DNA of 64,000 nt from Candidatus Micrarchaeota archaeon (GTDB lineage: Archaea > Micrarchaeota > Micrarchaeia > Norongarragalinales > Norongarragalinaceae). The stretch is taken from positions 1-64,000 of the forward strand of contig JACQQD010000011.1 of assembly GCA_016207165.1 (NCBI GenBank), given 5' to 3'. Numbering within the stretch: position 1 is the first letter of the stretch; every line of letters begins with the position of its first letter. The translations under genes and the position numbers were made by a program. This document shows positions 1 to 64,000 of the stretch, piece after piece. The notes beneath the pieces are model-generated. The model was not told the origin of the DNA and did no database searches. It saw only the letters and a program-made list of their open reading frames with translations.

Positions 1-130
1 GTTTGAACTCAACCCCACAACTCCCAAGCGTGTCTCAGTCCCCATTTAAACGTTGAGTTGATTCTAAATCAACCCAAAACCCGTGGGTGCAAGCCTTTAA
101 ATTCAAAGGGAGACGTCTTGGCCGGTGAAC

Positions 131-331
131 TCAAGCGCGCCGTTTCCCGCTGGAACGGTAGGCCAAGAAGAGCACCATGCAAAGAACTAATAGACCAACC
201 GCATTGCTTATCATGCCAGGATTATTCGTGATGTTGCCCCAGACCCAAACCCCAATTCCCCCAGCAGCGATGATGCTGAAAACCTTGTATTTGGCCAAAC
301 TGGTAATCGCATCAAACAATTCGTTTCCCAT
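131..331 (-). CDS. small membrane protein, unknown function
   Basis: Short ORF with two hydrophobic segments and a basic C-terminus; start uncertain (331 or 346). Confidence 0.5.
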   Translation of the reverse strand: MGNELFDAITSLAKYKVFSIIAAGGIGVWVWGNITNNPGMISNAVGLLVLCMVLFLAYRSSGKRRA

Positions 332-443
332 GTTTTTCCAGTGCAATACACGACTATTAAAAGTTCCCTTTGGAACTAAAAAGTACCCTAAAGGTAGTCA
401 ATATCTTGAGTGCTGACATAGAATTCCTGCGAGGGAACAACGT

Positions 444-1163
444 GTGATTGACGCAGACCTGAAAATCCGGGAAATCATTCCGGAAACGCACGACGTCAAG
501 ACCCTTCGGCTGGACTTGGAAGGCCAGAACCTGGACTTTCAACCCGGCCAATTCTCGTCCATCCAAGTCGACACGCCGGAAGGAAAACAATTCCGGTCGT
601 TTTCCATCGCGTCCTCTCCATTGGAAAAAGACCACATCGACTTGACCGTCAAGCGGTACGACGACAGTTCCGCCGCGAAAGCGCTTCACGCATTGAACGT
701 GGGCAACTCAATTCACGTAAAGGCACCTTTCGGAAAATTCGTTTTCAGCGAAACCGATGAGAACGTGGCCATGATTGCTGGCGGCAACGGCATCACCGCC
801 TTGATGTCCATGATCCGCTACATCACCGGGAAGAAGTTGCCGATTAAGCCGGCGCTGTTGTTCAGCATCCAGACCGCCCAGGACTTCATTTTCCAAAAAG
901 AACTGGAACAGCTTGACCGCGACGGCAAAATTGGCTTGCACGTGACACTCACACGCGAGGCGCCGGAGGGCTGGAACGGCTTGACCGGCCGGTGCGACGC
1001 CGCCATGATCCGGAAGGCCTTCGGTCCGCTTCAAGAAAAAACGTTTTTCTTGTGCGGGCCACCGGAAATGGTGAAGTCCATGCACGAAATCCTGTTGGGG
1101 TTAGGCGTGCACGAGGAAAATATCCGCATGGAAGAATTCGTGCGGCCAAAGAAAAAAACGTGA
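444..1163 (+). CDS. FAD/NAD(P)-binding ferredoxin-NADP reductase-family oxidoreductase
   Basis: FQPGQF, RSFSIAS, IAGGNGIT and FLCGPPEM motifs of the FNR family. Confidence 0.9.
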   Translation: MIDADLKIREIIPETHDVKTLRLDLEGQNLDFQPGQFSSIQVDTPEGKQFRSFSIASSPLEKDHIDLTVKRYDDSSAAKALHALNVGNSIHVKAPFGKFVFSETDENVAMIAGGNGITALMSMIRYITGKKLPIKPALLFSIQTAQDFIFQKELEQLDRDGKIGLHVTLTREAPEGWNGLTGRCDAAMIRKAFGPLQEKTFFLCGPPEMVKSMHEILLGLGVHEENIRMEEFVRPKKKT

Positions 1164-1171
1164 AAAAAACC

Positions 1172-1649
1172 ATGTACGCCGAACGCCCGAAAAAAGCGTG
1201 GTGGGTCACCGCCATGCTCTTTGTGGCGCTTTTGGCCATGGGCTTGGCCGTGTTCAAGGCATTCGAGTCGCACGCTTCCCGACGGCGTGCAAATGGGTTT
1301 GGGTGCGTTAAGCGTTCTGGTCGCGTACCTCGTATTGGCGTTTTACTTCATGCAATACCGCGTGACAAACTCGGAGGTCGTCGTCTCGTACCCGCCGCTG
1401 TCCTACCGAATCCCCAAAGCCGCCATCACCCGCGTTTCATTCAACCAGACGCCGTTCTGGATGGGCATCGGCGTGCGCATCTGGGGCCACCGCATCGCTT
1501 TTTCCACGCGATACGGGCGCGTGGTAGACATTGAAAAAAATTCGGGATTCTTCCGCCACGTGTGGCTGACACCCAACCACCCCGATGACTTCGCCGAAAA
1601 AGTAAAACATGGAGTGACCCATCATGCCCCGAAAAGCAAGAATTACTGA
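1172..1649 (+). pseudogene. frameshifted membrane protein with bacterial PH-like domain
   Basis: N-terminal TM helix (MYAERPKKAWW...FKAFES) in one frame; second TM helix and PH-like domain (YRVTNSEVVV...WLTPNHPDDF) in the +1 frame; junction near 1265-1275. Confidence 0.6.
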
Positions 1650-1902
1650 AACCCCGTTCCTCTCTTTTGGAAAATGGTCGTTCTACGCCAGGCACCCGCT
1701 TACCGTACTTTTGGAAGTGCTGGCCCTCGTCGCCATGGTCCCCATCTTCTTGGCCGGCATTCTGTTTTTTGCTGTATTCATTGTTTTAGTGGCCTTGATC
1801 CAAGTCCCCGTGCTTTTCGTGGCCTGGCTATTGGGCGACGTAAAAAAAGAGGAGCGCCTGGTTAAAAAAAGAAAAACTCGGAGCAAAAAGGCGAAACCCT
1901 AG
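1624..1902 (+). CDS. small membrane protein
   Basis: Long hydrophobic stretch followed by a Lys-rich tail; abuts neighbouring genes. Confidence 0.55.
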   Translation: MPRKARITETPFLSFGKWSFYARHPLTVLLEVLALVAMVPIFLAGILFFAVFIVLVALIQVPVLFVAWLLGDVKKEERLVKKRKTRSKKAKP

Positions 1903-3005
1903 CGCAGCACCGTGCGAATCAAGGCTTCCAGGGACTCCTTGACGGCCTGTTGCAGGTCCCAGTTCTTGAAGTGCTCTTGGGTGTCCTTGGGATTCATGGC
2001 GTACACGCGGCCTTTTACGGTCAAGCGGCTGGATACGAGGTACTCGCGTTTCTTGCCTTCACGGTGTTTGGATTTGATGGAAACCACGAGTTCGTCGTCG
2101 GGTTGCAAGTCCACGCGAGCCTCCAGCTTGTCCCAGTACTTGGCCGCCAAAGATTCCAGCGACGCCTTGAAAATGTGCTCCTCCCCCGTCAAGCCCAGAA
2201 AGCGGATGTTGGCTTTTTCCGGCACCACGCACGCGTTGAACAAGTCCCGTTGCGTCAAAATGCCGGAGAGCGTTTCCCCGGACTGAACCACGAGACTGGA
2301 AAAATTCCGCTTGGACAGAAGCTCGACGGCTTCCATGACGGGCAAGTCAGGGGACACCGACAAAACCGGCGAAGACATGACGCTTTGGACGGGTTCCTCG
2401 TCCACTCTGATACTGGGCGTCGGGAAGTAAAAGTATTGGCGTCGGGCGTCCTTGGGATCGGCTTGCACGCGCGTGGCCAAGTCAAACGCCGACAACACGC
2501 CCACGGGCCTCTTTTTGGAGTCGACGACGACCAACCGGAAGACGTGCTCTTCCTTCATCGCGTGGCGGGCCTGCGCGATGGTCGCGGACTCCGGCACGGA
2601 AACGGGGTCCTTGGACATCAAATCCGAGACTTTTTTGCCGTGAAGATGCGGGGACTGGCGCAACAACGACAAGGCCTTCCAGCGCGGCACCACGCCGACC
2701 ACGCGGTCGTTTTTGTCCAAGACCGGCAACACTTTGTGCCGCGTGGCCAAGAGCTTTCGAACGATTTCCTCATCGGATTCGTCCTCCGACAAGGTCGGCG
2801 GGTGAACCACGACGGTCTTGGCCTTGGTCTTGGACGGATCCGAGAAAAAGTCGCGCAGCACGCGGCTGTCGACCACGCCGGCATACGTTTTTCCATCCAA
2901 CACCACGAAATAGTCGTCTTTTCGCTTTTGCAGTTGCCCAAACGCCTTGCTCAGGGAGTCATTGGCGTCCACGGTCAACGGCTCCTCTAAAAGAGATTCA
3001 TTCAT
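1899..3005 (-). CDS. four-CBS-domain protein with C-terminal HPF/RaiA-like domain
   Basis: Repeated CBS motifs (LPVLD..RVVGVV, LVVVDS..PVGVLS..DL, GILTQRDL); C-terminal ...YLVSSRLTV...WDLQQAVKESLEAL. Confidence 0.8.
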   Translation of the reverse strand: MNESLLEEPLTVDANDSLSKAFGQLQKRKDDYFVVLDGKTYAGVVDSRVLRDFFSDPSKTKAKTVVVHPPTLSEDESDEEIVRKLLATRHKVLPVLDKNDRVVGVVPRWKALSLLRQSPHLHGKKVSDLMSKDPVSVPESATIAQARHAMKEEHVFRLVVVDSKKRPVGVLSAFDLATRVQADPKDARRQYFYFPTPSIRVDEEPVQSVMSSPVLSVSPDLPVMEAVELLSKRNFSSLVVQSGETLSGILTQRDLFNACVVPEKANIRFLGLTGEEHIFKASLESLAAKYWDKLEARVDLQPDDELVVSIKSKHREGKKREYLVSSRLTVKGRVYAMNPKDTQEHFKNWDLQQAVKESLEALIRTVLR

Positions 3006-3012
3006 GAAACGG

Positions 3013-3747
3013 TCACCTCAAGACTACGAAGCGGGTATCATCTGCGAACCGCCGAAATACGATTTTTCCACCGCTACGTACAATAAGCTTTCGGGGCGCA
3101 TTGTCCGCCAACACCCAACCCGTACCCCGCGTGACCCGGATTTGAATGGGTGAAAACGTTTCCGGCAAGAAAACGGGTTTCAGTGGAGTTACGGGGTTGT
3201 TGAACGCCAAACCGAACCCCTTGGAAAAGGCTTTCCGCGCCAAAGTCTGAAAATACCCCGTGGCGCCAAACGGAGTCGCCAGAAGCACGCCGTCGCCAAG
3301 GACATCCTTGGCCACCGGCTGGTTTCCAAGTAAAACGTCAAACCGGATAGCGGTTCGCGGGTCGGCGTTGTGCAACTGCACCTCGTTGAGGCCCACCAAG
3401 CGTTGCCTTCCGACCACCACCTCCACCTTGGGATGCGTTACAATCCGGTAGTTACCAGAGCACACCGCGTCCAATCCCGCCTCCAAACACGAAAAGCACA
3501 TGAGCTCGTGCGCGTGTTTTCCCGCGAACCGGATTTCGCACGTGTTGCACCGCTTGGAATTGCGGACACCCAACTTCGGCACTCCCGGAAACAAGTATTC
3601 CGAAAGAAGGATGGTGCCGTCACCGCCAAACGCCACCACCATGTCCGGATTCCTGGAAACCACGGAGAGCCTGCGGGCCTTCAAGAGTTTGGCCGCACGC
3701 TTTTTATCCTTGGATACAATGGCAAACGTCCGAGGCTTTTTCGGCAT
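3013..3747 (-). CDS. nadK: NAD(+) kinase
   Basis: GGDGT, LNE and GDGVLLATPFGATGY motifs. Confidence 0.9.
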   Translation of the reverse strand: MPKKPRTFAIVSKDKKRAAKLLKARRLSVVSRNPDMVVAFGGDGTILLSEYLFPGVPKLGVRNSKRCNTCEIRFAGKHAHELMCFSCLEAGLDAVCSGNYRIVTHPKVEVVVGRQRLVGLNEVQLHNADPRTAIRFDVLLGNQPVAKDVLGDGVLLATPFGATGYFQTLARKAFSKGFGLAFNNPVTPLKPVFLPETFSPIQIRVTRGTGWVLADNAPRKLIVRSGGKIVFRRFADDTRFVVLR

Positions 3748-3784
3748 CAAGAAAAATGGGAAGGCGGCATTTAAATCCGGGCCA

Positions 3785-4846
3785 CTAACGCGTGATCTTC
3801 GCGTCTTGGTATACCTTCAACAAGTCCCTCTTCTTTTCGAAGTGCTCGCGGACGGGTGCGACCAAGCGGTTCACGTGCAACGCCATGGCGTTTTTCAGAT
3901 CCGCAGGGTGCAGCTTGCCTTGGCTGAAGTCCGCCTCCAGATGGGCAAACGATTCATACCACACGTCGCCCCCGAATTTCTGGGGGCGTTCCACACGCAA
4001 GCTACCAATAGCTGGAAACACGAGGTACTTGGCCCAGTCCAACACGGGATTTGAGTCCACCACTTTCTCCGGACAGAACGCCTTCTTGAACTTGGACTGG
4101 ATTTCGCCTTCCGAATCATGGATGAACACGGCGGAATCCGGCCTGGACTTTGACATTTTCTGTTGGATGACGCGCTCCTCCACGTCCTCCGTCTTCGGCG
4201 GCTCCGTAAGGGACGGAAGCAAGTGGTGGTGGATGGCCACCGGAGGAACCCAACCCATTTTGGGGTAAATCTCGCGCGCCAACACGTGGATTTTGCGTTG
4301 GTCCATGCCCGCGTGAGCGACGTCGGCGCCCAGTTCGTGGATGTCCACGCCCTGCATGGACGGGTAAAAGAATTGCGACACGTGAAGCGTTTCCTTCTCG
4401 GACCGGCCCATGATGGTGAGGCACCGCGTGGCCCGCGCCAACGTCACGTGGTTGGAGAACTCCAGGACTTTCTTCCAGAACTCGTCGTTGGACTTGTACA
4501 ACTGCGAGCCGTGAACAATCTTGACGCCGGGGCAGAAGAACTTGAAGGCCTCCTCGTAGTACTTGGACGCCAACTGGATTTTCTCCCAGTCGCCCTCCAT
4601 CTTGCGGTTGATGTAGGAATGCCAGTCCGCGAGGTATACCTGGCACTTGACGCCGGCTTTCAGTAAATTGTTTATGACCAAGCCGTTGGCCAAAAGCGAG
4701 CCCACGTGAAGCAAACCCGAAATTTCCAAACCCAAGTAGTGGCCGGGGTGCGCCTTGGTTTCAAACAACGCCTTCAATTCGTCGGGCATGAGCACTTCCT
4801 CGACCGGCAGCGCGGTAGCCAAATCCATCTTTGTTTGGACGTCCAT
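3785..4846 (-). CDS. tyrS: tyrosyl-tRNA synthetase (archaeal type)
   Basis: YLGLEISG.LHVG (HIGH), YPSMQGVD, GMDQRK, KMSKS. Confidence 0.95.
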   Translation of the reverse strand: MDVQTKMDLATALPVEEVLMPDELKALFETKAHPGHYLGLEISGLLHVGSLLANGLVINNLLKAGVKCQVYLADWHSYINRKMEGDWEKIQLASKYYEEAFKFFCPGVKIVHGSQLYKSNDEFWKKVLEFSNHVTLARATRCLTIMGRSEKETLHVSQFFYPSMQGVDIHELGADVAHAGMDQRKIHVLAREIYPKMGWVPPVAIHHHLLPSLTEPPKTEDVEERVIQQKMSKSRPDSAVFIHDSEGEIQSKFKKAFCPEKVVDSNPVLDWAKYLVFPAIGSLRVERPQKFGGDVWYESFAHLEADFSQGKLHPADLKNAMALHVNRLVAPVREHFEKKRDLLKVYQDAKITR

Positions 4847-4903
4847 ATACCGGTGAAGATGGGGGGACTTGATTTAAAAGCCCTCGGCCGCCCAAAGCGT
4901 TGC

Positions 4904-5281
4904 GTGATCCAAATCAAGCGGCAAGCCCTTCTTTCCGCATTGCAAGGCGCCAAGGAACTGTACCCCGACGAGTTCATCGCGCTTTTCCGCGGGGAAGAGC
5001 AACGCGGCCATCTGGTGCTCACCGAACTGATCATTCCCCCGTTTGCCCACGGCGACGAGGACTCCTCCTCGTACTCGCCGTACTTCATTCCCGCCAACTC
5101 CTCCGAAAAAGCGTCCTTCCATTCCCATCCCGACCCCGACACGGCCTACCCGTCCGACGAGGACCTCTATTATTTCTCGCACTCCGGAGGCTTCCACTTT
5201 ATCGCCTGCCACCCGTTTGAATTAAAGGACGTCAACGGCTTTGACGCGCTTGGAAAACAAGTTGCCTTCGAAGTCATCTAA
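4904..5281 (+). CDS. JAB/MPN (Mov34) domain metalloprotease
   Basis: YPDE, FHSHP...PSDED JAMM motif; GTG start inferred. Confidence 0.85.
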   Translation: MIQIKRQALLSALQGAKELYPDEFIALFRGEEQRGHLVLTELIIPPFAHGDEDSSSYSPYFIPANSSEKASFHSHPDPDTAYPSDEDLYYFSHSGGFHFIACHPFELKDVNGFDALGKQVAFEVI

Positions 5282-5327
5282 ACGATTAAATGCGTGACGC
5301 CCCACACGCCCACACAGGGAAAACAAA

Positions 5328-6524
5328 ATGCGCACAGCGAAACGCTTGGAAGGCATGAAGTACGCCGTCCGGGACGTGGTTGTAGAAGCCGACAAACTCG
5401 AAAAAAAGGGTCACGAAATCCTGAAACTCAACATCGGCGACCCCAACGCCTACGACTTGGACACCCCCCAATACATCAAGGACGCCTTGTTTGAAGCCGT
5501 AAAAAGCGGAAAAAACGGGTACTCCAATTCCGAAGGCTACGCCCCGCTTCGGCAAGCCGTGGCGGAAAAAAACAAATCCAAAGGCATTGACTGCACACCT
5601 GAACAAGTCATCGTCACCTCCGGGTTAAGCGAGGCCGTGCACATGCTTTTCGGCGCATTGGTGGAGCAAGGAGACAACGTCATTCTCCCATCCCCCTCCT
5701 ACCCGCTCTACGACGCGTTCACCAACTACTACGGCGGCGAGTTTCGCCTAGCAGAACTTGACGAATCCAAGGATTTCGCGCCCAATGTCGACGCCATCCG
5801 AAAACAAGTGGACGAAAACACCCGCGCCATCGTCGTAATCAACCCCAACAACCCCACCGGCGCCATGTACCCCGAATCCGTGCTCAAAGAAGTCGTCAAC
5901 CTGGCGGGCGAATACGGCGTGCCGATCTTGGCCGACGAAATCTACGACGAGCTCACATACGGCAAGCCATTCACTTCCCTGGGTGCGTTAAGCTCCGACG
6001 TGCCCGTGGTAGTCATGAACGGCTTAAGCAAGAACTACTTGGCTCCCGGCTGGCGCGTGGGTTGGATTACGTTCAAGAACTTTCCCGACGACAACTTCCA
6101 AGAAGGAGTCATGAAGCTGGCGCGCGTGCGGCTTTCCCCGTCCTATCCAGCACAAGTGGCGGCCACCAAAGCCATTTCCGACCAAAACGCGTACGAAGCC
6201 GCCAAAAAAGAATTCATCCCCAAACTCAAAGCCCGCCGCGACCTCACGCACAAGCGCTTGAACGAAATACTGGGCTTGTCCTGCGTCAAGCCCGAAGGCG
6301 CCTTCTACGCATTCCCCAAAATCCACGCCGGTCCCTGGAACTCCGACAAAGACTTCGTCTTGCAACTCTTGCACGAGCAAAAAGTACTCACCGTCTTTGG
6401 GGAGGGATTCGCGCAACCCCAAGGAACCAAACACTTCCGCATCGTCTTTCTTCCACCCGAAAACGTCCTGGAGGAAAGCTTTAACCGCATCGAATCATTC
6501 ATGAAAAAACACGTGAAAAGGTGA
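5328..6524 (+). CDS. class I/II PLP-dependent aminotransferase (alanine/aspartate type)
   Basis: KLNIGDP, INPNNPTG, ADEIY, GLSKNYLAPGWRVG. Confidence 0.92.
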   Translation: MRTAKRLEGMKYAVRDVVVEADKLEKKGHEILKLNIGDPNAYDLDTPQYIKDALFEAVKSGKNGYSNSEGYAPLRQAVAEKNKSKGIDCTPEQVIVTSGLSEAVHMLFGALVEQGDNVILPSPSYPLYDAFTNYYGGEFRLAELDESKDFAPNVDAIRKQVDENTRAIVVINPNNPTGAMYPESVLKEVVNLAGEYGVPILADEIYDELTYGKPFTSLGALSSDVPVVVMNGLSKNYLAPGWRVGWITFKNFPDDNFQEGVMKLARVRLSPSYPAQVAATKAISDQNAYEAAKKEFIPKLKARRDLTHKRLNEILGLSCVKPEGAFYAFPKIHAGPWNSDKDFVLQLLHEQKVLTVFGEGFAQPQGTKHFRIVFLPPENVLEESFNRIESFMKKHVKR

Positions 6525-6534
6525 ACCGCCCATA

Positions 6535-6894
6535 ATGCATCAAGAGCTTTGGATCGAAAAAAAAGGAGTACATGAATTGAACACCGACCACCCCGAAGCC
6601 CGACATGAATTGATCAAAGCCGCCACGTTTGACCCAAGGCAAACCCCGGAAACCGATCCGCGAATCATCGTTTACTTGAAAGGCAGCCGGCAAGCCAGCA
6701 TCATTCTAAACCGCACACGCGGAGAAAGAGCGGAGTTCCAAGTCAAACGGGGTTCCGAAGTAGACGGAGACGAACAAATCGAAATCTTTAGGGCGGTTGA
6801 AGGATGGTTTGAACCCCACGCTGAAAAACATCCCCATTTCGCCCAATCCATCCAGTTGGCCCGCGAATACTACGAAAAACAATTCAGGAAGTGA
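6535..6894 (+). CDS. hypothetical protein
   Basis: ORF fills the gap between genes; no recognisable motif. Confidence 0.55.
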   Translation: MHQELWIEKKGVHELNTDHPEARHELIKAATFDPRQTPETDPRIIVYLKGSRQASIILNRTRGERAEFQVKRGSEVDGDEQIEIFRAVEGWFEPHAEKHPHFAQSIQLAREYYEKQFRK

Positions 6895-6898
6895 AACC

Positions 6899-7372
6899 GT
6901 GAAACCCAAAGAACCCCTGCCGCAACGCCGCGGGCTTTTGCCCCTGACTCAACACGAAAAAGCGCGATACGAAGAAGAGGAGGGGCTACCCACACCAGCC
7001 CTGAAACACGCGTCCGGATCCGACGACGCCATCTTGGAAATCGAATGGCTTTCAAACCAAGACGAACCCCACATCTACGCCAAAATCCGGTCACCGGAAG
7101 GAAACGTGCACGCGTACCACTTCAACCGGCAAGTCGTCCACGCCGAACAAGGCCCAAGAAACCGTACCCCGTTCTTGCAGGTCAGACCCTTCGGCTCCAC
7201 GAACCCGTCCCGCGAAGAAATCCGTCACGCCATCCGAGCCGTCTCAAAAGCATTTCAAGAAGCCAAACAAAACGCACCAAAATGGCCGACGGACGTTAAC
7301 GCCGAAGAACTCGCTGCCGTCGCCAAAGCCATGAAAAACCTCGAAAGAGTCCACGCCCAAAGACCCAAGTGA
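6899..7372 (+). CDS. hypothetical protein
   Basis: ORF fills the gap before the malic enzyme; GTG start inferred. Confidence 0.55.
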   Translation: MKPKEPLPQRRGLLPLTQHEKARYEEEEGLPTPALKHASGSDDAILEIEWLSNQDEPHIYAKIRSPEGNVHAYHFNRQVVHAEQGPRNRTPFLQVRPFGSTNPSREEIRHAIRAVSKAFQEAKQNAPKWPTDVNAEELAAVAKAMKNLERVHAQRPK

Positions 7373-7382
7373 ACCCAAAGGC

Positions 7383-8579
7383 ATGAACGCCAAAAAAGAC
7401 TACTACAAAGCCTCCATGGACATGCACCAAAAGTTCCACGGCAAACTCTCCACCGAATCCAAAGTCCCGCTTTTGACGCGCGATGACTTGAGTACCGCGT
7501 ACACGCCGGGCGTGGCGGAACCCTGCCGCGCCATCGCCAAAAACCCAGAACTTGCCTTTGAATTGACCATCCGGGCCAACACCATCGCGGTGGTGTCCGA
7601 CGGCTCCGCGGTTTTGGGCTTGGGCAACATCGGCGGCCAGGCGGCCTTGCCGGTCATGGAAGGAAAGGCCTTGTTGTTCAAGGAATTCGGAGGCGTCAAC
7701 GCGTTTCCCATCTGCGTTCGCACCCAAGACCCCAAAAAAATCGCGGACATCGTCATGCAAATCGCGCCGAACTTCGGCGGCATCAACCTGGAAGACATCG
7801 CGTCTCCCAACTGTTTTGAAGTTGAACGAATCCTCAAGGAAAACCTGGACATCCCCGTTTTCCACGACGACCAGCACGGCACCGCCATCGTGGTTCTAGC
7901 CGCGCTCATGAACGCCTCGAAAGTCGTCAGCAAACCCTTGGGCGAAATGAACGTCGCCTTCAGCGGAGCCGGAGCCGCGGGCCTGGCCGTATCCAAATTT
8001 TTGTTGGGTGAAGGCCGAAAAAGCGACGAATTCGCGGCCAACGACATCGTTTTGTGCGACTCCAAAGGCATCGTTTCTTCCAATAGAACCGACTTGAATT
8101 GGGCCAAAAAGGAAATCGCGAAAGTCACCAACCAAACCAACAAGACCGGCTCCATGATCAACGCCTTCAAAGGCGCCGACGTATTCATCGGCGTGTCCGT
8201 AGCTGGAACCGTCTCCAAAGACATGGTCCGCCAAATGAATTCGGATGCCATCGTTTTGGCCATGGCCAACCCCGAACCCGAAATCTGGCCCGATGACGCG
8301 AAAGCCGCGGGAGCCCGAATCGTTGGCACCGGACGCTCCGATCTTCCAAACCAAATCAACAACGTGCTCGCGTTTCCCGGCGTCCTACGCGGGGCGCTTG
8401 ACGCGAAAGCCACGCAAATCAACGAGGAAATGAAGCTGGCCGCCGCGAAAGCCATCGCGTCCTGCATCCCGAATCCCTCGGAAAACCAAATCGTGCCGGA
8501 TCCCTTGGACCGAACCGTTGGAAAGAAGGTCGCGCACGCCGTCGCCGACGCCGCCAGGAAAACCGGCGTGACGCGATAA
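7383..8579 (+). CDS. NAD(P)-dependent malic enzyme
   Basis: AYTPGVA, VMEGKA, INLEDI, FHDDQHGT, GAGAAG, ANPEPEI, NQINNVLAFPG. Confidence 0.95.
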   Translation: MNAKKDYYKASMDMHQKFHGKLSTESKVPLLTRDDLSTAYTPGVAEPCRAIAKNPELAFELTIRANTIAVVSDGSAVLGLGNIGGQAALPVMEGKALLFKEFGGVNAFPICVRTQDPKKIADIVMQIAPNFGGINLEDIASPNCFEVERILKENLDIPVFHDDQHGTAIVVLAALMNASKVVSKPLGEMNVAFSGAGAAGLAVSKFLLGEGRKSDEFAANDIVLCDSKGIVSSNRTDLNWAKKEIAKVTNQTNKTGSMINAFKGADVFIGVSVAGTVSKDMVRQMNSDAIVLAMANPEPEIWPDDAKAAGARIVGTGRSDLPNQINNVLAFPGVLRGALDAKATQINEEMKLAAAKAIASCIPNPSENQIVPDPLDRTVGKKVAHAVADAARKTGVTR

Positions 8580-8585
8580 CCAAAA

Positions 8586-9065
8586 CTAAAGCGGCTTGAC
8601 GTACAGCAGAATCTCCTTCCCCCAAAGCTTTTGCTGGAGTTTGCCGTGTTTCTTGAAGCCGGCCCGCTGATACAAAAAAATCGCCTTTGAGTTGGATTCC
8701 TCCACCAAGATCACGGCCTGCCCGCACGACTTTTTGGCCTCGTGCAAGACGGCGTCCAACAATTTTTTGCCAAAGCCTTTGCCTTGAAGCGATTCGTCCA
8801 CGCACAAACCCAAAATCTTCACGCTTTTTCCTTCAATCGCCGGAGAGTCGGTCTGGTGGCGGGCGGGCGACGCGTCGTAGTATTCAAAGTCGACAAAGCC
8901 CAAAAGCGTGGCGTCTTTCTCCAGCACGAAGTACTGAACCCCGGACTTTATGCGGTCGTAAATGGCGTCGGCCGACAAGTGGATGTAAGGGAAAAAGCGT
9001 TTCGACAGCGCCGCCAACGCCACGCAGTCCGACCCCATGCCGGGCCGAATCAGGACGTCTTCCAA
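8586..9065 (-). CDS. GNAT-family N-acetyltransferase
   Basis: LCVDESLQGKGFGKKLL and NSKAIFLYQRAGF motifs; start inferred. Confidence 0.85.
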   Translation of the reverse strand: MEDVLIRPGMGSDCVALAALSKRFFPYIHLSADAIYDRIKSGVQYFVLEKDATLLGFVDFEYYDASPARHQTDSPAIEGKSVKILGLCVDESLQGKGFGKKLLDAVLHEAKKSCGQAVILVEESNSKAIFLYQRAGFKKHGKLQQKLWGKEILLYVKPL

Positions 9066-9589
9066 TCCGATCCCGCCGCAAAATCCGATTCGAACACGTC
9101 TAAAAACCGTTGCGCCACCGCCGAATCCTGGATGAGCACGGCCGCCTCGCGGTTGAGTTTCATGGCGTGACGCGACCAATTCGTGGAACCCACGAAAACC
9201 TGGACTCCGTCCACCACCATGAATTTGGCGTGCGTGGACGCAAAATCGCGGGACGCCCACCGCACCGCCACGCCGGACAACGCCAGTTTTTCCGCGGTGA
9301 ACAAATTGGACTCGATCTGCGGATCCAAAACGACGCGAACCATGGCTCCCCGATTGGACGCGTCAATAAGGGCGTCCAAAAGAGGCGCGTACGAAAACTG
9401 GTAAAGCTGGACGTTCACGGAATGGCGTGCCGAAGCAATCAACCCCAACAAAACGGGTTCGGAGGCTTCCGGGGAAAAAACGGGCTGCACCAGGGCGGAA
9501 TCCACGGCAACCGGGGACAAAAATCCGTGCACGAAAAAACCGGCGGCAAATGCGGCGGCCGCCAGAACCAGGAAAAACGCGTCCCGCAA
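9050..9589 (-). CDS. exported phospholipase D/Nuc-like protein (single HKD)
   Basis: N-terminal signal/TM helix; HAKFMVVDG...GSTNWS...NRE. Confidence 0.88.
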   Translation of the reverse strand: MRDAFFLVLAAAAFAAGFFVHGFLSPVAVDSALVQPVFSPEASEPVLLGLIASARHSVNVQLYQFSYAPLLDALIDASNRGAMVRVVLDPQIESNLFTAEKLALSGVAVRWASRDFASTHAKFMVVDGVQVFVGSTNWSRHAMKLNREAAVLIQDSAVAQRFLDVFESDFAAGSDWKTS

Positions 9590-9600
9590 ACAAAACCGCC

Positions 9601-10470
9601 TTAATACGACGCTTCAATGAAGGCGCCGACAACCAGAAGCAACACGGAAATGCCCAAAAGCACGAAGGAGACCTTGAACACGTGGCGGAACAAAACGGGC
9701 TTGGACAACCCGTTCTTCATGAGTTCCATGGAAAACAATCCGCCGGCGATGCTCGCCAAAAAGTACGCGCCCAACTCGAAGATGCCGTGAGGCAACAACA
9801 CCAAAAAACCCTGCACCACACCCAAAGGCCCAATGACCTGCATTTTCTTGCCGACCACGACCCCAATGATGGACGCGTTCCAAAGCAGCAAGTAAATCGA
9901 GCCGATGCCGTACACCAAACTGAACACCAACATCAACCCCAAAACCTGGAGGTTGTGCGTGAACAAAAACAAGAACAAGTCGCCGGACACGTCGCCCATG
10001 GGCGTGGTGACGCGGCCCTGGAGTACGGAGGACTGAATCAGATCGACTTCCCGCAATTGGTCGGCGAACAATTCCGACGAGCCCGGCACCGATTGGCCGA
10101 ACAACTGGAAGGGTTCCGGGGGAAGCACGGCAAACCAGAACGTGTACGCCAACGCGGCCCCCAAAAAGAAGAAGCCGAAGACTTCCAGCATGTCGGCGTG
10201 ATGCGTCCGAAGGTGCCCCAACACCGACGTCAGAGGAACGTGGTGGTTCTTGAACTCCTCCACTTCCTTTTCCTCGTCTTCCTCTTCTTCCAACAGCAGC
10301 CGCCAAACCACGGGAATCAACGGCACCATGGTAAAGACGATGATGGACCCCCGAATCGGTAAAAACAATTCCACCAAAACGCCAAACGAGACGAAAACGA
10401 AGGTGGCCAGAACCATGGCCCACGGGTCCCTGCGCACCTGGCTGGGCGAAACCAGAAAATCCAAGACCAT
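9601..10470 (-). CDS. SpoIIM/DUF95-like integral membrane protein
   Basis: Multiple TM helices; FTHN, WNA, LPHGIFE, GAFIE motifs. Confidence 0.82.
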   Translation of the reverse strand: MVLDFLVSPSQVRRDPWAMVLATFVFVSFGVLVELFLPIRGSIIVFTMVPLIPVVWRLLLEEEEDEEKEVEEFKNHHVPLTSVLGHLRTHHADMLEVFGFFFLGAALAYTFWFAVLPPEPFQLFGQSVPGSSELFADQLREVDLIQSSVLQGRVTTPMGDVSGDLFLFLFTHNLQVLGLMLVFSLVYGIGSIYLLLWNASIIGVVVGKKMQVIGPLGVVQGFLVLLPHGIFELGAYFLASIAGGLFSMELMKNGLSKPVLFRHVFKVSFVLLGISVLLLVVGAFIEASY

Positions 10471-10521
10471 GAAAAAGCATAGTGCGCCGAGCGCTTTAAA
10501 CCCGGCGGGTGCGCATGCCGC

Positions 10522-11550
10522 CTAAGCCCGCGAAAACCCGGCCAGCGTCTTCTGTTTCTCGCCCAACGATTCCAGAGGCTGGGCATCAAAGCCTCGTTTC
10601 CGAAGCTCAGACGCGAACTTGGCCGACGGGCCGTGCGTGCAAAACACTTTTTTGGGGTTGCACGCGGACACGAACTCAACCAGTCCCGGAAAATCGTTGT
10701 GGTCGCTCAAGCAAAACGCTTGGTCCACGCCAAAACCGTTCGTCAGCGACCAGCCGGTGGCCACGGAAAGAGACACCTTCCTTCCATACGCCCGGTATAG
10801 CCCCTCCGCCAAAAACGGCTTGACGTTGTGCATCGGCAGAACCGCGGCAAAACCGCCTTTGAGCGCCGACGGGTCGTTGCACGTATAATCCAACGCCACG
10901 CCGTGCCGCTGGTAGACTTCGTTGACGGCGGCAATGGATTGATCCACCACAGGACAAATCCCCGCCTCGTTGAGCGCGGAAACGACTTCTTGCGCTTTAC
11001 CCAACGCGTAAGCGCCAAACACCGCAATTCTTCCCATTGCGAGCTTTTCGTTCGCCCACCGCCCCATGTCGGCGTACACCTCGCTTCGATCCGGAAAAAC
11101 GTACTCGGGGGAACCGTACGTACACTCCAAAAGCAACGTGTCGCACTCTACGGGCTTGGCGGCTTTTTGCGTCAACGAGTCCTCCGACAAAAAGTCGCCC
11201 GTGTACAAGAACGACTCGCTTCCCTGAACGAAAAGCATGCGCGAACCCAGCACGTGGCCGGCATTCAAAAGCGTGAACCGCGCGGAGACGCCTTGGTGGA
11301 AAGACTGCGTTTTTTCGGGCACCGCTTTGCCGCGCGCCAAGAGCAAGTCCATGGTTTCCCTGCTTGAAAGCACCAATTCGGCGTTCCGAAGGGAACGGTA
11401 ATGGTCAAAGTGGGCGTGGGAAACGAACGCCTTGGAGCCTTTGGAATCCAGCGCGAAGCGGTCGCTGCCGCTTTGCACAAAGGCGTTGGGTGGGTCAAAC
11501 GCCAACATCCCACCCACTACACCCCCAATTGATTTAAACTCTTGGTTCAA
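10522..11550 (-). CDS. metallo-beta-lactamase/beta-CASP-like exonuclease
   Basis: SHAHFDH, AGHVLGS, YTGD, LECTYG, LSDH motifs. Confidence 0.88.
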   Translation of the reverse strand: MNQEFKSIGGVVGGMLAFDPPNAFVQSGSDRFALDSKGSKAFVSHAHFDHYRSLRNAELVLSSRETMDLLLARGKAVPEKTQSFHQGVSARFTLLNAGHVLGSRMLFVQGSESFLYTGDFLSEDSLTQKAAKPVECDTLLLECTYGSPEYVFPDRSEVYADMGRWANEKLAMGRIAVFGAYALGKAQEVVSALNEAGICPVVDQSIAAVNEVYQRHGVALDYTCNDPSALKGGFAAVLPMHNVKPFLAEGLYRAYGRKVSLSVATGWSLTNGFGVDQAFCLSDHNDFPGLVEFVSACNPKKVFCTHGPSAKFASELRKRGFDAQPLESLGEKQKTLAGFSRA

Positions 11551-12959
11551 ACCGGCCGCACCATGGCCAAACCCAGCACGAACACCAACGCCAAAAGCAG
11601 GCCGTCGTACCCACGGATGACGTCAAAAGAAAAACCGGGCGCTGATTCGACGTACACGGCGGCGGCACTGGATACGGGTGCAAAACCTTCCGAACCCAGA
11701 AACGAGACCGTCACCCGGTGAATGCCTGGTTCCGAAAAGGAAATTCGCTCCACTACCCAGCCCTCGTCATTGGTCACTGAATCCCACGCGGATTCGGGCG
11801 TCTGGATGCGCACCATGGCACCGGAAAGCGGACCTCCGGTCACGCGTTCAAGTCGGGCCAACACGTCCACCGATTCCCCGGGCCGGATGGCGTCGTGGGA
11901 AACGTTGACAGCCAACCGAGCCGCGTCAAAGGTTTCCATTCTGACGGCTTTGGAAGCCACGTGGCCGAATACGTCGCGGGCCTCAAAAACCACGTCGTGC
12001 GCGCCCAAAATCCGGGAAGAAAACACGTTTTGCTCCAGGGCGTACCCCCGTACATAGGATTCCGGCGAAAACACATGCGCCTTCAACGTCACGTCGGAAT
12101 CCGCGTCCAGCCGGTCATCCGCACGGGTTTCAACGTATTGGACACCCCGCGCATTTTCTTTGACGTCGAAAGCCAAGCGGTTCCACTCCGACACCCGCTT
12201 TCCGTCCAGCCTCGTCTCCACGTAGTAAACCGAGGCGTTGGACAACCAGTAAAAACGCATCCATGGAAGCAGAATGCTTCGCTTGAGGGTCCACGGAGCC
12301 AACAAAACGCCTTCGAAAACCGGGTTGACCACCGGCGAGGATACGACGTTGGATTTCCCGGAATACGGGTAGGAATCCACGCGATGCGAGTACTCCATGT
12401 AGGGAACCGTCCAGCAATACCAGGGCCCGCATTCCTCGCGGCATTTTTGCTCCTGAGTGCTCGTGGTGTAGTACAGCTTCAATTCCCCCTCCAGCCATGC
12501 CTGAAGAGGACTTTGGGCCGCGGCCAGTTCCTCGGCGTTAAACGGAGTGCGCAACGGGTTGGAAGGGTTTTGGATGGTTTTACGCACGCCGTCCAAATCA
12601 AAGTGGGCGGTAAACGTCGGAACCGCGCTGGAAAACACGGTCTGCGACTGGCTCGTCCCACAGCCATCAACTCGCCCCACCGGGGGAAAACGGGGGTACG
12701 CGTCGTACGACCAACCCCACACCCACGCCGGCACATCCACCGCGGACACGTTGCCGTCCACCGACGGAAACGGGGGATGCAGTTGAATGGAAAACAAAAG
12801 CAGGGGATTGGACGGCGCGGCATAGCCCCCCGTATCGACGCGGACACCTTGGAGAGATGAAGCCATGGCCAAGTTGTGCTGCGCCACGGCGTCATGAGGC
12901 GGCTGAACGACGGCCGAACACGCGCCCAACAACAAGGCCAAAAGCAAAACGCTACGCAC
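11547..12959 (-). CDS. membrane-anchored surface protein with Ig-like C-terminal domain
   Basis: N-terminal signal, beta-rich body, C-terminal TM helix; GTG start overlapping the upstream stop. Confidence 0.65.
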   Translation of the reverse strand: MRSVLLLALLLGACSAVVQPPHDAVAQHNLAMASSLQGVRVDTGGYAAPSNPLLLFSIQLHPPFPSVDGNVSAVDVPAWVWGWSYDAYPRFPPVGRVDGCGTSQSQTVFSSAVPTFTAHFDLDGVRKTIQNPSNPLRTPFNAEELAAAQSPLQAWLEGELKLYYTTSTQEQKCREECGPWYCWTVPYMEYSHRVDSYPYSGKSNVVSSPVVNPVFEGVLLAPWTLKRSILLPWMRFYWLSNASVYYVETRLDGKRVSEWNRLAFDVKENARGVQYVETRADDRLDADSDVTLKAHVFSPESYVRGYALEQNVFSSRILGAHDVVFEARDVFGHVASKAVRMETFDAARLAVNVSHDAIRPGESVDVLARLERVTGGPLSGAMVRIQTPESAWDSVTNDEGWVVERISFSEPGIHRVTVSFLGSEGFAPVSSAAAVYVESAPGFSFDVIRGYDGLLLALVFVLGLAMVRPV

Positions 12960-14901
12960 GAAGCAACCGCTCCAAATCCAAGAGAGAAAGCCAGTTGCCG
13001 CAACCCGCTTTGACGCGTTCGCGGGCGGCATCCAACCGGAAGACCAAAACCTTTTTACCTTTCCTCGCCCGGATGCCCTCGTTGACCCAAGAAATCAGCC
13101 AACCCGAGGTGACGAAAACGTCCAACAACCGCCTCCTGAAAAACGCCGCACGCAACCCCGACTCATCCGGATACCATGAACGACACGCTACCAGGCCTCC
13201 TCCATCCATGGCCAGTTGAGCGGATGCGCCAGCCACAGCCCTTGAAAGGCTCTCCGGAAGAACCACGGCGTGGGGGTCCCCCAAACCGCGCTCCAAATGC
13301 GTTTTCAGTTCAGCCAACCGCACCGGCATGCGCGTCCAACCAAAAACGCGGTTAACGTGCAGGACGGCATCCACCAAAAATCCGGCGTCCACCGTTTGCC
13401 GCAACGCGTGAAGCTTTTCCGGAGGATCCACGCGTACGAATTGACCCATCCGGCTTGAAAGCCCAAAGGCCACAGCAAAAAACGCCAAGGCCCCGACGCC
13501 CATCAAGCGATCCGGCCAAGAGGACAAAAAACCCGCCGTGGACTGGACGCGCGCATTCACGGCCACAGGCCCCACTTCAACGACATACGTCTTGCCGTCC
13601 CCATGAAAAGAAAGGTCCTCAAAACGGATTGCGCCGCCAGCATCCGTGTAAAACACCGAACCGTTCCAGTACACGGGCTGGCGGGCGTACGCCACGCCGT
13701 CCACCAAAACCATGGCCGAAATGCGCTTGGTGCCAGGGTCGGCTTTGGCGATGCGGACCTCCGGCGCTTGCACGTGGACCGCGGAATAGGAAGACGCCCC
13801 GCCGTCCGAAAACGAAATCAAAAAATCGCCGGACTTGTTGAACCCAATGCTCTTGGACAAAAGAAAAAGGCCGGACGAAACCTGGCCGAACTCCCGGGAT
13901 TCAAGCACGCGCCCGTCTTGAACCAGAGAATACGTGAACCGGGAGCCACGGGAACGGTTGGAGAAAAGCGATACGGAAAGCGATTCGTTGATCCACGCCA
14001 CAGCCGGATTCAGCACACGCAGATCCGAACGGTTCAAGGAAAAGTGCAGACGACGGGAAGCGTTTCCGCCATCCAGCCACACCAACGCGTGCGTGGCTGA
14101 AGTGGAAAACGGTTGCGAGAAAATCGTTTGCGGCAAAAAAAAGTTCCCCTCGAATTCCGTCAACGGGTCCTGCCACGACGCATTCAAAACAAAGTCCGCC
14201 ACGGCATCCCCCGCCGAAAAGCCTGAAGAAAAACCCCGGTCCAAAGGTCTGGGGTACGCCGCCAAGTAGCCCCCGTTTTTGAAGACCTGCCAAGAACCCC
14301 TGCGGTACGCCGAACCGTTTTTGGCCTCCAACCGGTACCCCGACAACGCGTCATCCGAAACAAAGTCCACGCCCAAGCCCTCTTTTTGGATCTCCCAATC
14401 CGGGTTGGCCGCCAAGCCTTTGGAGTCCCAAACATACGAAAAAGGAAGGCCCACGTGCACCACCACGCCCCCGCCTCGAATCCACTGAACCAAACCACCT
14501 GAAGAAATAAACTCGCGAGGAAACGCGGACGAAGCCACCACCAAAATCCCAGGCGTTAAGAGCGTAAGCCCGCGAAGCGGCACGCGCGACACGGAAACAT
14601 CCCACGAATCAAGGCGTTTTTCCAAGCGCTCCAAAAATTCGGGGAAAAACTGCTGGTCGGATTCCGACAATACGTACACTCGGCTTGGAACGGCATCCCG
14701 AAACAACGCCACCCGCACGCGGGCCCGGCCGCTTCCATCCACGAAGAAAAACGCCTTGGACGCGTTGCCCTCAAACCACGCCAGGCCAGCGTCTTGCACG
14801 GAAGCCGGAATACCCTCCGTGGATTCAACGACGTCCCCGTACAGAAAGTACACCGAAAACGATGCAACCGCCAAGGCGACCAACACGAAAAACCGCTTCA
14901 C
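12952..14901 (-). CDS. large membrane-anchored hypothetical protein
   Basis: N-terminal and internal TM helices; GGAGGTG SD before GTG, GTGA overlap with the ATPase stop. Confidence 0.65.
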   Translation of the reverse strand: MKRFFVLVALAVASFSVYFLYGDVVESTEGIPASVQDAGLAWFEGNASKAFFFVDGSGRARVRVALFRDAVPSRVYVLSESDQQFFPEFLERLEKRLDSWDVSVSRVPLRGLTLLTPGILVVASSAFPREFISSGGLVQWIRGGGVVVHVGLPFSYVWDSKGLAANPDWEIQKEGLGVDFVSDDALSGYRLEAKNGSAYRRGSWQVFKNGGYLAAYPRPLDRGFSSGFSAGDAVADFVLNASWQDPLTEFEGNFFLPQTIFSQPFSTSATHALVWLDGGNASRRLHFSLNRSDLRVLNPAVAWINESLSVSLFSNRSRGSRFTYSLVQDGRVLESREFGQVSSGLFLLSKSIGFNKSGDFLISFSDGGASSYSAVHVQAPEVRIAKADPGTKRISAMVLVDGVAYARQPVYWNGSVFYTDAGGAIRFEDLSFHGDGKTYVVEVGPVAVNARVQSTAGFLSSWPDRLMGVGALAFFAVAFGLSSRMGQFVRVDPPEKLHALRQTVDAGFLVDAVLHVNRVFGWTRMPVRLAELKTHLERGLGDPHAVVLPESLSRAVAGASAQLAMDGGGLVACRSWYPDESGLRAAFFRRRLLDVFVTSGWLISWVNEGIRARKGKKVLVFRLDAARERVKAGCGNWLSLLDLERLLRA

Positions 14902-16400
14902 GGCCGCACATCCACCTCCACCAACCGCGCTGATTTCGGCAGAAAAGACGCAAAAGAAGCGGCAAACGAGTCGGACACCTGTTCGTCGGAGAAACCGCAT
15001 TGCTTGAGGTGCCGGCGAACGGCGTCATCCGCCAAGCCCACATCGGAAAGCTTGGCCACCCACGACCCGGCATCCACCGCATTTGATTTTCCCGAAAGCC
15101 AGGCCTCCAACTCCAAAGCCTTGGAAGCGGAGACCCCCAATTTTTGCAGTTCCGAAAGAAACTTTTTCTTTTCAAACGAAAACGCCACGCTTTTCACCTC
15201 CAACGACACCCATTCCAACAACGCCTCGCCGTCCACCCGCTCCAAGAAAAACGCGTCACCCTGCGAAAAACCGGCCCACTGCAAGTTCACCGCGCAACAA
15301 CCCACCGGCAACAAGCCTATGCGCCGCCGAACCGCATCGGAAAACCCGAGGGTCTTCTGCAAATAGTCCAAGCTGTCCGAAAACGCGGTGCGAAACATGA
15401 ACAGCGACCCCACATTGGAAAAAATGGCGGAATGCACGTCCATGGGATTCTGGGAAGCGATGACCAAACCGAAGGCGTACTTCCGCCCCTCCCGAACGAT
15501 GGCCACCGGGTCGCCGTCTTCTCGGCAGATCTTCCAAGCCTCATCCAACACCACCCACCACTTCAAGCGCCGCCCCTCACCCGGCCCGCACGCCCGCATC
15601 TTCTCCGCAACGAACTGAAGCAACGACAGCCCCGCCAAGCTTCGAAAGGACTCCGACGGCAAGGCCGTCAAGTCCACGCACACCAAACCCGCTTCCAAGA
15701 GCTTTTCCAACGCAAACGAACTGGGCTTGGCGAAAAAATCGGATCCCCCTATGACCAGGGGGCGAAGCAGAAGCACCGCGTTTTCCATCTCGCGCTTGTC
15801 CCACGCCGACGCCCTCCTGGACTTCGCCTTCAGCCACGCCGACACGTCTTTGAGCGTCGGCGGCCTCTTGGAAAACTTCCGCATCGCATAACACTGTTCA
15901 ATGGCAAAACGCACCCACTGGCGTTCCCGAGCAAACTGGCCCAAGTCCGTCAACAACGCCAACGCCTCCACCACCTGACGCGTGCGCTGAGAAGGCGTCA
16001 TGCCTCCCAAATCCAGCAAGTTCAATGACGCCTCCCCCAACCGGATGACGTGACCCCCGGACTGCTTAACCCAAGAAGCGTACTCGCCGGACCAATCCAA
16101 AATCAAGGCATGAGTACCCCACACCAAATTCGAGCGCGTCAAAAACGACTTGACGAAAAAACTCTTGCCCGAACCCGTCATGCCCACCACCGCCACGTGC
16201 GGATTGGCCAAGTGAGCAAACGACCAGCAAAACGGCACGCCGAACGCCTTGGCTTTCGACACCCAGATGCCGTCCGTCGGATCCGAAAACAAGAGCCTTG
16301 ACGGCGGCTGGGACGGCCGGACAAACAAGGGCCTGGACCGAAGCGCTCCGGACAAAACGGGCCTGGACTCTGGAAACCCCAACCACGGCCACGCGTTCAT
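14898..16400 (-). CDS. VirB4/HerA-FtsK-family P-loop ATPase
   Basis: NPHVAVVGMTGSGKS Walker A, VVLDEAW Walker B, REGRKY..LVIASQ. Confidence 0.88.
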   Translation of the reverse strand: MNAWPWLGFPESRPVLSGALRSRPLFVRPSQPPSRLLFSDPTDGIWVSKAKAFGVPFCWSFAHLANPHVAVVGMTGSGKSFFVKSFLTRSNLVWGTHALILDWSGEYASWVKQSGGHVIRLGEASLNLLDLGGMTPSQRTRQVVEALALLTDLGQFARERQWVRFAIEQCYAMRKFSKRPPTLKDVSAWLKAKSRRASAWDKREMENAVLLLRPLVIGGSDFFAKPSSFALEKLLEAGLVCVDLTALPSESFRSLAGLSLLQFVAEKMRACGPGEGRRLKWWVVLDEAWKICREDGDPVAIVREGRKYAFGLVIASQNPMDVHSAIFSNVGSLFMFRTAFSDSLDYLQKTLGFSDAVRRRIGLLPVGCCAVNLQWAGFSQGDAFFLERVDGEALLEWVSLEVKSVAFSFEKKKFLSELQKLGVSASKALELEAWLSGKSNAVDAGSWVAKLSDVGLADDAVRRHLKQCGFSDEQVSDSFAASFASFLPKSARLVEVDVRP

Positions 16401-17185
16401 GAAACCCGCCCCAGAAACGATTCATGCGACACGGGTATAGCGGCTTTCCAGTCCAAGCACCGCTTGACTTCGTCCCCGCGAAGCAACCGCACCGGCGCGT
16501 TGAGCGCATTGGCCACCACGGCCTTCAATTCCCTTGCCTGCAAACGCACCCGCTCCGCGGCCTGGGCCTCCGAAAAACCCGAAGCCGTAGTCGAGACAAA
16601 GTACACCACGTCCAACGGCTTCTGCCCCTGCGCCAACTTGTCCAACAACCCCGAAAACATGGAGAGTTTCCGCTCCTCACGCGCCACCGCCGACACGTCG
16701 GGTTTCGGCGACTTCTTTAACCGGCTCAACAAAAGCTCCGACTCCAAGCGCTTGGTCAAAACCGATTCCCGGTACTTTTCCACGTCCAAGCCGAACACCA
16801 ATACGCTAAACTGCGCCGGAAACGTCAACGCCGACAGCGCCTGCTCAAACGACGCGGCATACGACGCCGTCTTCTCGGGCGAAGCAGACGACGGGCAATG
16901 CGACACGTCCACCTCCAAGAACGCGGACGACAAGAAACGGTCGCCATCCGGCAAAACGGCGACTTCGTCCAGCAACCGCCACGAACCCCGCGTCTCCACC
17001 ACATGCGCTTTCTTCAGAAACGCCGGAAGCAGCACATCGCCAAACCGCTGCACCGCCACCGCGAAGAAAAACAAGAGTGATGAAAAAACCAAGGCGACAA
17101 GGCTACCGGCGACCAGGGCCAACACCACGCACAGCCCTCCCCCTCCAAGGCACGCCAACAGCGCGTCCTTGGGCTTCAACTCCAT
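16397..17185 (-). CDS. membrane protein resembling VirB3/VirB4 N-terminal partner
   Basis: Two N-terminal TM helices, a coiled-coil, and position directly upstream of the ATPase. Confidence 0.6.
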   Translation of the reverse strand: MELKPKDALLACLGGGGLCVVLALVAGSLVALVFSSLLFFFAVAVQRFGDVLLPAFLKKAHVVETRGSWRLLDEVAVLPDGDRFLSSAFLEVDVSHCPSSASPEKTASYAASFEQALSALTFPAQFSVLVFGLDVEKYRESVLTKRLESELLLSRLKKSPKPDVSAVAREERKLSMFSGLLDKLAQGQKPLDVVYFVSTTASGFSEAQAAERVRLQARELKAVVANALNAPVRLLRGDEVKRCLDWKAAIPVSHESFLGRVS

Positions 17186-18120
17186 AACACGACCTCCGAC
17201 GCGAGCGCCTTATAGAGAGAGCGCACGAACAGGAACACGACTCCCAAATTGAACAACGGAAAAAACGTCGTCTGCACCACCAACTCGGCGACCAGCTTAG
17301 CCAAGTTGGACAACGCGTCCACGGCCTGGTTCCACAACGAATTCGCCGCCGACGTCAACAAACTGACCACGAAGTTGCCCAGCGACGCCGCATCCAAGAA
17401 ATTCAGGGTCTCCAAGGGAAACGCTTCGTTGAACTCTTTGAGCGACTCCGTGTACACGTCGATGGAGGACGCCATTTTTTCCATGGCCGCCGCGTTGAAT
17501 ACGAACGTCAACGGGAAAACGAAATACAGCCCCACAGCCAACGCCATCATGAACGCGCCCACCGGACGCGTCAAAGAAAAAGAGCGAAGCACCACGCCCA
17601 CGGGCAAAAAGTAGTACATCATGGTCGCTTGAATGAAAACCAGCAAGTAGATTTGAACCAGGTTCGTCAGCGACACGAACGACAACGCACTCAAAATGAA
17701 TTTGGCCTGGCCCAACTGGGCATCCAAGCCCGCCAACGGCCTGCCCGAAATCCCCACCCCCACCGGAGCGATGCTGACTTGCACGTCCTGCAACGCCGCC
17801 AACATCAACGTGAACACCGTCAACTGGGCAGAGGCCTGGGCAATGTTCTGGTTCACGCCATTGAGATACGTGCCCGCAAACACGATGGGCTCCTGGCCGC
17901 CGGCGAGGTCCGTGGAGAGCGACTGCAACGCCAGGGAACCGGCCAAAAGCCCGCCCACCAAAACACCGGAGACCACGACCTGCATGAACTCCGCCCGCGC
18001 CCACACACGCAACCGGCGGAGGTCAAACACGCTGGCAAAAGCAAACAGGACCCCAACAACCAAAAGACTCAACGTGACGGCGGAGACGGCCACCGGCTGC
18101 CAACCGGACACGAACTCCAT
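17176..18120 (-). CDS. polytopic membrane protein (VirB6/CedA-like)
   Basis: About six TM segments, LPVGVVLRSF..TRPVG motif, position between pilin and ATPase. Confidence 0.6.
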   Translation of the reverse strand: MEFVSGWQPVAVSAVTLSLLVVGVLFAFASVFDLRRLRVWARAEFMQVVVSGVLVGGLLAGSLALQSLSTDLAGGQEPIVFAGTYLNGVNQNIAQASAQLTVFTLMLAALQDVQVSIAPVGVGISGRPLAGLDAQLGQAKFILSALSFVSLTNLVQIYLLVFIQATMMYYFLPVGVVLRSFSLTRPVGAFMMALAVGLYFVFPLTFVFNAAAMEKMASSIDVYTESLKEFNEAFPLETLNFLDAASLGNFVVSLLTSAANSLWNQAVDALSNLAKLVAELVVQTTFFPLFNLGVVFLFVRSLYKALASEVVLWS

Positions 18121-18121
18121 G

Positions 18122-18361
18122 TCAGATGCCCGTCAACCACGACACCAGCGTCGGCGCCACGTTGCCCACGATCACGGCGATGGCGCCCCCTACGCCCACG
18201 CGCTGGGCCCATGACTTCATGCGCGCGTTCAATTCGTACGAGCCGGCCATCGCGCCAAAAGCGTACAAGCCTCCAGCCAACAAAATGGCGAACAACCCCA
18301 ACGTCGGCAGAACCGTCTGCAACAACGACACCAATTCCTGAATCTGCGTTTCCACGGCCAT
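18122..18361 (-). CDS. TrbC/VirB2-like pilin
   Basis: 79 aa, two hydrophobic helices separated by a short basic loop (ARMKSW); GAGGTG SD. Confidence 0.7.
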   Translation of the reverse strand: MAVETQIQELVSLLQTVLPTLGLFAILLAGGLYAFGAMAGSYELNARMKSWAQRVGVGGAIAVIVGNVAPTLVSWLTGI

Positions 18362-18399
18362 TCCAAGACCACCTCGGTCTTGGTCAGCCGAAAAGCCGT

Positions 18400-18429
18400 A
18401 AAAAACGTTGGGTGGAAAAAAAATCAACT
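18400..18429. repeat. 30-bp imperfect direct repeat, copy 1
   Basis: AAAAAACGTTGGGTGGAAAAAAAATCAACT; 28/30 identical to 19181-19210. Confidence 0.85.
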
Positions 18430-18475
18430 GATACATCCGGAACCTGTTTTTAGAAGAAAAAGAGGATGCGGAAAT

Positions 18476-18886
18476 TCAAAGCATGGCTGCGAGATCCTTG
18501 GTCTTAAATACGCGGACCAGGCGTTGCCGCTCAAAATGCCGGTCATCCGACCATATACCGTCCACCCTGACCGCTAAGGCCGCCGCCAAAAACGGCGAGT
18601 CCTTTGGATCAACTGCATCCAAAGCAGCGCGGGCGGCTCCCATGAATGGCTTTAACTCGGAGGCCTCCAGAAACAAAAGCCGAGAAAACATGAGTTCACG
18701 CAGGGCCTCAAAATCAGGTCGGGACAGCCCCGATTTTCGCCGCAGCTCTTGCTCATACTTAGACAACTCCGAGCGCATCAAGCCAATCGAGAAAAACCGA
18801 AACTTCTTCGAGAACAAAACCCGCCGCGAAAACGAATCGCGTAGAAGCGCCGCGATGAACCGGTTTGAATCAACGACGAGCCTCAT
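18476..18886 (-). CDS. PIN-domain (VapC-like) toxin
   Basis: VVDSN, DPKDSPFLAAAL, IWSDDRHF. Confidence 0.9.
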   Translation of the reverse strand: MRLVVDSNRFIAALLRDSFSRRVLFSKKFRFFSIGLMRSELSKYEQELRRKSGLSRPDFEALRELMFSRLLFLEASELKPFMGAARAALDAVDPKDSPFLAAALAVRVDGIWSDDRHFERQRLVRVFKTKDLAAML

Positions 18887-19101
18887 TCCAAACGCTTCCG
18901 GATGTCCGCCTTCAGCTTGTTGCCAATTCGCTCCACATCGGCCTCCGTCAGCGTGCTTTTCTCCAGCAACTGGTCCATCATGTCCAAGACCTCAATTTCC
19001 TTGGCAAACGCGCGGCGGGCGATCTCGCTCCATTTAATTTCCGAATGCGGCCGCATTTTCGCCAGCAAATCATCCGGAATCGACAACGTCATGTTACCCA
19101 T
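18883..19101 (-). CDS. RHH-type antitoxin
   Basis: NMTLSIPDDL...IKWSEIARRA; ATGA overlap with the PIN gene. Confidence 0.85.
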   Translation of the reverse strand: MGNMTLSIPDDLLAKMRPHSEIKWSEIARRAFAKEIEVLDMMDQLLEKSTLTEADVERIGNKLKADIRKRLE

Positions 19102-19122
19102 TTCAAACACCCTATATTTGAA

Positions 19123-19140
19123 TTACGTGTTTACACATAA
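19123..19140. promoter_or_regulatory. putative TA autoregulatory operator
   Basis: Inverted repeat TTACGTGT-TT-ACACATAA just upstream of the antitoxin. Confidence 0.55.
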
Positions 19141-19180
19141 ATACGTTTTGGGCGTTTGAGTGAAACGGGATTTGCAACGG

Positions 19181-19210
19181 AAAAAACGTTCGGTAGAAAA
19201 AAAATCAACT
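19181..19210. repeat. 30-bp imperfect direct repeat, copy 2
   Basis: AAAAAACGTTCGGTAGAAAAAAAATCAACT. Confidence 0.85.
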
Positions 19211-19245
19211 CGAATACAGGAAACGGCCCGGCCGAAGAAGAAAAA

Positions 19246-20589
19246 TCAGTTTCCCAATTCGGCGTCAATAACGGATTTGAACGCCGAATACGGCTGCGCG
19301 CCCACCAGGGTCTGGCCATTGATGACGAAGCTGGGAGTGCCAGAAATTCCGGCGGAAACGCCTTCGCGGTAATCCGCGGCTACCGAATCCTTGTACTTGC
19401 CCGAATCCAGGCACGCGTCAAAAGCCGTGCCGTCCAAACCGATTTCGCGCGCCCATGCCTTCAAATCGTCCACCGAGTAATTCACGGTAGTAGTACCTGA
19501 ACTGTCCGCATTCTGTTCGCCAAACATTTTGTCATGCATCTGCCAATACTTGCCCTGGTCGCCGGCACACCGCGCCGCTTCGGAGGAGACGTGCGCCATG
19601 GGATGAAAACTCAAGGGAAAGTCCTTGAAGTAAAAACGAACTTTGCCGGAATCAATGTAATCGCCTTGAATCAGCGGAAGCGTTTCCGCGTAAAACCTCC
19701 GGCAAAAAGGACATTGGTAATCCGAAAACTCCACCACGATGACGGGTGCATCCGCACGCCCCCTCATCCCGGCGTACGTCGAAATCAAGTCACGGGCGTG
19801 AACCGAAGGGCGAAGCGTGGGACTGGGCGTTGGCGTCGGGGAAACCGGCAACCCCAGTTCCCGGCGAATCGCGGCGTCAAACGCCTCGGAAGGCTGGGCG
19901 CCCACCAAGGCCTTTGCGTTGATGTAAAACGTCGGCGTCCCCGATATTCCGAGGTCAACCGCTTCCTCAACCTGCTGCTCCACGCGGCCCGCGTACTTGC
20001 CGGAATCAAAACAGGAATCAAACAATTCCCGGTTCAAGCCCAACTCGGACGCGAAGTCCTTGAAAACGGTTCGGGCGTTCAACCGCGACTGGTCCCTGAG
20101 GACCTTGTCGTGGTAATCCCAAAACCGGGTTTGTTCGTGAGCGCAGTACGCCGCTTCGGCGGCTTCGCGGGCGCGTTCATGGAACGACAACGGAAAGGGA
20201 CGGTATTGGAACCGGACTTGGCCGGATTGAATGTACGTTCCCACCACCGAGTAAAACGACGCGTCATAGAATTGCTTGGTGAACCGGTCCTGCAAATCCT
20301 CGTACGCCACGATGACCACCGGCGCTTGATCGCTTCCCAACTCCGGCTCGACCCAATCGGATTCGGAAAGCACGGGACGCGGCGTTGAAGTGGTGGAAGG
20401 CGACCCGGCCGCCGAAGGCGTTTCCTCGGTTATCGGCACCGGCGTTTGGGTGGCCGCCGAAGGCGTGGACGTGCCTTGCGGCAGGACGAAGTCCGTTCGC
20501 GCCACGTCCAACGGGTCCGGACGGCCGGACTCGATGCAACCCAATAGCAATACGGCCAACACGAGACTGGCCAGCATGAAAAAACGCAT
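19246..20589 (-). CDS. DsbA-family lipoprotein with two thioredoxin domains
   Basis: LLLGC lipobox, Pro/Thr linkers, EFSDYQCPFC, GTP motifs twice. Confidence 0.88.
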   Translation of the reverse strand: MRFFMLASLVLAVLLLGCIESGRPDPLDVARTDFVLPQGTSTPSAATQTPVPITEETPSAAGSPSTTSTPRPVLSESDWVEPELGSDQAPVVIVAYEDLQDRFTKQFYDASFYSVVGTYIQSGQVRFQYRPFPLSFHERAREAAEAAYCAHEQTRFWDYHDKVLRDQSRLNARTVFKDFASELGLNRELFDSCFDSGKYAGRVEQQVEEAVDLGISGTPTFYINAKALVGAQPSEAFDAAIRRELGLPVSPTPTPSPTLRPSVHARDLISTYAGMRGRADAPVIVVEFSDYQCPFCRRFYAETLPLIQGDYIDSGKVRFYFKDFPLSFHPMAHVSSEAARCAGDQGKYWQMHDKMFGEQNADSSGTTTVNYSVDDLKAWAREIGLDGTAFDACLDSGKYKDSVAADYREGVSAGISGTPSFVINGQTLVGAQPYSAFKSVIDAELGN

Positions 20590-20758
20590 ACGCAAAATCT
20601 CGGAGTTCCACTCTTTTAAAGCCTTCAACGCCCTGTTTGTCCCCCAGCCTAAATCTTTAAATGAATTCCCAGCCCAAATGCCAACGCCATATAGCAATCC
20701 GGGAAACTTTCTTGGTTTGCTATAACGAAGAGACATTTTCTTGAGGTGGATGAAATTC

Positions 20759-21694
20759 ATGCAAGCGCAAATGCTCCAAACCAGGCCCAAACCCGCATGG
20801 CCCCGGGAACTATTGATTTTGGCTTTTGACCACCGCGGCTCCTTCAAGCAAAAACTCCTCGGCTTTCCGGAACCCCTTTCACCGGAACAACTCCAGAAAG
20901 CCATTGACCTGAAAACCATGATTTACGAAGGCTTCCAGAAAGCCATCCAGATGGGCGTACCCAAACATAAAGCCGGAATGCTGTTGGACGAAGAAATGGG
21001 CGAGAAAAACCTCAAAGACGCCAAAACCAAAGGCTACACCGTGATTTGCCCCGCCGAGAAAAGCGGGCAAGACGAATTCGATTTCGAATACGAGAACTGG
21101 AAGGACCACATCCGCCAAATCGACGCCACCTTCTGCAAGGTTTTGGTGCGGTACAACCCCGAATCCGACTCCAAACTTAACGCTCGCCAAGCCGCCCGCC
21201 TCAAAGAACTTGGCGCGTTTCTGAAATCCATCGGCAAACTCTACCTCATTGAACCCCTGGTGCCGGCCACCGACTCGCAACTCAAGCAACTGGGAGGAGA
21301 CAAAGCCAAATACGACTCGGAACTCCGCCCCAAACTCATGGTTGAAATGATGCGCGAACTCCAAGACTTCGGGGTGGAGCCGGACGTGTGGAAACTGGAG
21401 GGCGTCGACCGGCCTCAAGACGCCCAAGCGTTAGTCAACCAAGCCCGGTTCGGCGGACGCAACGCCGGCATCGTGACGCTTGGGAGAGGCGAATCCAAGG
21501 AAAAAGTCGCGGAATGGCTGAAAGTGGGGGCCCACATCGAAGGCATCAACGGATTTGCCATTGGTCGAACCATCTTCATGGACGCCTTGAAAGGCTTTTT
21601 GGAAGGCAAACTCAGCCGCCAGCAAGCCGTCCAAAAAATCGCTTCCACCTACAAGGAATTCGTGGATTTGTGGGAAAGCGAGAGAAAAAAATAA
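20759..21694 (+). CDS. DUF2090/LacD-like class I aldolase
   Basis: LAFDHRGS, EKSG, KVLVRY, PDVWKLEG, LGRG, GFAIGRTIF. Confidence 0.82.
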   Translation: MQAQMLQTRPKPAWPRELLILAFDHRGSFKQKLLGFPEPLSPEQLQKAIDLKTMIYEGFQKAIQMGVPKHKAGMLLDEEMGEKNLKDAKTKGYTVICPAEKSGQDEFDFEYENWKDHIRQIDATFCKVLVRYNPESDSKLNARQAARLKELGAFLKSIGKLYLIEPLVPATDSQLKQLGGDKAKYDSELRPKLMVEMMRELQDFGVEPDVWKLEGVDRPQDAQALVNQARFGGRNAGIVTLGRGESKEKVAEWLKVGAHIEGINGFAIGRTIFMDALKGFLEGKLSRQQAVQKIASTYKEFVDLWESERKK

Positions 21695-21789
21695 CCGCCG
21701 ATTAAAGCGCACGCCCCGCTTCCCAGAGCCCCGTAAATCCCTCACCTATTTAAAAGCGTGCATCCGGTACACCCTCGGGAAAACCAAGC

Positions 21790-22671
21790 ATGGGCGGATT
21801 GGACGGATTGAAAAAGGCATTGAAGGGCCAAAACCCACAAATGACGTTCATCACAGAAACGCCGCAAACCCAAGACGAATGGATTGACTTTTCCAACCGG
21901 GAAAAAATCACGTTACTCTCCAATCGCGCATTCGACGAAAAAGTCGTCCAAACCGACGCGTGGACCCGCCAATTCTACGGCAAAGAAATCCCGTTCAACC
22001 CCAGTTACCGCGGAGACTCTGTGTGGACCGGCACGCTTCTGGCCTACACCAAACCCGATATCTCCTTTGCCGCGGCCACGCAGGACGACGTGAACGCCCA
22101 ATCCATCCTGGAAGCCTCCAAGAAACGCGACGGCACGTACCTGACGCACGTGGACCGCGACAGCCGCACGGCGTACCTCATGAAAATTCCGGAAAAACAC
22201 GAAAACCTCCGGAACGCCGCACTATCCGTCGACCACGGCTTTGACGCACAACGCCCGAACTTTGAACTCAAGGAATTGGGTCGCACCGTAATCCGGAGAT
22301 ACTTTGAAAACCCGGAATCCTACCGGGAACTGGACCGCGACATCCCGCAACCCGAAGACCCCCACATCCGATACATCCGGTATACCCTCAAAGAGATACG
22401 CGTAACAGACGAATCTCAAATCCGAGCCACCGCCTTCCCAAAAGAGGATGGATGGTACTTTTGCGATGAAAAGACGGGCATCCCCACGGGCACGCCCCAA
22501 GACCACAACGACCCGAAGACGCGTTACTTGAAGAGGAAAGAACACCGAATCGGGTTGGTGGCCCGCACCGGCCATTACCTGCGTCCAGAGGAAATGCGCG
22601 TGGTTTACTGCGACGCCTTGACGTGGGACAAGAAAAAGGCGTTGGCGGAAGCCCGGCCAAGCAAAAACTAA
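21790..22671 (+). CDS. hypothetical protein
   Basis: 293-aa ORF after a TATA-like element; no motif recognised. Confidence 0.65.
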   Translation: MGGLDGLKKALKGQNPQMTFITETPQTQDEWIDFSNREKITLLSNRAFDEKVVQTDAWTRQFYGKEIPFNPSYRGDSVWTGTLLAYTKPDISFAAATQDDVNAQSILEASKKRDGTYLTHVDRDSRTAYLMKIPEKHENLRNAALSVDHGFDAQRPNFELKELGRTVIRRYFENPESYRELDRDIPQPEDPHIRYIRYTLKEIRVTDESQIRATAFPKEDGWYFCDEKTGIPTGTPQDHNDPKTRYLKRKEHRIGLVARTGHYLRPEEMRVVYCDALTWDKKKALAEARPSKN

Positions 22672-22701
22672 ATAGGCCACCCCTTGCACAAACACCCTTA
22701 C

Positions 22702-23586
22702 GTGATAAACCCCATGCAGGAACTCTTCGACCACATTCAAAAGGACTCCAACGAAAAACTCGCCAAACTCCTAACCGCCATCGCCAAAACCTCGATTGAT
22801 TTCCGCATCGAGTTCCCACACCGGCTGGGTTTTTCCGAAGGCGAAAACAAGTACGGCGAACAACAACTCAAACTGGACGCCTGGAGCAACCAGTACCTCG
22901 TCGACCGGCTCAACGAAACAGGACTGGTCAAGAAAATGTACTCCGAGGAACTGGACGAACCCGTGTCCGGAATGCCGAACGCGCCTTACGTGGTCTGCTT
23001 CGACCCGCTGGACGGCTCCTCGAACATCAAATCCAACAACACCTGCGGCACCATTGTTTCGATTTACGAAAACGACCTCGGCAAAGGATCCGAGCAAGTC
23101 GCCGCCCTCTACAAATTGTACGGACCGGTCACGTCCCTGACGTACACCGTCGGCCAGGGAGTCCACGAATTCGTTCTCCAACAAAAGACCGGTGAAGACC
23201 ACTTCGTGCTATCCAAAGAAAACATGAAATTGCCAGAGCCCGGAAAAGTCTACGGAATTGGTGGAAAGAAAGCCGAGTGGACGCCCAAACTCCGGCAATG
23301 GGTGGACGGATTGGAATCAAAAGGATTGAAACTCCGCTACTCGGGCACGTTAGTCGCGGACTTCAACCAAGTCATGCACTACGGCGGCCTATTCGCCTAC
23401 CCGAAAGCCAAACTCCGCTTGACGTACGAAGCCAAACCCATGGCGCTTCTTATCGAACAGGCCGGCGGTTCATCCACAAACGGCGTCAAGAGCATCTTGG
23501 ACGTGGTGGACGAAGTCGACGCGCGCACGCCCCTGTTCTTGGGCAACAAGAACCTCATCGCGGAAGTCGAAAAACTCAACGAATAA
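22702..23586 (+). CDS. fbp: fructose-1,6-bisphosphatase class I
   Basis: GEQQLKLD, SEE, FDPLDGSSN, LRYSG, KLRLTYEA; start approximate. Confidence 0.92.
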   Translation: MINPMQELFDHIQKDSNEKLAKLLTAIAKTSIDFRIEFPHRLGFSEGENKYGEQQLKLDAWSNQYLVDRLNETGLVKKMYSEELDEPVSGMPNAPYVVCFDPLDGSSNIKSNNTCGTIVSIYENDLGKGSEQVAALYKLYGPVTSLTYTVGQGVHEFVLQQKTGEDHFVLSKENMKLPEPGKVYGIGGKKAEWTPKLRQWVDGLESKGLKLRYSGTLVADFNQVMHYGGLFAYPKAKLRLTYEAKPMALLIEQAGGSSTNGVKSILDVVDEVDARTPLFLGNKNLIAEVEKLNE

Positions 23587-23612
23587 AACCATTCCCCCGC
23601 CCAAACCCATTC

Positions 23613-24131
23613 GTGAACCACCTGGAATCCGCCCACGCCCGCCGGCTGGATGAACCCATTCCCGAACTGGTCCGACGCCGCGACCACCTCCTACTTAAAA
23701 CCCGGTTGGCTACTGGAGCGAAAGCCAGCGAAACCGGGGCCAAAAAACAAACCGGCCTGCACGTGGCCGCGGAAACCGGTGACACCATCGCCGCCGACCA
23801 CCTGCTTAAACACGGCGGAGACGCCAACCAACGCGACGAAAACGACGACACGCCCTTGCTGATTGCTGTACAACAAGGGCACGTCCCGCTTGTCGAACGA
23901 TTCAGGGACCACAAAGGAAACCCGACACTGGCCAACAAACAGGGATTGAACGCCTACGACTTAGCCAAAAAACACCCGTTGCCCAAGCGCTTGAAACTTT
24001 TAGCCGCCCTGTCACCCCGCGACCCCCGGCCATCCCGCCTGGTGTTGGCCATGACGCGGCCCGCCATCGCGGCCCTGGTAAGCCTTGACAAGAAAATCAG
24101 CGCGCTGCGCCGGCGCATCAAGAACCGCTAG
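23613..24131 (+). CDS. ankyrin-repeat protein
   Basis: TGLHVAAETG, TPLLIAVQQGH, GLNAYDLA repeats; GTG start inferred. Confidence 0.8.
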   Translation: MNHLESAHARRLDEPIPELVRRRDHLLLKTRLATGAKASETGAKKQTGLHVAAETGDTIAADHLLKHGGDANQRDENDDTPLLIAVQQGHVPLVERFRDHKGNPTLANKQGLNAYDLAKKHPLPKRLKLLAALSPRDPRPSRLVLAMTRPAIAALVSLDKKISALRRRIKNR

Positions 24132-24777
24132 ACTGCAGGCCCTCGATCTTGAACCACCCATGCTCCCGCGCGTGCGAAGCCAAGTCCAAAACCATTTTCC
24201 CGAGCACCAAAACCAACGCCGGCAAACCCAAAATCGCGCCGAAAATCACGGCCACGTGCATGAGGATGACCCGCGGGTACGGTGCCGCCATCAACGACTT
24301 GGGTTCCGCCTCCAAATACTCCCGCCGGTCCAAAAAGTTGACCACGAACGAATATCCGTGGCTCAAAAAGTACGCGGCACCCCCAACGACTACCGACGCC
24401 AAAACGCCAAACGGGTCCGCATCGGACACCAAGAAAAACAACAAGAACATGAGGTGCACCAGCATGAAGATGCCGAAGTGAATGACGAAAAAACCGATGG
24501 AAAACAAACGCGACGCCTGAAACACGGCAAACGCCGCGCCCGCGAAAAACGTACCCGCCAAGCCGTCCGGCGCGTCAAAGCGTTCCGGCTTGGCCAACAA
24601 CATCTTCAGAACGGTGTAAAAGCCGATGACCGCGGACTCCGCCCAAAACAGAAGCAAAACGCTGGCCTGCGACCAGCCCAAGAAAAGCACGCCAAACAAA
24701 GGAACCACGTTGGCCGCCAGAAGCACCCACACGGACGGCTTCTGCGAAACTCCCTTCAACAACGACGCGACGTCCAT
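24118..24777 (-). CDS. DUF6498-like membrane protein
   Basis: ANVVPLFGVLFLGWS, FWAE, FFVIHFGIF, PYPRVILMH. Confidence 0.75.
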   Translation of the reverse strand: MDVASLLKGVSQKPSVWVLLAANVVPLFGVLFLGWSQASVLLLFWAESAVIGFYTVLKMLLAKPERFDAPDGLAGTFFAGAAFAVFQASRLFSIGFFVIHFGIFMLVHLMFLLFFLVSDADPFGVLASVVVGGAAYFLSHGYSFVVNFLDRREYLEAEPKSLMAAPYPRVILMHVAVIFGAILGLPALVLVLGKMVLDLASHAREHGWFKIEGLQSSGS

Positions 24778-24829
24778 CAGCCAAAAAACCTACGCAACGG
24801 AAGAAAATAAATCAACCCAATCCTTAAAT

Positions 24830-24850
24830 ATTGCAATAATTAATTGCAAT
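24830..24850. promoter_or_regulatory. palindromic operator next to the TATA box of a TA pair
   Basis: ATTGCAAT-AATTA-ATTGCAAT immediately after CTTAAAT. Confidence 0.6.
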
Positions 24851-24861
24851 AACGAGTCACC

Positions 24862-25077
24862 ATGGCAACCTACATCAACCTGCCGGTAACGCCGGACGTC
24901 AAGCAGATCATCGACGAATACCGACGCGAGCACGGCCTGAAAAGCTACAGTGAAACCCTTCGGAAAATCTTCAAGAAAACACGAAAAGGAAACATCTTTC
25001 TGATGGACGACATGCGAGGCATACTCAAAGGCACACCCGATTTTGTGAGGGACAAGCGTGACCGTCATTTTGATTGA
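24862..25077 (+). CDS. RHH/VapB-like antitoxin
   Basis: Small basic protein (LKSYSETLRKI...RDKRDR) overlapping a PIN gene. Confidence 0.78.
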   Translation: MATYINLPVTPDVKQIIDEYRREHGLKSYSETLRKIFKKTRKGNIFLMDDMRGILKGTPDFVRDKRDRHFD

Positions 25078-25462
25078 CACCAGTACCCTCATTCGCTTCT
25101 ACAAAAACGAACTGGACGAAAAAACCGAAGGAGCGCTCAGGAAAGGCATTTCCGGCATCAGCATCATGACCTACTTCGAAATCATTCGTTGGCTGCTGAA
25201 AGTCCACCGCGCCAACGAAAGACCGTACTTCATCCAACGAATGCAAGAAACATTCGACATCATTCCGCTGAGCCTGGCCATCTGCGAACACGCCGCCCAA
25301 ATCGCGCACTCCGATTCATTTTCCACCGCCGACGCCCTCATCTACGCCACCGCCCTTGAAAACGGCATAAAACTGATGACTTCCGATACCGACTTGAAAG
25401 GCAAACCCGGCGTCATCTTTGCCCCCCGCAGGAACCGAACTCCAGTATCGGACGCCCAATAA
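25058..25462 (+). CDS. PIN-domain (VapC-like) toxin
   Basis: LIDTS, YFE, ADALIYATA, TSDTDL. Confidence 0.9.
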   Translation: MTVILIDTSTLIRFYKNELDEKTEGALRKGISGISIMTYFEIIRWLLKVHRANERPYFIQRMQETFDIIPLSLAICEHAAQIAHSDSFSTADALIYATALENGIKLMTSDTDLKGKPGVIFAPRRNRTPVSDAQ

Positions 25463-25515
25463 GCCTTTAATAAGGGCATTGGCCACAAGCCGTAAAACGC
25501 GTTTTTTCGGTTCTC

Positions 25516-26703
25516 ATGACGCTACTGGAATCCGCACTCGACCAACTGGCCCACTCCCAGAAAAAACACGTCAAAACCTGGCTTCTGGCCATCCTGTTGG
25601 TCACCGCCGTTCTGTCGTTTGGCATCACCAAACTGCGTCTTGAAAGCAACCTCGCCAACGAAATGCCGCAGGACCTGCCCATCTTCCAACTCAACGACCG
25701 CCTGGCGGATGAGTTCGGCGGACAAGACACCGTTTTGCTCGTAGTGGAATTGGACGACCAGGACAACGCGTTGAATTCAATCAAGGACATTCGAGACCCC
25801 CGCATCCTGACGTTCCTCTCGAACCTGCAGACCGAACTCCAGAAAGAAAGCCTGGTGGATGAAACGTTTTCCGCGGCCACCATCGCCCAACCCTTTCCAG
25901 GACAAACCATTCAAGACGTCATCGCCTTGGGCAAAATCGTGCCGGATCTGGACGCATTCTACAACCCCGCGTACACCAAGACCATCGTCTTCATCCGAGC
26001 GGACGTCGGCGGCGGCGAAGACAAAGTCCTGGCACTGGAGAACCTCATCCAACAACGCGTCAACGACGTAGAACGCCCGCCCGGCATTTCCTTGTTCGTC
26101 ACCGGCAACCCCTCCATCCAGAAACTCATCTTTTCGTTCCTAACCAGCGACGCGGCCTACACGCTCAGCCTGACGGTGACCGCCATTTTCCTATTGCTCT
26201 TGATCCTGGAGCGCTCGATTACCAAATCAATGTTGGTCATGGTGCCCACGCTGCTGGGCGTGTTTTGGGCCATGGGGCTCATGGGCTGGTTTGACATTCC
26301 GCTGAGCATCGCAACCGTTGGATTGGGCGCCATTTTGGTTGGACTAGGAGTCGAATACGGCGTGTTCATGGTCACCCGATACAAGGAACAACGAGAACTT
26401 GGAAAAAGCCAAAGCGAATCCCTGTACATTGCGGTGCCGGGCGTGGGAACGGCCATCATGGGCTCCGGCCTGACCACCGTCGCCGGCTTTGGCGCCCTGA
26501 GTTTTTCGTTTTTCCCCATGATGCAACACCTCGGCCAAAGCCTGGCGCTAGGAATCCTGTGCAGTCTGTCGGCGGCCTTGTTTGCCGCTCCGGTCGTCAT
26601 CCTGCTTGAAGAAGAACTGGAATACCGCTGGACGCACAGCCAATGGGCCAAGCTGGAAAAGAAAGCGCAACAACTCGCCTTGAAAGGGTTTGAACGACCG
26701 TGA
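25516..26703 (+). CDS. MMPL/RND-family transporter half 1
   Basis: TM, extracellular loop, then five TMs; GLGVEYG, SGLTTVAGF. Confidence 0.85.
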   Translation: MTLLESALDQLAHSQKKHVKTWLLAILLVTAVLSFGITKLRLESNLANEMPQDLPIFQLNDRLADEFGGQDTVLLVVELDDQDNALNSIKDIRDPRILTFLSNLQTELQKESLVDETFSAATIAQPFPGQTIQDVIALGKIVPDLDAFYNPAYTKTIVFIRADVGGGEDKVLALENLIQQRVNDVERPPGISLFVTGNPSIQKLIFSFLTSDAAYTLSLTVTAIFLLLLILERSITKSMLVMVPTLLGVFWAMGLMGWFDIPLSIATVGLGAILVGLGVEYGVFMVTRYKEQRELGKSQSESLYIAVPGVGTAIMGSGLTTVAGFGALSFSFFPMMQHLGQSLALGILCSLSAALFAAPVVILLEEELEYRWTHSQWAKLEKKAQQLALKGFERP

Positions 26704-27830
26704 ACGCCATCCAAAAAATTGCGGACCGATACGCGGGCTTCGTCTCCTCCAAACCCTGGACCGTGCTGGCCATTGCCCTACTCTTCTTCGTCCTCGCCGG
26801 CCTATCGGCCAGCCACCTACAATTTTCCACCTTCCAAAACAAAGACATTTTGCCCGACGGCCAGCCGGCGGTGGAAGCGTTGCAAGTCATCAACGACGAG
26901 TTCGGCGGCGCCGAATTTGCCACCCTCGTCGTCCAAGTCGACCCCCAGAGCGCCAATTCCACGGAGCCCCGCGACGCCCGCGACCCTCAAGTCATGAAGT
27001 ACGTTCACGCCCTCGGAGCGTTCGCGAAAACCGATGACTGCGTCCAACGCGTGGACTCCGCCACCACCGCGTACCAAGACCGGTTCGGCGGTTTGCCCAA
27101 GACCACGCAAGACGTCATTGACGCCCAAAAAATGGTGCCGGGCATCAACGGCTATCTCAACCCCTCCTACAGTTTAGCCACCATCCGCATTCAAACCTTG
27201 GAGAGTTGCGAATCCGGGGAAGTCTATTCCACCATGACCACCCTCTTAAAAGAAAATCCGGCTCCGCCTGGGGTGACGGCCCACGTGGCCGGCGCATCCC
27301 TGGCCTTTGCCTCCATTGAGCCGTTGATTTCAAAAGACAGCAACTTTACTTCCATCATATCCATGGCCGCCATCATCGCCATTCTCGTTTTGATTTTCGG
27401 CTCCCTGCGCCGCGGCCTCATTCCCTTGACCACCATCGTCTTCGGCTTGGTCTGGGGCATGGGATTCGTCGCCTTCATCGGACTGAAAATCACGCCCCTG
27501 ACAGCCGGAGTCATGTCCATGATCATGGGAATCGGAATCGATTTCGGCATCCAAGTCATCACGCGCTTCAAATACGAATTCAACGCCGCCAACCCCGAAG
27601 CCGCCATGCACACCACATTATCGCACGTCCTGATTCCCATGACAACCACCACCCTGGCGGCCGCCATCGGCTTTGCCGCCATGAATTTGGGAACGCTTAC
27701 CATGATGGGCCAACTCGGCCAAATGATGGCCTACGGCGTGACCGCCTCGTTCTTGGCCGCCATCACCGCGGTTCCCGCGTTAACGATCATCGAAGCACGG
27801 ATTCGTGCCAAGCAACCCGCATGGAGGTAA
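26700..27830 (+). CDS. MMPL/RND-family transporter half 2
   Basis: GIGIDFG, TTLAAAIGF; paralogous to the upstream gene. Confidence 0.85.
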   Translation: MNAIQKIADRYAGFVSSKPWTVLAIALLFFVLAGLSASHLQFSTFQNKDILPDGQPAVEALQVINDEFGGAEFATLVVQVDPQSANSTEPRDARDPQVMKYVHALGAFAKTDDCVQRVDSATTAYQDRFGGLPKTTQDVIDAQKMVPGINGYLNPSYSLATIRIQTLESCESGEVYSTMTTLLKENPAPPGVTAHVAGASLAFASIEPLISKDSNFTSIISMAAIIAILVLIFGSLRRGLIPLTTIVFGLVWGMGFVAFIGLKITPLTAGVMSMIMGIGIDFGIQVITRFKYEFNAANPEAAMHTTLSHVLIPMTTTTLAAAIGFAAMNLGTLTMMGQLGQMMAYGVTASFLAAITAVPALTIIEARIRAKQPAWR

Positions 27831-27835
27831 AAAAA

Positions 27836-29215
27836 ATGAAAAACTGGATTACAGTGATTGGATTTTTGGCCTTGCTCTCCGTAAGCCTCTCCGCCAACGT
27901 GCGCCCCATCTTCCTGAACCAAGACCCCGACCCAGCTGCCCCGGGACACTACGTGGAACTCCGCTTCAAAGTCGAGAAAACTACGACCGCCGAAATCCGG
28001 GACATGCAATTCCGATTGGACGTGGTTTACCCCTTCTCCTTTGACGGCTCCGACACGCCCACCCGATCTTTCGGAAGCTTCACCGGCGCCACCATCGGCT
28101 CCGACAACCAATTCATCTTGAAGTACAAAGTCTTCGTGGCTCCCGGCGCGCAAACCGACAAAGCCGAAGTCAAGCTCTACTACCGCGACAGCGCGCAGGA
28201 CTGGACGGAATTCAAGTTCAACATCGCGGTGGACGACAGCCAACCCAACCTGGTGTTAGGATCCGTGAAAACAACGCCTGACGCACTCTTTGGCGACTTT
28301 GACGGCGCCAAAGTCAGCATCGCCTTAACCAACATCGGCGACAAAGACGCCCAAAACGTGCAAGCCACACTGAGACTGCCTGAAGGCTTTGAGCCGTCTT
28401 TTGGCTATTCCGACCAAAGCGTGTACGGCACCATCACCCAAGGATCCAGCCAATCCGCCGACTTTTACGTGGACTTGAATGAATCCGTGGCCAAAGGATC
28501 CTACCCTGCACAACTATTCATCCAATTCAAGCACGTCAACGACCCGCAAACCGACTACCGAAACGCCTCCATTCCCGTCAACCTGCAAGTCAAAGGCCGG
28601 CCGCAATTCAAAGTCGTCTCCGTCAAAACCACTCCCGACGCGTTGCACCCCGGCACGAAAGCCACCGTCAACGTCGTGATAGAAAACGTTGGAAGCGACG
28701 AAGGAAAATCCACTTCGCTTAAAGCCTTCAAGGAATCCACGCAACCCTTTGAATTCGACGACAAATCCGACTTCATCGGCAATTTGAAACCCGGAGAAAA
28801 AGGCGAAGCCGTTCTTTCCGTCAACGTGGCCCAAAACGCGGACCCAAAAATCTACCGACTCAACGTGGAAGCCCGATCCATCTACAACGACCAAGTCGTT
28901 TTGAGCACCGACACCATCCAATTGGACGTGCAACCCGGCGGAGCAACCGGATTTGAGGGCAAAGACATTCTTCTGGTCCTGCTCTTGGCGGCCACCGCCT
29001 TTCTTGCCTACCGCCAATTCGGGCCCAAAACCAAGGGCGGACAAATCGAAAGCAAAGATGAAAAGACTGGAAAAGACGGAGGAGACCACTCCGGGCACGG
29101 CGGACATAGGACCAGCGGCCATGAAGAAAGCACTTCAACGGGTTCCAAAACCGAGGCCGAAGAAACCACCGAACCCAAACGCAAGGTCCACGTCGTGTTG
29201 GGGAAGAAAAAATAG
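27836..29215 (+). CDS. COG1361-type S-layer-domain protein
   Basis: Signal peptide, QDPDPAAPG, NIGDKDAQNV, IGNLKPGE, C-terminal TM helix. Confidence 0.82.
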   Translation: MKNWITVIGFLALLSVSLSANVRPIFLNQDPDPAAPGHYVELRFKVEKTTTAEIRDMQFRLDVVYPFSFDGSDTPTRSFGSFTGATIGSDNQFILKYKVFVAPGAQTDKAEVKLYYRDSAQDWTEFKFNIAVDDSQPNLVLGSVKTTPDALFGDFDGAKVSIALTNIGDKDAQNVQATLRLPEGFEPSFGYSDQSVYGTITQGSSQSADFYVDLNESVAKGSYPAQLFIQFKHVNDPQTDYRNASIPVNLQVKGRPQFKVVSVKTTPDALHPGTKATVNVVIENVGSDEGKSTSLKAFKESTQPFEFDDKSDFIGNLKPGEKGEAVLSVNVAQNADPKIYRLNVEARSIYNDQVVLSTDTIQLDVQPGGATGFEGKDILLVLLLAATAFLAYRQFGPKTKGGQIESKDEKTGKDGGDHSGHGGHRTSGHEESTSTGSKTEAEETTEPKRKVHVVLGKKK

Positions 29216-29320
29216 CTCGAAACCTTCGTTTTTTAGGGGCCGGTTGGGCTCCTTCGTCTTCTTTTTACCCGCTGGAAACGACCAGTCCGACCTCAAGCCA
29301 AAGCACCAACCAATTACTTT

Positions 29321-29818
29321 TCAAATTACTTTTACTTCATTTCCTTTAGGTTTACGATTGATTAACTCTAGATGAATTGCGGTAACACCTTGAATTGCTT
29401 GAAGACGATGGGCATCCACGTTCTTGACAAGTTCGTCAGTGACTTCCAATCGCTCGTCGTGATAAACAATACGTTTTTTCGGTCGTAAAATAATCTGCCC
29501 TATCCGGGGGTCTTCAATTGCTGCTTCTTCGTGGGCAACGCGATTTCCAATGTTCTTTACGTAGTCAATCGCCGTCAAAGTTCGCTTGCGGAGTTCTTCG
29601 TCGATTTTTTCCTTTTTACAAATTTTACAAAAAACCTGTTTTTTTGCCTCAAACGTTAAACGTTCGGATAACACGAAATCTCTTAAGGTAAAGGTCTTTT
29701 CATCTTGAGGCCATACAAAGTAGTTTGCCAAAAAAAACTCCAAGCCTTGTTCCAAACCAGCCCTCATCCGCAGTATTTCACCGCACCTGCGATGAAAAAG
29801 AGTAACGTTTTCTGACAT
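29321..29818 (-). CDS. AT-rich hypothetical protein, possible HEPN-like domain
   Basis: LTFEAK...NRVAH pattern; visibly lower GC than neighbours. Confidence 0.55.
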   Translation of the reverse strand: MSENVTLFHRRCGEILRMRAGLEQGLEFFLANYFVWPQDEKTFTLRDFVLSERLTFEAKKQVFCKICKKEKIDEELRKRTLTAIDYVKNIGNRVAHEEAAIEDPRIGQIILRPKKRIVYHDERLEVTDELVKNVDAHRLQAIQGVTAIHLELINRKPKGNEVKVI

Positions 29819-29942
29819 GGACAAAAAAATAGGGAGGGTGTAATTTATAGCTAAACTGGGTGACCGTGAGAAAGGTAATTTGGGAACACGCTCACGCGTA
29901 CTATCTCCGGGTGCGTTCCAATCCAGTGCCACGAGTCAAGCG

Positions 29943-29977
29943 TTTAAAAACGTGGGGAGGGGTCGTGGCCGGTGAAC
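29943..29977. repeat. intergenic motif: AT box about 20-23 bp before TGGCCGGTGA
   Basis: Identical 10-bp core at 119-128, 29966-29975, 30763-30772, 32087-32096 and 32800-32809. Confidence 0.8.
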
Positions 29978-30002
29978 CGTTGGGGGCGTTTTGTTGAAGG
30001 CA

Positions 30003-30359
30003 TTATTTTTTCTTGTAGCCGAAGCGTTTGTCGTAGGCGGGGTGCGGTTCGATGTTCAAGACGAACGAAATGATTTCGATTTCCGAGTCGCCGGCTTTCA
30101 GCGTGTAAAGCATTCGCCAAAATTGGGGCAATTCCACGCGGAACAAGTTCTTTACGTCATAGCGTTGGACGTATTCCTTCGGGATTTTCTCCTTGGAAAT
30201 CGGGTCGCCGTAATGGATGTTGGCCTTGATCAATTCGACTTTCTTGTTTACGGCGTTCAGGATGCTGCGCTCGAGTTTCGACGAGGGCGCGCGCTCGTTG
30301 AGGTACCGGTAGACGTCCTCGGCTTCCGGCGAAAGGATGACGCGGACGGCCTTGTTCAA
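30003..30359 (-). CDS. RelE-like toxin candidate
   Basis: NLFRVELPQFWRMLYT...H.AYDKRFGY; coupled to the upstream small gene. Confidence 0.7.
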   Translation of the reverse strand: MNKAVRVILSPEAEDVYRYLNERAPSSKLERSILNAVNKKVELIKANIHYGDPISKEKIPKEYVQRYDVKNLFRVELPQFWRMLYTLKAGDSEIEIISFVLNIEPHPAYDKRFGYKKK

Positions 30360-30619
30360 AGTTCAAGACCCCGGGCAATCGCCTTTTTCAATTCCGGGTC
30401 GTCGTTTGCAATCCAGGAAATGCCTTTCAAGGAAACGGCGATCTTGTTGCTGGCCTCCAAGTACTCCAAAATCGCCTTCAGCGTGTAATGGTTGACTTGA
30501 CGCGGCAACAACCGCTTCAACTCCGCCACGGTGACCACGCTTTCTTTCATGTCCGCCAACACGTTCTCGACCATGATGACGGTCTTGAGGTTCGGGGCAC
30601 GCCCCACGTTTTTGTACAT
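30356..30619 (-). CDS. winged-helix antitoxin/regulator candidate
   Basis: PNLKTVIMVE...ELKRLLP...ILEYLE..KI. Confidence 0.7.
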   Translation of the reverse strand: MYKNVGRAPNLKTVIMVENVLADMKESVVTVAELKRLLPRQVNHYTLKAILEYLEASNKIAVSLKGISWIANDDPELKKAIARGLEL

Positions 30620-30631
30620 AAAAATCACCTT

Positions 30632-30659
30632 TAGTTACTAAGTCGTAACTATTAGTTAC
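30632..30659. promoter_or_regulatory. operator-like heptamer array
   Basis: TAGTTAC / GTAACTA / TAGTTAC between the TATA box and the start codon. Confidence 0.6.
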
Positions 30660-30794
30660 AAAATAGTACTTAAAGGCGTGGTTTCCAGAAAAACCAGAGC
30701 GATTCAAGCCGTGCATGCCGATCTCGAGGAAAAACGAGGTTCTTAAGGGCGAGGAAGGGTGCTGGCCGGTGAGCAAATGGGATCGCGAATGGAT

Positions 30795-31262
30795 TTAGGA
30801 AAACTTGTTTTTCAGGAAGCCGATGGCTGCGCGGACTTGGTCTTCGGTGAACTTGGGTTTCTTGAGTTTGAGTATGGACACCAGTTTCTTTGGGTCGAAT
30901 TGGCAGGAAAACTCGTCGTTGACGTAAAGCAGGCTAGCGTAAAGCTCCAAGGCGTCGGGGTCTTCTAGACTGTTGCCGAAAAAGGATTTGAAGGCGTTAA
31001 GTTTGTCGGCGTCCATGGGTTGGGACATTGTTTCGTGTTGGTAATGCGTGTAATAGTCAAAGTGCAAGTCGTAGGAGAAGGGGCCCGCGTAATGCCATAC
31101 GAAAGAATAACCGGTGTCAACGCCCCATTTTTCAAGCAAGTAGGCGATTTTCTGTAAGTGCTTGCGGCTGACGTAGTCCAAAAAGGAAAGACGGCGGCCC
31201 AACAAGGATTGGACGTCGGCGTGCAGCCGGTCCAACCGCTCTGGCACGTTCACGAAAGCCAT
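30795..31262 (-). CDS. YwgA/Panacea (DUF4065)-like protein
   Basis: LQKIAYLL...YSFVWHYAGPFS..L, LELYAS. Confidence 0.65.
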   Translation of the reverse strand: MAFVNVPERLDRLHADVQSLLGRRLSFLDYVSRKHLQKIAYLLEKWGVDTGYSFVWHYAGPFSYDLHFDYYTHYQHETMSQPMDADKLNAFKSFFGNSLEDPDALELYASLLYVNDEFSCQFDPKKLVSILKLKKPKFTEDQVRAAIGFLKNKFS

Positions 31263-32038
31263 TACGAATCCCTCTTTTTTAACCCGTTTGGCGGGCTTAA
31301 TTCGTCCAGCAACGCCTTGATTTTCCCGGGAAGTTCGAAAATGATTTCGGTTTCAACGTCCGCGTAGTTGGGTGTCGAGGAAGTCAGTATCAAGGCGTCG
31401 ACGCACGAGTTGTAGACGGTGACCAAGTGCGCCATTTCGGAAATGGCTTGCACCAGCGGCATGTCTTTTTCCTCGAAGGCTTCCAGATTGTTCAACAGCG
31501 CGTGGCAAGCCACACCCGTTAACCGAATGCGTCCAACGAGTTTCTTGTTCTTGGGGTCGTGCTGGAGGATTTGGAGGTTGTTTGAGAGTTCCGTCTGGAA
31601 AGCACGGATGAGGGCGCGTTTTTTTCGTTGGTCTCTTTCGGCAAATTTCTTGAGGTTCTTTCCAATGCGTGCAAACTGTCTTCCGGCGCCTTTCAGCGCC
31701 CAAACCGTTTCCGTGGCGTCATCTTCCCGAACGACTTCGATGCGACGCTGGGAATTAAAGGACAACTCCCGATCTTCTAGGACCGGTTGCTTGACAACCA
31801 CCGACTTCAAATCGACAAGCTCTGGCAAAAGTTCTCGGATGGCATCCAGAAACGCTTGATTGCGGTCCAAGTCGCCTTCCAAAAGAAGTTCCACGTGGCC
31901 GTCGTGCTTGAGGTTGCGGACCTGGCCCTTGACGGAAAAATCGCCGTTCTCGGCCAGCTCCTGAATAGATTCACGCAAGTTCACGCCCTGGACGTGTTCG
32001 GGCGTGTGCCCTTGGAAAACGATTTTGAGTATCTTCAT
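31262..32038 (-). CDS. acylphosphatase-like domain fused to an unknown helical domain
   Basis: VQGVNLR...KGQVRNLKHDGHVEL; TTTTATA about 26 bp upstream of the ATG. Confidence 0.7.
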   Translation of the reverse strand: MKILKIVFQGHTPEHVQGVNLRESIQELAENGDFSVKGQVRNLKHDGHVELLLEGDLDRNQAFLDAIRELLPELVDLKSVVVKQPVLEDRELSFNSQRRIEVVREDDATETVWALKGAGRQFARIGKNLKKFAERDQRKKRALIRAFQTELSNNLQILQHDPKNKKLVGRIRLTGVACHALLNNLEAFEEKDMPLVQAISEMAHLVTVYNSCVDALILTSSTPNYADVETEIIFELPGKIKALLDELSPPNGLKKRDS

Positions 32039-32127
32039 ATCCAAGAACCCGTCCGTTGATGAGTATAAAAGCATTCAGACACGTCCTGGCCGGTGAAAAC
32101 AAAAAGAAAAGCGCCGGGGGGAGAATG

Positions 32128-32391
32128 CTAAAAGTAACTCGAATACCATTTTTCGTATTGTTTGTGGTCGCCGACGAAGTAAAAGCGGACTTGATTTGAT
32201 TCGTCAAAGACGCGGTACGTGATGCGGTGTTGGCCGGCTTCGTCCACGAAAAACCGAGTGTTCTTTCCCATGTGGCGCTTCTTGGGATACTCCAAGATTT
32301 TCCGGATTTTTTTGACGACGCGTTCCTTGGTGACGGAATCCAAGGCCTCAAAGTATTTCGGCCAATCCTCGTCGAAGCTTTCGACAAACAT
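32128..32391 (-). CDS. RelE/ParE-family toxin
   Basis: KERVVKKIRKILEYP...HRITY...FVGDHKQY. Confidence 0.8.
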   Translation of the reverse strand: MFVESFDEDWPKYFEALDSVTKERVVKKIRKILEYPKKRHMGKNTRFFVDEAGQHRITYRVFDESNQVRFYFVGDHKQYEKWYSSYF

Positions 32392-32407
32392 GGTTTTGGA
32401 CAGGTGA

Positions 32408-32653
32408 TTACTTGAGGTGCGTGGCGTAAGAGCCCAGGGCTTGGTCCGCTGCCAAGAGTTTCCGCTTGCCGGAGGCAATATCACGGTCGATGCGGTCCAG
32501 TTTCGCGTTGACCAACGCCGTTTCGTCCAAAAAGCGCTTTTCGCCAAACGAGATGATGGCAAGTCGAATGGCTTCGGACTGCGAATTGGCAAAGCCTTTG
32601 GCCACCATGTCTTTCACGATGTCCTTGGTTTTGCCACGCAGAATCACGTTCAT
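32408..32653 (-). CDS. CopG/RHH antitoxin
   Basis: MVAKGFANSQSEAIRLAI; GGAGGT SD. Confidence 0.78.
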   Translation of the reverse strand: MNVILRGKTKDIVKDMVAKGFANSQSEAIRLAIISFGEKRFLDETALVNAKLDRIDRDIASGKRKLLAADQALGSYATHLK

Positions 32654-32699
32654 GTCGCTCAATACAATTACCTCCACCATGCATTAAATATGCTTCGTT

Positions 32700-32720
32700 A
32701 ATGATCCAATTTGGATCATT
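32700..32720. promoter_or_regulatory. perfect inverted repeat upstream of the TA pair
   Basis: AATGATCCAA-T-TTGGATCATT. Confidence 0.6.
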
Positions 32721-32872
32721 TACATGTAGGATCTCGGACTTTTGCATTTCAGCTTCATGATAGACACGATTGGTTGTTCTTTAATGTGGAGAGGCGTCCT
32801 GGCCGGTGAAAGGGGGACGCGTTGGGTCTTACCCGTCAATTGCGGCAAAAAAGGATACAAAAAGAGGGGGGG

Positions 32873-34183
32873 TTAGAAGCGGTTTCTGGGCTTGAATCGA
32901 GAGGTTCCGGATGGGCGACGGCTGAAGTGTTGACGTGGACCGTGCCCGCCAAACCCTCCGCGGTGGCCGCCCCGTCCACCAAAGCCTCCCCGTCCACGGC
33001 CCCGTCCTCTTGGAGGCGGTCTTGCCGCGGCTCCGGTCGCGTTTTTCGCGGTTTCAGAATGCAAGGCGTGGTCCATGACTTGGATTTGTTCGCCGATGAG
33101 GCGTTGGATGTCGTTGAGGTAAGAGCGCTCGTCAGCCGCGCAGAAGGAATAAGCGGTGCCGTCGGCTCCGGCTCGTGCCGTTCTTCCGATCCGGTGGACA
33201 TAAATCTCGGGTTCGTTGGGCAAGTCGTAGTTGATGACGTGGGAAATGTCGTCGATGTCGATGCCTCTTGCCGCAATGTCGGTGGCGACGAGGACTTGGA
33301 CGCGGTTTTTCTTGAAGTTGTCCAGCGCCTTGATGCGTTGGTTCTGGCTTTTGTTGCCGTGGATGGCATCCGCCCGAATCCCGTGGTGGGTGAGCATGTA
33401 GGCCACCTTGTTGGCCTTGTGCTTCATCAGCGTGAAGACCAAGACGCGCGTCAAGTGGCTTTGCTTGAGTAGGGAGACCAATAACTCGTCTTTTTTGTCG
33501 GAGTCGACGAAGAAGAGGCGTTGCTCGATTTTTTCCACGGTTTTGCATTCCGGCGTGACTTCCACGCGCACCGGATCCTTCAACAAAGAGTTGGCCAGTT
33601 CCCCGATTTGGGGGGACATGGTGGCGGAAAAGAAAAGCGAATGGCGTTTGGGGGGAAGCAAAGCGATGATTTTTCGGACGTCGCGGTAAAAACCCATGTC
33701 CAGCATCCGGTCGGCCTCATCCAAGACGAAGTATTGCACGCCGTCCAATCGGATGTGGCGTTGTTGGATCAAGTCCAACAACCGGCCCGGAGTCGCGGTG
33801 AGGAAATCGACGCCGTGGTACAAGGCGCGCACTTGCGGGCCTTGGCCCACGCCGCCAAACACGACGGCGCGCCGCACGCGAAGGAATTGGGCGTAGGCGG
33901 CAATGCTTTCGTCGATTTGGAGAGCCAACTCGCGGGTGGGCGTCAAAATCAGGACTTTCGGGGTTTTTGAAACCAGGGACGTGGGGCGATTAGTCAAGTG
34001 CTGGAGGATGGGCAACGTAAAGGCGGCGGTCTTGCCGGTGCCGGTTTGAGCGATGCCCAACAAATCGCGGCCGTCAAGTAAAGGCGGAATGGCTTTGGCT
34101 TGGATGGGAGTGGGTGTGACGTAGCCTTGGTGCTTTAAGGCGCGAAGGATGGGTTCGATGAGGTGGAGTTGGGCAAACGGCAT
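32873..34183 (-). CDS. DEAD-box RNA helicase (RhlE-like)
   Basis: PTPIQ, AQTGTGKT, PTRELA, DEAD, SAT, ARGID, HRIGRTAR; RGG-rich tail. Confidence 0.95.
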   Translation of the reverse strand: MPFAQLHLIEPILRALKHQGYVTPTPIQAKAIPPLLDGRDLLGIAQTGTGKTAAFTLPILQHLTNRPTSLVSKTPKVLILTPTRELALQIDESIAAYAQFLRVRRAVVFGGVGQGPQVRALYHGVDFLTATPGRLLDLIQQRHIRLDGVQYFVLDEADRMLDMGFYRDVRKIIALLPPKRHSLFFSATMSPQIGELANSLLKDPVRVEVTPECKTVEKIEQRLFFVDSDKKDELLVSLLKQSHLTRVLVFTLMKHKANKVAYMLTHHGIRADAIHGNKSQNQRIKALDNFKKNRVQVLVATDIAARGIDIDDISHVINYDLPNEPEIYVHRIGRTARAGADGTAYSFCAADERSYLNDIQRLIGEQIQVMDHALHSETAKNATGAAARPPPRGRGRGRGGFGGRGGHRGGFGGHGPRQHFSRRPSGTSRFKPRNRF

Positions 34184-34264
34184 GGTTTGGTTCCTGGTAA
34201 AGATTAAAGGTAGTTGCAATAAAAGTGGACGGCAGGGTTTATTTAGGTCCCAGGTTGGGCAGGC

Positions 34265-34278
34265 ACCCGTTAACGGGT
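34265..34278. other. 14-bp perfect palindrome downstream of tRNA-Ser
   Basis: ACCCGTTAACGGGT. Confidence 0.5.
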
Positions 34279-34292
34279 CCTCTCAATAAGAA

Positions 34293-34494
34293 CGCCGGGG
34301 CCGAGATTTGAACTCGGAAGGACCGAAGTCCACTAGATGGCTCGGACTAGAACCCTTTTCTCCCTCAAAAATGCGCAAGCATTTTTGGGGCCCCGCAAAC
34401 CCTAAAGGTTTGCGCTGGTTTCATGGAAGTTTTCTTTTCGGGAAAAGAAAAGTTCCCTCGAGTCTAGCGCGTTACCGGATTCCGCCACCCCGGC
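34293..34494 (-). tRNA. tRNA-Ser(CGA) with a 118-nt intron at 37/38 (intron 34339-34456)
   Basis: GCCGGGG/CCCCGGC acceptor stem, CTAGA-CTCGAG|A-TCTAG anticodon arm, long variable arm GGAC-TTCG-GTCC, TTCAAAT T-loop, BHB central helix CTCG/CGAG. Confidence 0.92.
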
Positions 34495-34547
34495 AGGATG
34501 GAGTAATTGGTTGGTTGAAAAGACCTAAAAAGGCTTTCAGAATAGAA

Positions 34548-34628
34548 ATGGACTACGAACTTGAACGCATATTGTCTGAATTTATCGAAAAGCACGAGAA
34601 GGCTTTGAAAGTCTTGGCCAAATACTAG
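34548..34628 (+). CDS. 26-aa micro-ORF resembling an antitoxin C-terminus
   Basis: MDYELERILSEFIEKHEKALKVLAKY, amphipathic helix. Confidence 0.4.
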   Translation: MDYELERILSEFIEKHEKALKVLAKY

Positions 34629-34682
34629 TTTTGACTCGGTTCGGAAATCTATTTCTTTGCATTTGTTTTGAATGCTATATCC

Positions 34683-35666
34683 ATGGGAATCGTCGAAGCG
34701 CGGGTGAACGGGGGAAAGCACCGAATCGTCATTCAGCTGGGGTTGCACCAAGGGGAGTCGCGGCTTGACAGACCCGGTGGATTGGTGACGTTCTCTGATT
34801 TTGAGCCGGAAATCCGGGGCGAGCAAAGGATTTTCGTCGAGGGAGCGACGGTATTTGACGGCGGCGTGTGGAAAAAACCGGAGTCCGAGAAGGTCGAGGC
34901 GTACAAGCGGTTCCGGGACAAGGCGGCATTGAACGTCAATGCGTTGTTTGAACCGGGAGCAAAAGCCGCGCATCGGCCGGTGGACGCGTTCATTGTCGAG
35001 CAAAGACCGGTGCTCTTGTTTCCGGATGTGTACCCCAAGCCAAAGTCAAGGCGCTTGCATGAAGAGCAAGTTGACCGCCACGATTCCTGGGTGAACCGGT
35101 TTAGTTTGGCGCTTAAAGGCGTTGGAGCCGTCGCGCTTGGGGCTACGGGCCTCCATGGATTTTTGGACTTGGCGGTACCCAAGGAAAAGCGCATGACCCG
35201 CCGCACGTTTCTGAAGGGATTGTTTGCCGGCTTGGGCGCGCTGGGACTTGGGTACGTGGCGGCTAAAACATTTACGTGGCATCGGGCGAATTGGGTGGAT
35301 CGGGAACTGGCAAAACCCGGAAGAATCACGGGGGTGCGGGATTGGCTTCGGCGGATTCACGCGAACATGAAAAACCCGTTGACCATCGTGCACCTTCGCA
35401 ACGCGATTCTGGCTGAAAAAATCGAGCGCGCCATGCGACGCGAATTCGGGGAAAAAGAGGGCTCAGCCGGATTGGTCATCGGAGCGGCGCATGCCGGCAT
35501 CGTGGAATACCTGGAGGACCCGGAGTTGCGGCGCCACGTCATCGCGCAATACGAGAATCTCAATGAACTGATGGACGAACAACTCAGCGGATTCGTTCGG
35601 CACGTCCGATACGACGCCAAGAAAAAAATGTACTTGGTTTCAGACATGGACGAAGGGTTTCGCTGA
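34683..35666 (+). CDS. membrane protein with TraB/GumN-like C-terminal motifs
   Basis: RNAILAEKI...LVIGAAH; two internal TM helices flanking TRRTFLK. Confidence 0.6.
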   Translation: MGIVEARVNGGKHRIVIQLGLHQGESRLDRPGGLVTFSDFEPEIRGEQRIFVEGATVFDGGVWKKPESEKVEAYKRFRDKAALNVNALFEPGAKAAHRPVDAFIVEQRPVLLFPDVYPKPKSRRLHEEQVDRHDSWVNRFSLALKGVGAVALGATGLHGFLDLAVPKEKRMTRRTFLKGLFAGLGALGLGYVAAKTFTWHRANWVDRELAKPGRITGVRDWLRRIHANMKNPLTIVHLRNAILAEKIERAMRREFGEKEGSAGLVIGAAHAGIVEYLEDPELRRHVIAQYENLNELMDEQLSGFVRHVRYDAKKKMYLVSDMDEGFR

Positions 35667-36173
35667 CTAGTACACGCTGAGTTTCTTCACGGAGGATAAG
35701 TCCGCCAATTGTTTGAGGACATTCGCCGAAGGCTTTTTGGATAAAAGCAGGAACAACTTGGGGTTCTCAAAGAGTTCGGGGTCCTCCGTCAGAATCTGGC
35801 GGATGGGGACGTGGTGTTCGGCAAGCACGCGCGTGACGTCCGCCACGATTCCGGGCTTGGCGGCGTTGGGCGGCTCGATTTCCAAGACTTGGATCTTGAA
35901 GACCGACGCCGACTTCAAAAAAAGCGGGCCGGCGGGCTGAACGGTTTCAAACACCGGCTTCAAAAAGGCGTCGTCCTGGATTCGGGACACAGTGGCCCGG
36001 ACGACTCTTCGGTCCACGCCGCACGAATCCGCCAAGGACACGTCCTTGACTTGCACGTCGCCGCAATAAACCTTCCCTTGGGAAACGCGAAGACCCAAGC
36101 CCAAGAGTTTCTTGGCCACCCTTTCTTGGGCGGGAAAACCGGCAAAGGAGTCCTTCAAGCGCTGCCAAATCAT
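35667..36173 (-). CDS. trpY: TrpY-like ACT-domain regulator (COG2150)
   Basis: FPAQERVA..LL.LGLRV, VDRRVV..T, PGIVADV...IRQ...DPEL; divergent from trpE. Confidence 0.8.
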   Translation of the reverse strand: MIWQRLKDSFAGFPAQERVAKKLLGLGLRVSQGKVYCGDVQVKDVSLADSCGVDRRVVRATVSRIQDDAFLKPVFETVQPAGPLFLKSASVFKIQVLEIEPPNAAKPGIVADVTRVLAEHHVPIRQILTEDPELFENPKLFLLLSKKPSANVLKQLADLSSVKKLSVY

Positions 36174-36175
36174 GA

Positions 36176-36211
36176 TGTACTTTTTTGTACTACAAAGATA
36201 TAAATAGTGCA
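36176..36211. promoter_or_regulatory. TRP-box-like operator and divergent TATA box
   Basis: TGTACT-N4-TGTACT (36176-36191), TATAAATA (36199-36206), AGTGCA (36206-36211). Confidence 0.7.
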
Positions 36212-36237
36212 CTGGGTAAGGATGGAACCGGTTAGAT

Positions 36238-36318
36238 ATGGGAGTCGGTTTTCTTTGGCCACAGCCAAACCAAGTCGCAGTCGCTGGACACGAAACTGGA
36301 TCCGCTGCAGGCCTTTGA
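36238..36318 (+). other. 26-codon uORF overlapping the trpE 5' end (MGVGFLWPQ...GL*)
   Basis: First ATG at a plausible distance from the TATA box; contains CTT TGG and ends CTT TGA; out of frame with trpE. Confidence 0.55.
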
Positions 36319-37579
36319 GCGCGTCTACGTCAACTCCGAGCATTGCTTCTTATTGGAATCCTTTGAAAAGGACGGAACCCTCGGGAGGTACTCGTTTTTG
36401 GGTTTCAATCCAAAGCACCACATCCGCGTCAAAAACGGCGTCACGCACTTTGACGACGAGGAACGCGACGAAGACCCGTTTTTGTTTTTGAAATCCTTTT
36501 GCATCTCTTCCAAAGCCCAAGGCTTTCGCGGCGGGGCGGTGGGCTACGTGTCGCATGACGCCATCCAGTACATCGAGGACTTCAAGCCAAAAACCGGAAG
36601 CTTTCCAGACTTGGAGTTCGGCGTGTATTTGGACGGCGTGATTTTCGACCACCAAAACCATTCCACCCGCTATGTGTACCACGACGAAAACCGGGTGGAC
36701 GAATTGGAGGCGTTGTTGCGGGAGGAACCCGGCGAACAAAAAACAAGCGTCAAAGTCTCGGAACCGTTTTTCGGAGAGGAAGAGTTCTGCGAGGCCGTGG
36801 GTAAAGCCAAGGAACGCATTGCCGCCGGCGACGCGTTTCAAATCGTTTTATCCAGGAAGTATCCCGTCAAATTCGAGGGCTCGAAAATGCCGTTCTACAA
36901 AGCCCTCCGGAAAACCAACCCGTCGCCGTACCAGTACGTGTTGAAAATGGGGGACCGGGAAATCGTGGGTTCCAGCCCCGAACAGTTGGTCCGCGTGGAG
37001 AACGGCGAGGCGACCACGTTTCCCATCGCCGGCACCCGTCCCAGAGGCAAGACCCCGGAATTGGATGAAGCCCTGGAAAAAGAGTTGGTTTCGGATCCCA
37101 AAGAACAAGCCGAACACGCCATGTTGGTGGATTTGGCGCGCAACGACATCGGCCGGATTTCAAAGGCAGGCACGGTAACCGTCAAGCGATACGCGGAAGT
37201 CAAGAAGTTCAGCCACGTCCAGCACCTCGTCTCGGAAGTCTCTGGAAAACTCAATGGGTCGGCGGTGGACGCGCTTAAATCCGTGTTTCCCGCGGGCACG
37301 CTTTCCGGAGCGCCCAAGCTTTCGGCATTGAAAATCATTGACCAACTGGAGCCCCAGCCGCGGGGGCCCTACGGCGGAGCCGTCGGATTTTTGTCTTTGG
37401 ATGGAGCCTGCGATTTCGCGATTTCCATCCGAACGCTTTTCTGCGACGGCAACCAAGGATTCGTCCAGGCTGGCGCCGGAATCGTCCAGGACTCCGTGGC
37501 CGAAAAAGAATTCTTGGAAACCCAGCACAAGGCGCAAGCGCTCTTGGACTGCTTGAAACAACAAACCGATTTGGCGTGA
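36238..37579 (+). CDS. trpE: anthranilate synthase component I (start requires a +1 shift or an indel)
   Basis: FLLES..GRYSF, FQIVLS, NPSPY, PIAGT, EHAMLVDLARND, PAGTLSGAPK; reading frame open from 36236. Confidence 0.92.
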
Positions 37580-38154
37580 AGAAAAAAATGAAACTATTGG
37601 TTTTGGATAACTTCGACTCGTTCACCTACAACCTCGTCCAACTCTTCCAAGCGCAAGGGGCGGATTGCCTGGTGTTTAGAAACAACGCATCCATGCACCA
37701 AATCGAGAAACTGCGGCCTGACGCCGTCTTGATTTCGCCGGGACCTGGAACCGTGGAGAACCCCAAGGACTTCGGCGTGTGCGCGCACGTTTTGAAGGCG
37801 CTGGACGTGCCGCAGTTGGGCGTGTGCTTGGGGCACCAGGGCTTGGCCTACGTCTTCGGAGGAAAAATCAGGCGGGACACACCGGTACACGGCAAGACGA
37901 GTTTGGTCACGCACAACGGCAAAGACGTTTTCAAGAACGTCAAGAACCCTTTTCGGGCCGCCCGCTACCACTCGCTGGTCGTGGACGCAAAAACCGTGCC
38001 GGATTGTCTGGAAGTCACGGCGCACGGGCCCAATCAGGAAATCATGGGGCTAAAGCATAAAGAAAAGCCGTTGTTTGGCGTGCAATTCCACCCCGAGTCC
38101 TTCATCACCGAAGACGGAGTAAAAATGGCGAGAAACTTTTTGGACTTGATTTGA
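37576..38154 (+). CDS. trpG: anthranilate synthase component II
   Basis: DNFDSFTYNL, ISPGPG, GVCLGHQ, RYHSL, QFHPES. Confidence 0.95.
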   Translation: MKKKMKLLVLDNFDSFTYNLVQLFQAQGADCLVFRNNASMHQIEKLRPDAVLISPGPGTVENPKDFGVCAHVLKALDVPQLGVCLGHQGLAYVFGGKIRRDTPVHGKTSLVTHNGKDVFKNVKNPFRAARYHSLVVDAKTVPDCLEVTAHGPNQEIMGLKHKEKPLFGVQFHPESFITEDGVKMARNFLDLI

Positions 38155-39147
38155 ATGGATGAATTGATCACCGCATTGGAAACCCGGGAAAACCTTTCCG
38201 AAAACCAATCGGAACAGCTGGCCGACGGGTTCCTGGACAACACGATGAAGCATGAAGACATCAAGCGCGTGCTTTTGGCGTTGAACGCCAAAGGGCCTTG
38301 CGTTGAAGAAGTCGTGGGCTTTGCGAAAAGCATGCGGAAGCATTCCATCAAAATCCACCCTCAACGCCAAGTCGTGGACACGTGCGGCACCGGAGGCGAC
38401 GGCGCCAGTACGTTTAACATTTCGACTACCGCGGCGTTCATTGTCGCGGCCTGCGGCCAGGCCGTTGCCAAACACGGCAACAAAAGCGTTTCAAGCCAAA
38501 GCGGGTCCGCCGACGTCTTGGATGCGCTTGGATTGAACATCCACGTGCCGCCTGAAAAAACGCAGGACATGATTGACGAAACGGATTTTGGCTTCCTCTT
38601 TGCGCCGTTGTACCATCCGGCCATGAAGCACGTGGCGCCGGTGAGAAAAGAGTTGGGCGTGAAAACCATCTTCAATCTATTGGGCCCGCTGACGAACCCA
38701 GCCAGCGCCCAATTTCAAGTCATCGGCGCGTACGATGCCAAAACGCAGGCGTTGCTGGCGGAAGCCGTAAAACGGTTGGGCACGCAACGGACGTTGGTGG
38801 TGAAAGGCGAGAAGCTAGACGAAGCCGGTTTTGGTAAAACCCAGGTCTTGGATGTGACCAAAAAGGGCATTGATGCATTTGAATTGCATTCCGAGGAATT
38901 CGGGCTGAAAGGCGCCGTTGCGGATTTAGTGGTTGAAAACGCCAAGCAAAGCGCCTTGTTTGTCCGCCAGGCGCTGCAGGATGACGGGGTCAAAAGCAGG
39001 GTGGCGGCACTTAACGCCGCGTTGGCGTTGTATGCGGCCGGGAAGGCGGAAACCGTTCAAGAGGGGTTCACCAAAGCCAAAAACGTCTTGAATTCGGGCC
39101 GCGCCATGTTCAAACTCCAGGAAGCCGTGTCGGTGTCCAAGCTATGA
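38155..39147 (+). CDS. trpD: anthranilate phosphoribosyltransferase
   Basis: DTCGTGGDG..TFNIST, KHGN, GSAD, NLLGPLTNP. Confidence 0.95.
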   Translation: MDELITALETRENLSENQSEQLADGFLDNTMKHEDIKRVLLALNAKGPCVEEVVGFAKSMRKHSIKIHPQRQVVDTCGTGGDGASTFNISTTAAFIVAACGQAVAKHGNKSVSSQSGSADVLDALGLNIHVPPEKTQDMIDETDFGFLFAPLYHPAMKHVAPVRKELGVKTIFNLLGPLTNPASAQFQVIGAYDAKTQALLAEAVKRLGTQRTLVVKGEKLDEAGFGKTQVLDVTKKGIDAFELHSEEFGLKGAVADLVVENAKQSALFVRQALQDDGVKSRVAALNAALALYAAGKAETVQEGFTKAKNVLNSGRAMFKLQEAVSVSKL

Positions 39148-39902
39148 CGTTTTTGGACGACGTGTTGCAAGAAGTTGAAGAAAACGTTTTGACGGGTTAC
39201 TACAAGAAGCGTCCGGGAAAACCCGTGAATGCAGGACAAGTCTCTCTGGAAGGACGGCTTGAATCCTCGTTTACGATCATCGCGGAAATCAAGCCCCAAT
39301 CCCCCACGCACGGAACGCTTTTTGAAGGCGACGCGGCCGAGTTGGCGGAAACCTACAAAAAAAACGGCGCGGGAGCCATTAGCGTGTTGTGCGAGCCGAA
39401 CCGTTTTGGCGGTTCGCTGGAAAACCTCTCCAAAGCCAAGAAAACGGGTTTGCCGGTTCTAGCCAAGGACTTCGTCCTTTCGTTCCATCAATTGGACGCG
39501 TACAAGGCGTTTGGCGCGGACGCCGTGCTTCTGATCCACGAATTGTTTGACGTGAAAAAAACCGAGGGAAGTCTTGACGAATTCATTGCCGCCGCCCACG
39601 AAAAAAAGTTGGAAGTCGTCTTGGAAGTGCATGCCCGGCACGGCTTGGAGGAAGCGGTGCAGACAAAAGCGGACGTGATTGGCATCAACAACCGGGACCT
39701 GTACACCCTGGCGCTAAACCCCTTGCATTACCAAAACGTGTTAGGCGACATTCAACCGGACCGGCCCATCATTGCCGAAAGCGGGTTTAAGTCCAAAGAA
39801 GACCTGGAAATAGCCAAAGCCGTGGGCATCAACGGCGTGCTGGTGGGAACGGCGCTCCTGGAAAGCGGCGACCCCGGCAAATCATTGAGGGAATTGTTGT
39901 GA
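39144..39902 (+). CDS. trpC: indole-3-glycerol-phosphate synthase
   Basis: [32 protein letters not shown]. Confidence 0.95.
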
Positions 39903-41035
39903 CGTACTTCGGCTCGTTTGGCGGCATGTACGTGCCGGAAACCTTGGTCGCGCCGCTGCAGCGCATCCAGCGCGAGTACGCCAAACGCAAAAACGATTCC
40001 CTGTTTCAAACCAAGTTCCAGCAACTGTTGCGCGAATACGCGGGAAGGCCTTCGCCCCTGTATTTCGCGGAAAAACTGTCGAAAGCCTACGGCTGCAAGA
40101 TTTACCTGAAACGCGAGGACCAGCTTTACACCGGCTCGCACAAAATCAACAACGCCTTGGGCCAAAGCCTGTTTGCCAAATCACTTGGCGCAGAGCGGGT
40201 GATTGCAGAAACTGGGGCGGGACAGCATGGCGTGGCAACAGCCACCGCGTGCGCGCTGTTGGGATTGAAGTGCGTGGTGTACATGGGGTCGGAAGACGTC
40301 AAGCGCCAGTACTTGAACGTTCAACGCATGAAGTTGCTTGGAGCGGAAGTTCGGCCCGTGGATTCGGGGTCCAAGACGCTGAAAGACGCCATCAACGAAG
40401 CGCTTCGCGACTGGGTGGCACAACCGGAAAGCTATTACTTGATTGGTTCCGTCGTTGGGCCGTCGCCTTACCCTGAAATGGTGCGGGACTTTCAACGCGT
40501 GATTGGCGACGAGACCCGAGAACAAGTCATGCAACGCGAGGGAAAGCTTCCCGACGTGTTGGTGGCGTGCGTGGGTGGCGGCTCGAATGCCATGGGCTTG
40601 TTTTATCCGTTCAAAGACGAGCATACCGTCAAGAAAATCGGGGTGGAAGCCTACGGCGCCGCATCGCTTTGCTTTGGAAAAACAGGCGTGCTGCACGGCG
40701 CGAAAACCAAGGTGCTCCAAGACGCCGACGGACAAATCATGGAGACGCACAGCATTTCAGCGGGGTTGGACTACTCGGCCGTAGGCCCCGAACATGCATT
40801 CTTTCAGGAAACCGGGATCGCGGACTACTCGGCGGTCAACGACGAACAGGCACTCGCCGCATTCCGGGAATTATCCATTCAAGAAGGCATCATTCCGGCG
40901 TTGGAATCCGCGCACGCCGTAGCCAAAGGCCTGGATTTGGCGCAGATCCTGGACAAGGACCAAATCATGGTCATCAACTTGAGCGGCCGCGGCGACAAAG
41001 ATACCCATGCCCTTGAAGCGCTTGGACTGAAATGA
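39899..41035 (+). CDS. trpB: tryptophan synthase beta chain
   Basis: [46 protein letters not shown]. Confidence 0.97.
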
Positions 41036-41093
41036 AACGAAAAAATCGGAAATAGATTGGGCGACGAAAAAAATCAAAAAAAAATAAGAAAAA

Positions 41094-41852
41094 ATGGTTT
41101 TGAAGAAAATGAAGTTCACGCGTCTTTTTGAATCCAAGAAATTCGTCTTTTTGCCCTACGTGTGCTTGGGCTACCCCACCCTTCAAGAAAGCATCCAAAT
41201 CGTGAAAACCCTGGAACCCTTTGCCGACGGGTTCGAACTGGGCATACCGTTCTCCGACCCGGTGGCGGACGGCCCAGTGCTTCAAGCCGCCACGCAAGCC
41301 GCATTGAAAAACGGCTTCCACGTAACAGACGCGTTTCGGGCCATCAGGGAAATCCGTTCGTTCACGCAAAAGCCTCTGGCCGTCATGACGTACCTCAATC
41401 CGGTGCTGGCCTACGGCTTGGAAAAATTCGCTTCCGATGCGCAAAACGCGGGCGCGGATGCCGTCATTGTGCCGGATTCGCCCATGGAGGAAAACGATTC
41501 GCTTCAGGCCGCGTGTTCCGGGAAACTGGAAGTGCCGCTGTTCGTTTCCCCTACCACGCCGGATTCGCGGGCCGCCAAGATTTCGGAAAAAGCGCAAGGC
41601 TTCGTGTACGGCATTGCCGTGAAAGGCGTGACTGGCGCACGAGAAAACGCCGCAAAGGACATGCAGGCGTTAGTCGGCAAAGTCAAAAACAAGCCCGTCG
41701 CCATCGGTTTCGGCATTTCGAAAGCCGAACACGTCCAAGCCGTAAAAAATTCAGGCGCGAGAGGATTCATCGTGGGCAGCCAAATCGTGAAAGCGTACAA
41801 CGAATCCAAACTGGACGGGGTAAAACAATTCGCAAAATCCCTATCGCCATAG
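41094..41852 (+). CDS. trpA: tryptophan synthase alpha chain
   Basis: ELGIPFSDPVADGP, MTYLN, GVTGAR, GFGIS. Confidence 0.96.
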   Translation: MVLKKMKFTRLFESKKFVFLPYVCLGYPTLQESIQIVKTLEPFADGFELGIPFSDPVADGPVLQAATQAALKNGFHVTDAFRAIREIRSFTQKPLAVMTYLNPVLAYGLEKFASDAQNAGADAVIVPDSPMEENDSLQAACSGKLEVPLFVSPTTPDSRAAKISEKAQGFVYGIAVKGVTGARENAAKDMQALVGKVKNKPVAIGFGISKAEHVQAVKNSGARGFIVGSQIVKAYNESKLDGVKQFAKSLSP

Positions 41853-42257
41853 GGAAAACTTTTTCGTCAATTCCGAGACGTCGCTCCAGGAGCCAAACAG
41901 GCAGATGCCGAAATACGCCAAATCCGCTTCCCTGGTTTCTTGGGTTCGGGCCACTTGCGCTTCCCAGGAGTCTTGGATGAGCGTGTGCGGAAAATCCGAA
42001 AACGCAATGCCTCGTTCCAATGCACATTGGCGGAGTTTTCGGATCTGCGTGGAATTGCCTTCCAAGACGATGAATGGAATCTTGGAGATGAGCTTGTGCG
42101 AGCCGCCGTCGGCATCTTGGTAGTCGATGAGTTCCAACTTGGACGCGTCGGAAACCACGTGCCCCAAGCCCAACGCCATGTGCGCCAACGCGTTCATGGT
42201 TCGTCCAGCTGGAATTTTGGGATTGAGCACGGCCACCAACTTGTTTTCAAAGGCCAT
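41841..42257 (-). CDS. DUF2000-family protein
   Basis: KLVAVLN...NALAHMALG, YQDADG..H, V.ELTKKFSLW; start inferred. Confidence 0.75.
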   Translation of the reverse strand: MAFENKLVAVLNPKIPAGRTMNALAHMALGLGHVVSDASKLELIDYQDADGGSHKLISKIPFIVLEGNSTQIRKLRQCALERGIAFSDFPHTLIQDSWEAQVARTQETREADLAYFGICLFGSWSDVSELTKKFSLWR

Positions 42258-42304
42258 GACGGTTTTGATGCGAAACCCAGCTTGAAGATTGAGTAGTCCA
42301 TGGA

Positions 42305-42931
42305 CTACTTTGTTTGGGAAAGAATCTTGGCTTCGGCTTTGCGCAAGTGGGAGAGGAACACGGTTTTGGGAATGCCCAACAGTTTTGCGGCGCGCGTGGC
42401 GGTGATGCGGCGGGGCCACGCGTAATAGCCGAGGTGCCTTGCCGCTTGGAAGGCTTCGCGCTGCTTGGCCGTGAGGCTCTCGGTAAAACCGGTTTGCTTG
42501 AGGTAACGCACCAACACGGGAAAGCGCTTTTGGAGGTGGGCCAAGACGCGGGCCAGGTTTTGTTTTTCGGAGGACGCCAGCGTCCAGACTTCAAAGAGTC
42601 CCTCAAAGCGGGTGGGGGCCGCGGAAAAACAGTGGTTGTCAAAAAAGACGTCGGAAAAGTGCTCTAGGTTCCGGGTGGCTTTGGTCAGCACGCGGAGAAA
42701 AAGCGCTTCACCACGCGAGAGTTCCTCCACGCGCGACACGTCGCCTCTTTTCTTGAAGTAAGCCAGAACCGCATCGAAAAATTCAGGCGGCCCGTCCACG
42801 CGCACGACGTGGGCGACCTGTTTTTTGATCCAACGGCAGTCCACGGACGAAAAAGTGTTGCGAGGAAAACGAGGGGACACGTCGGAGCCCCAACACCCTC
42901 GGTGTTCGATGGAGAACTCGGCTTGAAACAT
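42305..42931 (-). CDS. bacterio-opsin-activator-type (HTH_10) regulator
   Basis: LTAKQREA..AA..LGYY.WPRRIT...AKLLGI.KT...HLRKAEAK. Confidence 0.88.
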   Translation of the reverse strand: MFQAEFSIEHRGCWGSDVSPRFPRNTFSSVDCRWIKKQVAHVVRVDGPPEFFDAVLAYFKKRGDVSRVEELSRGEALFLRVLTKATRNLEHFSDVFFDNHCFSAAPTRFEGLFEVWTLASSEKQNLARVLAHLQKRFPVLVRYLKQTGFTESLTAKQREAFQAARHLGYYAWPRRITATRAAKLLGIPKTVFLSHLRKAEAKILSQTK

Positions 42932-43002
42932 GAAAAGGCAATGGGAAGCGCGGGATTTAAAAACAGGGAACGGGACAAGAAAGTAAGCAAGGGTTAGCTC
43001 CC

Positions 43003-43068
43003 ATGACTGAAGTTAAAGCAAACCAACAGAATTGGTCGTTTGGCTTTAGCTTTGGCTATTTTGGCTGA
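43003..43068 (+). CDS. putative aromatic-amino-acid leader peptide MTEVKANQQNWSFGFSFGYFG
   Basis: ATG..TGA; 6 of the last 11 codons are Trp/Phe/Tyr; lies directly upstream of the aro operon. Confidence 0.75.
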   Translation: MTEVKANQQNWSFGFSFGYFG

Positions 43069-43212
43069 CTTTGGGAAAAACCCTTGCAAGCTGTTTTTGG
43101 TTGAAGTTCTCCGGCTTGCAGCCGGCGGCGGGTTTTTCCCTTGACGTTCAATCGGGAGGGAAGGGAAATGACGAAGGTAAATAAAAGCAAAGACGCGGTG
43201 AAAAAATCGTGA
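43069..43212 (+). promoter_or_regulatory. putative attenuator RNA with alternative helices
   Basis: GGGAAAAACCC (43073-83) pairs with GGGTTTTTCCC (43130-40); TTTCCCTT (43135-42) alternatively pairs with AAGGGAAA (43161-68). Confidence 0.65.
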
Positions 43213-44219
43213 TCATTGTTTTCGAGCCTAAGGCCACCGAAGCCCAAGTCCAGCACGTGTTCGAGCGGCTCCAGGAATGGGGTTTCACGCCGGTACTGCA
43301 GGAAGGCGAACAGATTTCCATTGCGATTACCGGCGACTCCTCGGCACTAAGAACCCAAACCCTGGAGGCCTTTGACGGCGTGCAGAAAGCCGTCCGCCTC
43401 AAGGAAGCCTACAAGCTGGTGTCCAAGGAATTCAAGCCCGAAGGCACCGTCATTGAGCTTGGGGACGTGAAAATCGGCGGCAAAAAATTGTTGATGATTG
43501 CCGGGCCCTGCAGCGTGGAAACCGAGGAACAATACGTGTCCACCGCGAGAGCCGTCAAAAAAGCGGGGGCCCAGGTGTTGCGCGCCGGCATCTACAAGCC
43601 AAGAACCTCGCCCTACGACTTTCAAGGCGTGGGGGAACGGGGTTTTCCGTGGCTGAAAAAAGCCAAGGACGAAACCGGACTGCCGCTTTGCGCCGAAGTC
43701 TTGGACGTGGCCTCCATTGCCAAGACCAAGGACCACGTGGACATGTACCAAGTCGGCGCCCGCAACATGCAGAACTACGACCTGCTTAGAGCATTGGGAA
43801 AAGGCGGCAAGCCCGTGCTGCTTAAGCGAGGCTTGTCCGGCACCATCAAGGAACTCTTGTTGGCCGCGGAATACATCATGTCGTCTGGCAACCACGACGT
43901 GATGCTATGCGAGCGAGGCATTCGCACCTACGAAACGGCTACCCGATTCACGTTGGATATCGGAGCCGTTCCCGTGCTGCACCACGACACGCATTTGCCC
44001 GTCATCGTGGACCCGTCGCACCCGGCAGGGAAACGGTCTTTGGTTGGATCCATGGCGAAAGCCGGCGTGGCCGCGGGAGCGGACGGCTTGATCGTGGAAG
44101 TGCACCCCGAACCCGAGAAAGCCTGGTCCGACGCGGCCCAGCAGTTGACGTTCGACCAATTCGAACAGTTAATGGCGGAATTAAAGCCCGTGGCGCAGGC
44201 CGTGGGACGGGAGCTCTGA
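43209..44219 (+). CDS. aroF: DAHP synthase type I-beta with N-terminal ACT-like domain
   Basis: IAGPCSVE, KPRTSPY, GARNMQN, LKRG, CERGIRT, DPSH, EVH. Confidence 0.95.
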   Translation: MIIVFEPKATEAQVQHVFERLQEWGFTPVLQEGEQISIAITGDSSALRTQTLEAFDGVQKAVRLKEAYKLVSKEFKPEGTVIELGDVKIGGKKLLMIAGPCSVETEEQYVSTARAVKKAGAQVLRAGIYKPRTSPYDFQGVGERGFPWLKKAKDETGLPLCAEVLDVASIAKTKDHVDMYQVGARNMQNYDLLRALGKGGKPVLLKRGLSGTIKELLLAAEYIMSSGNHDVMLCERGIRTYETATRFTLDIGAVPVLHHDTHLPVIVDPSHPAGKRSLVGSMAKAGVAAGADGLIVEVHPEPEKAWSDAAQQLTFDQFEQLMAELKPVAQAVGREL

Positions 44220-44220
44220 C

Positions 44221-45264
44221 ATGCAGACGATGAGCCTGGACTTGGGGAAAAGCCGCGTGCTGGTGGGAAGCGGAGCGTTAACCCAAGTCAAGGCCTTGGC
44301 GGAAACGGACGGCAAAGCGTTCATCGCGCACCAAAAAGCCACCAAAGCGTACGCCGAAACGTTAGCCAAACAAATGGACGGCAAGACGCACCTCGTTCAA
44401 ATGCCGGACGGCGAGGCGGCCAAGACACTTGACCAGATTGCCGCCTTGTACCAGGAGGCGCTTGATTTCGGGTTGGAGCGCAGCGACACCGTTTTCGCGG
44501 TAGGCGGCGGGTGCCTGGGGGATGCCGTGGGATTCACGGCCGCCACGTACATGCGGGGCGTTTCGTTGATCCACGTGCCGACGACGTTGTTGGCGCAAGT
44601 GGATTCCGCCATCGGAGGAAAAGTCGGCATCAATTTCGCCGGCACCAAGAACATGGTCGGCGCCTTCCATTTTCCAAAACTCGTGGTCTGCGACATTGAC
44701 ACCCTGGAGAGCTTGCCGGGCGAACAGGTCAAAAACGGTTTGGCGGAAGTCGTCAAGTACGGCTTGATTTTGGACGAGGACTTGTTTTCCTTCGTGGAAG
44801 AAAACAAAGCGGGCCTGCTGCAGAAAAAACCGGAACGGCTTCAGCACGTGGTGTCGCAAAGCGTGCAAATCAAGGGAAAAGTCGTGGCCGAAGACGAGCG
44901 GGAAGCCGGAGAAAGAATGAAACTCAATTACGGCCACACCTTGGGGCACGGAATCGAGGCGGTGACGGCAATGCAGCACGGCAAAGCCATTTCCATCGGC
45001 ATGCATGCCGCCGGCATCTTGGCCGTCAAGCGCGGCCTCTTGAAGCCGAAGGACTTGGATCGGCAAAACCAGCTGCTTATTGACGTGGGATTGCCCTTGA
45101 CGGCCAGGTTTGACGTAAGCGCCGTCATGGAAAAAGTCTCCCACGACAAGAAGAAAACTCAAGGCAAACTGCGCATGGTTTTGCTGGACGCCATTGGCTC
45201 GTGTGCGGTGCATGACGTGAGCGACGACGAGGCCCGAAAAGCCTTGGAAGAGGTATTGAAATGA
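44221..45264 (+). CDS. aroB: 3-dehydroquinate synthase
   Basis: GGG.LGD, PTTLLAQVDSAIGGK, LNYGHTLGH, HGKAISIG. Confidence 0.95.
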   Translation: MQTMSLDLGKSRVLVGSGALTQVKALAETDGKAFIAHQKATKAYAETLAKQMDGKTHLVQMPDGEAAKTLDQIAALYQEALDFGLERSDTVFAVGGGCLGDAVGFTAATYMRGVSLIHVPTTLLAQVDSAIGGKVGINFAGTKNMVGAFHFPKLVVCDIDTLESLPGEQVKNGLAEVVKYGLILDEDLFSFVEENKAGLLQKKPERLQHVVSQSVQIKGKVVAEDEREAGERMKLNYGHTLGHGIEAVTAMQHGKAISIGMHAAGILAVKRGLLKPKDLDRQNQLLIDVGLPLTARFDVSAVMEKVSHDKKKTQGKLRMVLLDAIGSCAVHDVSDDEARKALEEVLK

Positions 45265-45938
45265 TTCTGGTTCCCATCGTGGCAAGAACGGTGACGGAAG
45301 CCAAGCGCCAGCTTGCATCCGCGAAGAAAGCGGGAGCCGACGGCGTGGAAATACGGCTGGATGCGTTTGAACACGTCACCTCCGACGACGTACTGGAAAT
45401 GGTAAAAAATAGTCGGCTGCCGGTGCTGGCCACTTGCCGCACCAAGAACGAAGGCGGATTCACGAGAAAGACCAGCGATGAACGAAAAAAACTGTTGTTG
45501 GCGGCCATCCAGGCCAAAGCGGCTATGGTGGACGTGGAATTGTCCAGCCCGCCGGCGTTTCGAAACGCCGTCAAGGCGGCATGCCGCAAAAACAAATGCA
45601 GGCTCGTCGTCTCCAAGCACGATTTTGACCGGACGCCGGAGCCCAAAACCTTGAATCAATGGGTCAAGGAGGCGTTGAAAGCCGGAGACATCGCGAAAAT
45701 CGTGTGCTTGGCCCACCACACCGTCGACCTGCTACGCCTGTTGGACCTCGTCAAGCACGGAAACGGCAACGTGGTGGCCTTTGCGATGGGGGAACAAAAC
45801 AAGCAGAGCCGCGTGCTAAGCCTCTTGTACGGCGCGCCGTTTGGCTTTGCCGCCTTGCACCGCGAAAGCGCGCCCGGACAGATTCCACTGAAGCAGATGC
45901 GGTTGGCGTTGGAGGCCACCAAAGAGTGGGTCGCATGA
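45261..45938 (+). CDS. aroD: type I 3-dehydroquinate dehydratase
   Basis: EIRLD, TCR..EGG, SKHDF..TP, IAKI, AMG, SAPGQ. Confidence 0.92.
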   Translation: MILVPIVARTVTEAKRQLASAKKAGADGVEIRLDAFEHVTSDDVLEMVKNSRLPVLATCRTKNEGGFTRKTSDERKKLLLAAIQAKAAMVDVELSSPPAFRNAVKAACRKNKCRLVVSKHDFDRTPEPKTLNQWVKEALKAGDIAKIVCLAHHTVDLLRLLDLVKHGNGNVVAFAMGEQNKQSRVLSLLYGAPFGFAALHRESAPGQIPLKQMRLALEATKEWVA

Positions 45939-46759
45939 TTACCGCGAAAACCAAGTTGCTGGCCATCATCGGAGACCCCGTCCAGCACTCGCTTTCTCCA
46001 GTTATGCGCAACGCGTCGTTTGAGGCGTTGGGTTTGGATTACGTCTACGTCGCCCTGAACGTCAAGAAAGAAGAGTTGGAAACGGCTGTGGCCGGCATGC
46101 AGGTTCTCGGGTTTCGGGGTTTCAACGCCACCATGCCGCACAAAAAAGCGCTCTGCGGCTTGGTGGATGAAATGGATGAGTTCGCCAAATTCTGCGACGC
46201 CGTCAATACCGTGGACATCAACGAGACGCTTTACGGCTACAACACAGACGGACCCGGAGCCCTGGAGGCGCTCAAGCAAGCGCAAGCCGATATTTCCAAG
46301 TCCGTGGTGATTGGCGCCGGTGGGGCTGGACGAGCAATTGCCTACGCGTTGGCCAAAGGGGGATCGGAAGTAACGATTTTGAATCGCGACGAACGCAAGG
46401 CGGACGCCGTGGCTGAAAAAATCCGGAAGGCGGGACTCAAGGCGAAAAGCGGCGGGCTCAACGAATTGGAAGCCCAACTGAAAACCGCGTCGACGCTGTG
46501 CCACGCCACGCCGGTGGGCATGCACGGCCATGAAAGCGTGATTCCGGCGAAACGGCTCCACCCGGAACTGACGGTCATGGATGCCGTGTACAAGACCACG
46601 GAGACGAAACTCATTGCCGACGCAAAAAAAGCGGGGTGCCAGATTGTTCCGGGATGGAAGATGCTCTTGCACCAAGGCCAGTTGAGCTTTGAACGCTGGA
46701 CCGGAAAAAAAGCGCCCATGGACGTCATGGAGCAAGCCCTCAAAGAGGCCATGAAATGA
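45935..46759 (+). CDS. aroE: shikimate dehydrogenase
   Basis: GDPVQHSLSP, NATMPHK, AVNT, NTD, GAGGAGRA, MLLHQG; ATG overlapping the aroD stop. Confidence 0.94.
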   Translation: MITAKTKLLAIIGDPVQHSLSPVMRNASFEALGLDYVYVALNVKKEELETAVAGMQVLGFRGFNATMPHKKALCGLVDEMDEFAKFCDAVNTVDINETLYGYNTDGPGALEALKQAQADISKSVVIGAGGAGRAIAYALAKGGSEVTILNRDERKADAVAEKIRKAGLKAKSGGLNELEAQLKTASTLCHATPVGMHGHESVIPAKRLHPELTVMDAVYKTTETKLIADAKKAGCQIVPGWKMLLHQGQLSFERWTGKKAPMDVMEQALKEAMK

Positions 46760-47256
46760 ACGTCGTGCTCATCGGATTCATGGGCTCCGGCAAAACCAGC
46801 GTAGGGAAAGCCCTGGCCAGAAAAAAGGAAATGGATTTCCTGGACATGGACGAAGAAATCGAAAAACAGGAAGGCCGGAAAATTTCGGACATCGTAAACG
46901 AAAACGGAATGGATTTCTTTCGCGACAAGGAATCCGTGTTGCTTGAAGAAATCAGCCGGAAAAACCCGGAAAACACGGTGGTGGCCACCGGCGGCGGCGT
47001 CATCTTGTCCCAAGAAAATCGCGCGATTCTCAAAAAACTTGGACGCGTGGTTTGGTTGGACGTCAGCCCCCTCCACGCGCATGAAAGGACAAGAAACGAC
47101 GACAACCGGCCTTTGCTGAACCATCCCAACCGCCGGGCCGTCATCGAGGAACTCCTCCGAAAAAGAAAGCCGTTTTACCAGGAAGCCGAACTGCACATCC
47201 AAGTCGACGGAAAGACGCCGGAACAAGTCGCAAAAGAAATCGAGGGAAAACTGTGA
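46756..47256 (+). CDS. aroK: shikimate kinase (bacterial P-loop type)
   Basis: GFMGSGKT, DMD, FR..E, ATGGG, RPLL, R.PFY. Confidence 0.94.
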   Translation: MNVVLIGFMGSGKTSVGKALARKKEMDFLDMDEEIEKQEGRKISDIVNENGMDFFRDKESVLLEEISRKNPENTVVATGGGVILSQENRAILKKLGRVVWLDVSPLHAHERTRNDDNRPLLNHPNRRAVIEELLRKRKPFYQEAELHIQVDGKTPEQVAKEIEGKL

Positions 47257-48485
47257 AAATCATTCCCGGAAGCCTGGAAGGCGCCGTGCACGCGCCGGCA
47301 TCCAAAAGCCACACCCACCGCGCCTTGATCTGCGCGGCGCTGGCCAAAGGATCGTCGCAAATCAAGGGAGCCTTGGTCTCCGATGACACGCTTGCCACGG
47401 CGCGCGGTCTAAGCGTTTTGGGCGCGAAATTGGACAAGGACCACGTGGATGGAACGTACACCTTGGAAAAAGGCGGGACACTGCAATGCCAGGAATCCGG
47501 GTCCACCCTGCGCTTTTTGCTACCCGTCGCGTGCCTCTCCAAACAATCCTGCACGCTGGTGGGGACCGGCCAGTTGCCGCACCGACCCGTCAAACCGTTG
47601 GCCAACGCGCTCAATGCGTTGGGTGCGGACGTGCAAACCCAGAACGGCGGACTGCCTGCACTCACGCAACCCGGATTGAAAGGCGGCCGCTGCACCCTTC
47701 CAGGACACCTCAGTTCGCAGTTTGTCTCCGGGTTATTGTTCGCCCTGCCGCTGTGCAAAAATGATTCCACCCTCAACATCACAGGCCCACTTCAGTCAAA
47801 GCCGTACGCGGACTTGACGAAGCAAACCATCCAAGCCTTCGGCGTTGACGTGAAGGAAGAAGACGGAAAATACCACGTGCCCGGCAACCAACAATACCAG
47901 CCCCAGAAAATCCAAGTCGAAGGCGACTGGTCGTCCGCCGCGTTCTGGATGGTGGCCGGAGCCGTTGGAGGCGACGTCCACGTCACGGGCCTTGAAAGCA
48001 AGTCGCTTCAAGGCGACAAGGCGGTTGCGGCGATACTGGAAAAAATGGGCGCCGACGTGCAAGAAACCGCCAACGGCGTGCGCGTCACGCAAAGCCCGCT
48101 TCAAGGCGTGGAAGTTGACGTATCCAACATCCCGGATTTGTTGCCCATCCTCAGCGTGGCGGCGTGCTTTGCGCAAGGAACCACCCGGTTTTACAACGCG
48201 GAGCGGCTGCGCTTAAAAGAAAGCGACCGATTGGGCGGAATGGCCGAAGAGCTTTCCGCCATGGGCGTTACCCTCCAGGAAAAACAAGACGAACTGGTCA
48301 TCCGAGGCGGCAAAGCGTTGAAGGGAACAACCCTAAAAAGTCACGGCGACCACCGCATTGCCATGAGCCTGGTCATCGCCGCACTCCACGCGAAAGGGGA
48401 AAGCGAGTTGGACGACGCGGACTGCGTCGCCAAGTCCTACCCCGGATTTTTCAGTGATTTAAGCAAGTTGAGGAGAACGACGTGA
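47253..48485 (+). CDS. aroA: EPSP synthase
   Basis: SKSHTHR, ESGSTLR, SSQFVSG, EGDWSSA, RLKESDR, DHRIAM, KSYP. Confidence 0.95.
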   Translation: MKIIPGSLEGAVHAPASKSHTHRALICAALAKGSSQIKGALVSDDTLATARGLSVLGAKLDKDHVDGTYTLEKGGTLQCQESGSTLRFLLPVACLSKQSCTLVGTGQLPHRPVKPLANALNALGADVQTQNGGLPALTQPGLKGGRCTLPGHLSSQFVSGLLFALPLCKNDSTLNITGPLQSKPYADLTKQTIQAFGVDVKEEDGKYHVPGNQQYQPQKIQVEGDWSSAAFWMVAGAVGGDVHVTGLESKSLQGDKAVAAILEKMGADVQETANGVRVTQSPLQGVEVDVSNIPDLLPILSVAACFAQGTTRFYNAERLRLKESDRLGGMAEELSAMGVTLQEKQDELVIRGGKALKGTTLKSHGDHRIAMSLVIAALHAKGESELDDADCVAKSYPGFFSDLSKLRRTT

Positions 48486-49570
48486 ACCAGCATTACGGCA
48501 AAACATTTGAAGTGCAACTCGCCGGCGAATCCCATGGCCTTGGCGTGGGATGCATCATCCAGGGATGCCCAGCGGGACTGCCGCTGACGGAAGGCGACAT
48601 CCAAAACGAGTTGGACAAGCGAAAACCAGGACAGACGTTAACCACGCCCCGAAAAGAAGAAGACAAAGTGCAAATCAAGTCGGGCGTGTTTGAAGGAAAA
48701 ACCACGGGCGCCCCGATTCTTTTGTGGATCGACAACCACGACGTGCAATCCCAATCCTACGGGAAACTCAACGAAGTCCCCCGACCAGGGCACGCCGACG
48801 TGACGGCCGCCGAAAAATACGGGGGATTCAACGACTACCGGGGCAGCGGCGCGTTTTCCGCGCGGCTGACCGCCGCCTTGGTGGCCGCGGGCGCCATTGC
48901 CAAAAAACTCCTGAAACGCCAAGGCATCGAGATTTTGGGCCACGTCCAGCAATTGCACGACGTGAAAGTCACCGACGCCACCGACGAGGCTATCCGGAAA
49001 AACGCGTATTCCAACCCGGTGCGGTGCGCGGACCCCAAAGCCGCCAAAGCCATGCAACGGCGCTTGGACGAAGCGCTTTTGGACGGGGACTCGCTGGGGG
49101 CCGTAATCGAGTGCCGAGTCCTGAACGTTCCAAGCGGAGTGGGGGAGCCGAGGGCCCAATCCGTGGAAAGCGTGATTGGATCCAACTGTTTGGCGCTTCC
49201 AGCAGTCAAGGGCGTGGAATTCGGGGAAGGCTTTGCCGCCGCAACCATGAAAGGCAGCCAACACAACGACGCCTACCTGGAACAAGACGGCGGCATCGTC
49301 ACGAAGACCAACCACGCCGGCGGCACCCTCGGCGGCATCACCACCGGCATGCCGATCGTGTTCCGCGTCGCGTTCAAGCCCACGTCCAGCATCGCCAAAA
49401 CCCAGACCACCCTGAACGTCGCCACCAAAAAACAAGAAAAACTCAACGTCGGCGGACGACACGACCCCTGCGTCGCGCTTCGAGCGGTTCCCATCGTTCA
49501 AGCCATGGCGGCATTAAGCATCGTGGACTTAATGCTCCAAGCGCAAAAAATCCCGCGGGTGCTGAAATGA
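48482..49570 (+). CDS. aroC: chorismate synthase
   Basis: GESHG, GKTTGAP, RPGHAD, SARLTA, NHAGGTLGGI, KPTSSI, GRHDPC. Confidence 0.96.
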   Translation: MNQHYGKTFEVQLAGESHGLGVGCIIQGCPAGLPLTEGDIQNELDKRKPGQTLTTPRKEEDKVQIKSGVFEGKTTGAPILLWIDNHDVQSQSYGKLNEVPRPGHADVTAAEKYGGFNDYRGSGAFSARLTAALVAAGAIAKKLLKRQGIEILGHVQQLHDVKVTDATDEAIRKNAYSNPVRCADPKAAKAMQRRLDEALLDGDSLGAVIECRVLNVPSGVGEPRAQSVESVIGSNCLALPAVKGVEFGEGFAAATMKGSQHNDAYLEQDGGIVTKTNHAGGTLGGITTGMPIVFRVAFKPTSSIAKTQTTLNVATKKQEKLNVGGRHDPCVALRAVPIVQAMAALSIVDLMLQAQKIPRVLK

Positions 49571-50667
49571 CGCTGGAAAAAAGCCGCGGACGCATCGACG
49601 AAATCGACGAACAGATCACGAAACTCTTGGCCGAACGCGTGAACGTCGCCAAACGCACCCGCAAGGAAAAACAAGTCCAAGGCCAAGGGGTGACGGACGC
49701 CTCCCGCGAGAAGAACGTCTTGGAGCACGTCGAACGCGTGGCCAAAGAACATGGACTGGACCCCAACTTGGCGCTGCGCGTCTTTGAGGAAATCATGGCC
49801 GCGTCCAAGGCCCAGCAATACATGGACCACGACGCGCCCACCACGGAACGCCTTGACATTCAAACCGTGGCCTTCCAAGGCGAACGCGGCGCGTACAGCG
49901 AAGAGGCGCTTCGGCAAATCCTTCCAAACGCCGACCCCGTGCCTCGGCCGGAACTTGGCGACGTGTTTGACGAAGTGCAAAAAGGAAAAGCGGATGCCGG
50001 ACTGGTGCCTATTGAGAACAGTACGGAAGGCAGCATCAACTACACGTACGATCTTTTGTTGGACTCCCAATTGGGCATCGCCGGCGAGACGTTCTTGCGC
50101 GTGCGTCATTGCTTGCTGGCCAAATCAGGCACGAAAACGCGGGAGGGACTCCACGTGTACTCGCATCCCCAGGCGTTGGCCCAATGCCGGGATTTTTTGA
50201 TTGGCAAAAAACTGCAGCCCGTGCAATACTACGACACCGCCGGCGCCGCCAAAGCCATTGCCGAAGGCAAAATCCAAGGGGCCGCCATTGCCTCCAAGAC
50301 GGCGGCCGAACACTACGGGTTGGACGTGTTGGCGGAAGGCATTGAAGACAACCGCAACAACTACACGCGATTTATACTGATTTCCAAGAACACGCCGACG
50401 CCCACCGACTCGGACAAAACCTCCATCGTTTTTAGCACGCACCACCGGCCCGGCGCCTTGTTTGAAGTCATGAAAGTCTTTGCCAAAGCCGACATCAACC
50501 TGACCAAACTGGAGTCGCGGCCCACCAAGCAAAAACCCTGGGAGTACTTCTTCTATATGGATTTCGAGGGCACGGCATCCAAAGCCCCGTACCAGCAAGC
50601 CCTGGAAAACATCAAGCCCCACACGCTGTTCCTGAAGGTGCTGGGCAGCTATCCCCGGTCGCGGTGA
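49567..50667 (+). CDS. pheA: chorismate mutase/prephenate dehydratase (P-protein)
   Basis: RGRIDEID..ITKLLAER, GERGAYSE, PIENSTEG, SHPQAL.QC, NYTRF, ESRP, LGSYP. Confidence 0.95.
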   Translation: MTLEKSRGRIDEIDEQITKLLAERVNVAKRTRKEKQVQGQGVTDASREKNVLEHVERVAKEHGLDPNLALRVFEEIMAASKAQQYMDHDAPTTERLDIQTVAFQGERGAYSEEALRQILPNADPVPRPELGDVFDEVQKGKADAGLVPIENSTEGSINYTYDLLLDSQLGIAGETFLRVRHCLLAKSGTKTREGLHVYSHPQALAQCRDFLIGKKLQPVQYYDTAGAAKAIAEGKIQGAAIASKTAAEHYGLDVLAEGIEDNRNNYTRFILISKNTPTPTDSDKTSIVFSTHHRPGALFEVMKVFAKADINLTKLESRPTKQKPWEYFFYMDFEGTASKAPYQQALENIKPHTLFLKVLGSYPRSR

Positions 50668-50735
50668 AATCCAAAACCTTGAAAAGCCCCAAAGCGCCCT
50701 AAAAACAAGGATTGCAAAACCGGTGGGAAAAAGTC

Positions 50736-51812
50736 ATGGCCTTGACGCTGTACCAATTGTCGGAAAAAATCTTCGAACTTGAAAAACAGGGAAAAAAGAT
50801 TCTGCGTTTGAACATTGGCGACCCGGGCCTAGTCACCCCCGACGCACTACGCAACGCCGCCAAAAAGTCGTTGGACGCCGGAGAAACACGGTACGCGTCG
50901 GCCCAAGGCGAAAAGCCGTTGTTGGACAAAATCGCTTCGACGCACGGCGCGGAGGCGCAAAACGTTTCCGTCACCCCAGGAAGCAAGTGGGCGTGCTACG
51001 CCGTCCTCCAATTGATGCTGAAACCCGGGGACAACATCGTCACCCCGGCGCCGTTTTGGTCGGCGTACGAATTAATGGCCAAAAGCTTCGGAGCCGAATG
51101 CCGACTGGTTAAAACGGAAATGGAGGACCACTTCCAATTCGACCCTCAAGCCTTGTTCGAATTGGTGGACGCCAAGACGAAAGTCATCGTGCTGAACGAC
51201 CCGTCCAACCCCACGTCCACGGAATACGGCGCTGAAAGCGTGAAAGCCGTGCTGGAATACGCGCAAGACCAAAAAATCTTGGTGTTGCTGGACGAAGCAT
51301 ACCGCGACTTGTCGTTCAAGAAAAATGAGTTGATGACGTACCAGGAGGGATTGGCGATCACCACCACGTTTTCCAAAGCGTACTGCATGAGCGGCTGGCG
51401 CGCCGGCTACCTGGTCGCCGACGCCGACGTCATCAAAAAAGTCGTTTCCCTTAACCAAATCACGTTCACCAACGTGCCTCGCTTCACCCAAGCCGCCATG
51501 CTGGAGGGGCTGACCCGCAGAGAGGAAGTCACGGGAGCCACGCGCAACGAATGCAAAAAGCGCTTGGCGGCTTGCGAACAAGTCTTTAAAGGAATTCAAT
51601 ACGCGAGGCCGGACGCAGGATTCTACTTCTTCCCCAAAGTCTCCGACGGCGACTCGATCACGGAAAAAATCTTGGAACAAGGCATTGCCGTCACGCCGGG
51701 CTCCGTCTTCGGCGGGTACAAGCAATTCATCCGGTTGTCGCTCTCGCACCCCCTGGAAAAGCTCACGCCCGCCTTGCAGACGATCCGCCGCGTGATTGAC
51801 GAGAACGCGTGA
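50736..51812 (+). CDS. class I aminotransferase (probably aromatic)
   Basis: LNIGDP, NDPSNPT, LDEAY, FSKAYCMSGWRAG; position within the aro operon. Confidence 0.88.
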   Translation: MALTLYQLSEKIFELEKQGKKILRLNIGDPGLVTPDALRNAAKKSLDAGETRYASAQGEKPLLDKIASTHGAEAQNVSVTPGSKWACYAVLQLMLKPGDNIVTPAPFWSAYELMAKSFGAECRLVKTEMEDHFQFDPQALFELVDAKTKVIVLNDPSNPTSTEYGAESVKAVLEYAQDQKILVLLDEAYRDLSFKKNELMTYQEGLAITTTFSKAYCMSGWRAGYLVADADVIKKVVSLNQITFTNVPRFTQAAMLEGLTRREEVTGATRNECKKRLAACEQVFKGIQYARPDAGFYFFPKVSDGDSITEKILEQGIAVTPGSVFGGYKQFIRLSLSHPLEKLTPALQTIRRVIDENA

Positions 51813-51843
51813 CGGTTCCCATGAAGAAGAAGAAGGGAAAACA

Positions 51844-52572
51844 ATGAAAGCACTTGGCCTCGTTGGATTTGGCCAATTCGGAAAATTCGCCGCCCGACAC
51901 CTCAAGGACCACTTCGACGTCACGGTGTCTGACGAGAAAGACGTCTCGGAATCCGCAAGAAAAATGGGTTTGAAGGCCGGCCCCCTCAAGCAAGCCGCGC
52001 AAAGCGACGTCGTGGTCCTGGCGGTTCCCGTGTCCAAACTGCGTTCCGTATTGAAAGCCATAGCGCCCCACCTCAAAAAAGGCGCGTGGGTGGCCGACGT
52101 AGGCTCAGTGAAGATCGAGCCCGTGGAATGGATGGAAAAAATCCTTCCGAAAACCGTGAACGTCATCGGCACGCACCCCATTTTCGGGCCTCAAAGCGGG
52201 AGAAACGGCATTCAAGGCTTACCCATCATCGTATGCCCCGTGCGCGGGGATTCCGCCAAAGTGACAGCCTTTCTGGAAGGTACACTCAAACTCCACGTCG
52301 TCCAATCCACCCCCGAAAAACACGACGAAGACATGGCCTACAGCCAAGCGTTGGCCCATTTCGTGGGCCAGGCGCTCAAAGAAATGGATTTGCCGGACGT
52401 CAAGGAAAAAGCCGCCACGTATGAGGCCCTCTTGGCCATCCGGGACCTCGTGAAATACGACTCCCCGGAGTTGTTTGAAACCATTCAAAAAGAAAACCCG
52501 CACGCCGAAACGGTCCGCCAACGCTTCATGGACCAACTTGAAGAAATCCACAAGCGGTTGCGTAAAGCTTAA
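51844..52572 (+). CDS. tyrA: prephenate/arogenate dehydrogenase
   Basis: GFGQFG, DVGSVK, THPIFGP, HDEDMAYSQALAH. Confidence 0.92.
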   Translation: MKALGLVGFGQFGKFAARHLKDHFDVTVSDEKDVSESARKMGLKAGPLKQAAQSDVVVLAVPVSKLRSVLKAIAPHLKKGAWVADVGSVKIEPVEWMEKILPKTVNVIGTHPIFGPQSGRNGIQGLPIIVCPVRGDSAKVTAFLEGTLKLHVVQSTPEKHDEDMAYSQALAHFVGQALKEMDLPDVKEKAATYEALLAIRDLVKYDSPELFETIQKENPHAETVRQRFMDQLEEIHKRLRKA

Positions 52573-52597
52573 ACAACGCCTCCAACGTAACGAATCC

Positions 52598-53722
52598 ATG
52601 AAAAAAGAATTGGACCCGTGGTCCACGCAACTCATTTCGGACTACGACTACTTGTTCAAAGAATTCGGGTTGCAGCACTTCGACGCCAAACTCCAAAAAA
52701 AACTCTCGGGCCACCGCCTTTACCGAAGGGGCATCGTGTTTGCGCACCGGGACTTTGACCAATTCGTGCAAGCCTCGAAAAACAAACAGCCGACGGCCGT
52801 CATGACGGGCATCAAGCCCTCCGGGGAATTCCATTTGGGCTCCAAAATGACGGCCGAAGAAATCATTTTCCTCCAGAAACAGTTCAACAGCCGCTTGTTT
52901 TACGCCATTGCCGACGTGGAAGCCTACGCCGACAACGGGCTGAATTTCCAGCAAAGCCACCAAAACGCGGTGGACAACGTCGCCGACTTGCTGGCCCTGG
53001 GCCTGGACCCCGAAAAGACGTTCGTCTACAAGCAATCCGAGAACATGCACGTCAACAACCTCGCCAACATTTTCGCCCGCAAAACCACGCTCAACACCCT
53101 GGAAGCCTTGTACGGCCACCAGAACCTGGCCCTGTATTTGGCGGTGCTCACGCAAGCCGGCGACATTCTGGCCCCTCAACTGGACGCCTTTGACGGCCCC
53201 AAACATACGGTGGTTCCCGTAGGCATCGACCAAGACCCCCACATCCGCTTCACCCGCGACTTGTCTGCCAAGTTCAAAGACGAATTCGGGTTCATCACGC
53301 CTGCGGCCACCTTCCACAAGTTCTTTCGAGCGTTAAACGGCGAGACGAAGATGTCCAAACGCGACCCCCTGAACATCATGACGCTCAACGACGACAACGT
53401 ACTGCTCAAAAAGAAGTTGGCCAACGCGCTGACCGGCGGACGCGCCACCGCCGAAGAGCAAAGGCGGTTGGGCGCCAACCCGTACGTCTGCGTCGTGTTC
53501 GAGTTGATGAAGTACCACTTCTACGACGACGACTCCGCGCTCAAGGACATGGAACAGGACTGCAAGAGCGGAAAACTGCTTTGCGGCGAGTGCAAGGCCA
53601 TCCGCCTCAAACACATCCAAGAATACTACAAGAAGCACCAGGAAAAAAAGAAAAAAGCGCGCGCCCAAGCCGAACAAATCCTGGAACAACCCATCGCGTT
53701 CAAGAAGAAAAAGTCCAACTAA
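52598..53722 (+). CDS. trpS: tryptophanyl-tRNA synthetase (archaeal type)
   Basis: RRGIVFAHRD, TGIKPSGEFHLG, GIDQDPH, KMSK, TGGR, CGECK. Confidence 0.95.
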   Translation: MKKELDPWSTQLISDYDYLFKEFGLQHFDAKLQKKLSGHRLYRRGIVFAHRDFDQFVQASKNKQPTAVMTGIKPSGEFHLGSKMTAEEIIFLQKQFNSRLFYAIADVEAYADNGLNFQQSHQNAVDNVADLLALGLDPEKTFVYKQSENMHVNNLANIFARKTTLNTLEALYGHQNLALYLAVLTQAGDILAPQLDAFDGPKHTVVPVGIDQDPHIRFTRDLSAKFKDEFGFITPAATFHKFFRALNGETKMSKRDPLNIMTLNDDNVLLKKKLANALTGGRATAEEQRRLGANPYVCVVFELMKYHFYDDDSALKDMEQDCKSGKLLCGECKAIRLKHIQEYYKKHQEKKKKARAQAEQILEQPIAFKKKKSN

Positions 53723-53836
53723 CCCAACGGGGAAGGGGGATCCGGAGGAACGTAGAACTGAGGGGGAAACCGGGGTTTCCCCCGCGGTTTCGGCCGAGCA
53801 AATCCTGGAACAACCCATCACGTTCAAGAAGAAAAA
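53669..53836. repeat. 44-bp direct repeat of the trpS 3' end around a GC hairpin
   Basis: 53669-53712 and 53793-53836 are 42/44 identical; GGGGGAAACC-GG-GGTTTCCCCC lies between them. Confidence 0.85.
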
Positions 53837-53930
53837 ATAGCCACGCGGTTTGTGAGAACAAAGCTTAAAAGCGGAAACCAAGTCAACGTAGAGCCACGTT
53901 TTTTGTGGTGGGGAGTTTCAAGCACCGGAC

Positions 53931-55064
53931 ATGTTTCTCACGTTCCGCAACGCCAAGAAATTGGTGGCGCAACACGACACGCCGTTGATGGTCATCAGCA
54001 AATCACGCGTCCGCGCCAACTACCAGGCCCTCAAAAAAGCCTTGCCTCGCGTGCAAATCCATTACGCCTTGAAAGCCAACCCCCACAAAGGCATTTTGAA
54101 CATTTTGCGCCAAGAAGGCTCCGAGTTTGACGTCGCGTCCTACCAGGAAATCAAGTGGCTCTTGGACATCGGCGTGGATTCCACGAAAATGATTTACGCC
54201 AACCCCATCAAGTCCGTACCCGACTTGGTGCGGGCGTACAACGTCGGCGTGGAAAAATTCGTGTTCGACAACGACACGGAACTCCAGAAGATGGCGCGGT
54301 ACGCCAAAGACGCCGACGTGGTGCTGAGGCTGTTCGTGGACAACAACGCGGCGTACTACAAGTTGTCCGCCAAATACGGGGCGCAGCCCAAGCACGCCAT
54401 CCGGTTGCTGAAAAAAGCCCAGAAACTGGGCCTGAACCCCGTCGGCCTCGCATTTCACGTGGGGTCCCAGAACACGCGGTCGGAAGACTACATCAACGCC
54501 ATCAAGACCTCCGTGAAAATCTACAAGGAAGCCAAGAAAAAAGGCGTCGAACTTGAACTCTTGGACATCGGCGGCGGGTTTCCCGTCCGGTACGGCCACA
54601 AGAAAACCGACAACGGGCACGTGGACGCCAAGCAAATCCTTTCCGACGTCAACGCCGCTTTAGAGGAGAACGTGCCGGAGTCGTTGGAGGTCATCGCCGA
54701 ACCCGGACGCTTCATCATCGGCGACGCCGCGATTCTGATTTCCCGCGTGATCGGCAAATCCAAGCGCAACCGCGTCATTTGGTATTACTTGGACGACGGC
54801 TACTACCACTCCTACACCGACCTTCACGCCTCGAACTGGAAGTACGAATTCGTTCCCCAACGAAAGCAACGCAAACGCCACAAAATCCGCTCCGTGTTGG
54901 CGGGCCCCACGTGCGACTCGTACGACGTCATCGCGAAAAGCATTTGGCTTCCAGAGTTAGAAATCGGGGACCTCATCATGTCGCCCAACATGGGCGCGTA
55001 CAGCACCGCCATTTCCAGCCAGTTCAACGGTTTTCCGCCCGCCAAAACCATCTACGTCGATTAA
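53931..55064 (+). CDS. fold-type III PLP ornithine/lysine decarboxylase
   Basis: YALKAN, FDVAS, FHVGSQ, DIGGGF, EPGR, GPTCDSYD, GAY, FNGF. Confidence 0.92.
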   Translation: MFLTFRNAKKLVAQHDTPLMVISKSRVRANYQALKKALPRVQIHYALKANPHKGILNILRQEGSEFDVASYQEIKWLLDIGVDSTKMIYANPIKSVPDLVRAYNVGVEKFVFDNDTELQKMARYAKDADVVLRLFVDNNAAYYKLSAKYGAQPKHAIRLLKKAQKLGLNPVGLAFHVGSQNTRSEDYINAIKTSVKIYKEAKKKGVELELLDIGGGFPVRYGHKKTDNGHVDAKQILSDVNAALEENVPESLEVIAEPGRFIIGDAAILISRVIGKSKRNRVIWYYLDDGYYHSYTDLHASNWKYEFVPQRKQRKRHKIRSVLAGPTCDSYDVIAKSIWLPELEIGDLIMSPNMGAYSTAISSQFNGFPPAKTIYVD

Positions 55065-55088
55065 AAACCGAGAAACGCATGGAACCGT

Positions 55089-56586
55089 GATGGCCAACAA
55101 TGCAACGCGCTTCCGCGGGGCGCCGGCACTCAGCAAACAAGACGAATTCCAGCAGGCGTTGCGAAGCCTCATCTCCGAAGATCCCACGCGGGGCAATAAA
55201 GAACTCGTCGACGAATTAAACCGGAGACTGGAAGACTACCTGGCCCAACACTACCAAGGCGGACGCGTGACCCGCGCCGATGTCCGATACGGAAGACGCC
55301 ACGCGCTAAAACAAATTCAGGACGCGCTGTACACCAAAGACCCAAAACAAGACCATTGGTCGCACGAAGAACTGAATCGGCTCACATTTCTGTGGGGACA
55401 ACGGCCTTCGCCCGAGTGGCTTTCCCGCGTACAGCAATTTCACGCCAACAAAGCACTTCATTTGCTGTTCGAACCGCGGCTGCGGACACCCGTCCACTGG
55501 CGCGAAGTGCCCGCCAAACTCCACCAGAAGCGAAGGCAACGGGGCCTTGAAAGCGTGGCGGACTTAAGCGACAACGACATTGTTTCGGCCATACCGGAAA
55601 ACGTGGCATTTCTTCGGCGAGTCAAAGGACTCAAAACAAGCAAGGCCTGCGATTTGATCATTCAACAAGTCGCTGAAATTCCGCGCAACCCAAGCACGAC
55701 AAACTGGAAGGACGCGAAAACAAGGGAAACGTTTGCTCGAAGCCTCATGCACCGCTTTGGCCGCGTGAAAGATATCCCAATCCAAAGCGTTCCCAAAGCA
55801 CTGATCCGGTTCTACGGAACGCAGAAACGCGGAAAATACGTGGGGGCACTGGCCAGACTGCTCTCCGAATTCAACTTAATCACTCCCGAACAGTCCACTC
55901 GATTGACGGCGTACCGGAGCCACAACCGCCGCCGACGCATCCTGCTTCAACACTTAAACCCAAACGCAGGCCAAGCCAAATACCGAGACCTGACCGGCAT
56001 GGCCAAAGGACCCATCAGCAGGACATTCGTCCAAATGGAAAGAGAACTGAGAGCCGCGTTTGCCGAAGTTCAAAAAGGACAAAGAACCCTGGCGGACGTC
56101 GCCAGAGAATTCGGAGTTGGAGCGCGGGGAATCCAGACGCTCTACAAACCATTTGAACAAGACGGTTCCCTAACGCTGTTCTCATACCGCGGAACCGCCA
56201 AACCCGAATTTCGCGAAGACATGAAAACAATGGGCGCGTTGAACAAAGACCTTGAAGAACACTGGCATGCACTGGGCGGCCGAAACCAAAACGGCAGAAG
56301 GCTTGCACCCGGAAGCCAAGTCAGCATGCCCCCTCAAATCAGACGACTGCGAACCCTGCTTCATAAACTCCGAAGAGCCAAAGAACTCAACGCAAGAACG
56401 GTCGGACGGCACGTCGCCGAGGCTCAAAGCATGTGCGAACGCCTAACCGAAAACGGGTCCGCCATCACCATCCGCCAACCGCGAGCCAAACTCGTCACCG
56501 AACGAACCATACCGGGCACCCGCTTTACGAACCTCCACCACACCCTGGAAGCCATCCGCCACGAACACCGGCTTTGGGCCGCGTGA
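55089..56586 (+). CDS. large basic hypothetical protein with HTH-like segment
   Basis: Arg-rich ORF of about 500 codons; TLADVAREFGVG. Confidence 0.6.
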
Positions 56587-56629
56587 AAACCGCCGACGAA
56601 ATTAAAAGCCGTGCAACCATACGTGTGCC

Positions 56630-59137
56630 ATGAAGGTCTTCTTGTTTTTCGCGCTCCTTCTTGCAACCGCTTCCGCCGTTGCCGTCGAAAGCGTGCAGGG
56701 GATTGGACCGAAAAACCCCACCCTTTTTGAACCCGTTGAATTCAAGATCCGTTTTTCCGCCAACCTTGGAGATGAAGCACAAGGAACCACGCACAATTAC
56801 TGGCTGATTCTTGAAGACCAAAACCATGAGCGTGCCGTGGTTCGCCCGTACGGCGACTTTAGCTACTACGAGGATTTCACCGGATACAAAACAATCACCC
56901 TCCGCGAATCCCTGAACATCGAACCCAAATACACGGGCAAGCCCCTGAAAGCCGCGATCGCGTGGAGCGTTCAAGACGACACACAAACCCAATCGGGAAA
57001 AGCGTATTGGGGAAACGCCAACGACTTCAAAAACGACGTCATCGTCTTTCAAGCACCGGCTTCCGACCAAGAAACCGTTGGAGGCGTGTTGCTGGATTTC
57101 GTCCGAGAAAAATACGCCCGGAGGGATTTTCAAGCCATTCATGACGCGTTGTTCTTGCGACCCATGGCCAAGTTGGACTCGCACGCGTGCGACATCAACG
57201 CGTACTGGGTCATGAGCCAGGTCGCCATCAAGAAAAACCCGTTTCAAGACGACGAATTCTACGACAACACGCGGCACCCGAAAACGGTTTTTGAAAACTG
57301 GGAGAACTGCCTCGAGGAAACCAAGAATCGGTTCACCCAGACGCTCTCCAGCGCCGTGATCCTGGACAAAAAAGAAAAGGATGAGTACGTGCTGGCGTTG
57401 AACACCCAAACCGGTTTTCCAACGAGCACTACGTTGAACGTCCGCAACTCCAAAAACCAGGAAGTGCGGATTCGCTTGGCGGACGTAGGCGCCCAGCAAG
57501 TCCGGTTGGAGCTTGACGCCAGCGGCGAGTCCCTTCCTTTGAACCAAGACGGCGTGCTGAAAACGGGTTTGACTCCCGAAGAACTTGAACAGCATCCGCT
57601 GAACAACCAAAACCTCGGATTGACGTTTGAACTGAAAGCCGTCAAAGCGCCCCTGGTTCTTCTATCCGTCAAGCGGGCTTCAGGACAACTTGACCGCAAC
57701 GGCAACTGCCGTTTTTTCGCCGGCAAACCAGACGCCGCAATCCACGTGGCCGTGGCCCCCCACGAATACCGAGGCAACCAAGAAAAATTCGAAAAAGACC
57801 TGCAAAAAGCCGTGTGGCTCCTGGAGCAAACCCTTCAAGAACGGTTTGACCAAATCAAGATCAGCGTGCTGGAATCCGAAGTGCCCTGCGTGAAAAAAAA
57901 CCGGCATCTGTTTTGCGACACGTCCTTCGCGCAAGCGGCCTGCAACACGGACTACGTGTACGTCCACGCCAACGAGCAACCCTTCCAAAAAGGCGACAAG
58001 ACATTGTTGCGCGGCATACGGCAAGGCAATCAAGCCAACTGCCCGGCGAACGCCCCCGAATGCTTCCGCCACGAATTGGGCCACCTCTGGTTCGGCCTCT
58101 CCGACCGGTACTGCTGCGACGGCGGCTACTTTCCGCCCACCGTTTACGCCGACGAAGCGAAATGCCGCTCCACCGTGCAAAGATTGTACTCTAAAACATC
58201 TGCCGAACTTCAAAAAAAGTTCACCCGCCACCTGGCCAGCTTCCTGGACAAAGAAACCGCCCCCGACGGAGAGTCCGTCTTGAACCCCTACGGCTTGGAC
58301 GCGACGCTGTTTTCCTTGTCCAGCCAACAACGCGCACCGCTGCTTAAAACCCCACAATGCAAGTCGTTCCAAGACGTCCACGAAAAAAAGCGATTCATTT
58401 TCAGTCAGGACTCCGTCATGAAAAAAAATGCGTACCCCGCGTTTTCCATCGACGAATTGGCCGCCGTGGACCGCGTCTTGAAGGACCCAGAAGGCAAAAA
58501 GACGGGACCAATCCAAGCGGAAAACGCAAAAAGCCTGGAATTCGATGGCCACCGAGCCAAAAAAGTCTTGCACGCGAAACTGGAATTCCACGACAACAAG
58601 CTCGCCATAACGGACGCCATCCTGCAGTACGCCGACGCGCAACCCACCCTCATTTCGCAACCCGGAGGCATCCAAATCGCTTTTTTTGACGCCGACGGCC
58701 AAAGCGTGGTCGTACACGCCATCCCGGATCCCCGGCACGTATTCATTGACGACTTTTCAAAAGAAGAATTGACGGGCGGTTTCTTCGTGGACCCCGACGC
58801 CTCTTTTTCGCTGCGCTTGCCGTTCCCGGAGGAAGCAAAAACCCTGGAGTTTTACGACGAAAGCGGCTTGCTTTTGCGCACGGACGTTGACGGCGTGACG
58901 TCCAATTTCTGTCAAACCAGGACCGTCAAAGAGGATGACTACTGCGAACCGTTGTGCCAAAGCGACGCGGACTGCACAACCGTCAACGCCGTTCCGGCAT
59001 CGGTCGCGCCAACGCCTGCACCGCCTATCCAGCCCGCGTCAACGACGTCCGCCGACGCATTTCCAGTCTACGCCACGGCGTTTCTCGTGGTTCTGGTGCT
59101 AGCCTTCTACGCCGTGTTTTGGAGGAAAACGGCGTGA
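56630..59137 (+). CDS. secreted, C-terminally anchored zinc metallopeptidase
   Basis: Signal peptide, HELGHLWFGLSDRY, Cys pairs, Pro/Ala linker, C-terminal TM helix plus RK. Confidence 0.78.
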   Translation: MKVFLFFALLLATASAVAVESVQGIGPKNPTLFEPVEFKIRFSANLGDEAQGTTHNYWLILEDQNHERAVVRPYGDFSYYEDFTGYKTITLRESLNIEPKYTGKPLKAAIAWSVQDDTQTQSGKAYWGNANDFKNDVIVFQAPASDQETVGGVLLDFVREKYARRDFQAIHDALFLRPMAKLDSHACDINAYWVMSQVAIKKNPFQDDEFYDNTRHPKTVFENWENCLEETKNRFTQTLSSAVILDKKEKDEYVLALNTQTGFPTSTTLNVRNSKNQEVRIRLADVGAQQVRLELDASGESLPLNQDGVLKTGLTPEELEQHPLNNQNLGLTFELKAVKAPLVLLSVKRASGQLDRNGNCRFFAGKPDAAIHVAVAPHEYRGNQEKFEKDLQKAVWLLEQTLQERFDQIKISVLESEVPCVKKNRHLFCDTSFAQAACNTDYVYVHANEQPFQKGDKTLLRGIRQGNQANCPANAPECFRHELGHLWFGLSDRYCCDGGYFPPTVYADEAKCRSTVQRLYSKTSAELQKKFTRHLASFLDKETAPDGESVLNPYGLDATLFSLSSQQRAPLLKTPQCKSFQDVHEKKRFIFSQDSVMKKNAYPAFSIDELAAVDRVLKDPEGKKTGPIQAENAKSLEFDGHRAKKVLHAKLEFHDNKLAITDAILQYADAQPTLISQPGGIQIAFFDADGQSVVVHAIPDPRHVFIDDFSKEELTGGFFVDPDASFSLRLPFPEEAKTLEFYDESGLLLRTDVDGVTSNFCQTRTVKEDDYCEPLCQSDADCTTVNAVPASVAPTPAPPIQPASTTSADAFPVYATAFLVVLVLAFYAVFWRKTA

Positions 59138-59814
59138 CGCTCCAATTTCTGTACAACGAAGCCGCCGCCAAGCTTCACGACGCTCTTTTGTTGTCCGACC
59201 TGCATTTGGGCATCGAATACGACCTCCAAGAAAAAGGCTACCACGTGCCCCTCCAATTCAAGGCCGTGGCCGCCCACGTCAACGCGATAATCAAGCAATC
59301 CAGGGCCCGCCAAGTCATCTTTCTTGGAGACGTCAAGCACGACGTGTTCGGTTTGAAGGACAAGGAACACCGCATGCTCAACGCGTTTTTCCGCCGGCTT
59401 AAAACCAAGCGCATCACCGTCTGCAAGGGCAACCACGACTCGGAAATCGAGGCCGTAAAAGGCATCACAGTCGCTGCACCGGAAGGATTTCTTTTCGAAG
59501 ACACGCTCTTGTTTCACGGCCACGCGCAACCCGACCCTGAACTCGTCAAGAAGGCCGACGCGATTTGTTGCGGCCACGAGCACCCCTTGGCGCAAATCCG
59601 GGAAGGACGGCACACGTGGACGGAGAAAGCCTGGATTCTCGGCTTGCAAGGCAAAAAGCGGTTCACCGTGTTCCCGCATTTCGGGCCCTTAGTGGGGGGA
59701 CGCGTGTTTGACCCGGAAAAACACCTCGTGCGCTTTCTGTCCAATGCGTCTTGCCGCAACGCCTCGGCGCACCTGTTAAGCGGAGTCCGCCTGGGCAAAG
59801 TCAGGAACGTATAG
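59134..59814 (+). CDS. metallophosphoesterase (COG1407-like)
   Basis: SDLHLG, LGDVKH, KGNHD, FHGH, GHEHP. Confidence 0.9.
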   Translation: MTLQFLYNEAAAKLHDALLLSDLHLGIEYDLQEKGYHVPLQFKAVAAHVNAIIKQSRARQVIFLGDVKHDVFGLKDKEHRMLNAFFRRLKTKRITVCKGNHDSEIEAVKGITVAAPEGFLFEDTLLFHGHAQPDPELVKKADAICCGHEHPLAQIREGRHTWTEKAWILGLQGKKRFTVFPHFGPLVGGRVFDPEKHLVRFLSNASCRNASAHLLSGVRLGKVRNV

Positions 59815-59818
59815 TCCC

Positions 59819-60586
59819 TTAATACAAACCGAATTCCCGATCGTGCCGCTGAATCGCTTTCAAGCGGGTGGGCCAATCCGCATCCCAAGCCTGGACGGAA
59901 GCGTATTCGGATGTCGGACGCAAGACGAGCAACGGTACCGCCCGGCCCAAGATATTCCCTGCATGAACCTGCAACTGGCGACCGTATTCTTCCTGGCCTT
60001 CAAGACAATAAACCGCATTCACGCCCATGGCTTGGTGCCCTCCGAAAAATAATTCGTTGTACGTTGACTTGACGCGTTGGCGTAACATGTTCGCCGGCGA
60101 CTTGACTTTCCCAGAGTGCCGTTGGAGATACGCGTCCGTGCGCGCCGCATTGTGCTCGGTGCCCGAATCGGTGGGCCAGGCCACATGCAGGATGTCGGCG
60201 TTCTCCGGCACCCCCGAAAAATCCAAGACCAAGCCCGCCAAGCGAGCGGAAAGCACGTGATCCAAGGGCTCGGAAACGCCCAAGACGCCGGAAGCATGCC
60301 TCGCATCTAGCCGCGCGACCAGCGAAGAGGAAAACGTCCGGCGGGGGTCGCGCAGCAACGCGATTTCCTCCCGCACGAAGTCCTCGGGATAAAACGAGGC
60401 GCGTTGATCCTTGAGTGCAACGCCTCTGGATTTCCAGTACCGGTGTCCAGAGTCTGGCAACCCCAACCCCCGAAGCACATACACAAAATTCTCCGGGGTT
60501 TGGGGATTCTGCGCCAACACCCGCTTGTAATTGGAAAAACGCGCCTCGGCAAAGCGCTTTCGTAAGCCCAAGCGAGCCGCCATCCA
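59819..60586 (-). CDS. hypothetical protein
   Basis: Open frame filling the gap; start uncertain. Confidence 0.5.
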   Translation of the reverse strand, partial: WMAARLGLRKRFAEARFSNYKRVLAQNPQTPENFVYVLRGLGLPDSGHRYWKSRGVALKDQRASFYPEDFVREEIALLRDPRRTFSSSLVARLDARHASGVLGVSEPLDHVLSARLAGLVLDFSGVPENADILHVAWPTDSGTEHNAARTDAYLQRHSGKVKSPANMLRQRVKSTYNELFFGGHQAMGVNAVYCLEGQEEYGRQLQVHAGNILGRAVPLLVLRPTSEYASVQAWDADWPTRLKAIQRHDREFGLY

Positions 60587-60764
60587 TCGAAGGGGATTAA
60601 ACAAGACATGCACCTTGCACGGAAAAAGAGCCAAGCATCCAGATAAACCAGCCGCCAAGCCCCGTGAGAAAGGCTTTTTTAAGTGTTTCCGACAACCATT
60701 CTACCCGTTAGTCAAACCATTCAACCAGTCAATGGAAAGTCTGCAACGTCATAGGTGATTTCAG

Positions 60765-61259
60765 ATGGGTAGGGGCCGAGAACGCTTGATCAACTGCGCG
60801 CAGTGCGGCCGGCAAGTGCGCCGCGACAAGGCGGTGACCATCGAAAAACCCGTGTTCACCAACCCCCTGGACCGCGACGAAGTCTACGACGAGCAATACA
60901 CCCGCATGCTGACGCGCGAATTCTCGTACTGTCCTTCGTGCGGCAAGCACTTCCGCATCTACCAGAAGAAGACGCAGCAAAACGAACGCGCCCGCGAGCG
61001 CGAACGCAGCCGCCAATTCTTCCAACGCCGCCCCATGCGGCCCCGCGAACCCCAGGGCCAGAAACCCACGGCCCCGGCGGTCGCCGTCACCCAGGAGACC
61101 AACGCCGAAGAAGCGGAAGCAACCGTCGCACAAGACCGCATTCAGACGCAGGCCGAGGAAAAAGAGTTGGAAGTCGGCGAACAAGTCGACCAAGAGCAAG
61201 AAGAAGCGCTCAAGGAAGAATCCGAGGGAACGGATTCCGACGAAGAGAAAAACGCGTGA
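60765..61259 (+). CDS. rps26e: ribosomal protein eS26 with acidic C-terminal extension
   Basis: GRGRE..INCAQCGRQVRRDKAV...YCPSCGKH; GGTGA SD. Confidence 0.85.
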   Translation: MGRGRERLINCAQCGRQVRRDKAVTIEKPVFTNPLDRDEVYDEQYTRMLTREFSYCPSCGKHFRIYQKKTQQNERARERERSRQFFQRRPMRPREPQGQKPTAPAVAVTQETNAEEAEATVAQDRIQTQAEEKELEVGEQVDQEQEEALKEESEGTDSDEEKNA

Positions 61260-61285
61260 AGCGCTAGGGGCACACGCTCTTAGCC

Positions 61286-61358
61286 GGGCCCGTAGTCGAA
61301 TGGCCAAGACGCCACTCTCACACAGTGGAGACTGCCGGTTCGATTCCGGCCGGGCCCA
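61286..61358 (+). tRNA. tRNA-Val(CAC)
   Basis: GGGCCCG/CGGGCCC acceptor stem, CCACT-CTCACAC-AGTGG anticodon arm, GCCGG-TTCGATT-CCGGC T-arm. Confidence 0.95.
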
Positions 61359-61403
61359 CTCCCTCCTTCTTTTAATAGGAGAACTTCGAAGACGACATAC
61401 GGT

Positions 61404-62291
61404 ATGCCTGAAGAAAGGATTCACGCCATCGGGGTTCATTCCGTTGCCAACACGTACGAGGCCCGGCCCCACCCCTCCGCCGTTACCCAGCAGGACATCG
61501 ACCTCAAACTACCGGGGGTATCGGTAAGGCCAACGACCAACCTAGCGCTTTTGGAAAGTCACTTGAAGGAACTCAGGGACCAAAACGTCACGCGCATCGG
61601 GTTTGAACGCCTGGCAACAGGCCATCCCAGCCCCGATAGCGATGAAGCCGAATACTGGAGGGAAGCGGAAGCCCTGGCCAAAAAACACGGCATGACCGTC
61701 TACGGACTGCACAAAAAATCGCCAATCGCCGAGTTGGATGCCTTCAGCCGCTTGATTACAACCGCCATGAAACTCGGCCGCTACCAGTGGAACGAAATCA
61801 GCGTGTTGTACCAAGAACAAGCCCGACAAGACCGCGGAAAACCCCAGAGATTTCACGACAAAATCCAAACCATGCTTAAAGCCGTCCTGACCCACGCAAG
61901 CGAAACTGGAACGCATTGGTTCAGCCGGGAAGGCCTTGAACGCCTCCGGCACGCCATTGAATTTGAGAAATCCGTTTGGATGCGCCTAGACGCCGTGACC
62001 CAAAAGTTAAGCCACGTCGTGATGAACACGCACCACGTGGAAAACCTGGAGGCCTTGAATTTTGCGGAGCCCACCTACGTGGGAGCCGTCAACGCGGAGG
62101 AAATCGATGAGGCCGAACGTCAACGAAGAGCGCAACGATTGAGGAAAACAGAGCTGAAAAAAGCGAAGAAAGGCGAAACCCCCAATTACCTTGAAGAAGC
62201 CGAAAAACGAAGAGACGACCACTACAACCTCCAACAACTCACAGCCAAATTAAGCGCGATTACGCTCGGGCAAACGCACAAGCGCCCATAA
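61404..62291 (+). CDS. hypothetical protein
   Basis: 295-aa ORF immediately after the tRNA. Confidence 0.6.
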   Translation: MPEERIHAIGVHSVANTYEARPHPSAVTQQDIDLKLPGVSVRPTTNLALLESHLKELRDQNVTRIGFERLATGHPSPDSDEAEYWREAEALAKKHGMTVYGLHKKSPIAELDAFSRLITTAMKLGRYQWNEISVLYQEQARQDRGKPQRFHDKIQTMLKAVLTHASETGTHWFSREGLERLRHAIEFEKSVWMRLDAVTQKLSHVVMNTHHVENLEALNFAEPTYVGAVNAEEIDEAERQRRAQRLRKTELKKAKKGETPNYLEEAEKRRDDHYNLQQLTAKLSAITLGQTHKRP

Positions 62292-62361
62292 GCGAAATCG
62301 TCCCACCGCCTTCCAAAGCAAAGAATTAAAGAATTGGATTCCCGCTACAGTCCTACGTCGT

Positions 62362-63348
62362 ATGGTCCTCTTCGAACTGGCCCTGCTTGTCGCCGGAATG
62401 GCGCTCCTGTTTAAAGGCGCGGAATGGGTCACGGATTCCGCGTCGCACGTCGCCGAACAATTCCACACCACCAGCGTGGCCGTCGGCCTCATCATCGTCT
62501 CCGTCGTGTTGAGCCTGCCGGAACTCTTGGTCGCCGCCACATCCATCTTCAAAGCCCACCCCCAAATCGGGTTGGGCACGATTTTGGGCTCCGTCATCGT
62601 CAACATCGGCCTCATCGCGGGCCTCTGCAGCATGATCCGCCCGCTGAAGCTTTCCCGCGTCATCCTGCTTCGAGACACCATCTTCATGATCGTGGCCACC
62701 ATCATCGTGGCCGTGTTGGCGTTGGAGGACAACAAACTCAGCCACGTCGAAGGCATTGTTTTCTTGTTGCTGTTCGTGCCGTACCTCATCAACGTCTACC
62801 AGCAAGAACACGAAATGGGCAAGAAGAAGGCGAGAGCCGAAGGAAAACGCATCGTGCACACGCTTCAAATGGTGGGATACATCCCGTGGCTGCCGTTCCG
62901 CGTCCGCGACGGCATGGGCGTGTTCGTCTTAGGCACCTTCGTTTTGTTGGTCGGCGCGCAACTGTTCACCGACGCCCTTATTGGCTTGTCCACCCAATTC
63001 CAGATTCCCGACTTGGTCATCGGCATCACCCTGGGAGCCCTGGGGCCATCGCTTCCGAACCTCGCCGCGGCCCTGCAAGCCACCCGCCGCGGCATGGAGG
63101 AACTCGCGATTTCCGAAACCATTGGCTCCAACATCTTCACGCTCCTGGTCAGCGTGGGACTCTTCGCACTAACCAGCCCCATCACGTTGGAGGCCTCCAG
63201 CCGCGTCATCACCGTGCCCGCGCTTTTACTGATCACCTTTCTGTTCATGGGGTTCACCATCAAAGGCAGAATCACGCGCGTGGAAGGAGGCATCCTGCTG
63301 TTCATGTACTTGGCCTCCGTGGCCGCCGAAATCTTGTACCGGGCGTGA
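62362..63348 (+). CDS. Ca2+/Na+ antiporter (YrbG/CaCA family)
   Basis: Two alpha-repeats: SLPE...GS.IVN and SLPN...GSNIFT. Confidence 0.9.
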   Translation: MVLFELALLVAGMALLFKGAEWVTDSASHVAEQFHTTSVAVGLIIVSVVLSLPELLVAATSIFKAHPQIGLGTILGSVIVNIGLIAGLCSMIRPLKLSRVILLRDTIFMIVATIIVAVLALEDNKLSHVEGIVFLLLFVPYLINVYQQEHEMGKKKARAEGKRIVHTLQMVGYIPWLPFRVRDGMGVFVLGTFVLLVGAQLFTDALIGLSTQFQIPDLVIGITLGALGPSLPNLAAALQATRRGMEELAISETIGSNIFTLLVSVGLFALTSPITLEASSRVITVPALLLITFLFMGFTIKGRITRVEGGILLFMYLASVAAEILYRA

Positions 63349-63411
63349 ATCGACTAGCCCCCCTGCGCATCACACCGCCGTTAATATAGGGCCCCTGCGT
63401 TGAGTACATTC

Positions 63412-64000
63412 ATGAAATGGGTTACCGCCACGTTCGTGTTGCTCGCGCTCTTCGGATTGGGTGCGAATGCCCTGTTTCAAAACGTGCCCTGCAGCAAGAC
63501 GTTCGACTCCGGAGACGTGACTCTGGAAATCGGCCAATGCGTCAAAACGCAAAGCGGGTGGACGGTCCGCCTGGAATCCGCGTTTTATGACCCCAGTTCG
63601 GCCGCCTTCAAACTGTTCAACCAAGACGGCGCGGAAGTCACCGATAAAAATTTAGCCATCCAAAGCGAAACCAAAGCGTTGGTCCAGGAAGCCGCCATCG
63701 AGCTTTTCGGCGTCACGAAACCCCAAGGCACCCTCCGGGTTTCCGCCCACATCCAAAGCTGGAATTACCTTCCCGGCGGAGAAAGCCTCCAGGATTACCC
63801 GCAACCCCAGAAATCCATTCCCACCGCCAACCTCAAAAACGAGTTCACCCTGCCGGACGGAAGCCAAGTCATCTTGGACGCGTACAAGAACAACCGAATG
63901 TACTTCTTGATTAAGAAAGCCAATTCCCTCCAATCCACGGATTTAGGAATTGGACAACGCTTCACGGACGGTTTGCTTGAACTCCAGTTCTTCGGCCCCC
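63412..64000 (+). CDS. secreted hypothetical protein (truncated by the window edge)
   Basis: MKWVTATFVLLALFGLGANA signal peptide; frame open to the end of the window. Confidence 0.65.
   Translation, partial: MKWVTATFVLLALFGLGANALFQNVPCSKTFDSGDVTLEIGQCVKTQSGWTVRLESAFYDPSSAAFKLFNQDGAEVTDKNLAIQSETKALVQEAAIELFGVTKPQGTLRVSAHIQSWNYLPGGESLQDYPQPQKSIPTANLKNEFTLPDGSQVILDAYKNNRMYFLIKKANSLQSTDLGIGQRFTDGLLELQFFGP

Follow-up and report, generated by a model that had tools for sequence, protein, structure and literature searches.

The trpE gene in the window, the 64,000-nt stretch of DNA analysed here, has no canonical in-frame start codon ahead of its conserved domain, and its 5' end is overlapped by a short open reading frame that begins one base out of frame. 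We propose, with a probability of roughly two in three, that ribosomes enter trpE by a programmed +1 frameshift at the Trp codon of this leader, which would couple translation of the trpEGDCBA operon to the supply of Trp-tRNA. This proposal is built on sequence comparisons, which support a +1 slip at CTT-TGG as the only model that would fit all the comparative data gathered.

The trpE frame and its operon

Features around trpE, with the basis of each assignment, are as follows.

35667..36212, minus strand: probable TrpY-family regulator gene (HTH plus ACT domain), divergent from trpE (NCBIfam NF053754; weak Pfam ACT match)
36198..36205, plus strand: TATA-box-like ATATAAAT (archaeal), 32 nt ahead of the leader ATG (sequence)
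36233..36235, plus strand: TAG closing the TrpE frame upstream (sequence)
36238..36318, plus strand: leader ORF in the 0 frame, ATG, 26 codons with one Trp codon (codon 7), stop TGA 36316-18; the no-shift product (ORF list)
36240..36250, plus strand: purine-rich stretch complementary to the 3' end of the genome's own 16S rRNA (GGGAG 36240-44, GGTT 36247-50); candidate stimulator (duplex energy)
36253..36259, plus strand: proposed shift heptamer CTT TGG C, P site CUU (Leu), A site UGG (Trp) (sequence, relatives)
36257..37579, plus strand: TrpE (anthranilate synthase component I), from the post-shift GGC to the stop (Pfam PF04715, PF00425; TIGR01820)
36353..36355, plus strand: TTG, first canonical in-frame start, inside the LLES motif (ORF list, Pfam, NCBIfam)
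37576..38154, plus strand: trpG (NCBIfam)
38155..39147, plus strand: trpD (NCBIfam)
39144..39902, plus strand: trpC (NCBIfam)
39899..41035, plus strand: trpB (NCBIfam)
41094..41852, plus strand: trpA (NCBIfam)

The TrpE frame reads ATA TGG GAG TCG GTT TTC TTT GGC from 36236, and re-reading of the sequence agreed exactly with the original prediction that it is open from there without an ATG, GTG or TTG until LLES. The TTG at 36353 encodes residue 40, the second L of F-L-L-E-S. Because the Pfam Anth_synt_I_N match begins at residue 21 and that of TIGR01820 at residue 23 of the 447-residue TrpE frame, this TTG lies too far in for a complete enzyme. Equally exact was the description of ATG 36238-40, which lies one base behind the TrpE frame and is followed by GGA GTC GGT TTT CTT (36253-55) TGG (36256-58) C; if T36256 is skipped, the next codon is the GGC (36257-59) of the TrpE frame. 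The identity of TrpE is indicated by PF00425 (E 1e-90) and PF04715 (E 2e-26), both over their cut-offs, and by TIGR01820 TrpE-arch (E 2e-141), whose 472 bits are under the equivalog cut-off of 512.

The trpEGDCBA operon is intact, with the genes after trpE occupying 37576..41852 on the plus strand, and at each of its first four junctions the genes overlap or directly adjoin (GTGA, TGAATG, ATGA and GTGA). Together, TrpE (from GGC) and the G, D, C, B and A proteins contain one Trp in 1844 residues, as against 10.3 per 1000 in the long ORFs of the genome (binomial P 1e-7). The divergent regulator matches NF053754 TrpY_fam over the full profile length with E 3e-46, at 157 bits against a curated cut-off of 180. 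The box ATATAAAT, a putative promoter element judging from its sequence, also precedes trpE in the related genomes G001, G002 and G009.

The original prediction had warned that the offset might reflect one extra G after the ATG, as one G fewer would give an ordinary start. This caveat is refuted by independent assembled contigs and by conservation of the offset across species. Logan contigs of runs X1 (possibly the source sample), X2 and X3 (two further samples), all from one study, span 36228-36268, including ATGGGAG, without inserted or missing letters; loose contig ends resemble adaptor remnants, and an X4 contig extends only to 36242. The frame offset at trpE is thus not a sequencing error. 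A further apparent indel, suspected near position 1270, was not borne out; overlapping ORFs lie there, and a plausible ATG is found further downstream. In addition, trpE is under purifying selection, with dN/dS of about 0.1 (0.10-0.16 against G002 and G001 over an open frame of 440 codons, at a saturated dS of 1.6-2.3). Becoming a pseudogene in a reduced symbiont genome would be in keeping with the absence of trpE from many related genomes (a match was found in 9 of the 68 of the order) and with the trpE of G009, which is also broken in mid-gene. Against both an assembly error and such decay stand the contigs, the recurrence of the same offset in other species and phyla, the low dN/dS and the intact operon, and we consider either highly improbable.

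Recurrence of the layout in other archaea

Examination of trpE 5' ends in related genomes revealed that an out-of-frame start and an NTT-TGG site recur in other species, as the programmed frameshift would lead one to expect. A start codon one base behind TrpE and at most 12 codons from a TGG in its own frame was found in 162 of 197 classified trpE loci; the search demanded TGG, so the constancy of UGG in all 162 leaders is partly built in. The layout consists of a good start codon, 4-9 codons, (C/T/A)TT TGG and then +1 into TrpE. With the loci sorted by clade, it is present in 12/46 Micrarchaeota-type loci, 90/90 Methanobacteriaceae and 60/60 Nitrosopumilaceae, although the loci are related and partly redundant, with 12, 38 and 21 distinct leader sequences, respectively. 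The Methanobacteriaceae carriers include cultured Methanobacterium, Methanosphaera and Methanothermobacter lineages; in the Methanobacterium type, the predicted shifted product would run from M-K-G-S-E-C-F into G-D. A TGG arises automatically where Phe-Gly is written TTT GGN; in the Micrarchaeota locus L049, the Phe of the TrpE frame has been lost (ATT GGC), yet the 0-frame TGG is retained. Eight more distant TrpE loci of the methanogen phylum have ordinary in-frame starts and no leader, indicating that the layout is not universal. In a quick tree, the TrpE of Methanobacteriaceae groups with one Micrarchaeota lineage.

The codon that would occupy the P site differs between clades. It is CTT in 10, TTT in 1 and CAT in 1 (L049) of the 12 Micrarchaeota leaders, TTT in 89 and CTT in 1 of the 90 Methanobacteriaceae leaders, 88 of which start with ATG, and ATT in 35, CTT in 24 and TTT in 1 of the 60 Nitrosopumilaceae leaders. 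After a +1 shift, the P-site tRNA cannot re-pair well in Nitrosopumilaceae with ATT or in L049 with CAT. Among relatives, the position of the 0-frame stop varies from 1 to 26 codons past the TGG and is thus not a conserved feature. The unshifted leader of the window does end at CTT TGA (36313-18), which confirms a 26-codon ORF, but the suggestion that this stop offers a second, prfB-type chance to shift did not hold, as the motif arises incidentally from the TTT GAG that encodes the conserved Phe-Glu of TrpE.

Six Micrarchaeota loci (L001, L002, L006, L012, L034 and L049) have no ATG, GTG or TTG in frame before the site, so that five species besides that of the window lack an in-frame start there while keeping the out-of-frame one; in the genome of the window (G000), G009 and G042, no canonical in-frame start occurs even before LLES. 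Two overlapping frames, the downstream one without a start of its own, are therefore conserved across species, the general hallmark of +1 frameshifting. Further information is provided by the window's genus, whose tree is G000, (G002, (G001 clade)). In the G001 clade, where trpE has an in-frame ATG, the peptide encoded at this point is G-F-L-G (GGG/GGC TTC/TTT CTG/TTG GGC). This matches GGT TTT CTT (T) GGC of the window read with the shift, whereas the unshifted TrpE frame gives V-F-F-G. Each frame of the short leaders shows some 'synonymous' changes, and over so short and conserved a region the pattern of substitutions does not separate the two.

These data also bear on a different explanation, without recoding, in which translation from the out-of-frame ATG would yield nothing but a short peptide containing Trp. 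TrpE would have a start of its own, which in methanogens and Nitrosopumilaceae would be the in-frame GTG and in Micrarchaeota a codon that is non-canonical or lies further downstream (e.g. ATA 36236 or CTG in G000). An in-frame GTG (in some cases ATG) upstream of the site is kept without exception in the leaders of Methanobacteriaceae (90) and Nitrosopumilaceae (60), where TrpE could thus start without a shift, and an in-frame start before the site is also present in 6 of the 12 Micrarchaeota leaders, giving an in-frame GTG or ATG in 156/162 leaders. In-frame TTGs follow the site one codon on in L034 and about 11 codons on in L002. However, the six Micrarchaeota species above have no such codon before the site. 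The ATA directly after the TAG in G000 was rejected as a TrpE start, since this position holds CGA in G002 and GCA in G009 and is thus not conserved. The initiation signals suit the out-of-frame start rather than the GTG: an AGGTGA-type Shine-Dalgarno sequence lies 4-6 nt upstream of it in Methanobacteriaceae and several Micrarchaeota, and a TATA box lies 23 nt ahead of it in Nitrosopumilus. Moreover, a ribosome stalled at UGG would probably mask a GTG 9 nt upstream, so that starvation would lower, not raise, TrpE synthesis. The G-F-L-G match likewise favours reading in the 0 frame as far as CTT. Separate initiation without recoding is therefore unlikely in our view.

We regard as about evenly balanced the broader idea of an old, widespread archaeal switch, shared by Micrarchaeota, Methanobacteriaceae and Nitrosopumilaceae, in which a recoding leader of 5-10 codons fused to trpE would convert a pause of the ribosome at one UGG codon directly into a +1 shift.

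A possible switch at the single Trp codon

For the window, the frameshift could operate as follows. Ribosomes would initiate at ATG 36238 and, after five sense codons of the 0 frame, would hold peptidyl-tRNA-Leu(GAG) in the P site, paired with CUU, while UGG, the leader's only Trp codon, would occupy the A site. When charged tRNA-Trp is plentiful, UGG would be decoded and translation would terminate after 26 codons, yielding a useless peptide. When it is scarce, the A site would stay empty and the Leu-tRNA could re-pair one base forward on UUU; the A site would then read GGC (Gly), and the ribosome would proceed in the TrpE frame, with M-G-V-G-F-L-G-H-S-Q as the predicted N-terminus. Translation of the remaining genes of trpEGDCBA could follow suit, since they overlap or abut trpE. 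We infer all three parts of this reading, namely that a +1 shift occurs, that it is located at CUU-UGG and that its rate is set by the supply of Trp-tRNA. The comparative data support the slip that the original prediction had placed here. The role it gave to Trp is likely: slow decoding of UGG under Trp shortage is suggested by the function of the gene and by the Trp-poor operon.

The tRNAs that this mechanism would need are encoded. A tRNA-Trp(CCA) gene is present, as is a tRNA-Leu(GAG) gene on contig C6, indicating that CUU is read by G-U wobble; the latter was missed by ARAGORN alone and found through its similarity to other Leu tRNAs, and it carries an insert in the T-arm region. The purine-rich stretch upstream of the site would form a duplex of -7.8 kcal/mol with the 16S 3' end; among 100 other in-frame CTT TGG sites in the long ORFs of the genome, only 3 reach so low an energy. 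Comparable rRNA-complementary elements occur in the other clades, in a register that varies between clades. No sign of a 3' RNA stimulator was seen in the fold of 36226-36330, which is no better than that of shuffled sequences (z +0.35; 122 of 200 shuffles equal), and an Rfam search of 35900-36600 up to E = 1 returned nothing but one chance match (E 0.96). A search among RNA sequencing runs for 35900-37100 found none that contains this stretch. Genome-wide avoidance was seen neither for CTT TGG (108 observed vs 58 expected) nor for TTT TGG (114 vs 88) in 963 long ORFs, a crude set that may include wrong-frame ORFs; since CTT TGG is not avoided, the dicodon alone is not strongly shift-prone.

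A +1 shift might also be constitutive, a fixed low-efficiency 'translational correction' that keeps TrpE at a low level without sensing Trp. Frameshifting as a 'correction' of indels is listed in the Atkins review (PMC5009743), and TrpY, according to an excerpt of PMC6737238, already controls transcription in a methanogen, a probable TrpY-family gene being the neighbour of trpE here. This explanation leaves unaccounted for the A-site UGG of every leader in a search that required TGG, including L049 with its altered Phe codon, as well as the position of trpE as the first gene of Trp synthesis in an operon whose enzymes are nearly free of Trp. Furthermore, slow A-site decoding is given as the general driver of +1 shifts in that review (PMC5009743). 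We judge a shift without Trp sensing to be even less probable than separate initiation.

Slippage of RNA polymerase, which by dropping one U in T runs would bring part of the mRNA into frame, could draw on the T runs at the site (T4 and T3 in G000, T5 in Methanobacteriaceae). Transcriptional slippage generally requires longer runs than these, however; Nitrosopumilaceae have T3 only, and in G000 the runs are interrupted. We consider this route highly improbable.

In the papers covered by our literature search, nothing was found that describes a frameshift or a recoding leader for trpE, and to our knowledge no ribosome-based amino-acid sensor is established in archaea. The natural use of 'hungry-codon' frameshifting is called unclear in an excerpt of the large 2016 frameshifting review (PMC5009743). 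If our reading is correct, trpE would offer the first known case of a natural 'hungry-codon' frameshift that governs an amino-acid pathway, and an archaeal counterpart of bacterial trp attenuation, in which starvation-induced frameshifting is harnessed as a regulator by combining the mechanics of prfB and Ty1 with the logic of a trp attenuator. In practice, gene callers will cut trpE short or give it a wrong start in carrier lineages, which can make judgements of pathway completeness in small symbiotic archaea incorrect. Because cultured methanogens and ammonia oxidisers share the layout, the idea is directly testable.

Comparison with known recoding and attenuation systems

The closest mechanical parallel is prfB, the bacterial gene for release factor 2, which is autoregulated by a +1 shift with CUU followed by U at the P site and tRNA-Leu(GAG) re-pairing on UUU. 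There, slow decoding at the A site (the stop codon UGA) sets off the shift, with a stretch of 16S 3'-end complementarity just upstream, and the rate reports the supply of release factor. The trpE site shares the CUU-U P site (CTT T, 36253-56) with a tRNA-Leu able to re-pair on UUU, and has a candidate counterpart of the upstream complementarity, in a register that varies between clades; a slow A site and a shift rate set by the supply of the A-site reader would be further points in common. In contrast to prfB, the A site holds the sense codon UGG instead of an in-frame UGA, the molecule sensed would be charged tRNA-Trp, the site lies 4-9 codons from the start, and the system is archaeal.

Slow A-site codons favour +1 shifts, and frameshifting at the Ty1 site reaches about 40%, according to the excerpted review (PMC5009743), which gives CUU_AGG_C as the +1 site of both Ty1 and ABP140 in yeast. 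The trpE heptamer resembles these in its P-site CUU followed by a 'hungry' sense codon, and no RNA structure is needed there or predicted at trpE. Unlike the Ty1 A-site codon, which is always slow owing to a rare tRNA, the UGG at trpE would be slow depending on amino-acid supply, making the shift a metabolic switch.

In bacterial trpL attenuation (Rfam Trp_leader), as proposed for trpE, a ribosome on leader Trp codons gauges the charged tRNA-Trp and thereby determines how strongly trpE and its operon are expressed. The archaeal leader does not have the combination of a separate leader ORF, tandem Trp codons and alternative hairpins that characterises Trp_leader: it has one Trp codon, overlaps and is fused to trpE, and shows no terminator or antiterminator RNA (no Rfam match, no stable fold). 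Its output would be a change of reading frame, whereas that of trpL is continued transcription. Antizyme (OAZ), according to the excerpt of PMC5009743, likewise relies on a +1 shift for sensing, as part of the feedback on the pathway that it controls. Antizyme, however, is eukaryotic, senses polyamines and shifts at a stop codon with RNA and nascent-peptide stimulators.

In human cancer cells, Trp shortage induces frameshifting at Trp codons, as reported in an excerpt of PMC13751296. Scarce Trp would lead to a frame change at UGG in both cases; the human event is an error with aberrant products, whereas the trpE shift would be a selected and conserved route to the normal enzyme. Finally, TrpY represses trpEGCFBAD in Methanothermobacter (excerpt of PMC6737238), and a trpY-family gene is divergent from trpE there, as its probable counterpart is in the window. 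The two controls would differ in level and signal, TrpY acting on transcription in response to free Trp and the trpE leader on translation in response to charged tRNA-Trp.

Out-of-frame start codon ahead of trpE

On re-reading, the TrpE frame, the out-of-frame ATG at 36238, the CTT TGG and the TGA stop were exactly as the original prediction had described them. The elements around the start of the gene are as follows.

36198-36205: archaeal TATA-like box, ATATAAAT, read from the sequence
35667-36212, opposite strand: TrpY-family regulator gene upstream of trpE (E 3e-46, under the curated cut-off)
36233-36235, + strand: in-frame stop TAG, which shuts the TrpE frame upstream
36238, + strand: leader ATG, one base behind the TrpE frame, followed by GGA GTC GGT TTT CTT TGG C and ending at the stop TGA 36316-36318

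After the TAG, the TrpE frame reads ATA TGG GAG TCG GTT TTC TTT GGC and continues for 447 codons to 37579; its earliest ATG, GTG or TTG is the TTG at 36353, within F-L-L-E-S. The Pfam domain Anth_synt_I_N and the NCBIfam archaeal TrpE model start at residues 21 and 23 of this frame, respectively, and a TrpE begun at residue 40 would therefore miss conserved sequence. A ribosome reading from the leader ATG and skipping T36256 arrives on GGC, in the TrpE frame. We favour, at a probability of roughly two in three, a programmed +1 frameshift at CUU-UGG as the route by which TrpE, and through coupling the operon, is translated when Trp-tRNA runs short. A further ATG at 36222-36224 lies in the third frame (ORF 36207-36491, 94 codons), 16 nt past the TATA-like box, and was judged spurious because it is probably 5' of the transcript start.

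The original prediction had also allowed for a sequencing error, which the assembled reads did not bear out. Logan contigs of three sequencing runs, X1 (possibly the source sample) and X2 and X3 (different samples of the same study), span 36228-36268 with no inserted or missing letters, and that of a fourth, X4, ends at 36242. Between the home genome and the same-genus genomes G002 and G001, trpE has a dN/dS of 0.10-0.16 (dS 1.6-2.3), indicating strong purifying selection on the TrpE frame. The out-of-frame layout is confirmed not to be an artefact. Elsewhere in the window, two ORFs overlap within 1172-1649: one begins at ATG 1172 and shares its frame with ORF 992-1534, and the other, ORF 1221-1649, gives a weak bacterial-PH-domain match. 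An indel had been suspected near 1270, and an ATG near 1293 could plausibly begin the second ORF without one.

Operon setting and a possible shift mechanism

The window is from contig C11 of a 1.27-Mb genome in 12 contigs. Downstream of trpE lie trpG, trpD, trpC, trpB and trpA, with stop and start codons overlapping or abutting at the first four junctions. TrpE (from GGC) and the G, D, C, B and A products together contain one Trp in 1844 residues, compared with 10.3 per 1000 genome-wide, so the operon should be translatable under Trp shortage, and the leader UGG is nearly the sole Trp codon of the operon. According to PMC6737238, TrpY is the main known part of archaeal trp control.

Three tRNA genes of the home genome were noted.

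C6:120659 to about 120790: tRNA-Leu(GAG), with an insert in the T-arm region, missed by ARAGORN and the Rfam tRNA search
C12:about 58620-58754: tRNA-Leu(CAA), with an intron after the anticodon
C1:179844-180062: tRNA-Trp(CCA), with a 145-nt intron

Given the tRNA-Leu(GAG) gene, CUU would be decoded by G-U wobble, and on a +1 slip the GAG anticodon could re-pair on UUU (G-U, A-U, G-U). Bacterial prfB uses the same CUU-to-UUU slip. Against this mechanism, the P-site codons ATT and CAT found at some other loci would re-pair poorly after +1. The 16S rRNA of the home genome ends in GATCACCTCCT, and its tail pairs with the 15 nt 5' of the P-site codon at -7.8 kcal/mol, a value reached at only three of the 100 other in-frame CTT TGG sites taken from the long ORFs of the genome; the corresponding pairing in relatives ranges from -4.6 to -9.9 kcal/mol. 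In each clade a purine-rich element, a candidate shift stimulator, lies a few bases 5' of the P-site codon. It also weakens the mechanism that no RNA structure was predicted around the site and that the genome shows no avoidance of CTT TGG (108 occurrences vs 58 expected). In all leaders the site is 4-9 codons from the start, and we speculate that a ribosome paused at this point would mask the start codon, leaving no room for a second one to load and collide with it.

Recurrence of the leader in three archaeal groups

Consistent with the original prediction, which had proposed comparing trpE 5' ends, the out-of-frame start with CTT TGG recurs in Micrarchaeota. Among 46 Micrarchaeota-type loci with sufficient upstream sequence, three of them metagenome contigs assigned by 68-70% identity alone, 12 have a start codon one base behind the TrpE frame (ATG 10, GTG 1, TTG 1) and, 5-9 codons later, CTT TGG (10), TTT TGG (1) or CAT TGG (1), in a search that required TGG, which is also automatic from Phe-Gly spelled TTT GGN. 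Several species have a Shine-Dalgarno sequence (AGGTGA, GAGGTG) 4-6 nt 5' of this start. At L049 the overlapping TrpE-frame codon has changed from Phe to Ile and the 0-frame TGG is retained. The remaining 34 loci have an ordinary ATG about three codons past the equivalent position and no leader, so the leader is an add-on ahead of a conserved enzyme. In G009, a 71% complete genome of the same family as the home genome, the trpE match (L006 and L011, contig C42) is split over two frames (query residues 2-275 and 310-443), by assembly error or because the gene is broken.

In a quick TrpE tree, the home genome falls outside G002, and G002 outside G001 plus three metagenome contigs (SH-aLRT 97-100). 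The G001 clade has an in-frame ATG farther upstream and reads GGG TTC CTG GGC, GGC TTC CTG GGC or GGC TTT TTG GGC at the site, synonymous variants that all encode G-F-L-G. The home genome and G002 have GGT TTT CTT T GGC, which gives G-F-L-G when read in the ATG frame through CTT and then +1, and V-F-F-G in the unshifted TrpE frame. This match indicates that the selected peptide is the 0-frame reading to the Leu codon, with +1 after it; the G001 clade appears to have lost the extra T.

A metagenome scan with the window TrpE, followed by a genome scan with one match, revealed the leader in two further groups. All 90 loci sorted to Methanobacteriaceae (including Methanobacterium oryzae DSM 11106, Methanobacterium sp. 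ACI-7, Methanosphaera stadtmanae and a Methanothermobacter MAG) carry it, 88 of them as a Shine-Dalgarno sequence, 4-6 nt, ATG, five codons and TTT TGG; the TrpE-frame TGA overlaps the leader ATG, and GTGAAT..TTTTGG is nearly invariant. All 60 loci sorted to Nitrosopumilaceae have ATG, three or four codons, then CTT, ATT or TTT TGG, and in the one example examined the ATG is 23 nt past a TATA box, the spacing expected for a leaderless mRNA. The loci are related to one another and in part redundant, with 12, 38 and 21 distinct leader sequences in Micrarchaeota, Methanobacteriaceae and Nitrosopumilaceae, respectively; of the 80 in the genome-scan set, three lack the N-terminus and one, L132 (a Methanobacteriaceae MAG), has a TrpE-frame break soon past the leader, which we guess is an assembly indel error. 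The 0-frame stop has no conserved position in any of the three groups, falling between 1 and 26 codons past the TGG overall. Eight more distant TrpE genes sampled from the methanogen phylum have ordinary starts.

These groups bear on the main alternative, that the ORF is a Trp-containing overlapping leader and TrpE is started separately. Every methanogen and Nitrosopumilaceae leader locus has an in-frame GTG (some ATG) just before the site, which is compatible with a separate start, but six of the 12 Micrarchaeota genes (G000, the home genome, and G002, G009, G042, G180 and G165) have no in-frame ATG, GTG or TTG from the upstream stop to the site, and G000, G009 and G042 have none anywhere before LLES. 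A separate start does not fit these six, and the programmed frameshift remains our preferred reading.

Several loci depart from the common layout. Four of the 90 Methanobacteriaceae leaders (L135, L150, L165, L170) have a 0-frame TGA or TAG directly after the TGG, and the unshifted product would end right after Trp. In L139, a Methanobacteriaceae MAG, the spacing from the ATG to the conserved GTGAAT is shorter by one base, which brings the Shine-Dalgarno-served ATG into frame with TrpE; the locus resembles a natural in-frame revertant beside frameshift-type relatives. A Nitrosopumilaceae-like subgroup (L094, L100, L113, L121, L125) has ATGAATGG, whose first ATG belongs to the leader frame and precedes CGT CTT TGG, and whose second ATG is in the TrpE frame directly after TGA; both start routes seem open.

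In the TrpE tree the Methanobacteriaceae group is nested inside Micrarchaeota sequences, with L056, L155, L171, L175 and L178 joining the G042 locus L012 (SH-aLRT 95). Their leaders are alike (AAA GGC ... TGT [C/T]TT TGG C), and trpE may have been transferred together with its leader.

Relation to known systems

Among the papers searched, none describes trpE as having a frameshift or recoding leader. A 2016 review by Atkins (PMC5009743) covers hungry codons and Ty1 and calls the natural role of hungry-codon frameshifting unclear; neither 'trpE' nor 'anthranilate' occurs in its available text. Frameshifting at Trp codons under Trp limitation is reported for cancer cells in PMC13751296.

The prfB and Ty1-type +1 sites combine a P-site CUU with a slow A site, as is proposed for the trpE leader. 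However, the prfB A site is UGA and that of the trpE leader a sense codon, hence they are not of the same family. The proposed logic is that of the bacterial trp leader, in which the supply of charged tRNA-Trp is sensed by a ribosome translating Trp codons, but the bacterial system has a separate leader, tandem Trp codons and a terminator structure, none of which is present at the trpE leader of the home genome. The trpE leader therefore belongs to neither the prfB/Ty1-type nor the bacterial trp leader family.

What the first reader, a model, noticed from the sequence alone, without database searches (positions are those of the whole stretch)
43003..43212. Leader-peptide attenuator sensing Trp, Phe and Tyr upstream of an archaeal aro operon
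Seen: an ORF too short for the ORF track (43003-43068) encodes MTEVKANQQN-W-S-F-G-F-S-F-G-Y-F-G. Six of its last 11 codons are aromatic, covering all three end products of the downstream aroF..pheA/tyrA/trpS operon. Just past its stop, GGGAAAAACCC (43073-83) can pair perfectly with GGGTTTTTCCC (43130-40), extended by TGCAAGC/GCTTGCA. Alternatively, CCGGCT-TGC-AGCCGG (43111-25) forms just before the T5 run, and TTTCCCTT (43135-42) pairs with AAGGGAAA (43161-68). That second pairing encloses a GGGAGG SD and covers the A of the ATG of a 14-codon ORF (43168-43212) whose stop overlaps the aroF GTG. Established: bacterial trpL/pheL attenuators use this layout; I know of no well-characterised archaeal equivalent. 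Inference: a ribosome reaching the stop blocks 43073-83 (OFF: U-run freed from the long stem or SD hidden), while a ribosome stalled on aromatic codons allows the long stem (ON).
Basis: partly seen in the sequence, partly recalled or inferred. Interest (0 to 1): 0.93.

Follow-up and report, generated by a model that had tools for sequence, protein, structure and literature searches.

The report
Archaeal aromatic leader-peptide attenuator
A tiny upstream gene packed with phenylalanine, tyrosine and tryptophan codons, followed by a conserved RNA hairpin, precedes the aromatic amino-acid synthesis genes in many small-genome archaea, which suggests that archaea, like bacteria, can sense amino-acid supply through ribosome stalling.

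Summary
The genome is archaeal (TBP, rpS6e, a TrpY-family match, aCPSF1).

The decisive evidence is comparative. Of 76 upstream regions of DAHP-synthase genes from the same archaeal order and class, 48 carry a credible aromatic-rich uORF. A strict scan found 44 on the sense strand and 2 on the antisense strand.

The same kind of uORF also heads operons of the archaeal DKFP route (aspartate kinase, ASA dehydrogenase, aldolase, DHQ synthase II) in 4 genomes.

A hairpin anchored at the uORF stop, with an A-rich 5' arm and a U-rich 3' arm, is conserved with compensatory changes.

A model built only from other families finds the window's leader as its best hit in this genome.

It is most likely a ribosome-mediated attenuator. 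Whether its output is premature termination or masking of the next start site is unresolved, because no RNA data exist. Six literature searches found no archaeal precedent. I rate it a new variant of a known kind, of high interest.

The parts
42956..42963 (+). TATA-like box TTTAAAAA, 40-47 nt upstream of the uORF start. It is the presumed archaeal promoter of the leader transcript (inferred).
   Evidence: Sequence. A TATA-like motif lies 20-80 nt upstream of the uORF ATG in 37 of 48 related leaders. No transcription start data exist.
43003..43068 (+). Leader ORF (uORF1), 21 codons, MTEVKANQQNWSFGFSFGYFG. This is the aromatic codon sensor.
   Evidence: It is one of 19 such ORFs among 6235 in the genome. 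Homologous uORFs occur in 48 of 76 related loci. The motif S-F-[SG]-[YF] is present in 40 of 48.
43003..43059 (+). Helix 0. The uORF start region ATGACTGAAGTTAAAGC (43003-19) pairs with the aromatic block GCTTTAGCTTTGGCTAT (43043-59).
   Evidence: z 3.9 in the window, and 23 of 48 loci have z above 2. This pairing explains the near-invariant nucleotides AGCTTTrGCTAT. It appears in the free-state MFE.
43073..43091 (+). Strand A, the 5' arm of the long hairpin: GGGAAAAACCC plus TTGCAAGC. It starts 5 nt after the stop codon.
   Evidence: It is homologous to the (C)AGGAAAACCRC arm of class-level leaders. Model R1 matches window 43032-43145.
43094..43098 (+). First T5 run, in the loop of the long hairpin.
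   Evidence: The genome has 2.8 runs of T5 or longer per strand-kb, so two runs within 72 nt is only mildly unusual.
43111..43125 (+). Local hairpin CCGGCT-TGC-AGCCGG. It is mutually exclusive with the inner part of the long hairpin.
   Evidence: The sequence TTGCAGCC is conserved in the own genus, with a variant in G009. A weak terminator-like call at 43113-43134 is not above shuffles.
43114..43140 (+). Strand B, the 3' arm of the long hairpin: GCTTGCA (43114-20) and the U-tract arm GGGTTTTTCCC (43130-40).
   Evidence: T4 or longer lies in the 3' arm in 22 of 29 loci and in the 5' arm in 1 of 29.
43154..43170 (+). Strand C: SD-like GGGAGG (43154-59), AAGGGAAA (43161-68) and the ATG of uORF2. 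It is complementary to TTTCCCTT (43135-42) of strand B.
   Evidence: When positions up to 43078 are masked to mimic a ribosome at the stop, the MFE pairs 43136-42 with 43155-66. Analogous U-rich/purine-rich complements lie before the next start codon in G001, G002 and family f7.
43168..43212 (+). uORF2, 14 codons (MTKVNKSKDAVKKS). Its stop overlaps the DAHPS GTG (GTGA). It is a probable remnant of a deleted short DAHPS paralogue and a coupling ORF (inferred).
   Evidence: In G001 the same position holds the SD and ATG of a short DAHPS, which is followed by the FL-DAHPS with an ATGA overlap. In G009 uORF2 repeats the DAHPS N-terminus MIVVFEE.
43209..53722 (+). Regulated operon: FL-domain DAHP synthase, aroB, aroD, aroE, aroK, aroA, aroC, CM-PDT-ACT, aminotransferase, prephenate dehydrogenase, Trp-tRNA ligase.
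   Evidence: Pfam and NCBIfam scans. Operon status is inferred from gene order and short or overlapping junctions.

Best explanation
This is a ribosome-mediated (leader-peptide) attenuator of an archaeal aromatic amino-acid operon.

Shown:
- A short ORF rich in Phe and Tyr codons, usually with one Trp codon, is conserved directly upstream of the first aromatic-pathway gene across an archaeal phylum or class.
- Its start region pairs with its aromatic block (helix 0).
- A hairpin anchored at its stop codon is conserved with compensatory changes. The 5' arm (A) is A-rich and the 3' arm (B) is U-rich.

Inferred:
- When charged Phe/Tyr(/Trp)-tRNA is scarce, the ribosome stalls on the aromatic codons upstream of A. 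A then pairs with B as B emerges. This hides the U-tract, leaves the next translation start (C: GGGAGG..AAGGGAAATG, 43154-70) open, and the operon is expressed.
- When supply is good, the ribosome runs to the stop codon and covers A (43073 onward), so B stays single-stranded. This is the OFF state.
- In the window the free B can do two things. It can pair with C and mask the start of uORF2, whose stop overlaps the DAHPS GTG. It also leaves an exposed U-tract on ribosome-free RNA, which is the signal that archaeal termination (oligo-U and the U-tract-binding factor aCPSF1/FttA, encoded in this genome) acts on.

I favour premature termination or processing at the exposed U-rich strand as the output common to the class. 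Start-site masking is an added layer in the window's own genus. The relative weight of the two is not resolved.
For: 1. Conservation of the sensor. In total, 48 of 76 DAHPS-upstream regions from the order and class have an aromatic-rich uORF. A strict scan of 75 regions (44.6 kb) gave 44 on the sense strand and 2 on the antisense strand. In the window's order, 14 of the 17 genomes with DAHPS have one.

2. Link to the pathway, not to one gene. The same uORF type heads operons of the archaeal DKFP route (aspartate kinase, ASA dehydrogenase, DeoC-family aldolase, DHQS-II) in G116, G155, G302 and G184.

3. Translation signals. The uORFs have an in-frame ATG and stop, run 14-38 codons, and use both TTT (104) and TTC (121). 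An SD-like GTGGTT lies before the ATG and a TATA-like box lies upstream in 37 of 48.

4. Hairpin A:B. In 19 class-level leaders, 86.2% of cells are paired, 7 of 15 pairs change on both sides, and 0 of 500 shuffles reach the observed values. Slid controls give 41-55%. The arms differ entirely between subfamilies (GGAAAACC/GGTTTTCC against GCCAACA/TGTTGGC) while the position stays the same. Against dinucleotide shuffles the mean z is 2.84, and 28 of 48 loci have z of 2 or more.

5. Polarity of the arms. T4 or longer lies in the 3' arm in 22 of 29 loci and in the 5' arm in 1 of 29.

6. Homology of the window's leader to the others. Model R1, built without the window's order, has its best own-genome hit at 43032-43145 (24.5 bits, E 0.011).

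7. Constrained folds of the window. A mask that mimics a ribosome at the stop frees 43136-42 to pair with 43155-66. Masks that mimic stalls at 43033, 43045 or 43057 keep the long hairpin.

8. Termination machinery. aCPSF1/FttA is encoded in the genome (TIGR03675, 831 bits). Its dependence on terminator U-tracts is stated in the abstracts of PMC8716108 and 10.1101/2021.05.26.445813 (listing and abstract starts only).

9. Bacterial relatives. Bacterial type I-beta DAHPS loci show the same principle with canonical terminators.
Against: - There is no RNA or ribosome data, so neither the transcription start nor translation of the uORF is shown.
- The window's own fold is not exceptional (z -1.35; helix z 1.9).
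- In the other families of the window's own order, the simple stop-anchored helix is not above shuffles (L005-L011 and L100-L106, z -0.9 to 1.7).
- No bacterial-type terminator is present.
- T5 or longer runs after the stop (36 of 48) are hardly more frequent than A5 or longer runs (29 of 48).
- Most class-level U-tracts in arm B are only U4.
- Partners predicted for the free arm B are heterogeneous across loci.
- 28 of 76 DAHPS loci have no such uORF.
- The frame test (303 aromatic codons in frame against 24 and 78 out of frame) is circular, because the uORFs were picked by that feature.
- Related genomes are not independent samples.
- In three close relatives an AT-rich box between hairpin and gene (TTGATATAAAAATC) could be an internal promoter.
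Confidence: 0.68

Rival explanations
1. The sensor is the same, but the output is purely translational and the hairpin plays the opposite role, as in erm/cat attenuation. Hairpin A:B is the OFF structure that hides a start site lying in or next to arm B. A ribosome stalled on the last aromatic codons melts it.
For: - In many class-level leaders, arm B (GTGGTTTTCCTGATG) looks like the uORF's own start region (GTGGTT, a spacer, then ATG). A small ORF starts within -3 to +6 nt of the arm's end.
- In L160 the arm overlaps the SD GGGAGGTGA of the next ORF.
- In the ...RYQENH* subgroup, arm A lies inside the uORF, so every translating ribosome must open it.
Against: - In the window and in most loci, the aromatic codons lie too far upstream for a stalled ribosome to cover more than the first bases of arm A, whereas a terminating ribosome does cover it.
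- In the window, arm B is 27 nt from the next ATG and is not its SD.
- Helix 0 would shut the uORF after the first round. That fits a one-shot co-transcriptional decision better than continuous translational monitoring (inference).
Confidence: 0.12
2. The uORF region is a separate small transcript, either an sRNA or a micropeptide gene, that ends at the U-runs. The DAHPS is transcribed from its own promoter between hairpin and gene.
For: - AT-rich boxes lie about 45 nt upstream of the DAHPS start in L113, L139 and L164 (TTGATATAAAAATC). The window has GGTAAATAAAAGC about 27 nt before the GTG.
- U-runs follow the uORF in 36 of 48 loci.
Against: - In L005 only 42 nt separate the uORF stop from the DAHPS start, which leaves no room for a promoter.
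- The box is not TATA-like in most loci (L116, L118, L123, L129, L131, L132).
- A free-standing gene would not stay glued to three different kinds of first gene.
- The peptide is conserved only in its aromatic block.
Confidence: 0.08
3. It is an RNA or DNA operator that works without translation, for example a binding site for a regulator such as the divergent HTH_10 protein, or a ligand-binding RNA. The open frame would be incidental.
For: - The block AGCTTTrGCTAT is conserved at the nucleotide level, with Ser almost always AGC (88 AGC against 64 other Ser codons in 48 uORFs). Helices 0 and 1 are also conserved.
- An HTH_10 gene lies divergently upstream.
Against: - Aromatic codons outside the conserved block vary freely in number, position and synonymous form, while the frame, the ATG and the stop are kept.
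- The uORF stop keeps a fixed relation to arm A.
- There is no Rfam match.
- The HTH_10 neighbour is not seen at the relatives' loci that were read. In G001 and G002 trpA lies upstream.
Confidence: 0.07
4. It is a chance ORF in a T-rich intergenic region.
For: The window alone is statistically weak.
Against: The strict scan found 44 uORFs on the sense strand against 2 on the antisense strand in 75 regions. Only 19 of 6235 small ORFs genome-wide reach the criterion. The helix covaries.
Confidence: 0.01

Closest known systems
aroR leader peptide upstream of the aroF (DAHPS) operon of Corynebacterium glutamicum (Neshat et al. 2014, as described in passages of PMC11802643)
   Same: A short leader ORF with Phe and Tyr codons sits directly upstream of a DAHP-synthase-led operon. 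Expression is raised by ribosome stalling when the aromatic amino acid is limiting.
   Different: It is bacterial and works by transcription attenuation with bacterial RNA polymerase. Here the host is an archaeon, no hairpin-plus-U-run terminator is present, the peptide has a different conserved block (F-S-F-S/G-Y), and the conserved hairpin has the U-tract inside its 3' arm.
Classical trpL and pheL attenuators of Escherichia coli (passages of PMC11802643; the details of segments 1-4 are recalled)
   Same: The regulated amino acid's codons are clustered near the end of a leader ORF. The stop codon is placed so that a terminating ribosome covers the 5' strand of the alternative helix. The helices are mutually exclusive.
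   Different: Each senses a single amino acid and uses an intrinsic terminator (3:4 hairpin plus U-run). In the archaeal leader the aromatic block pairs with the uORF's own start region rather than with the next segment. Three amino acids are represented.
Aromatic-rich uORFs upstream of bacterial type I-beta DAHPS genes (Acidobacteriota, Planctomycetota, Bacillota MAGs) seen here
   Same: The downstream enzyme family is the same (50-54% identity). Aromatic-rich uORFs lie 100-400 nt upstream in about 20 of 80 loci.
   Different: The peptides are unrelated in sequence (for example W/F/Y/R-rich). At least one (L060) is followed by a canonical GC-rich hairpin plus T-run. I did not check whether these are described in print.
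Translational attenuation of erm and cat resistance genes (abstract start of PMC5499644 in the listing; mechanism recalled)
   Same: A leader ORF is followed by a hairpin that involves the next start region. Ribosome position decides the fold.
   Different: The stall there is drug-induced rather than caused by tRNA supply. In the window the hairpin's 3' arm is not itself the SD.
Rho-dependent attenuation such as tnaC-tnaA (abstract start of PMC8429421; rut-site masking recalled) and archaeal aCPSF1/FttA termination (abstract starts of PMC8716108 and PMC11616081; passages of PMC13681488)
   Same: Ribosome-free, accessible RNA downstream of a leader ORF is what the termination factor needs. The archaeal factor recognises U-tracts, and arm B is a U-tract that hairpin A:B would hide.
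   Different: No archaeal example of such regulation was found in print. The link to aCPSF1 here is inference only.
TrpY-type protein repression of archaeal trp operons (NCBIfam TrpY_fam hit, below the curated cut-off; biology recalled)
   Same: It regulates aromatic amino-acid synthesis in archaea. A TrpY-family gene sits 7 kb upstream in this window, next to trpEGDCBA.
   Different: It is a DNA-binding protein and involves no leader ORF. The trp operon here has no uORF.

Membership tests
Leader-peptide (ribosome-mediated) attenuators | A short ORF in the 5' leader enriched in codons of the amino acid(s) made by the downstream operon | tested here: met
   6 of the last 11 codons are aromatic. 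The feature is conserved in 48 of 76 related loci, with 44 sense against 2 antisense in the strict scan. The downstream genes make Phe, Tyr and chorismate.
Leader-peptide (ribosome-mediated) attenuators | Mutually exclusive RNA helices whose choice depends on ribosome position | tested here: inconclusive
   Hairpin A:B is supported by covariation and is anchored at the stop codon. The alternative pairings (local hairpin 43111-25; B:C 43135-42/43161-68) are predicted by constrained folding and have analogues in the own genus, but the partners are heterogeneous across the class.
Leader-peptide (ribosome-mediated) attenuators | The leader ORF is translated, and stalling changes downstream expression | not testable with these tools
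   No RNA holder was listed and no ribosome data exist.
Bacterial transcription attenuators (trpL/pheL/aroR type) | An intrinsic terminator (GC-rich hairpin immediately followed by a U-run) between the leader ORF and the first gene | tested here: not met
   The scan gives only a weak G-U-rich match at 43113-43134. It found 3 sites against 1.2 +/- 1.1 in shuffles. Class-level leaders have the U-tract inside the 3' arm. The bacterial control L060 does have one.
Bacterial transcription attenuators (trpL/pheL/aroR type) | Bacterial host and RNA polymerase | tested here: not met
   TBP, rpS6e and aCPSF1 are in the assembly, with a TrpY_fam match below the curated cut-off on the window's contig.
erm/cat-type translational attenuators | The SD or start codon of the regulated ORF lies inside the hairpin that the stalled ribosome opens | tested here: inconclusive
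   This is not so in the window, where arm B ends 27 nt before the next ATG. It is so or nearly so in L160 and possibly in the GTGGTTTTCCTGATG group.
Any Rfam family (including Rfam's bacterial amino-acid leader families, whose names I recall rather than saw) | A match at the gathering score | tested here: not met
   Only one tRNA is found in the 64 kb window.

The most novel reading that the evidence does not exclude
This is the first family of ribosome-mediated amino-acid attenuators in Archaea. It is spread through a whole phylum of small-genome archaea and controls both the bacterial-type and the archaeal DKFP entry into aromatic synthesis. It works in an archaeal way. The stalled ribosome lets an A-rich strand hide a U-tract, and otherwise that U-tract recruits aCPSF1/FttA to ribosome-free RNA. 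This would be the archaeal counterpart of Rho-dependent attenuation, and a natural handle on transcription-translation coupling in archaea.
Probability: 0.3. Interest if true: 0.95.

Novelty: new variant of a known kind. Interest (0 to 1): 0.86.

Why it matters
Leader-peptide attenuation is a textbook bacterial mechanism that depends on coupled transcription and translation and on hairpin terminators. Archaeal RNA polymerase is of the eukaryotic type and terminates at U-tracts, with or without aCPSF1/FttA.

Six searches of the held library found no paper that describes an archaeal leader-peptide attenuator. A 2021 review of archaeal coupling does not contain the words attenuation, attenuator or leader peptide. 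A 2025 perspective states that factor-dependent termination within coupled complexes implies regulatory signals that are still to be found (passage).

This element would give:
- a conserved natural test case with about 50 variants, including built-in compensatory mutations, for asking how ribosome position is read out by archaeal transcription or translation;
- evidence that small-genome archaea which keep aromatic synthesis regulate it by tRNA charging;
- a portable amino-acid-responsive part for archaeal genetics.

Tried and rejected
Steps that led nowhere:
- RNAalifold on a plain MAFFT alignment (A2) found only 3 trivial pairs, because the arms were out of register. I replaced it with narrower alignments and a named structure.
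I replaced it with an ungapped helix search.
'DPANN-like' is only my inference from assembly sizes of 0.4-1.8 Mb.
- A phylum-level search added no lineage beyond the class.
- A search for other leader peptides (runs of any one amino acid) in intergenic small ORFs of the own genome gave two candidates, C9:98392 and C9:161629. Both were rejected: one lies inside an Lrp/AsnC-like gene and the other precedes an AbrB-like ORF.
- The trp operon has no uORF.

Hypotheses weighed and set aside:
- Internal promoter. An AT-rich box is convincing only in three close relatives. I kept this as a rival.
- Enrichment of U-runs. It is not clearly above A-runs.
- A bacterial-type terminator. The scan is not above shuffles.
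- Weak hits of model R1 (L168, L171, L172) lie inside or antisense to ORFs and have no uORF, so I rejected them as chance. The weak own-genome hit at C12:105315-105374 (E 0.46) was not followed.
- The overlap between the uORF2 stop and the DAHPS start (ATGA) seen in several loci is not evidence by itself, because the DAHPS starts with ATG AAA.

Expression and earlier findings:
- No RNA holder was listed. The search returned 4 DNA runs of one study, and read laying was not used.
- Supplementary files of papers were not consulted. Those of Neshat et al. 2014 and of archaeal Term-seq or Ribo-seq studies may bear on precedents.
Full report
WHAT IS THERE. One search confirms every coordinate in the finding.
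- The ORF at 43003-43068 reads MTEVKANQQNWSFGFSFGYFG.
- GGGAAAAACCC (43073-83) is the perfect complement of GGGTTTTTCCC (43130-40).
- TGCAAGC (43085-91) complements GCTTGCA (43114-20).
- The local hairpin CCGGCT-TGC-AGCCGG lies at 43111-25.
- T5 runs lie at 43094-98 and 43133-37.
- TTTCCCTT (43135-42) complements AAGGGAAA (43161-68), which ends in the A of the ATG of a 14-codon ORF (43168-43212).
- The TGA of that ORF overlaps the GTG (43209) of the first long gene.

That gene is a type I-beta DAHP synthase with the N-terminal ferredoxin-like domain. It is followed by aroB, aroD, aroE, aroK, aroA, aroC, a chorismate mutase-prephenate dehydratase-ACT fusion, an aminotransferase, prephenate dehydrogenase and Trp-tRNA ligase.

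A TATA-like TTTAAAAA lies at 42956-63, and an AGGG lies 9 nt before the ATG.

THE ORGANISM. The assembly is 1.27 Mb in 12 contigs and 90% complete. It encodes TBP, ribosomal protein S6e and aCPSF1/FttA. The window's contig carries a TrpY-family regulator next to trpEGDCBA. It is an archaeon. Its class, which the tools show to be practically its whole phylum, consists of assemblies of 0.4-1.8 Mb. The tools gave no name.

CHANCE. In the whole genome, 19 of 6235 small ATG ORFs (8-45 codons) have 6 or more aromatic residues in an 11-residue window. One such ORF in a given 300-nt stretch is therefore expected about 0.002 times (my arithmetic). The window's own folding energy is unremarkable: z -1.35 for 43066-43215, and the stop-anchored helix scores z 1.9, with 3 of 60 shuffles reaching it. 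The window alone would not carry the claim.

CONSERVATION OF THE uORF. The DAHPS occurs in 17 of 68 genomes of the order and in 79 of 401 sampled genomes of the class. I read 76 upstream regions: 16 order-level regions plus L007, and 59 class-level regions. One further region, of 103 nt, was too short and was dropped.
- A strict automatic scan (ATG start, 8-45 codons, 6 or more aromatic in 11) of 75 regions (44.6 kb) found a uORF on the sense strand in 44 and on the antisense strand in 2.
- I judged two of the 44 (L143, L163) doubtful.
- Six more (L005, L011, L113, L116, L120, L133) reach 5 of 11 and share the motif and context.
- This gives 48 credible leaders in 76 regions.
- In the window's order the count is 14 of 17 genomes. 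None was found in G030, G043 or G059.

Examples are MNQRKNQWSYPTFGFSFGYYQ (G002), MNQARLNRTYRAFWFSFGYFG (G001), MAGTEARWNFGYSFSFGY (G009), MASEPCSAAVTAQNSWRFGYFYFYFA (G040) and MKITEVAKTNVFSFGFFSFSYWY (class level).

The 48 uORFs are 14-38 codons long. All contain F, 47 contain Y and 36 contain W. Aromatic residues make up 380 of 1180 residues. The last aromatic codon is 1-3 codons before the stop in 39 of 48. The motif S-F-[SG]-[YF] is present in 40 of 48.

The 28 regions without a uORF include most loci with a full-length FL-type DAHPS in two other families, and several contig ends.

LINK TO THE PATHWAY RATHER THAN TO ONE GENE. A covariance model (R1) was built from 19 class-level leaders of other families.
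- In the own genome its best hit is window 43032-43145 (24.5 bits, E 0.011).
- In 151 class genomes it recovered known DAHPS leaders and two new loci.
- In G116 the uORF MKACQKSSRNFFYYSFSFWYA precedes a DeoC-family aldolase and DHQ synthase II.
- In G155 the uORF MRNAKVCISGNSFFFSFSYY precedes aspartate kinase and aspartate-semialdehyde dehydrogenase (Pfam). DHQ synthase II lies further down the same contig.

These are the enzymes of the archaeal DKFP route, which starts from aspartate semialdehyde. That fact is from established knowledge and is recalled.

Among 15 further DHQS-II loci read, two more (G302, G184) have the uORF plus a stop-adjacent helix at the head of an AK-...-aldolase-DHQS-II operon. 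One locus was cut by a contig end, and the others showed none within 4.5 kb.

The same leader thus precedes three kinds of first gene that share only their pathway.

STRUCTURE. Three helices emerge.

Helix 0. The uORF start region pairs with the aromatic block. In the window, 43003-19 pairs with 43043-59 (z 3.9), and 23 of 48 loci have z above 2 against shuffles of the 5' segment. This explains why the nucleotides AGCTTTrGCTAT are nearly invariant and why Ser is AGC. They complement ..GCTAAAGC.., the frequent A-K-A codons after the ATG.

Helix A:B.
- The best ungapped helix whose 5' arm was sought between -24 and +22 of the stop beats dinucleotide shuffles. The mean z is 2.84, with 28 of 48 loci at z of 2 or more and 25 of 48 at z of 3 or more.
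- On 19 aligned class-level leaders, 86.2% of cells pair, 7 of 15 pairs change on both sides, and 0 of 500 shuffles reach the observed pairing or covariation. Slid registers give 41-55%.
- Arms differ wholly between subgroups (CAGGAAAACCAC/GTGGTTTTCCTG, TCGGAAAACCG/CGGTTTTTCGA, AGTGAAAAACCGC/GTGGTTTTTCGCT, GCCAACACCAGAACG/CGTTTTTGTGTTGGC), yet the position is kept.
- The helix is polar. T4 or longer is in the 3' arm in 22 of 29 loci and in the 5' arm in 1 of 29.
- In the own genus the inner helix covaries (window TGCAAGC/GCTTGCA, G002 GCAAAC/GTTTGC, G001 TGCAAC/GTTGCA), and TTGCAGCC is conserved in the three own-genus genomes, with a variant (TTGAGGCC) in G009.
- Against this, in the other families of the window's order the simple helix is not above shuffles (z -0.9 to 1.7). 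By eye, family f7 has a compact stop-adjacent hairpin of differing sequence.

B:C. When the window's RNA is folded with 43051-78 masked to mimic a ribosome at the stop, 43136-42 pairs with 43155-66, the SD-like region before uORF2. With masks that mimic stalls at 43033, 43045 or 43057, the long hairpin forms and that region is largely open. Comparable U-rich/purine-rich complements precede the next start codon in G001, G002 and family f7. Across the class the predicted partner of the free arm B is heterogeneous.

GEOMETRY AND MECHANISM. Arm A begins between 21 nt before and 4 nt after the end of the stop codon in the loci with significant helices (the search range was -24 to +22). I assume a footprint of about 12 nt downstream of the A-site. 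That figure is established for bacteria and eukaryotes and is assumed for archaea. On that assumption, a ribosome at the stop covers much of A, whereas one stalled on most aromatic codons does not. This is the classical layout in which the helix formed on stalling is the ON structure.

What the OFF state does is inferred. The free strand B is U-rich. It could pair with the next start region. It is also the kind of signal that archaeal termination uses, and aCPSF1/FttA is encoded here. Its cooperation with terminator U-tracts is stated in the abstract starts of PMC8716108 and its preprint.

Helix 0 would close the uORF after the pioneer round. To me that favours a one-shot co-transcriptional decision. 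I recall that the E. coli trp leader has a comparable feature, but I did not check this.

There is no bacterial-type terminator in the window. The Bryobacterales locus L060 has one after its aromatic uORF.

uORF2. In G001 the position of the window's uORF2 holds the SD and ATG of a short DAHPS paralogue, which is followed by the FL-type DAHPS with an ATGA overlap. In G009 uORF2 repeats the first seven residues of the DAHPS. I infer that the window's uORF2 is what a deletion left of the short paralogue. It would now pass regulated initiation on to the DAHPS through the GTGA overlap. This is not tested.

KNOWN OR NEW. The nearest described system is the aroR leader peptide (Phe-Tyr-Phe) before aroF in Corynebacterium glutamicum (passages of PMC11802643). 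About 20 of 80 bacterial type I-beta DAHPS loci fetched here also have aromatic uORFs.

For archaea, six searches listed no paper on a leader-peptide attenuator.
- PMC8116511 has no occurrence of attenuation, attenuator or leader peptide.
- PMC13675443 has none of 'attenuat' or 'leader peptide'.
- PMC1262725 and PMC2965389 mention archaea only in passing.

The library lacks most subscription journals, so an older report cannot be excluded. Rfam has no matching family.

VERDICT. This is a real, widely conserved cis-regulatory leader that works like a ribosome-mediated attenuator. It is not a member of the bacterial terminator-based family, because the defining terminator was tested and not met. 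It is a new variant of a known kind in a domain where none is established, and its output step is open.

Noticed in passing
window 35667-36212 (-) and intergenic 36170-36238: A regulator with a TrpY-family match (157 bits, below the curated cut-off of 180) with a weak ACT hit is transcribed divergently from trpEGDCBA (36239-41852). The intergenic region holds TGTAC repeats and a TATA-like ATATAAATA. The trp operon has no leader ORF. Two regulatory styles for aromatic synthesis therefore sit 7 kb apart.
   Followed up: partly
L012:1211-1475 (G001), L004 (G009), window 43168-43212: G001 has a short DAHPS paralogue between the leader and the FL-type DAHPS. In G009 the small ORF after the leader repeats the DAHPS N-terminus MIVVFEE. 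The window's uORF2 looks like a remnant of such a gene.
   Followed up: partly
L169 (G116:C60), L170 (G155:C33), L173 (G302:C5), L176 (G184:C12): The same aromatic leader heads operons of aspartate kinase, ASA dehydrogenase, DeoC-family aldolase and DHQ synthase II (the archaeal DKFP route).
   Followed up: yes
class-level loci, 10-25 nt after the 3' arm (for example L123, L129, L131, L132, L139): A conserved block TGAC..TAGWGGTATTGAT is always in frame with an ATG, giving M-x-x-(R/S)-G-I-D. It resembles the 5' arm in the same sense and is predicted to pair with the free 3' arm in L123 and L133. Its role is unexplained: it could be a second small ORF, an alternative partner, or an SD-like site.
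   Followed up: partly
L022, L042, L050, L060, L067, L068, L078, L086, L087, L061, L064, L092 (bacterial MAG contigs): Aromatic-rich uORFs lie upstream of bacterial type I-beta DAHPS genes in Acidobacteriota, Planctomycetota and Bacillota. L060 has a canonical terminator after its uORF. I did not check whether these are described in print.
   Followed up: partly
window 42305-42931 (-): An HTH_10 (bacterio-opsin-activator-type) DNA-binding protein is transcribed divergently from the leader. At the G001 and G002 loci trpA lies upstream instead.
   Followed up: no
window 52475-53722 (+): Trp-tRNA ligase is the last gene of the apparent aro operon, so the synthetase for one sensed amino acid may be co-regulated.
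   Followed up: no
window 14898-16400 (-): An ORF has weak similarity to CedB/VirB4/HerA-type DNA-translocating ATPases (E 8e-18, far below the cut-off).
   Followed up: no
G000:C12:105315-105374 (-): This is the second, weak hit of leader model R1 in the own genome (17.5 bits, E 0.46). It was not inspected.
   Followed up: no
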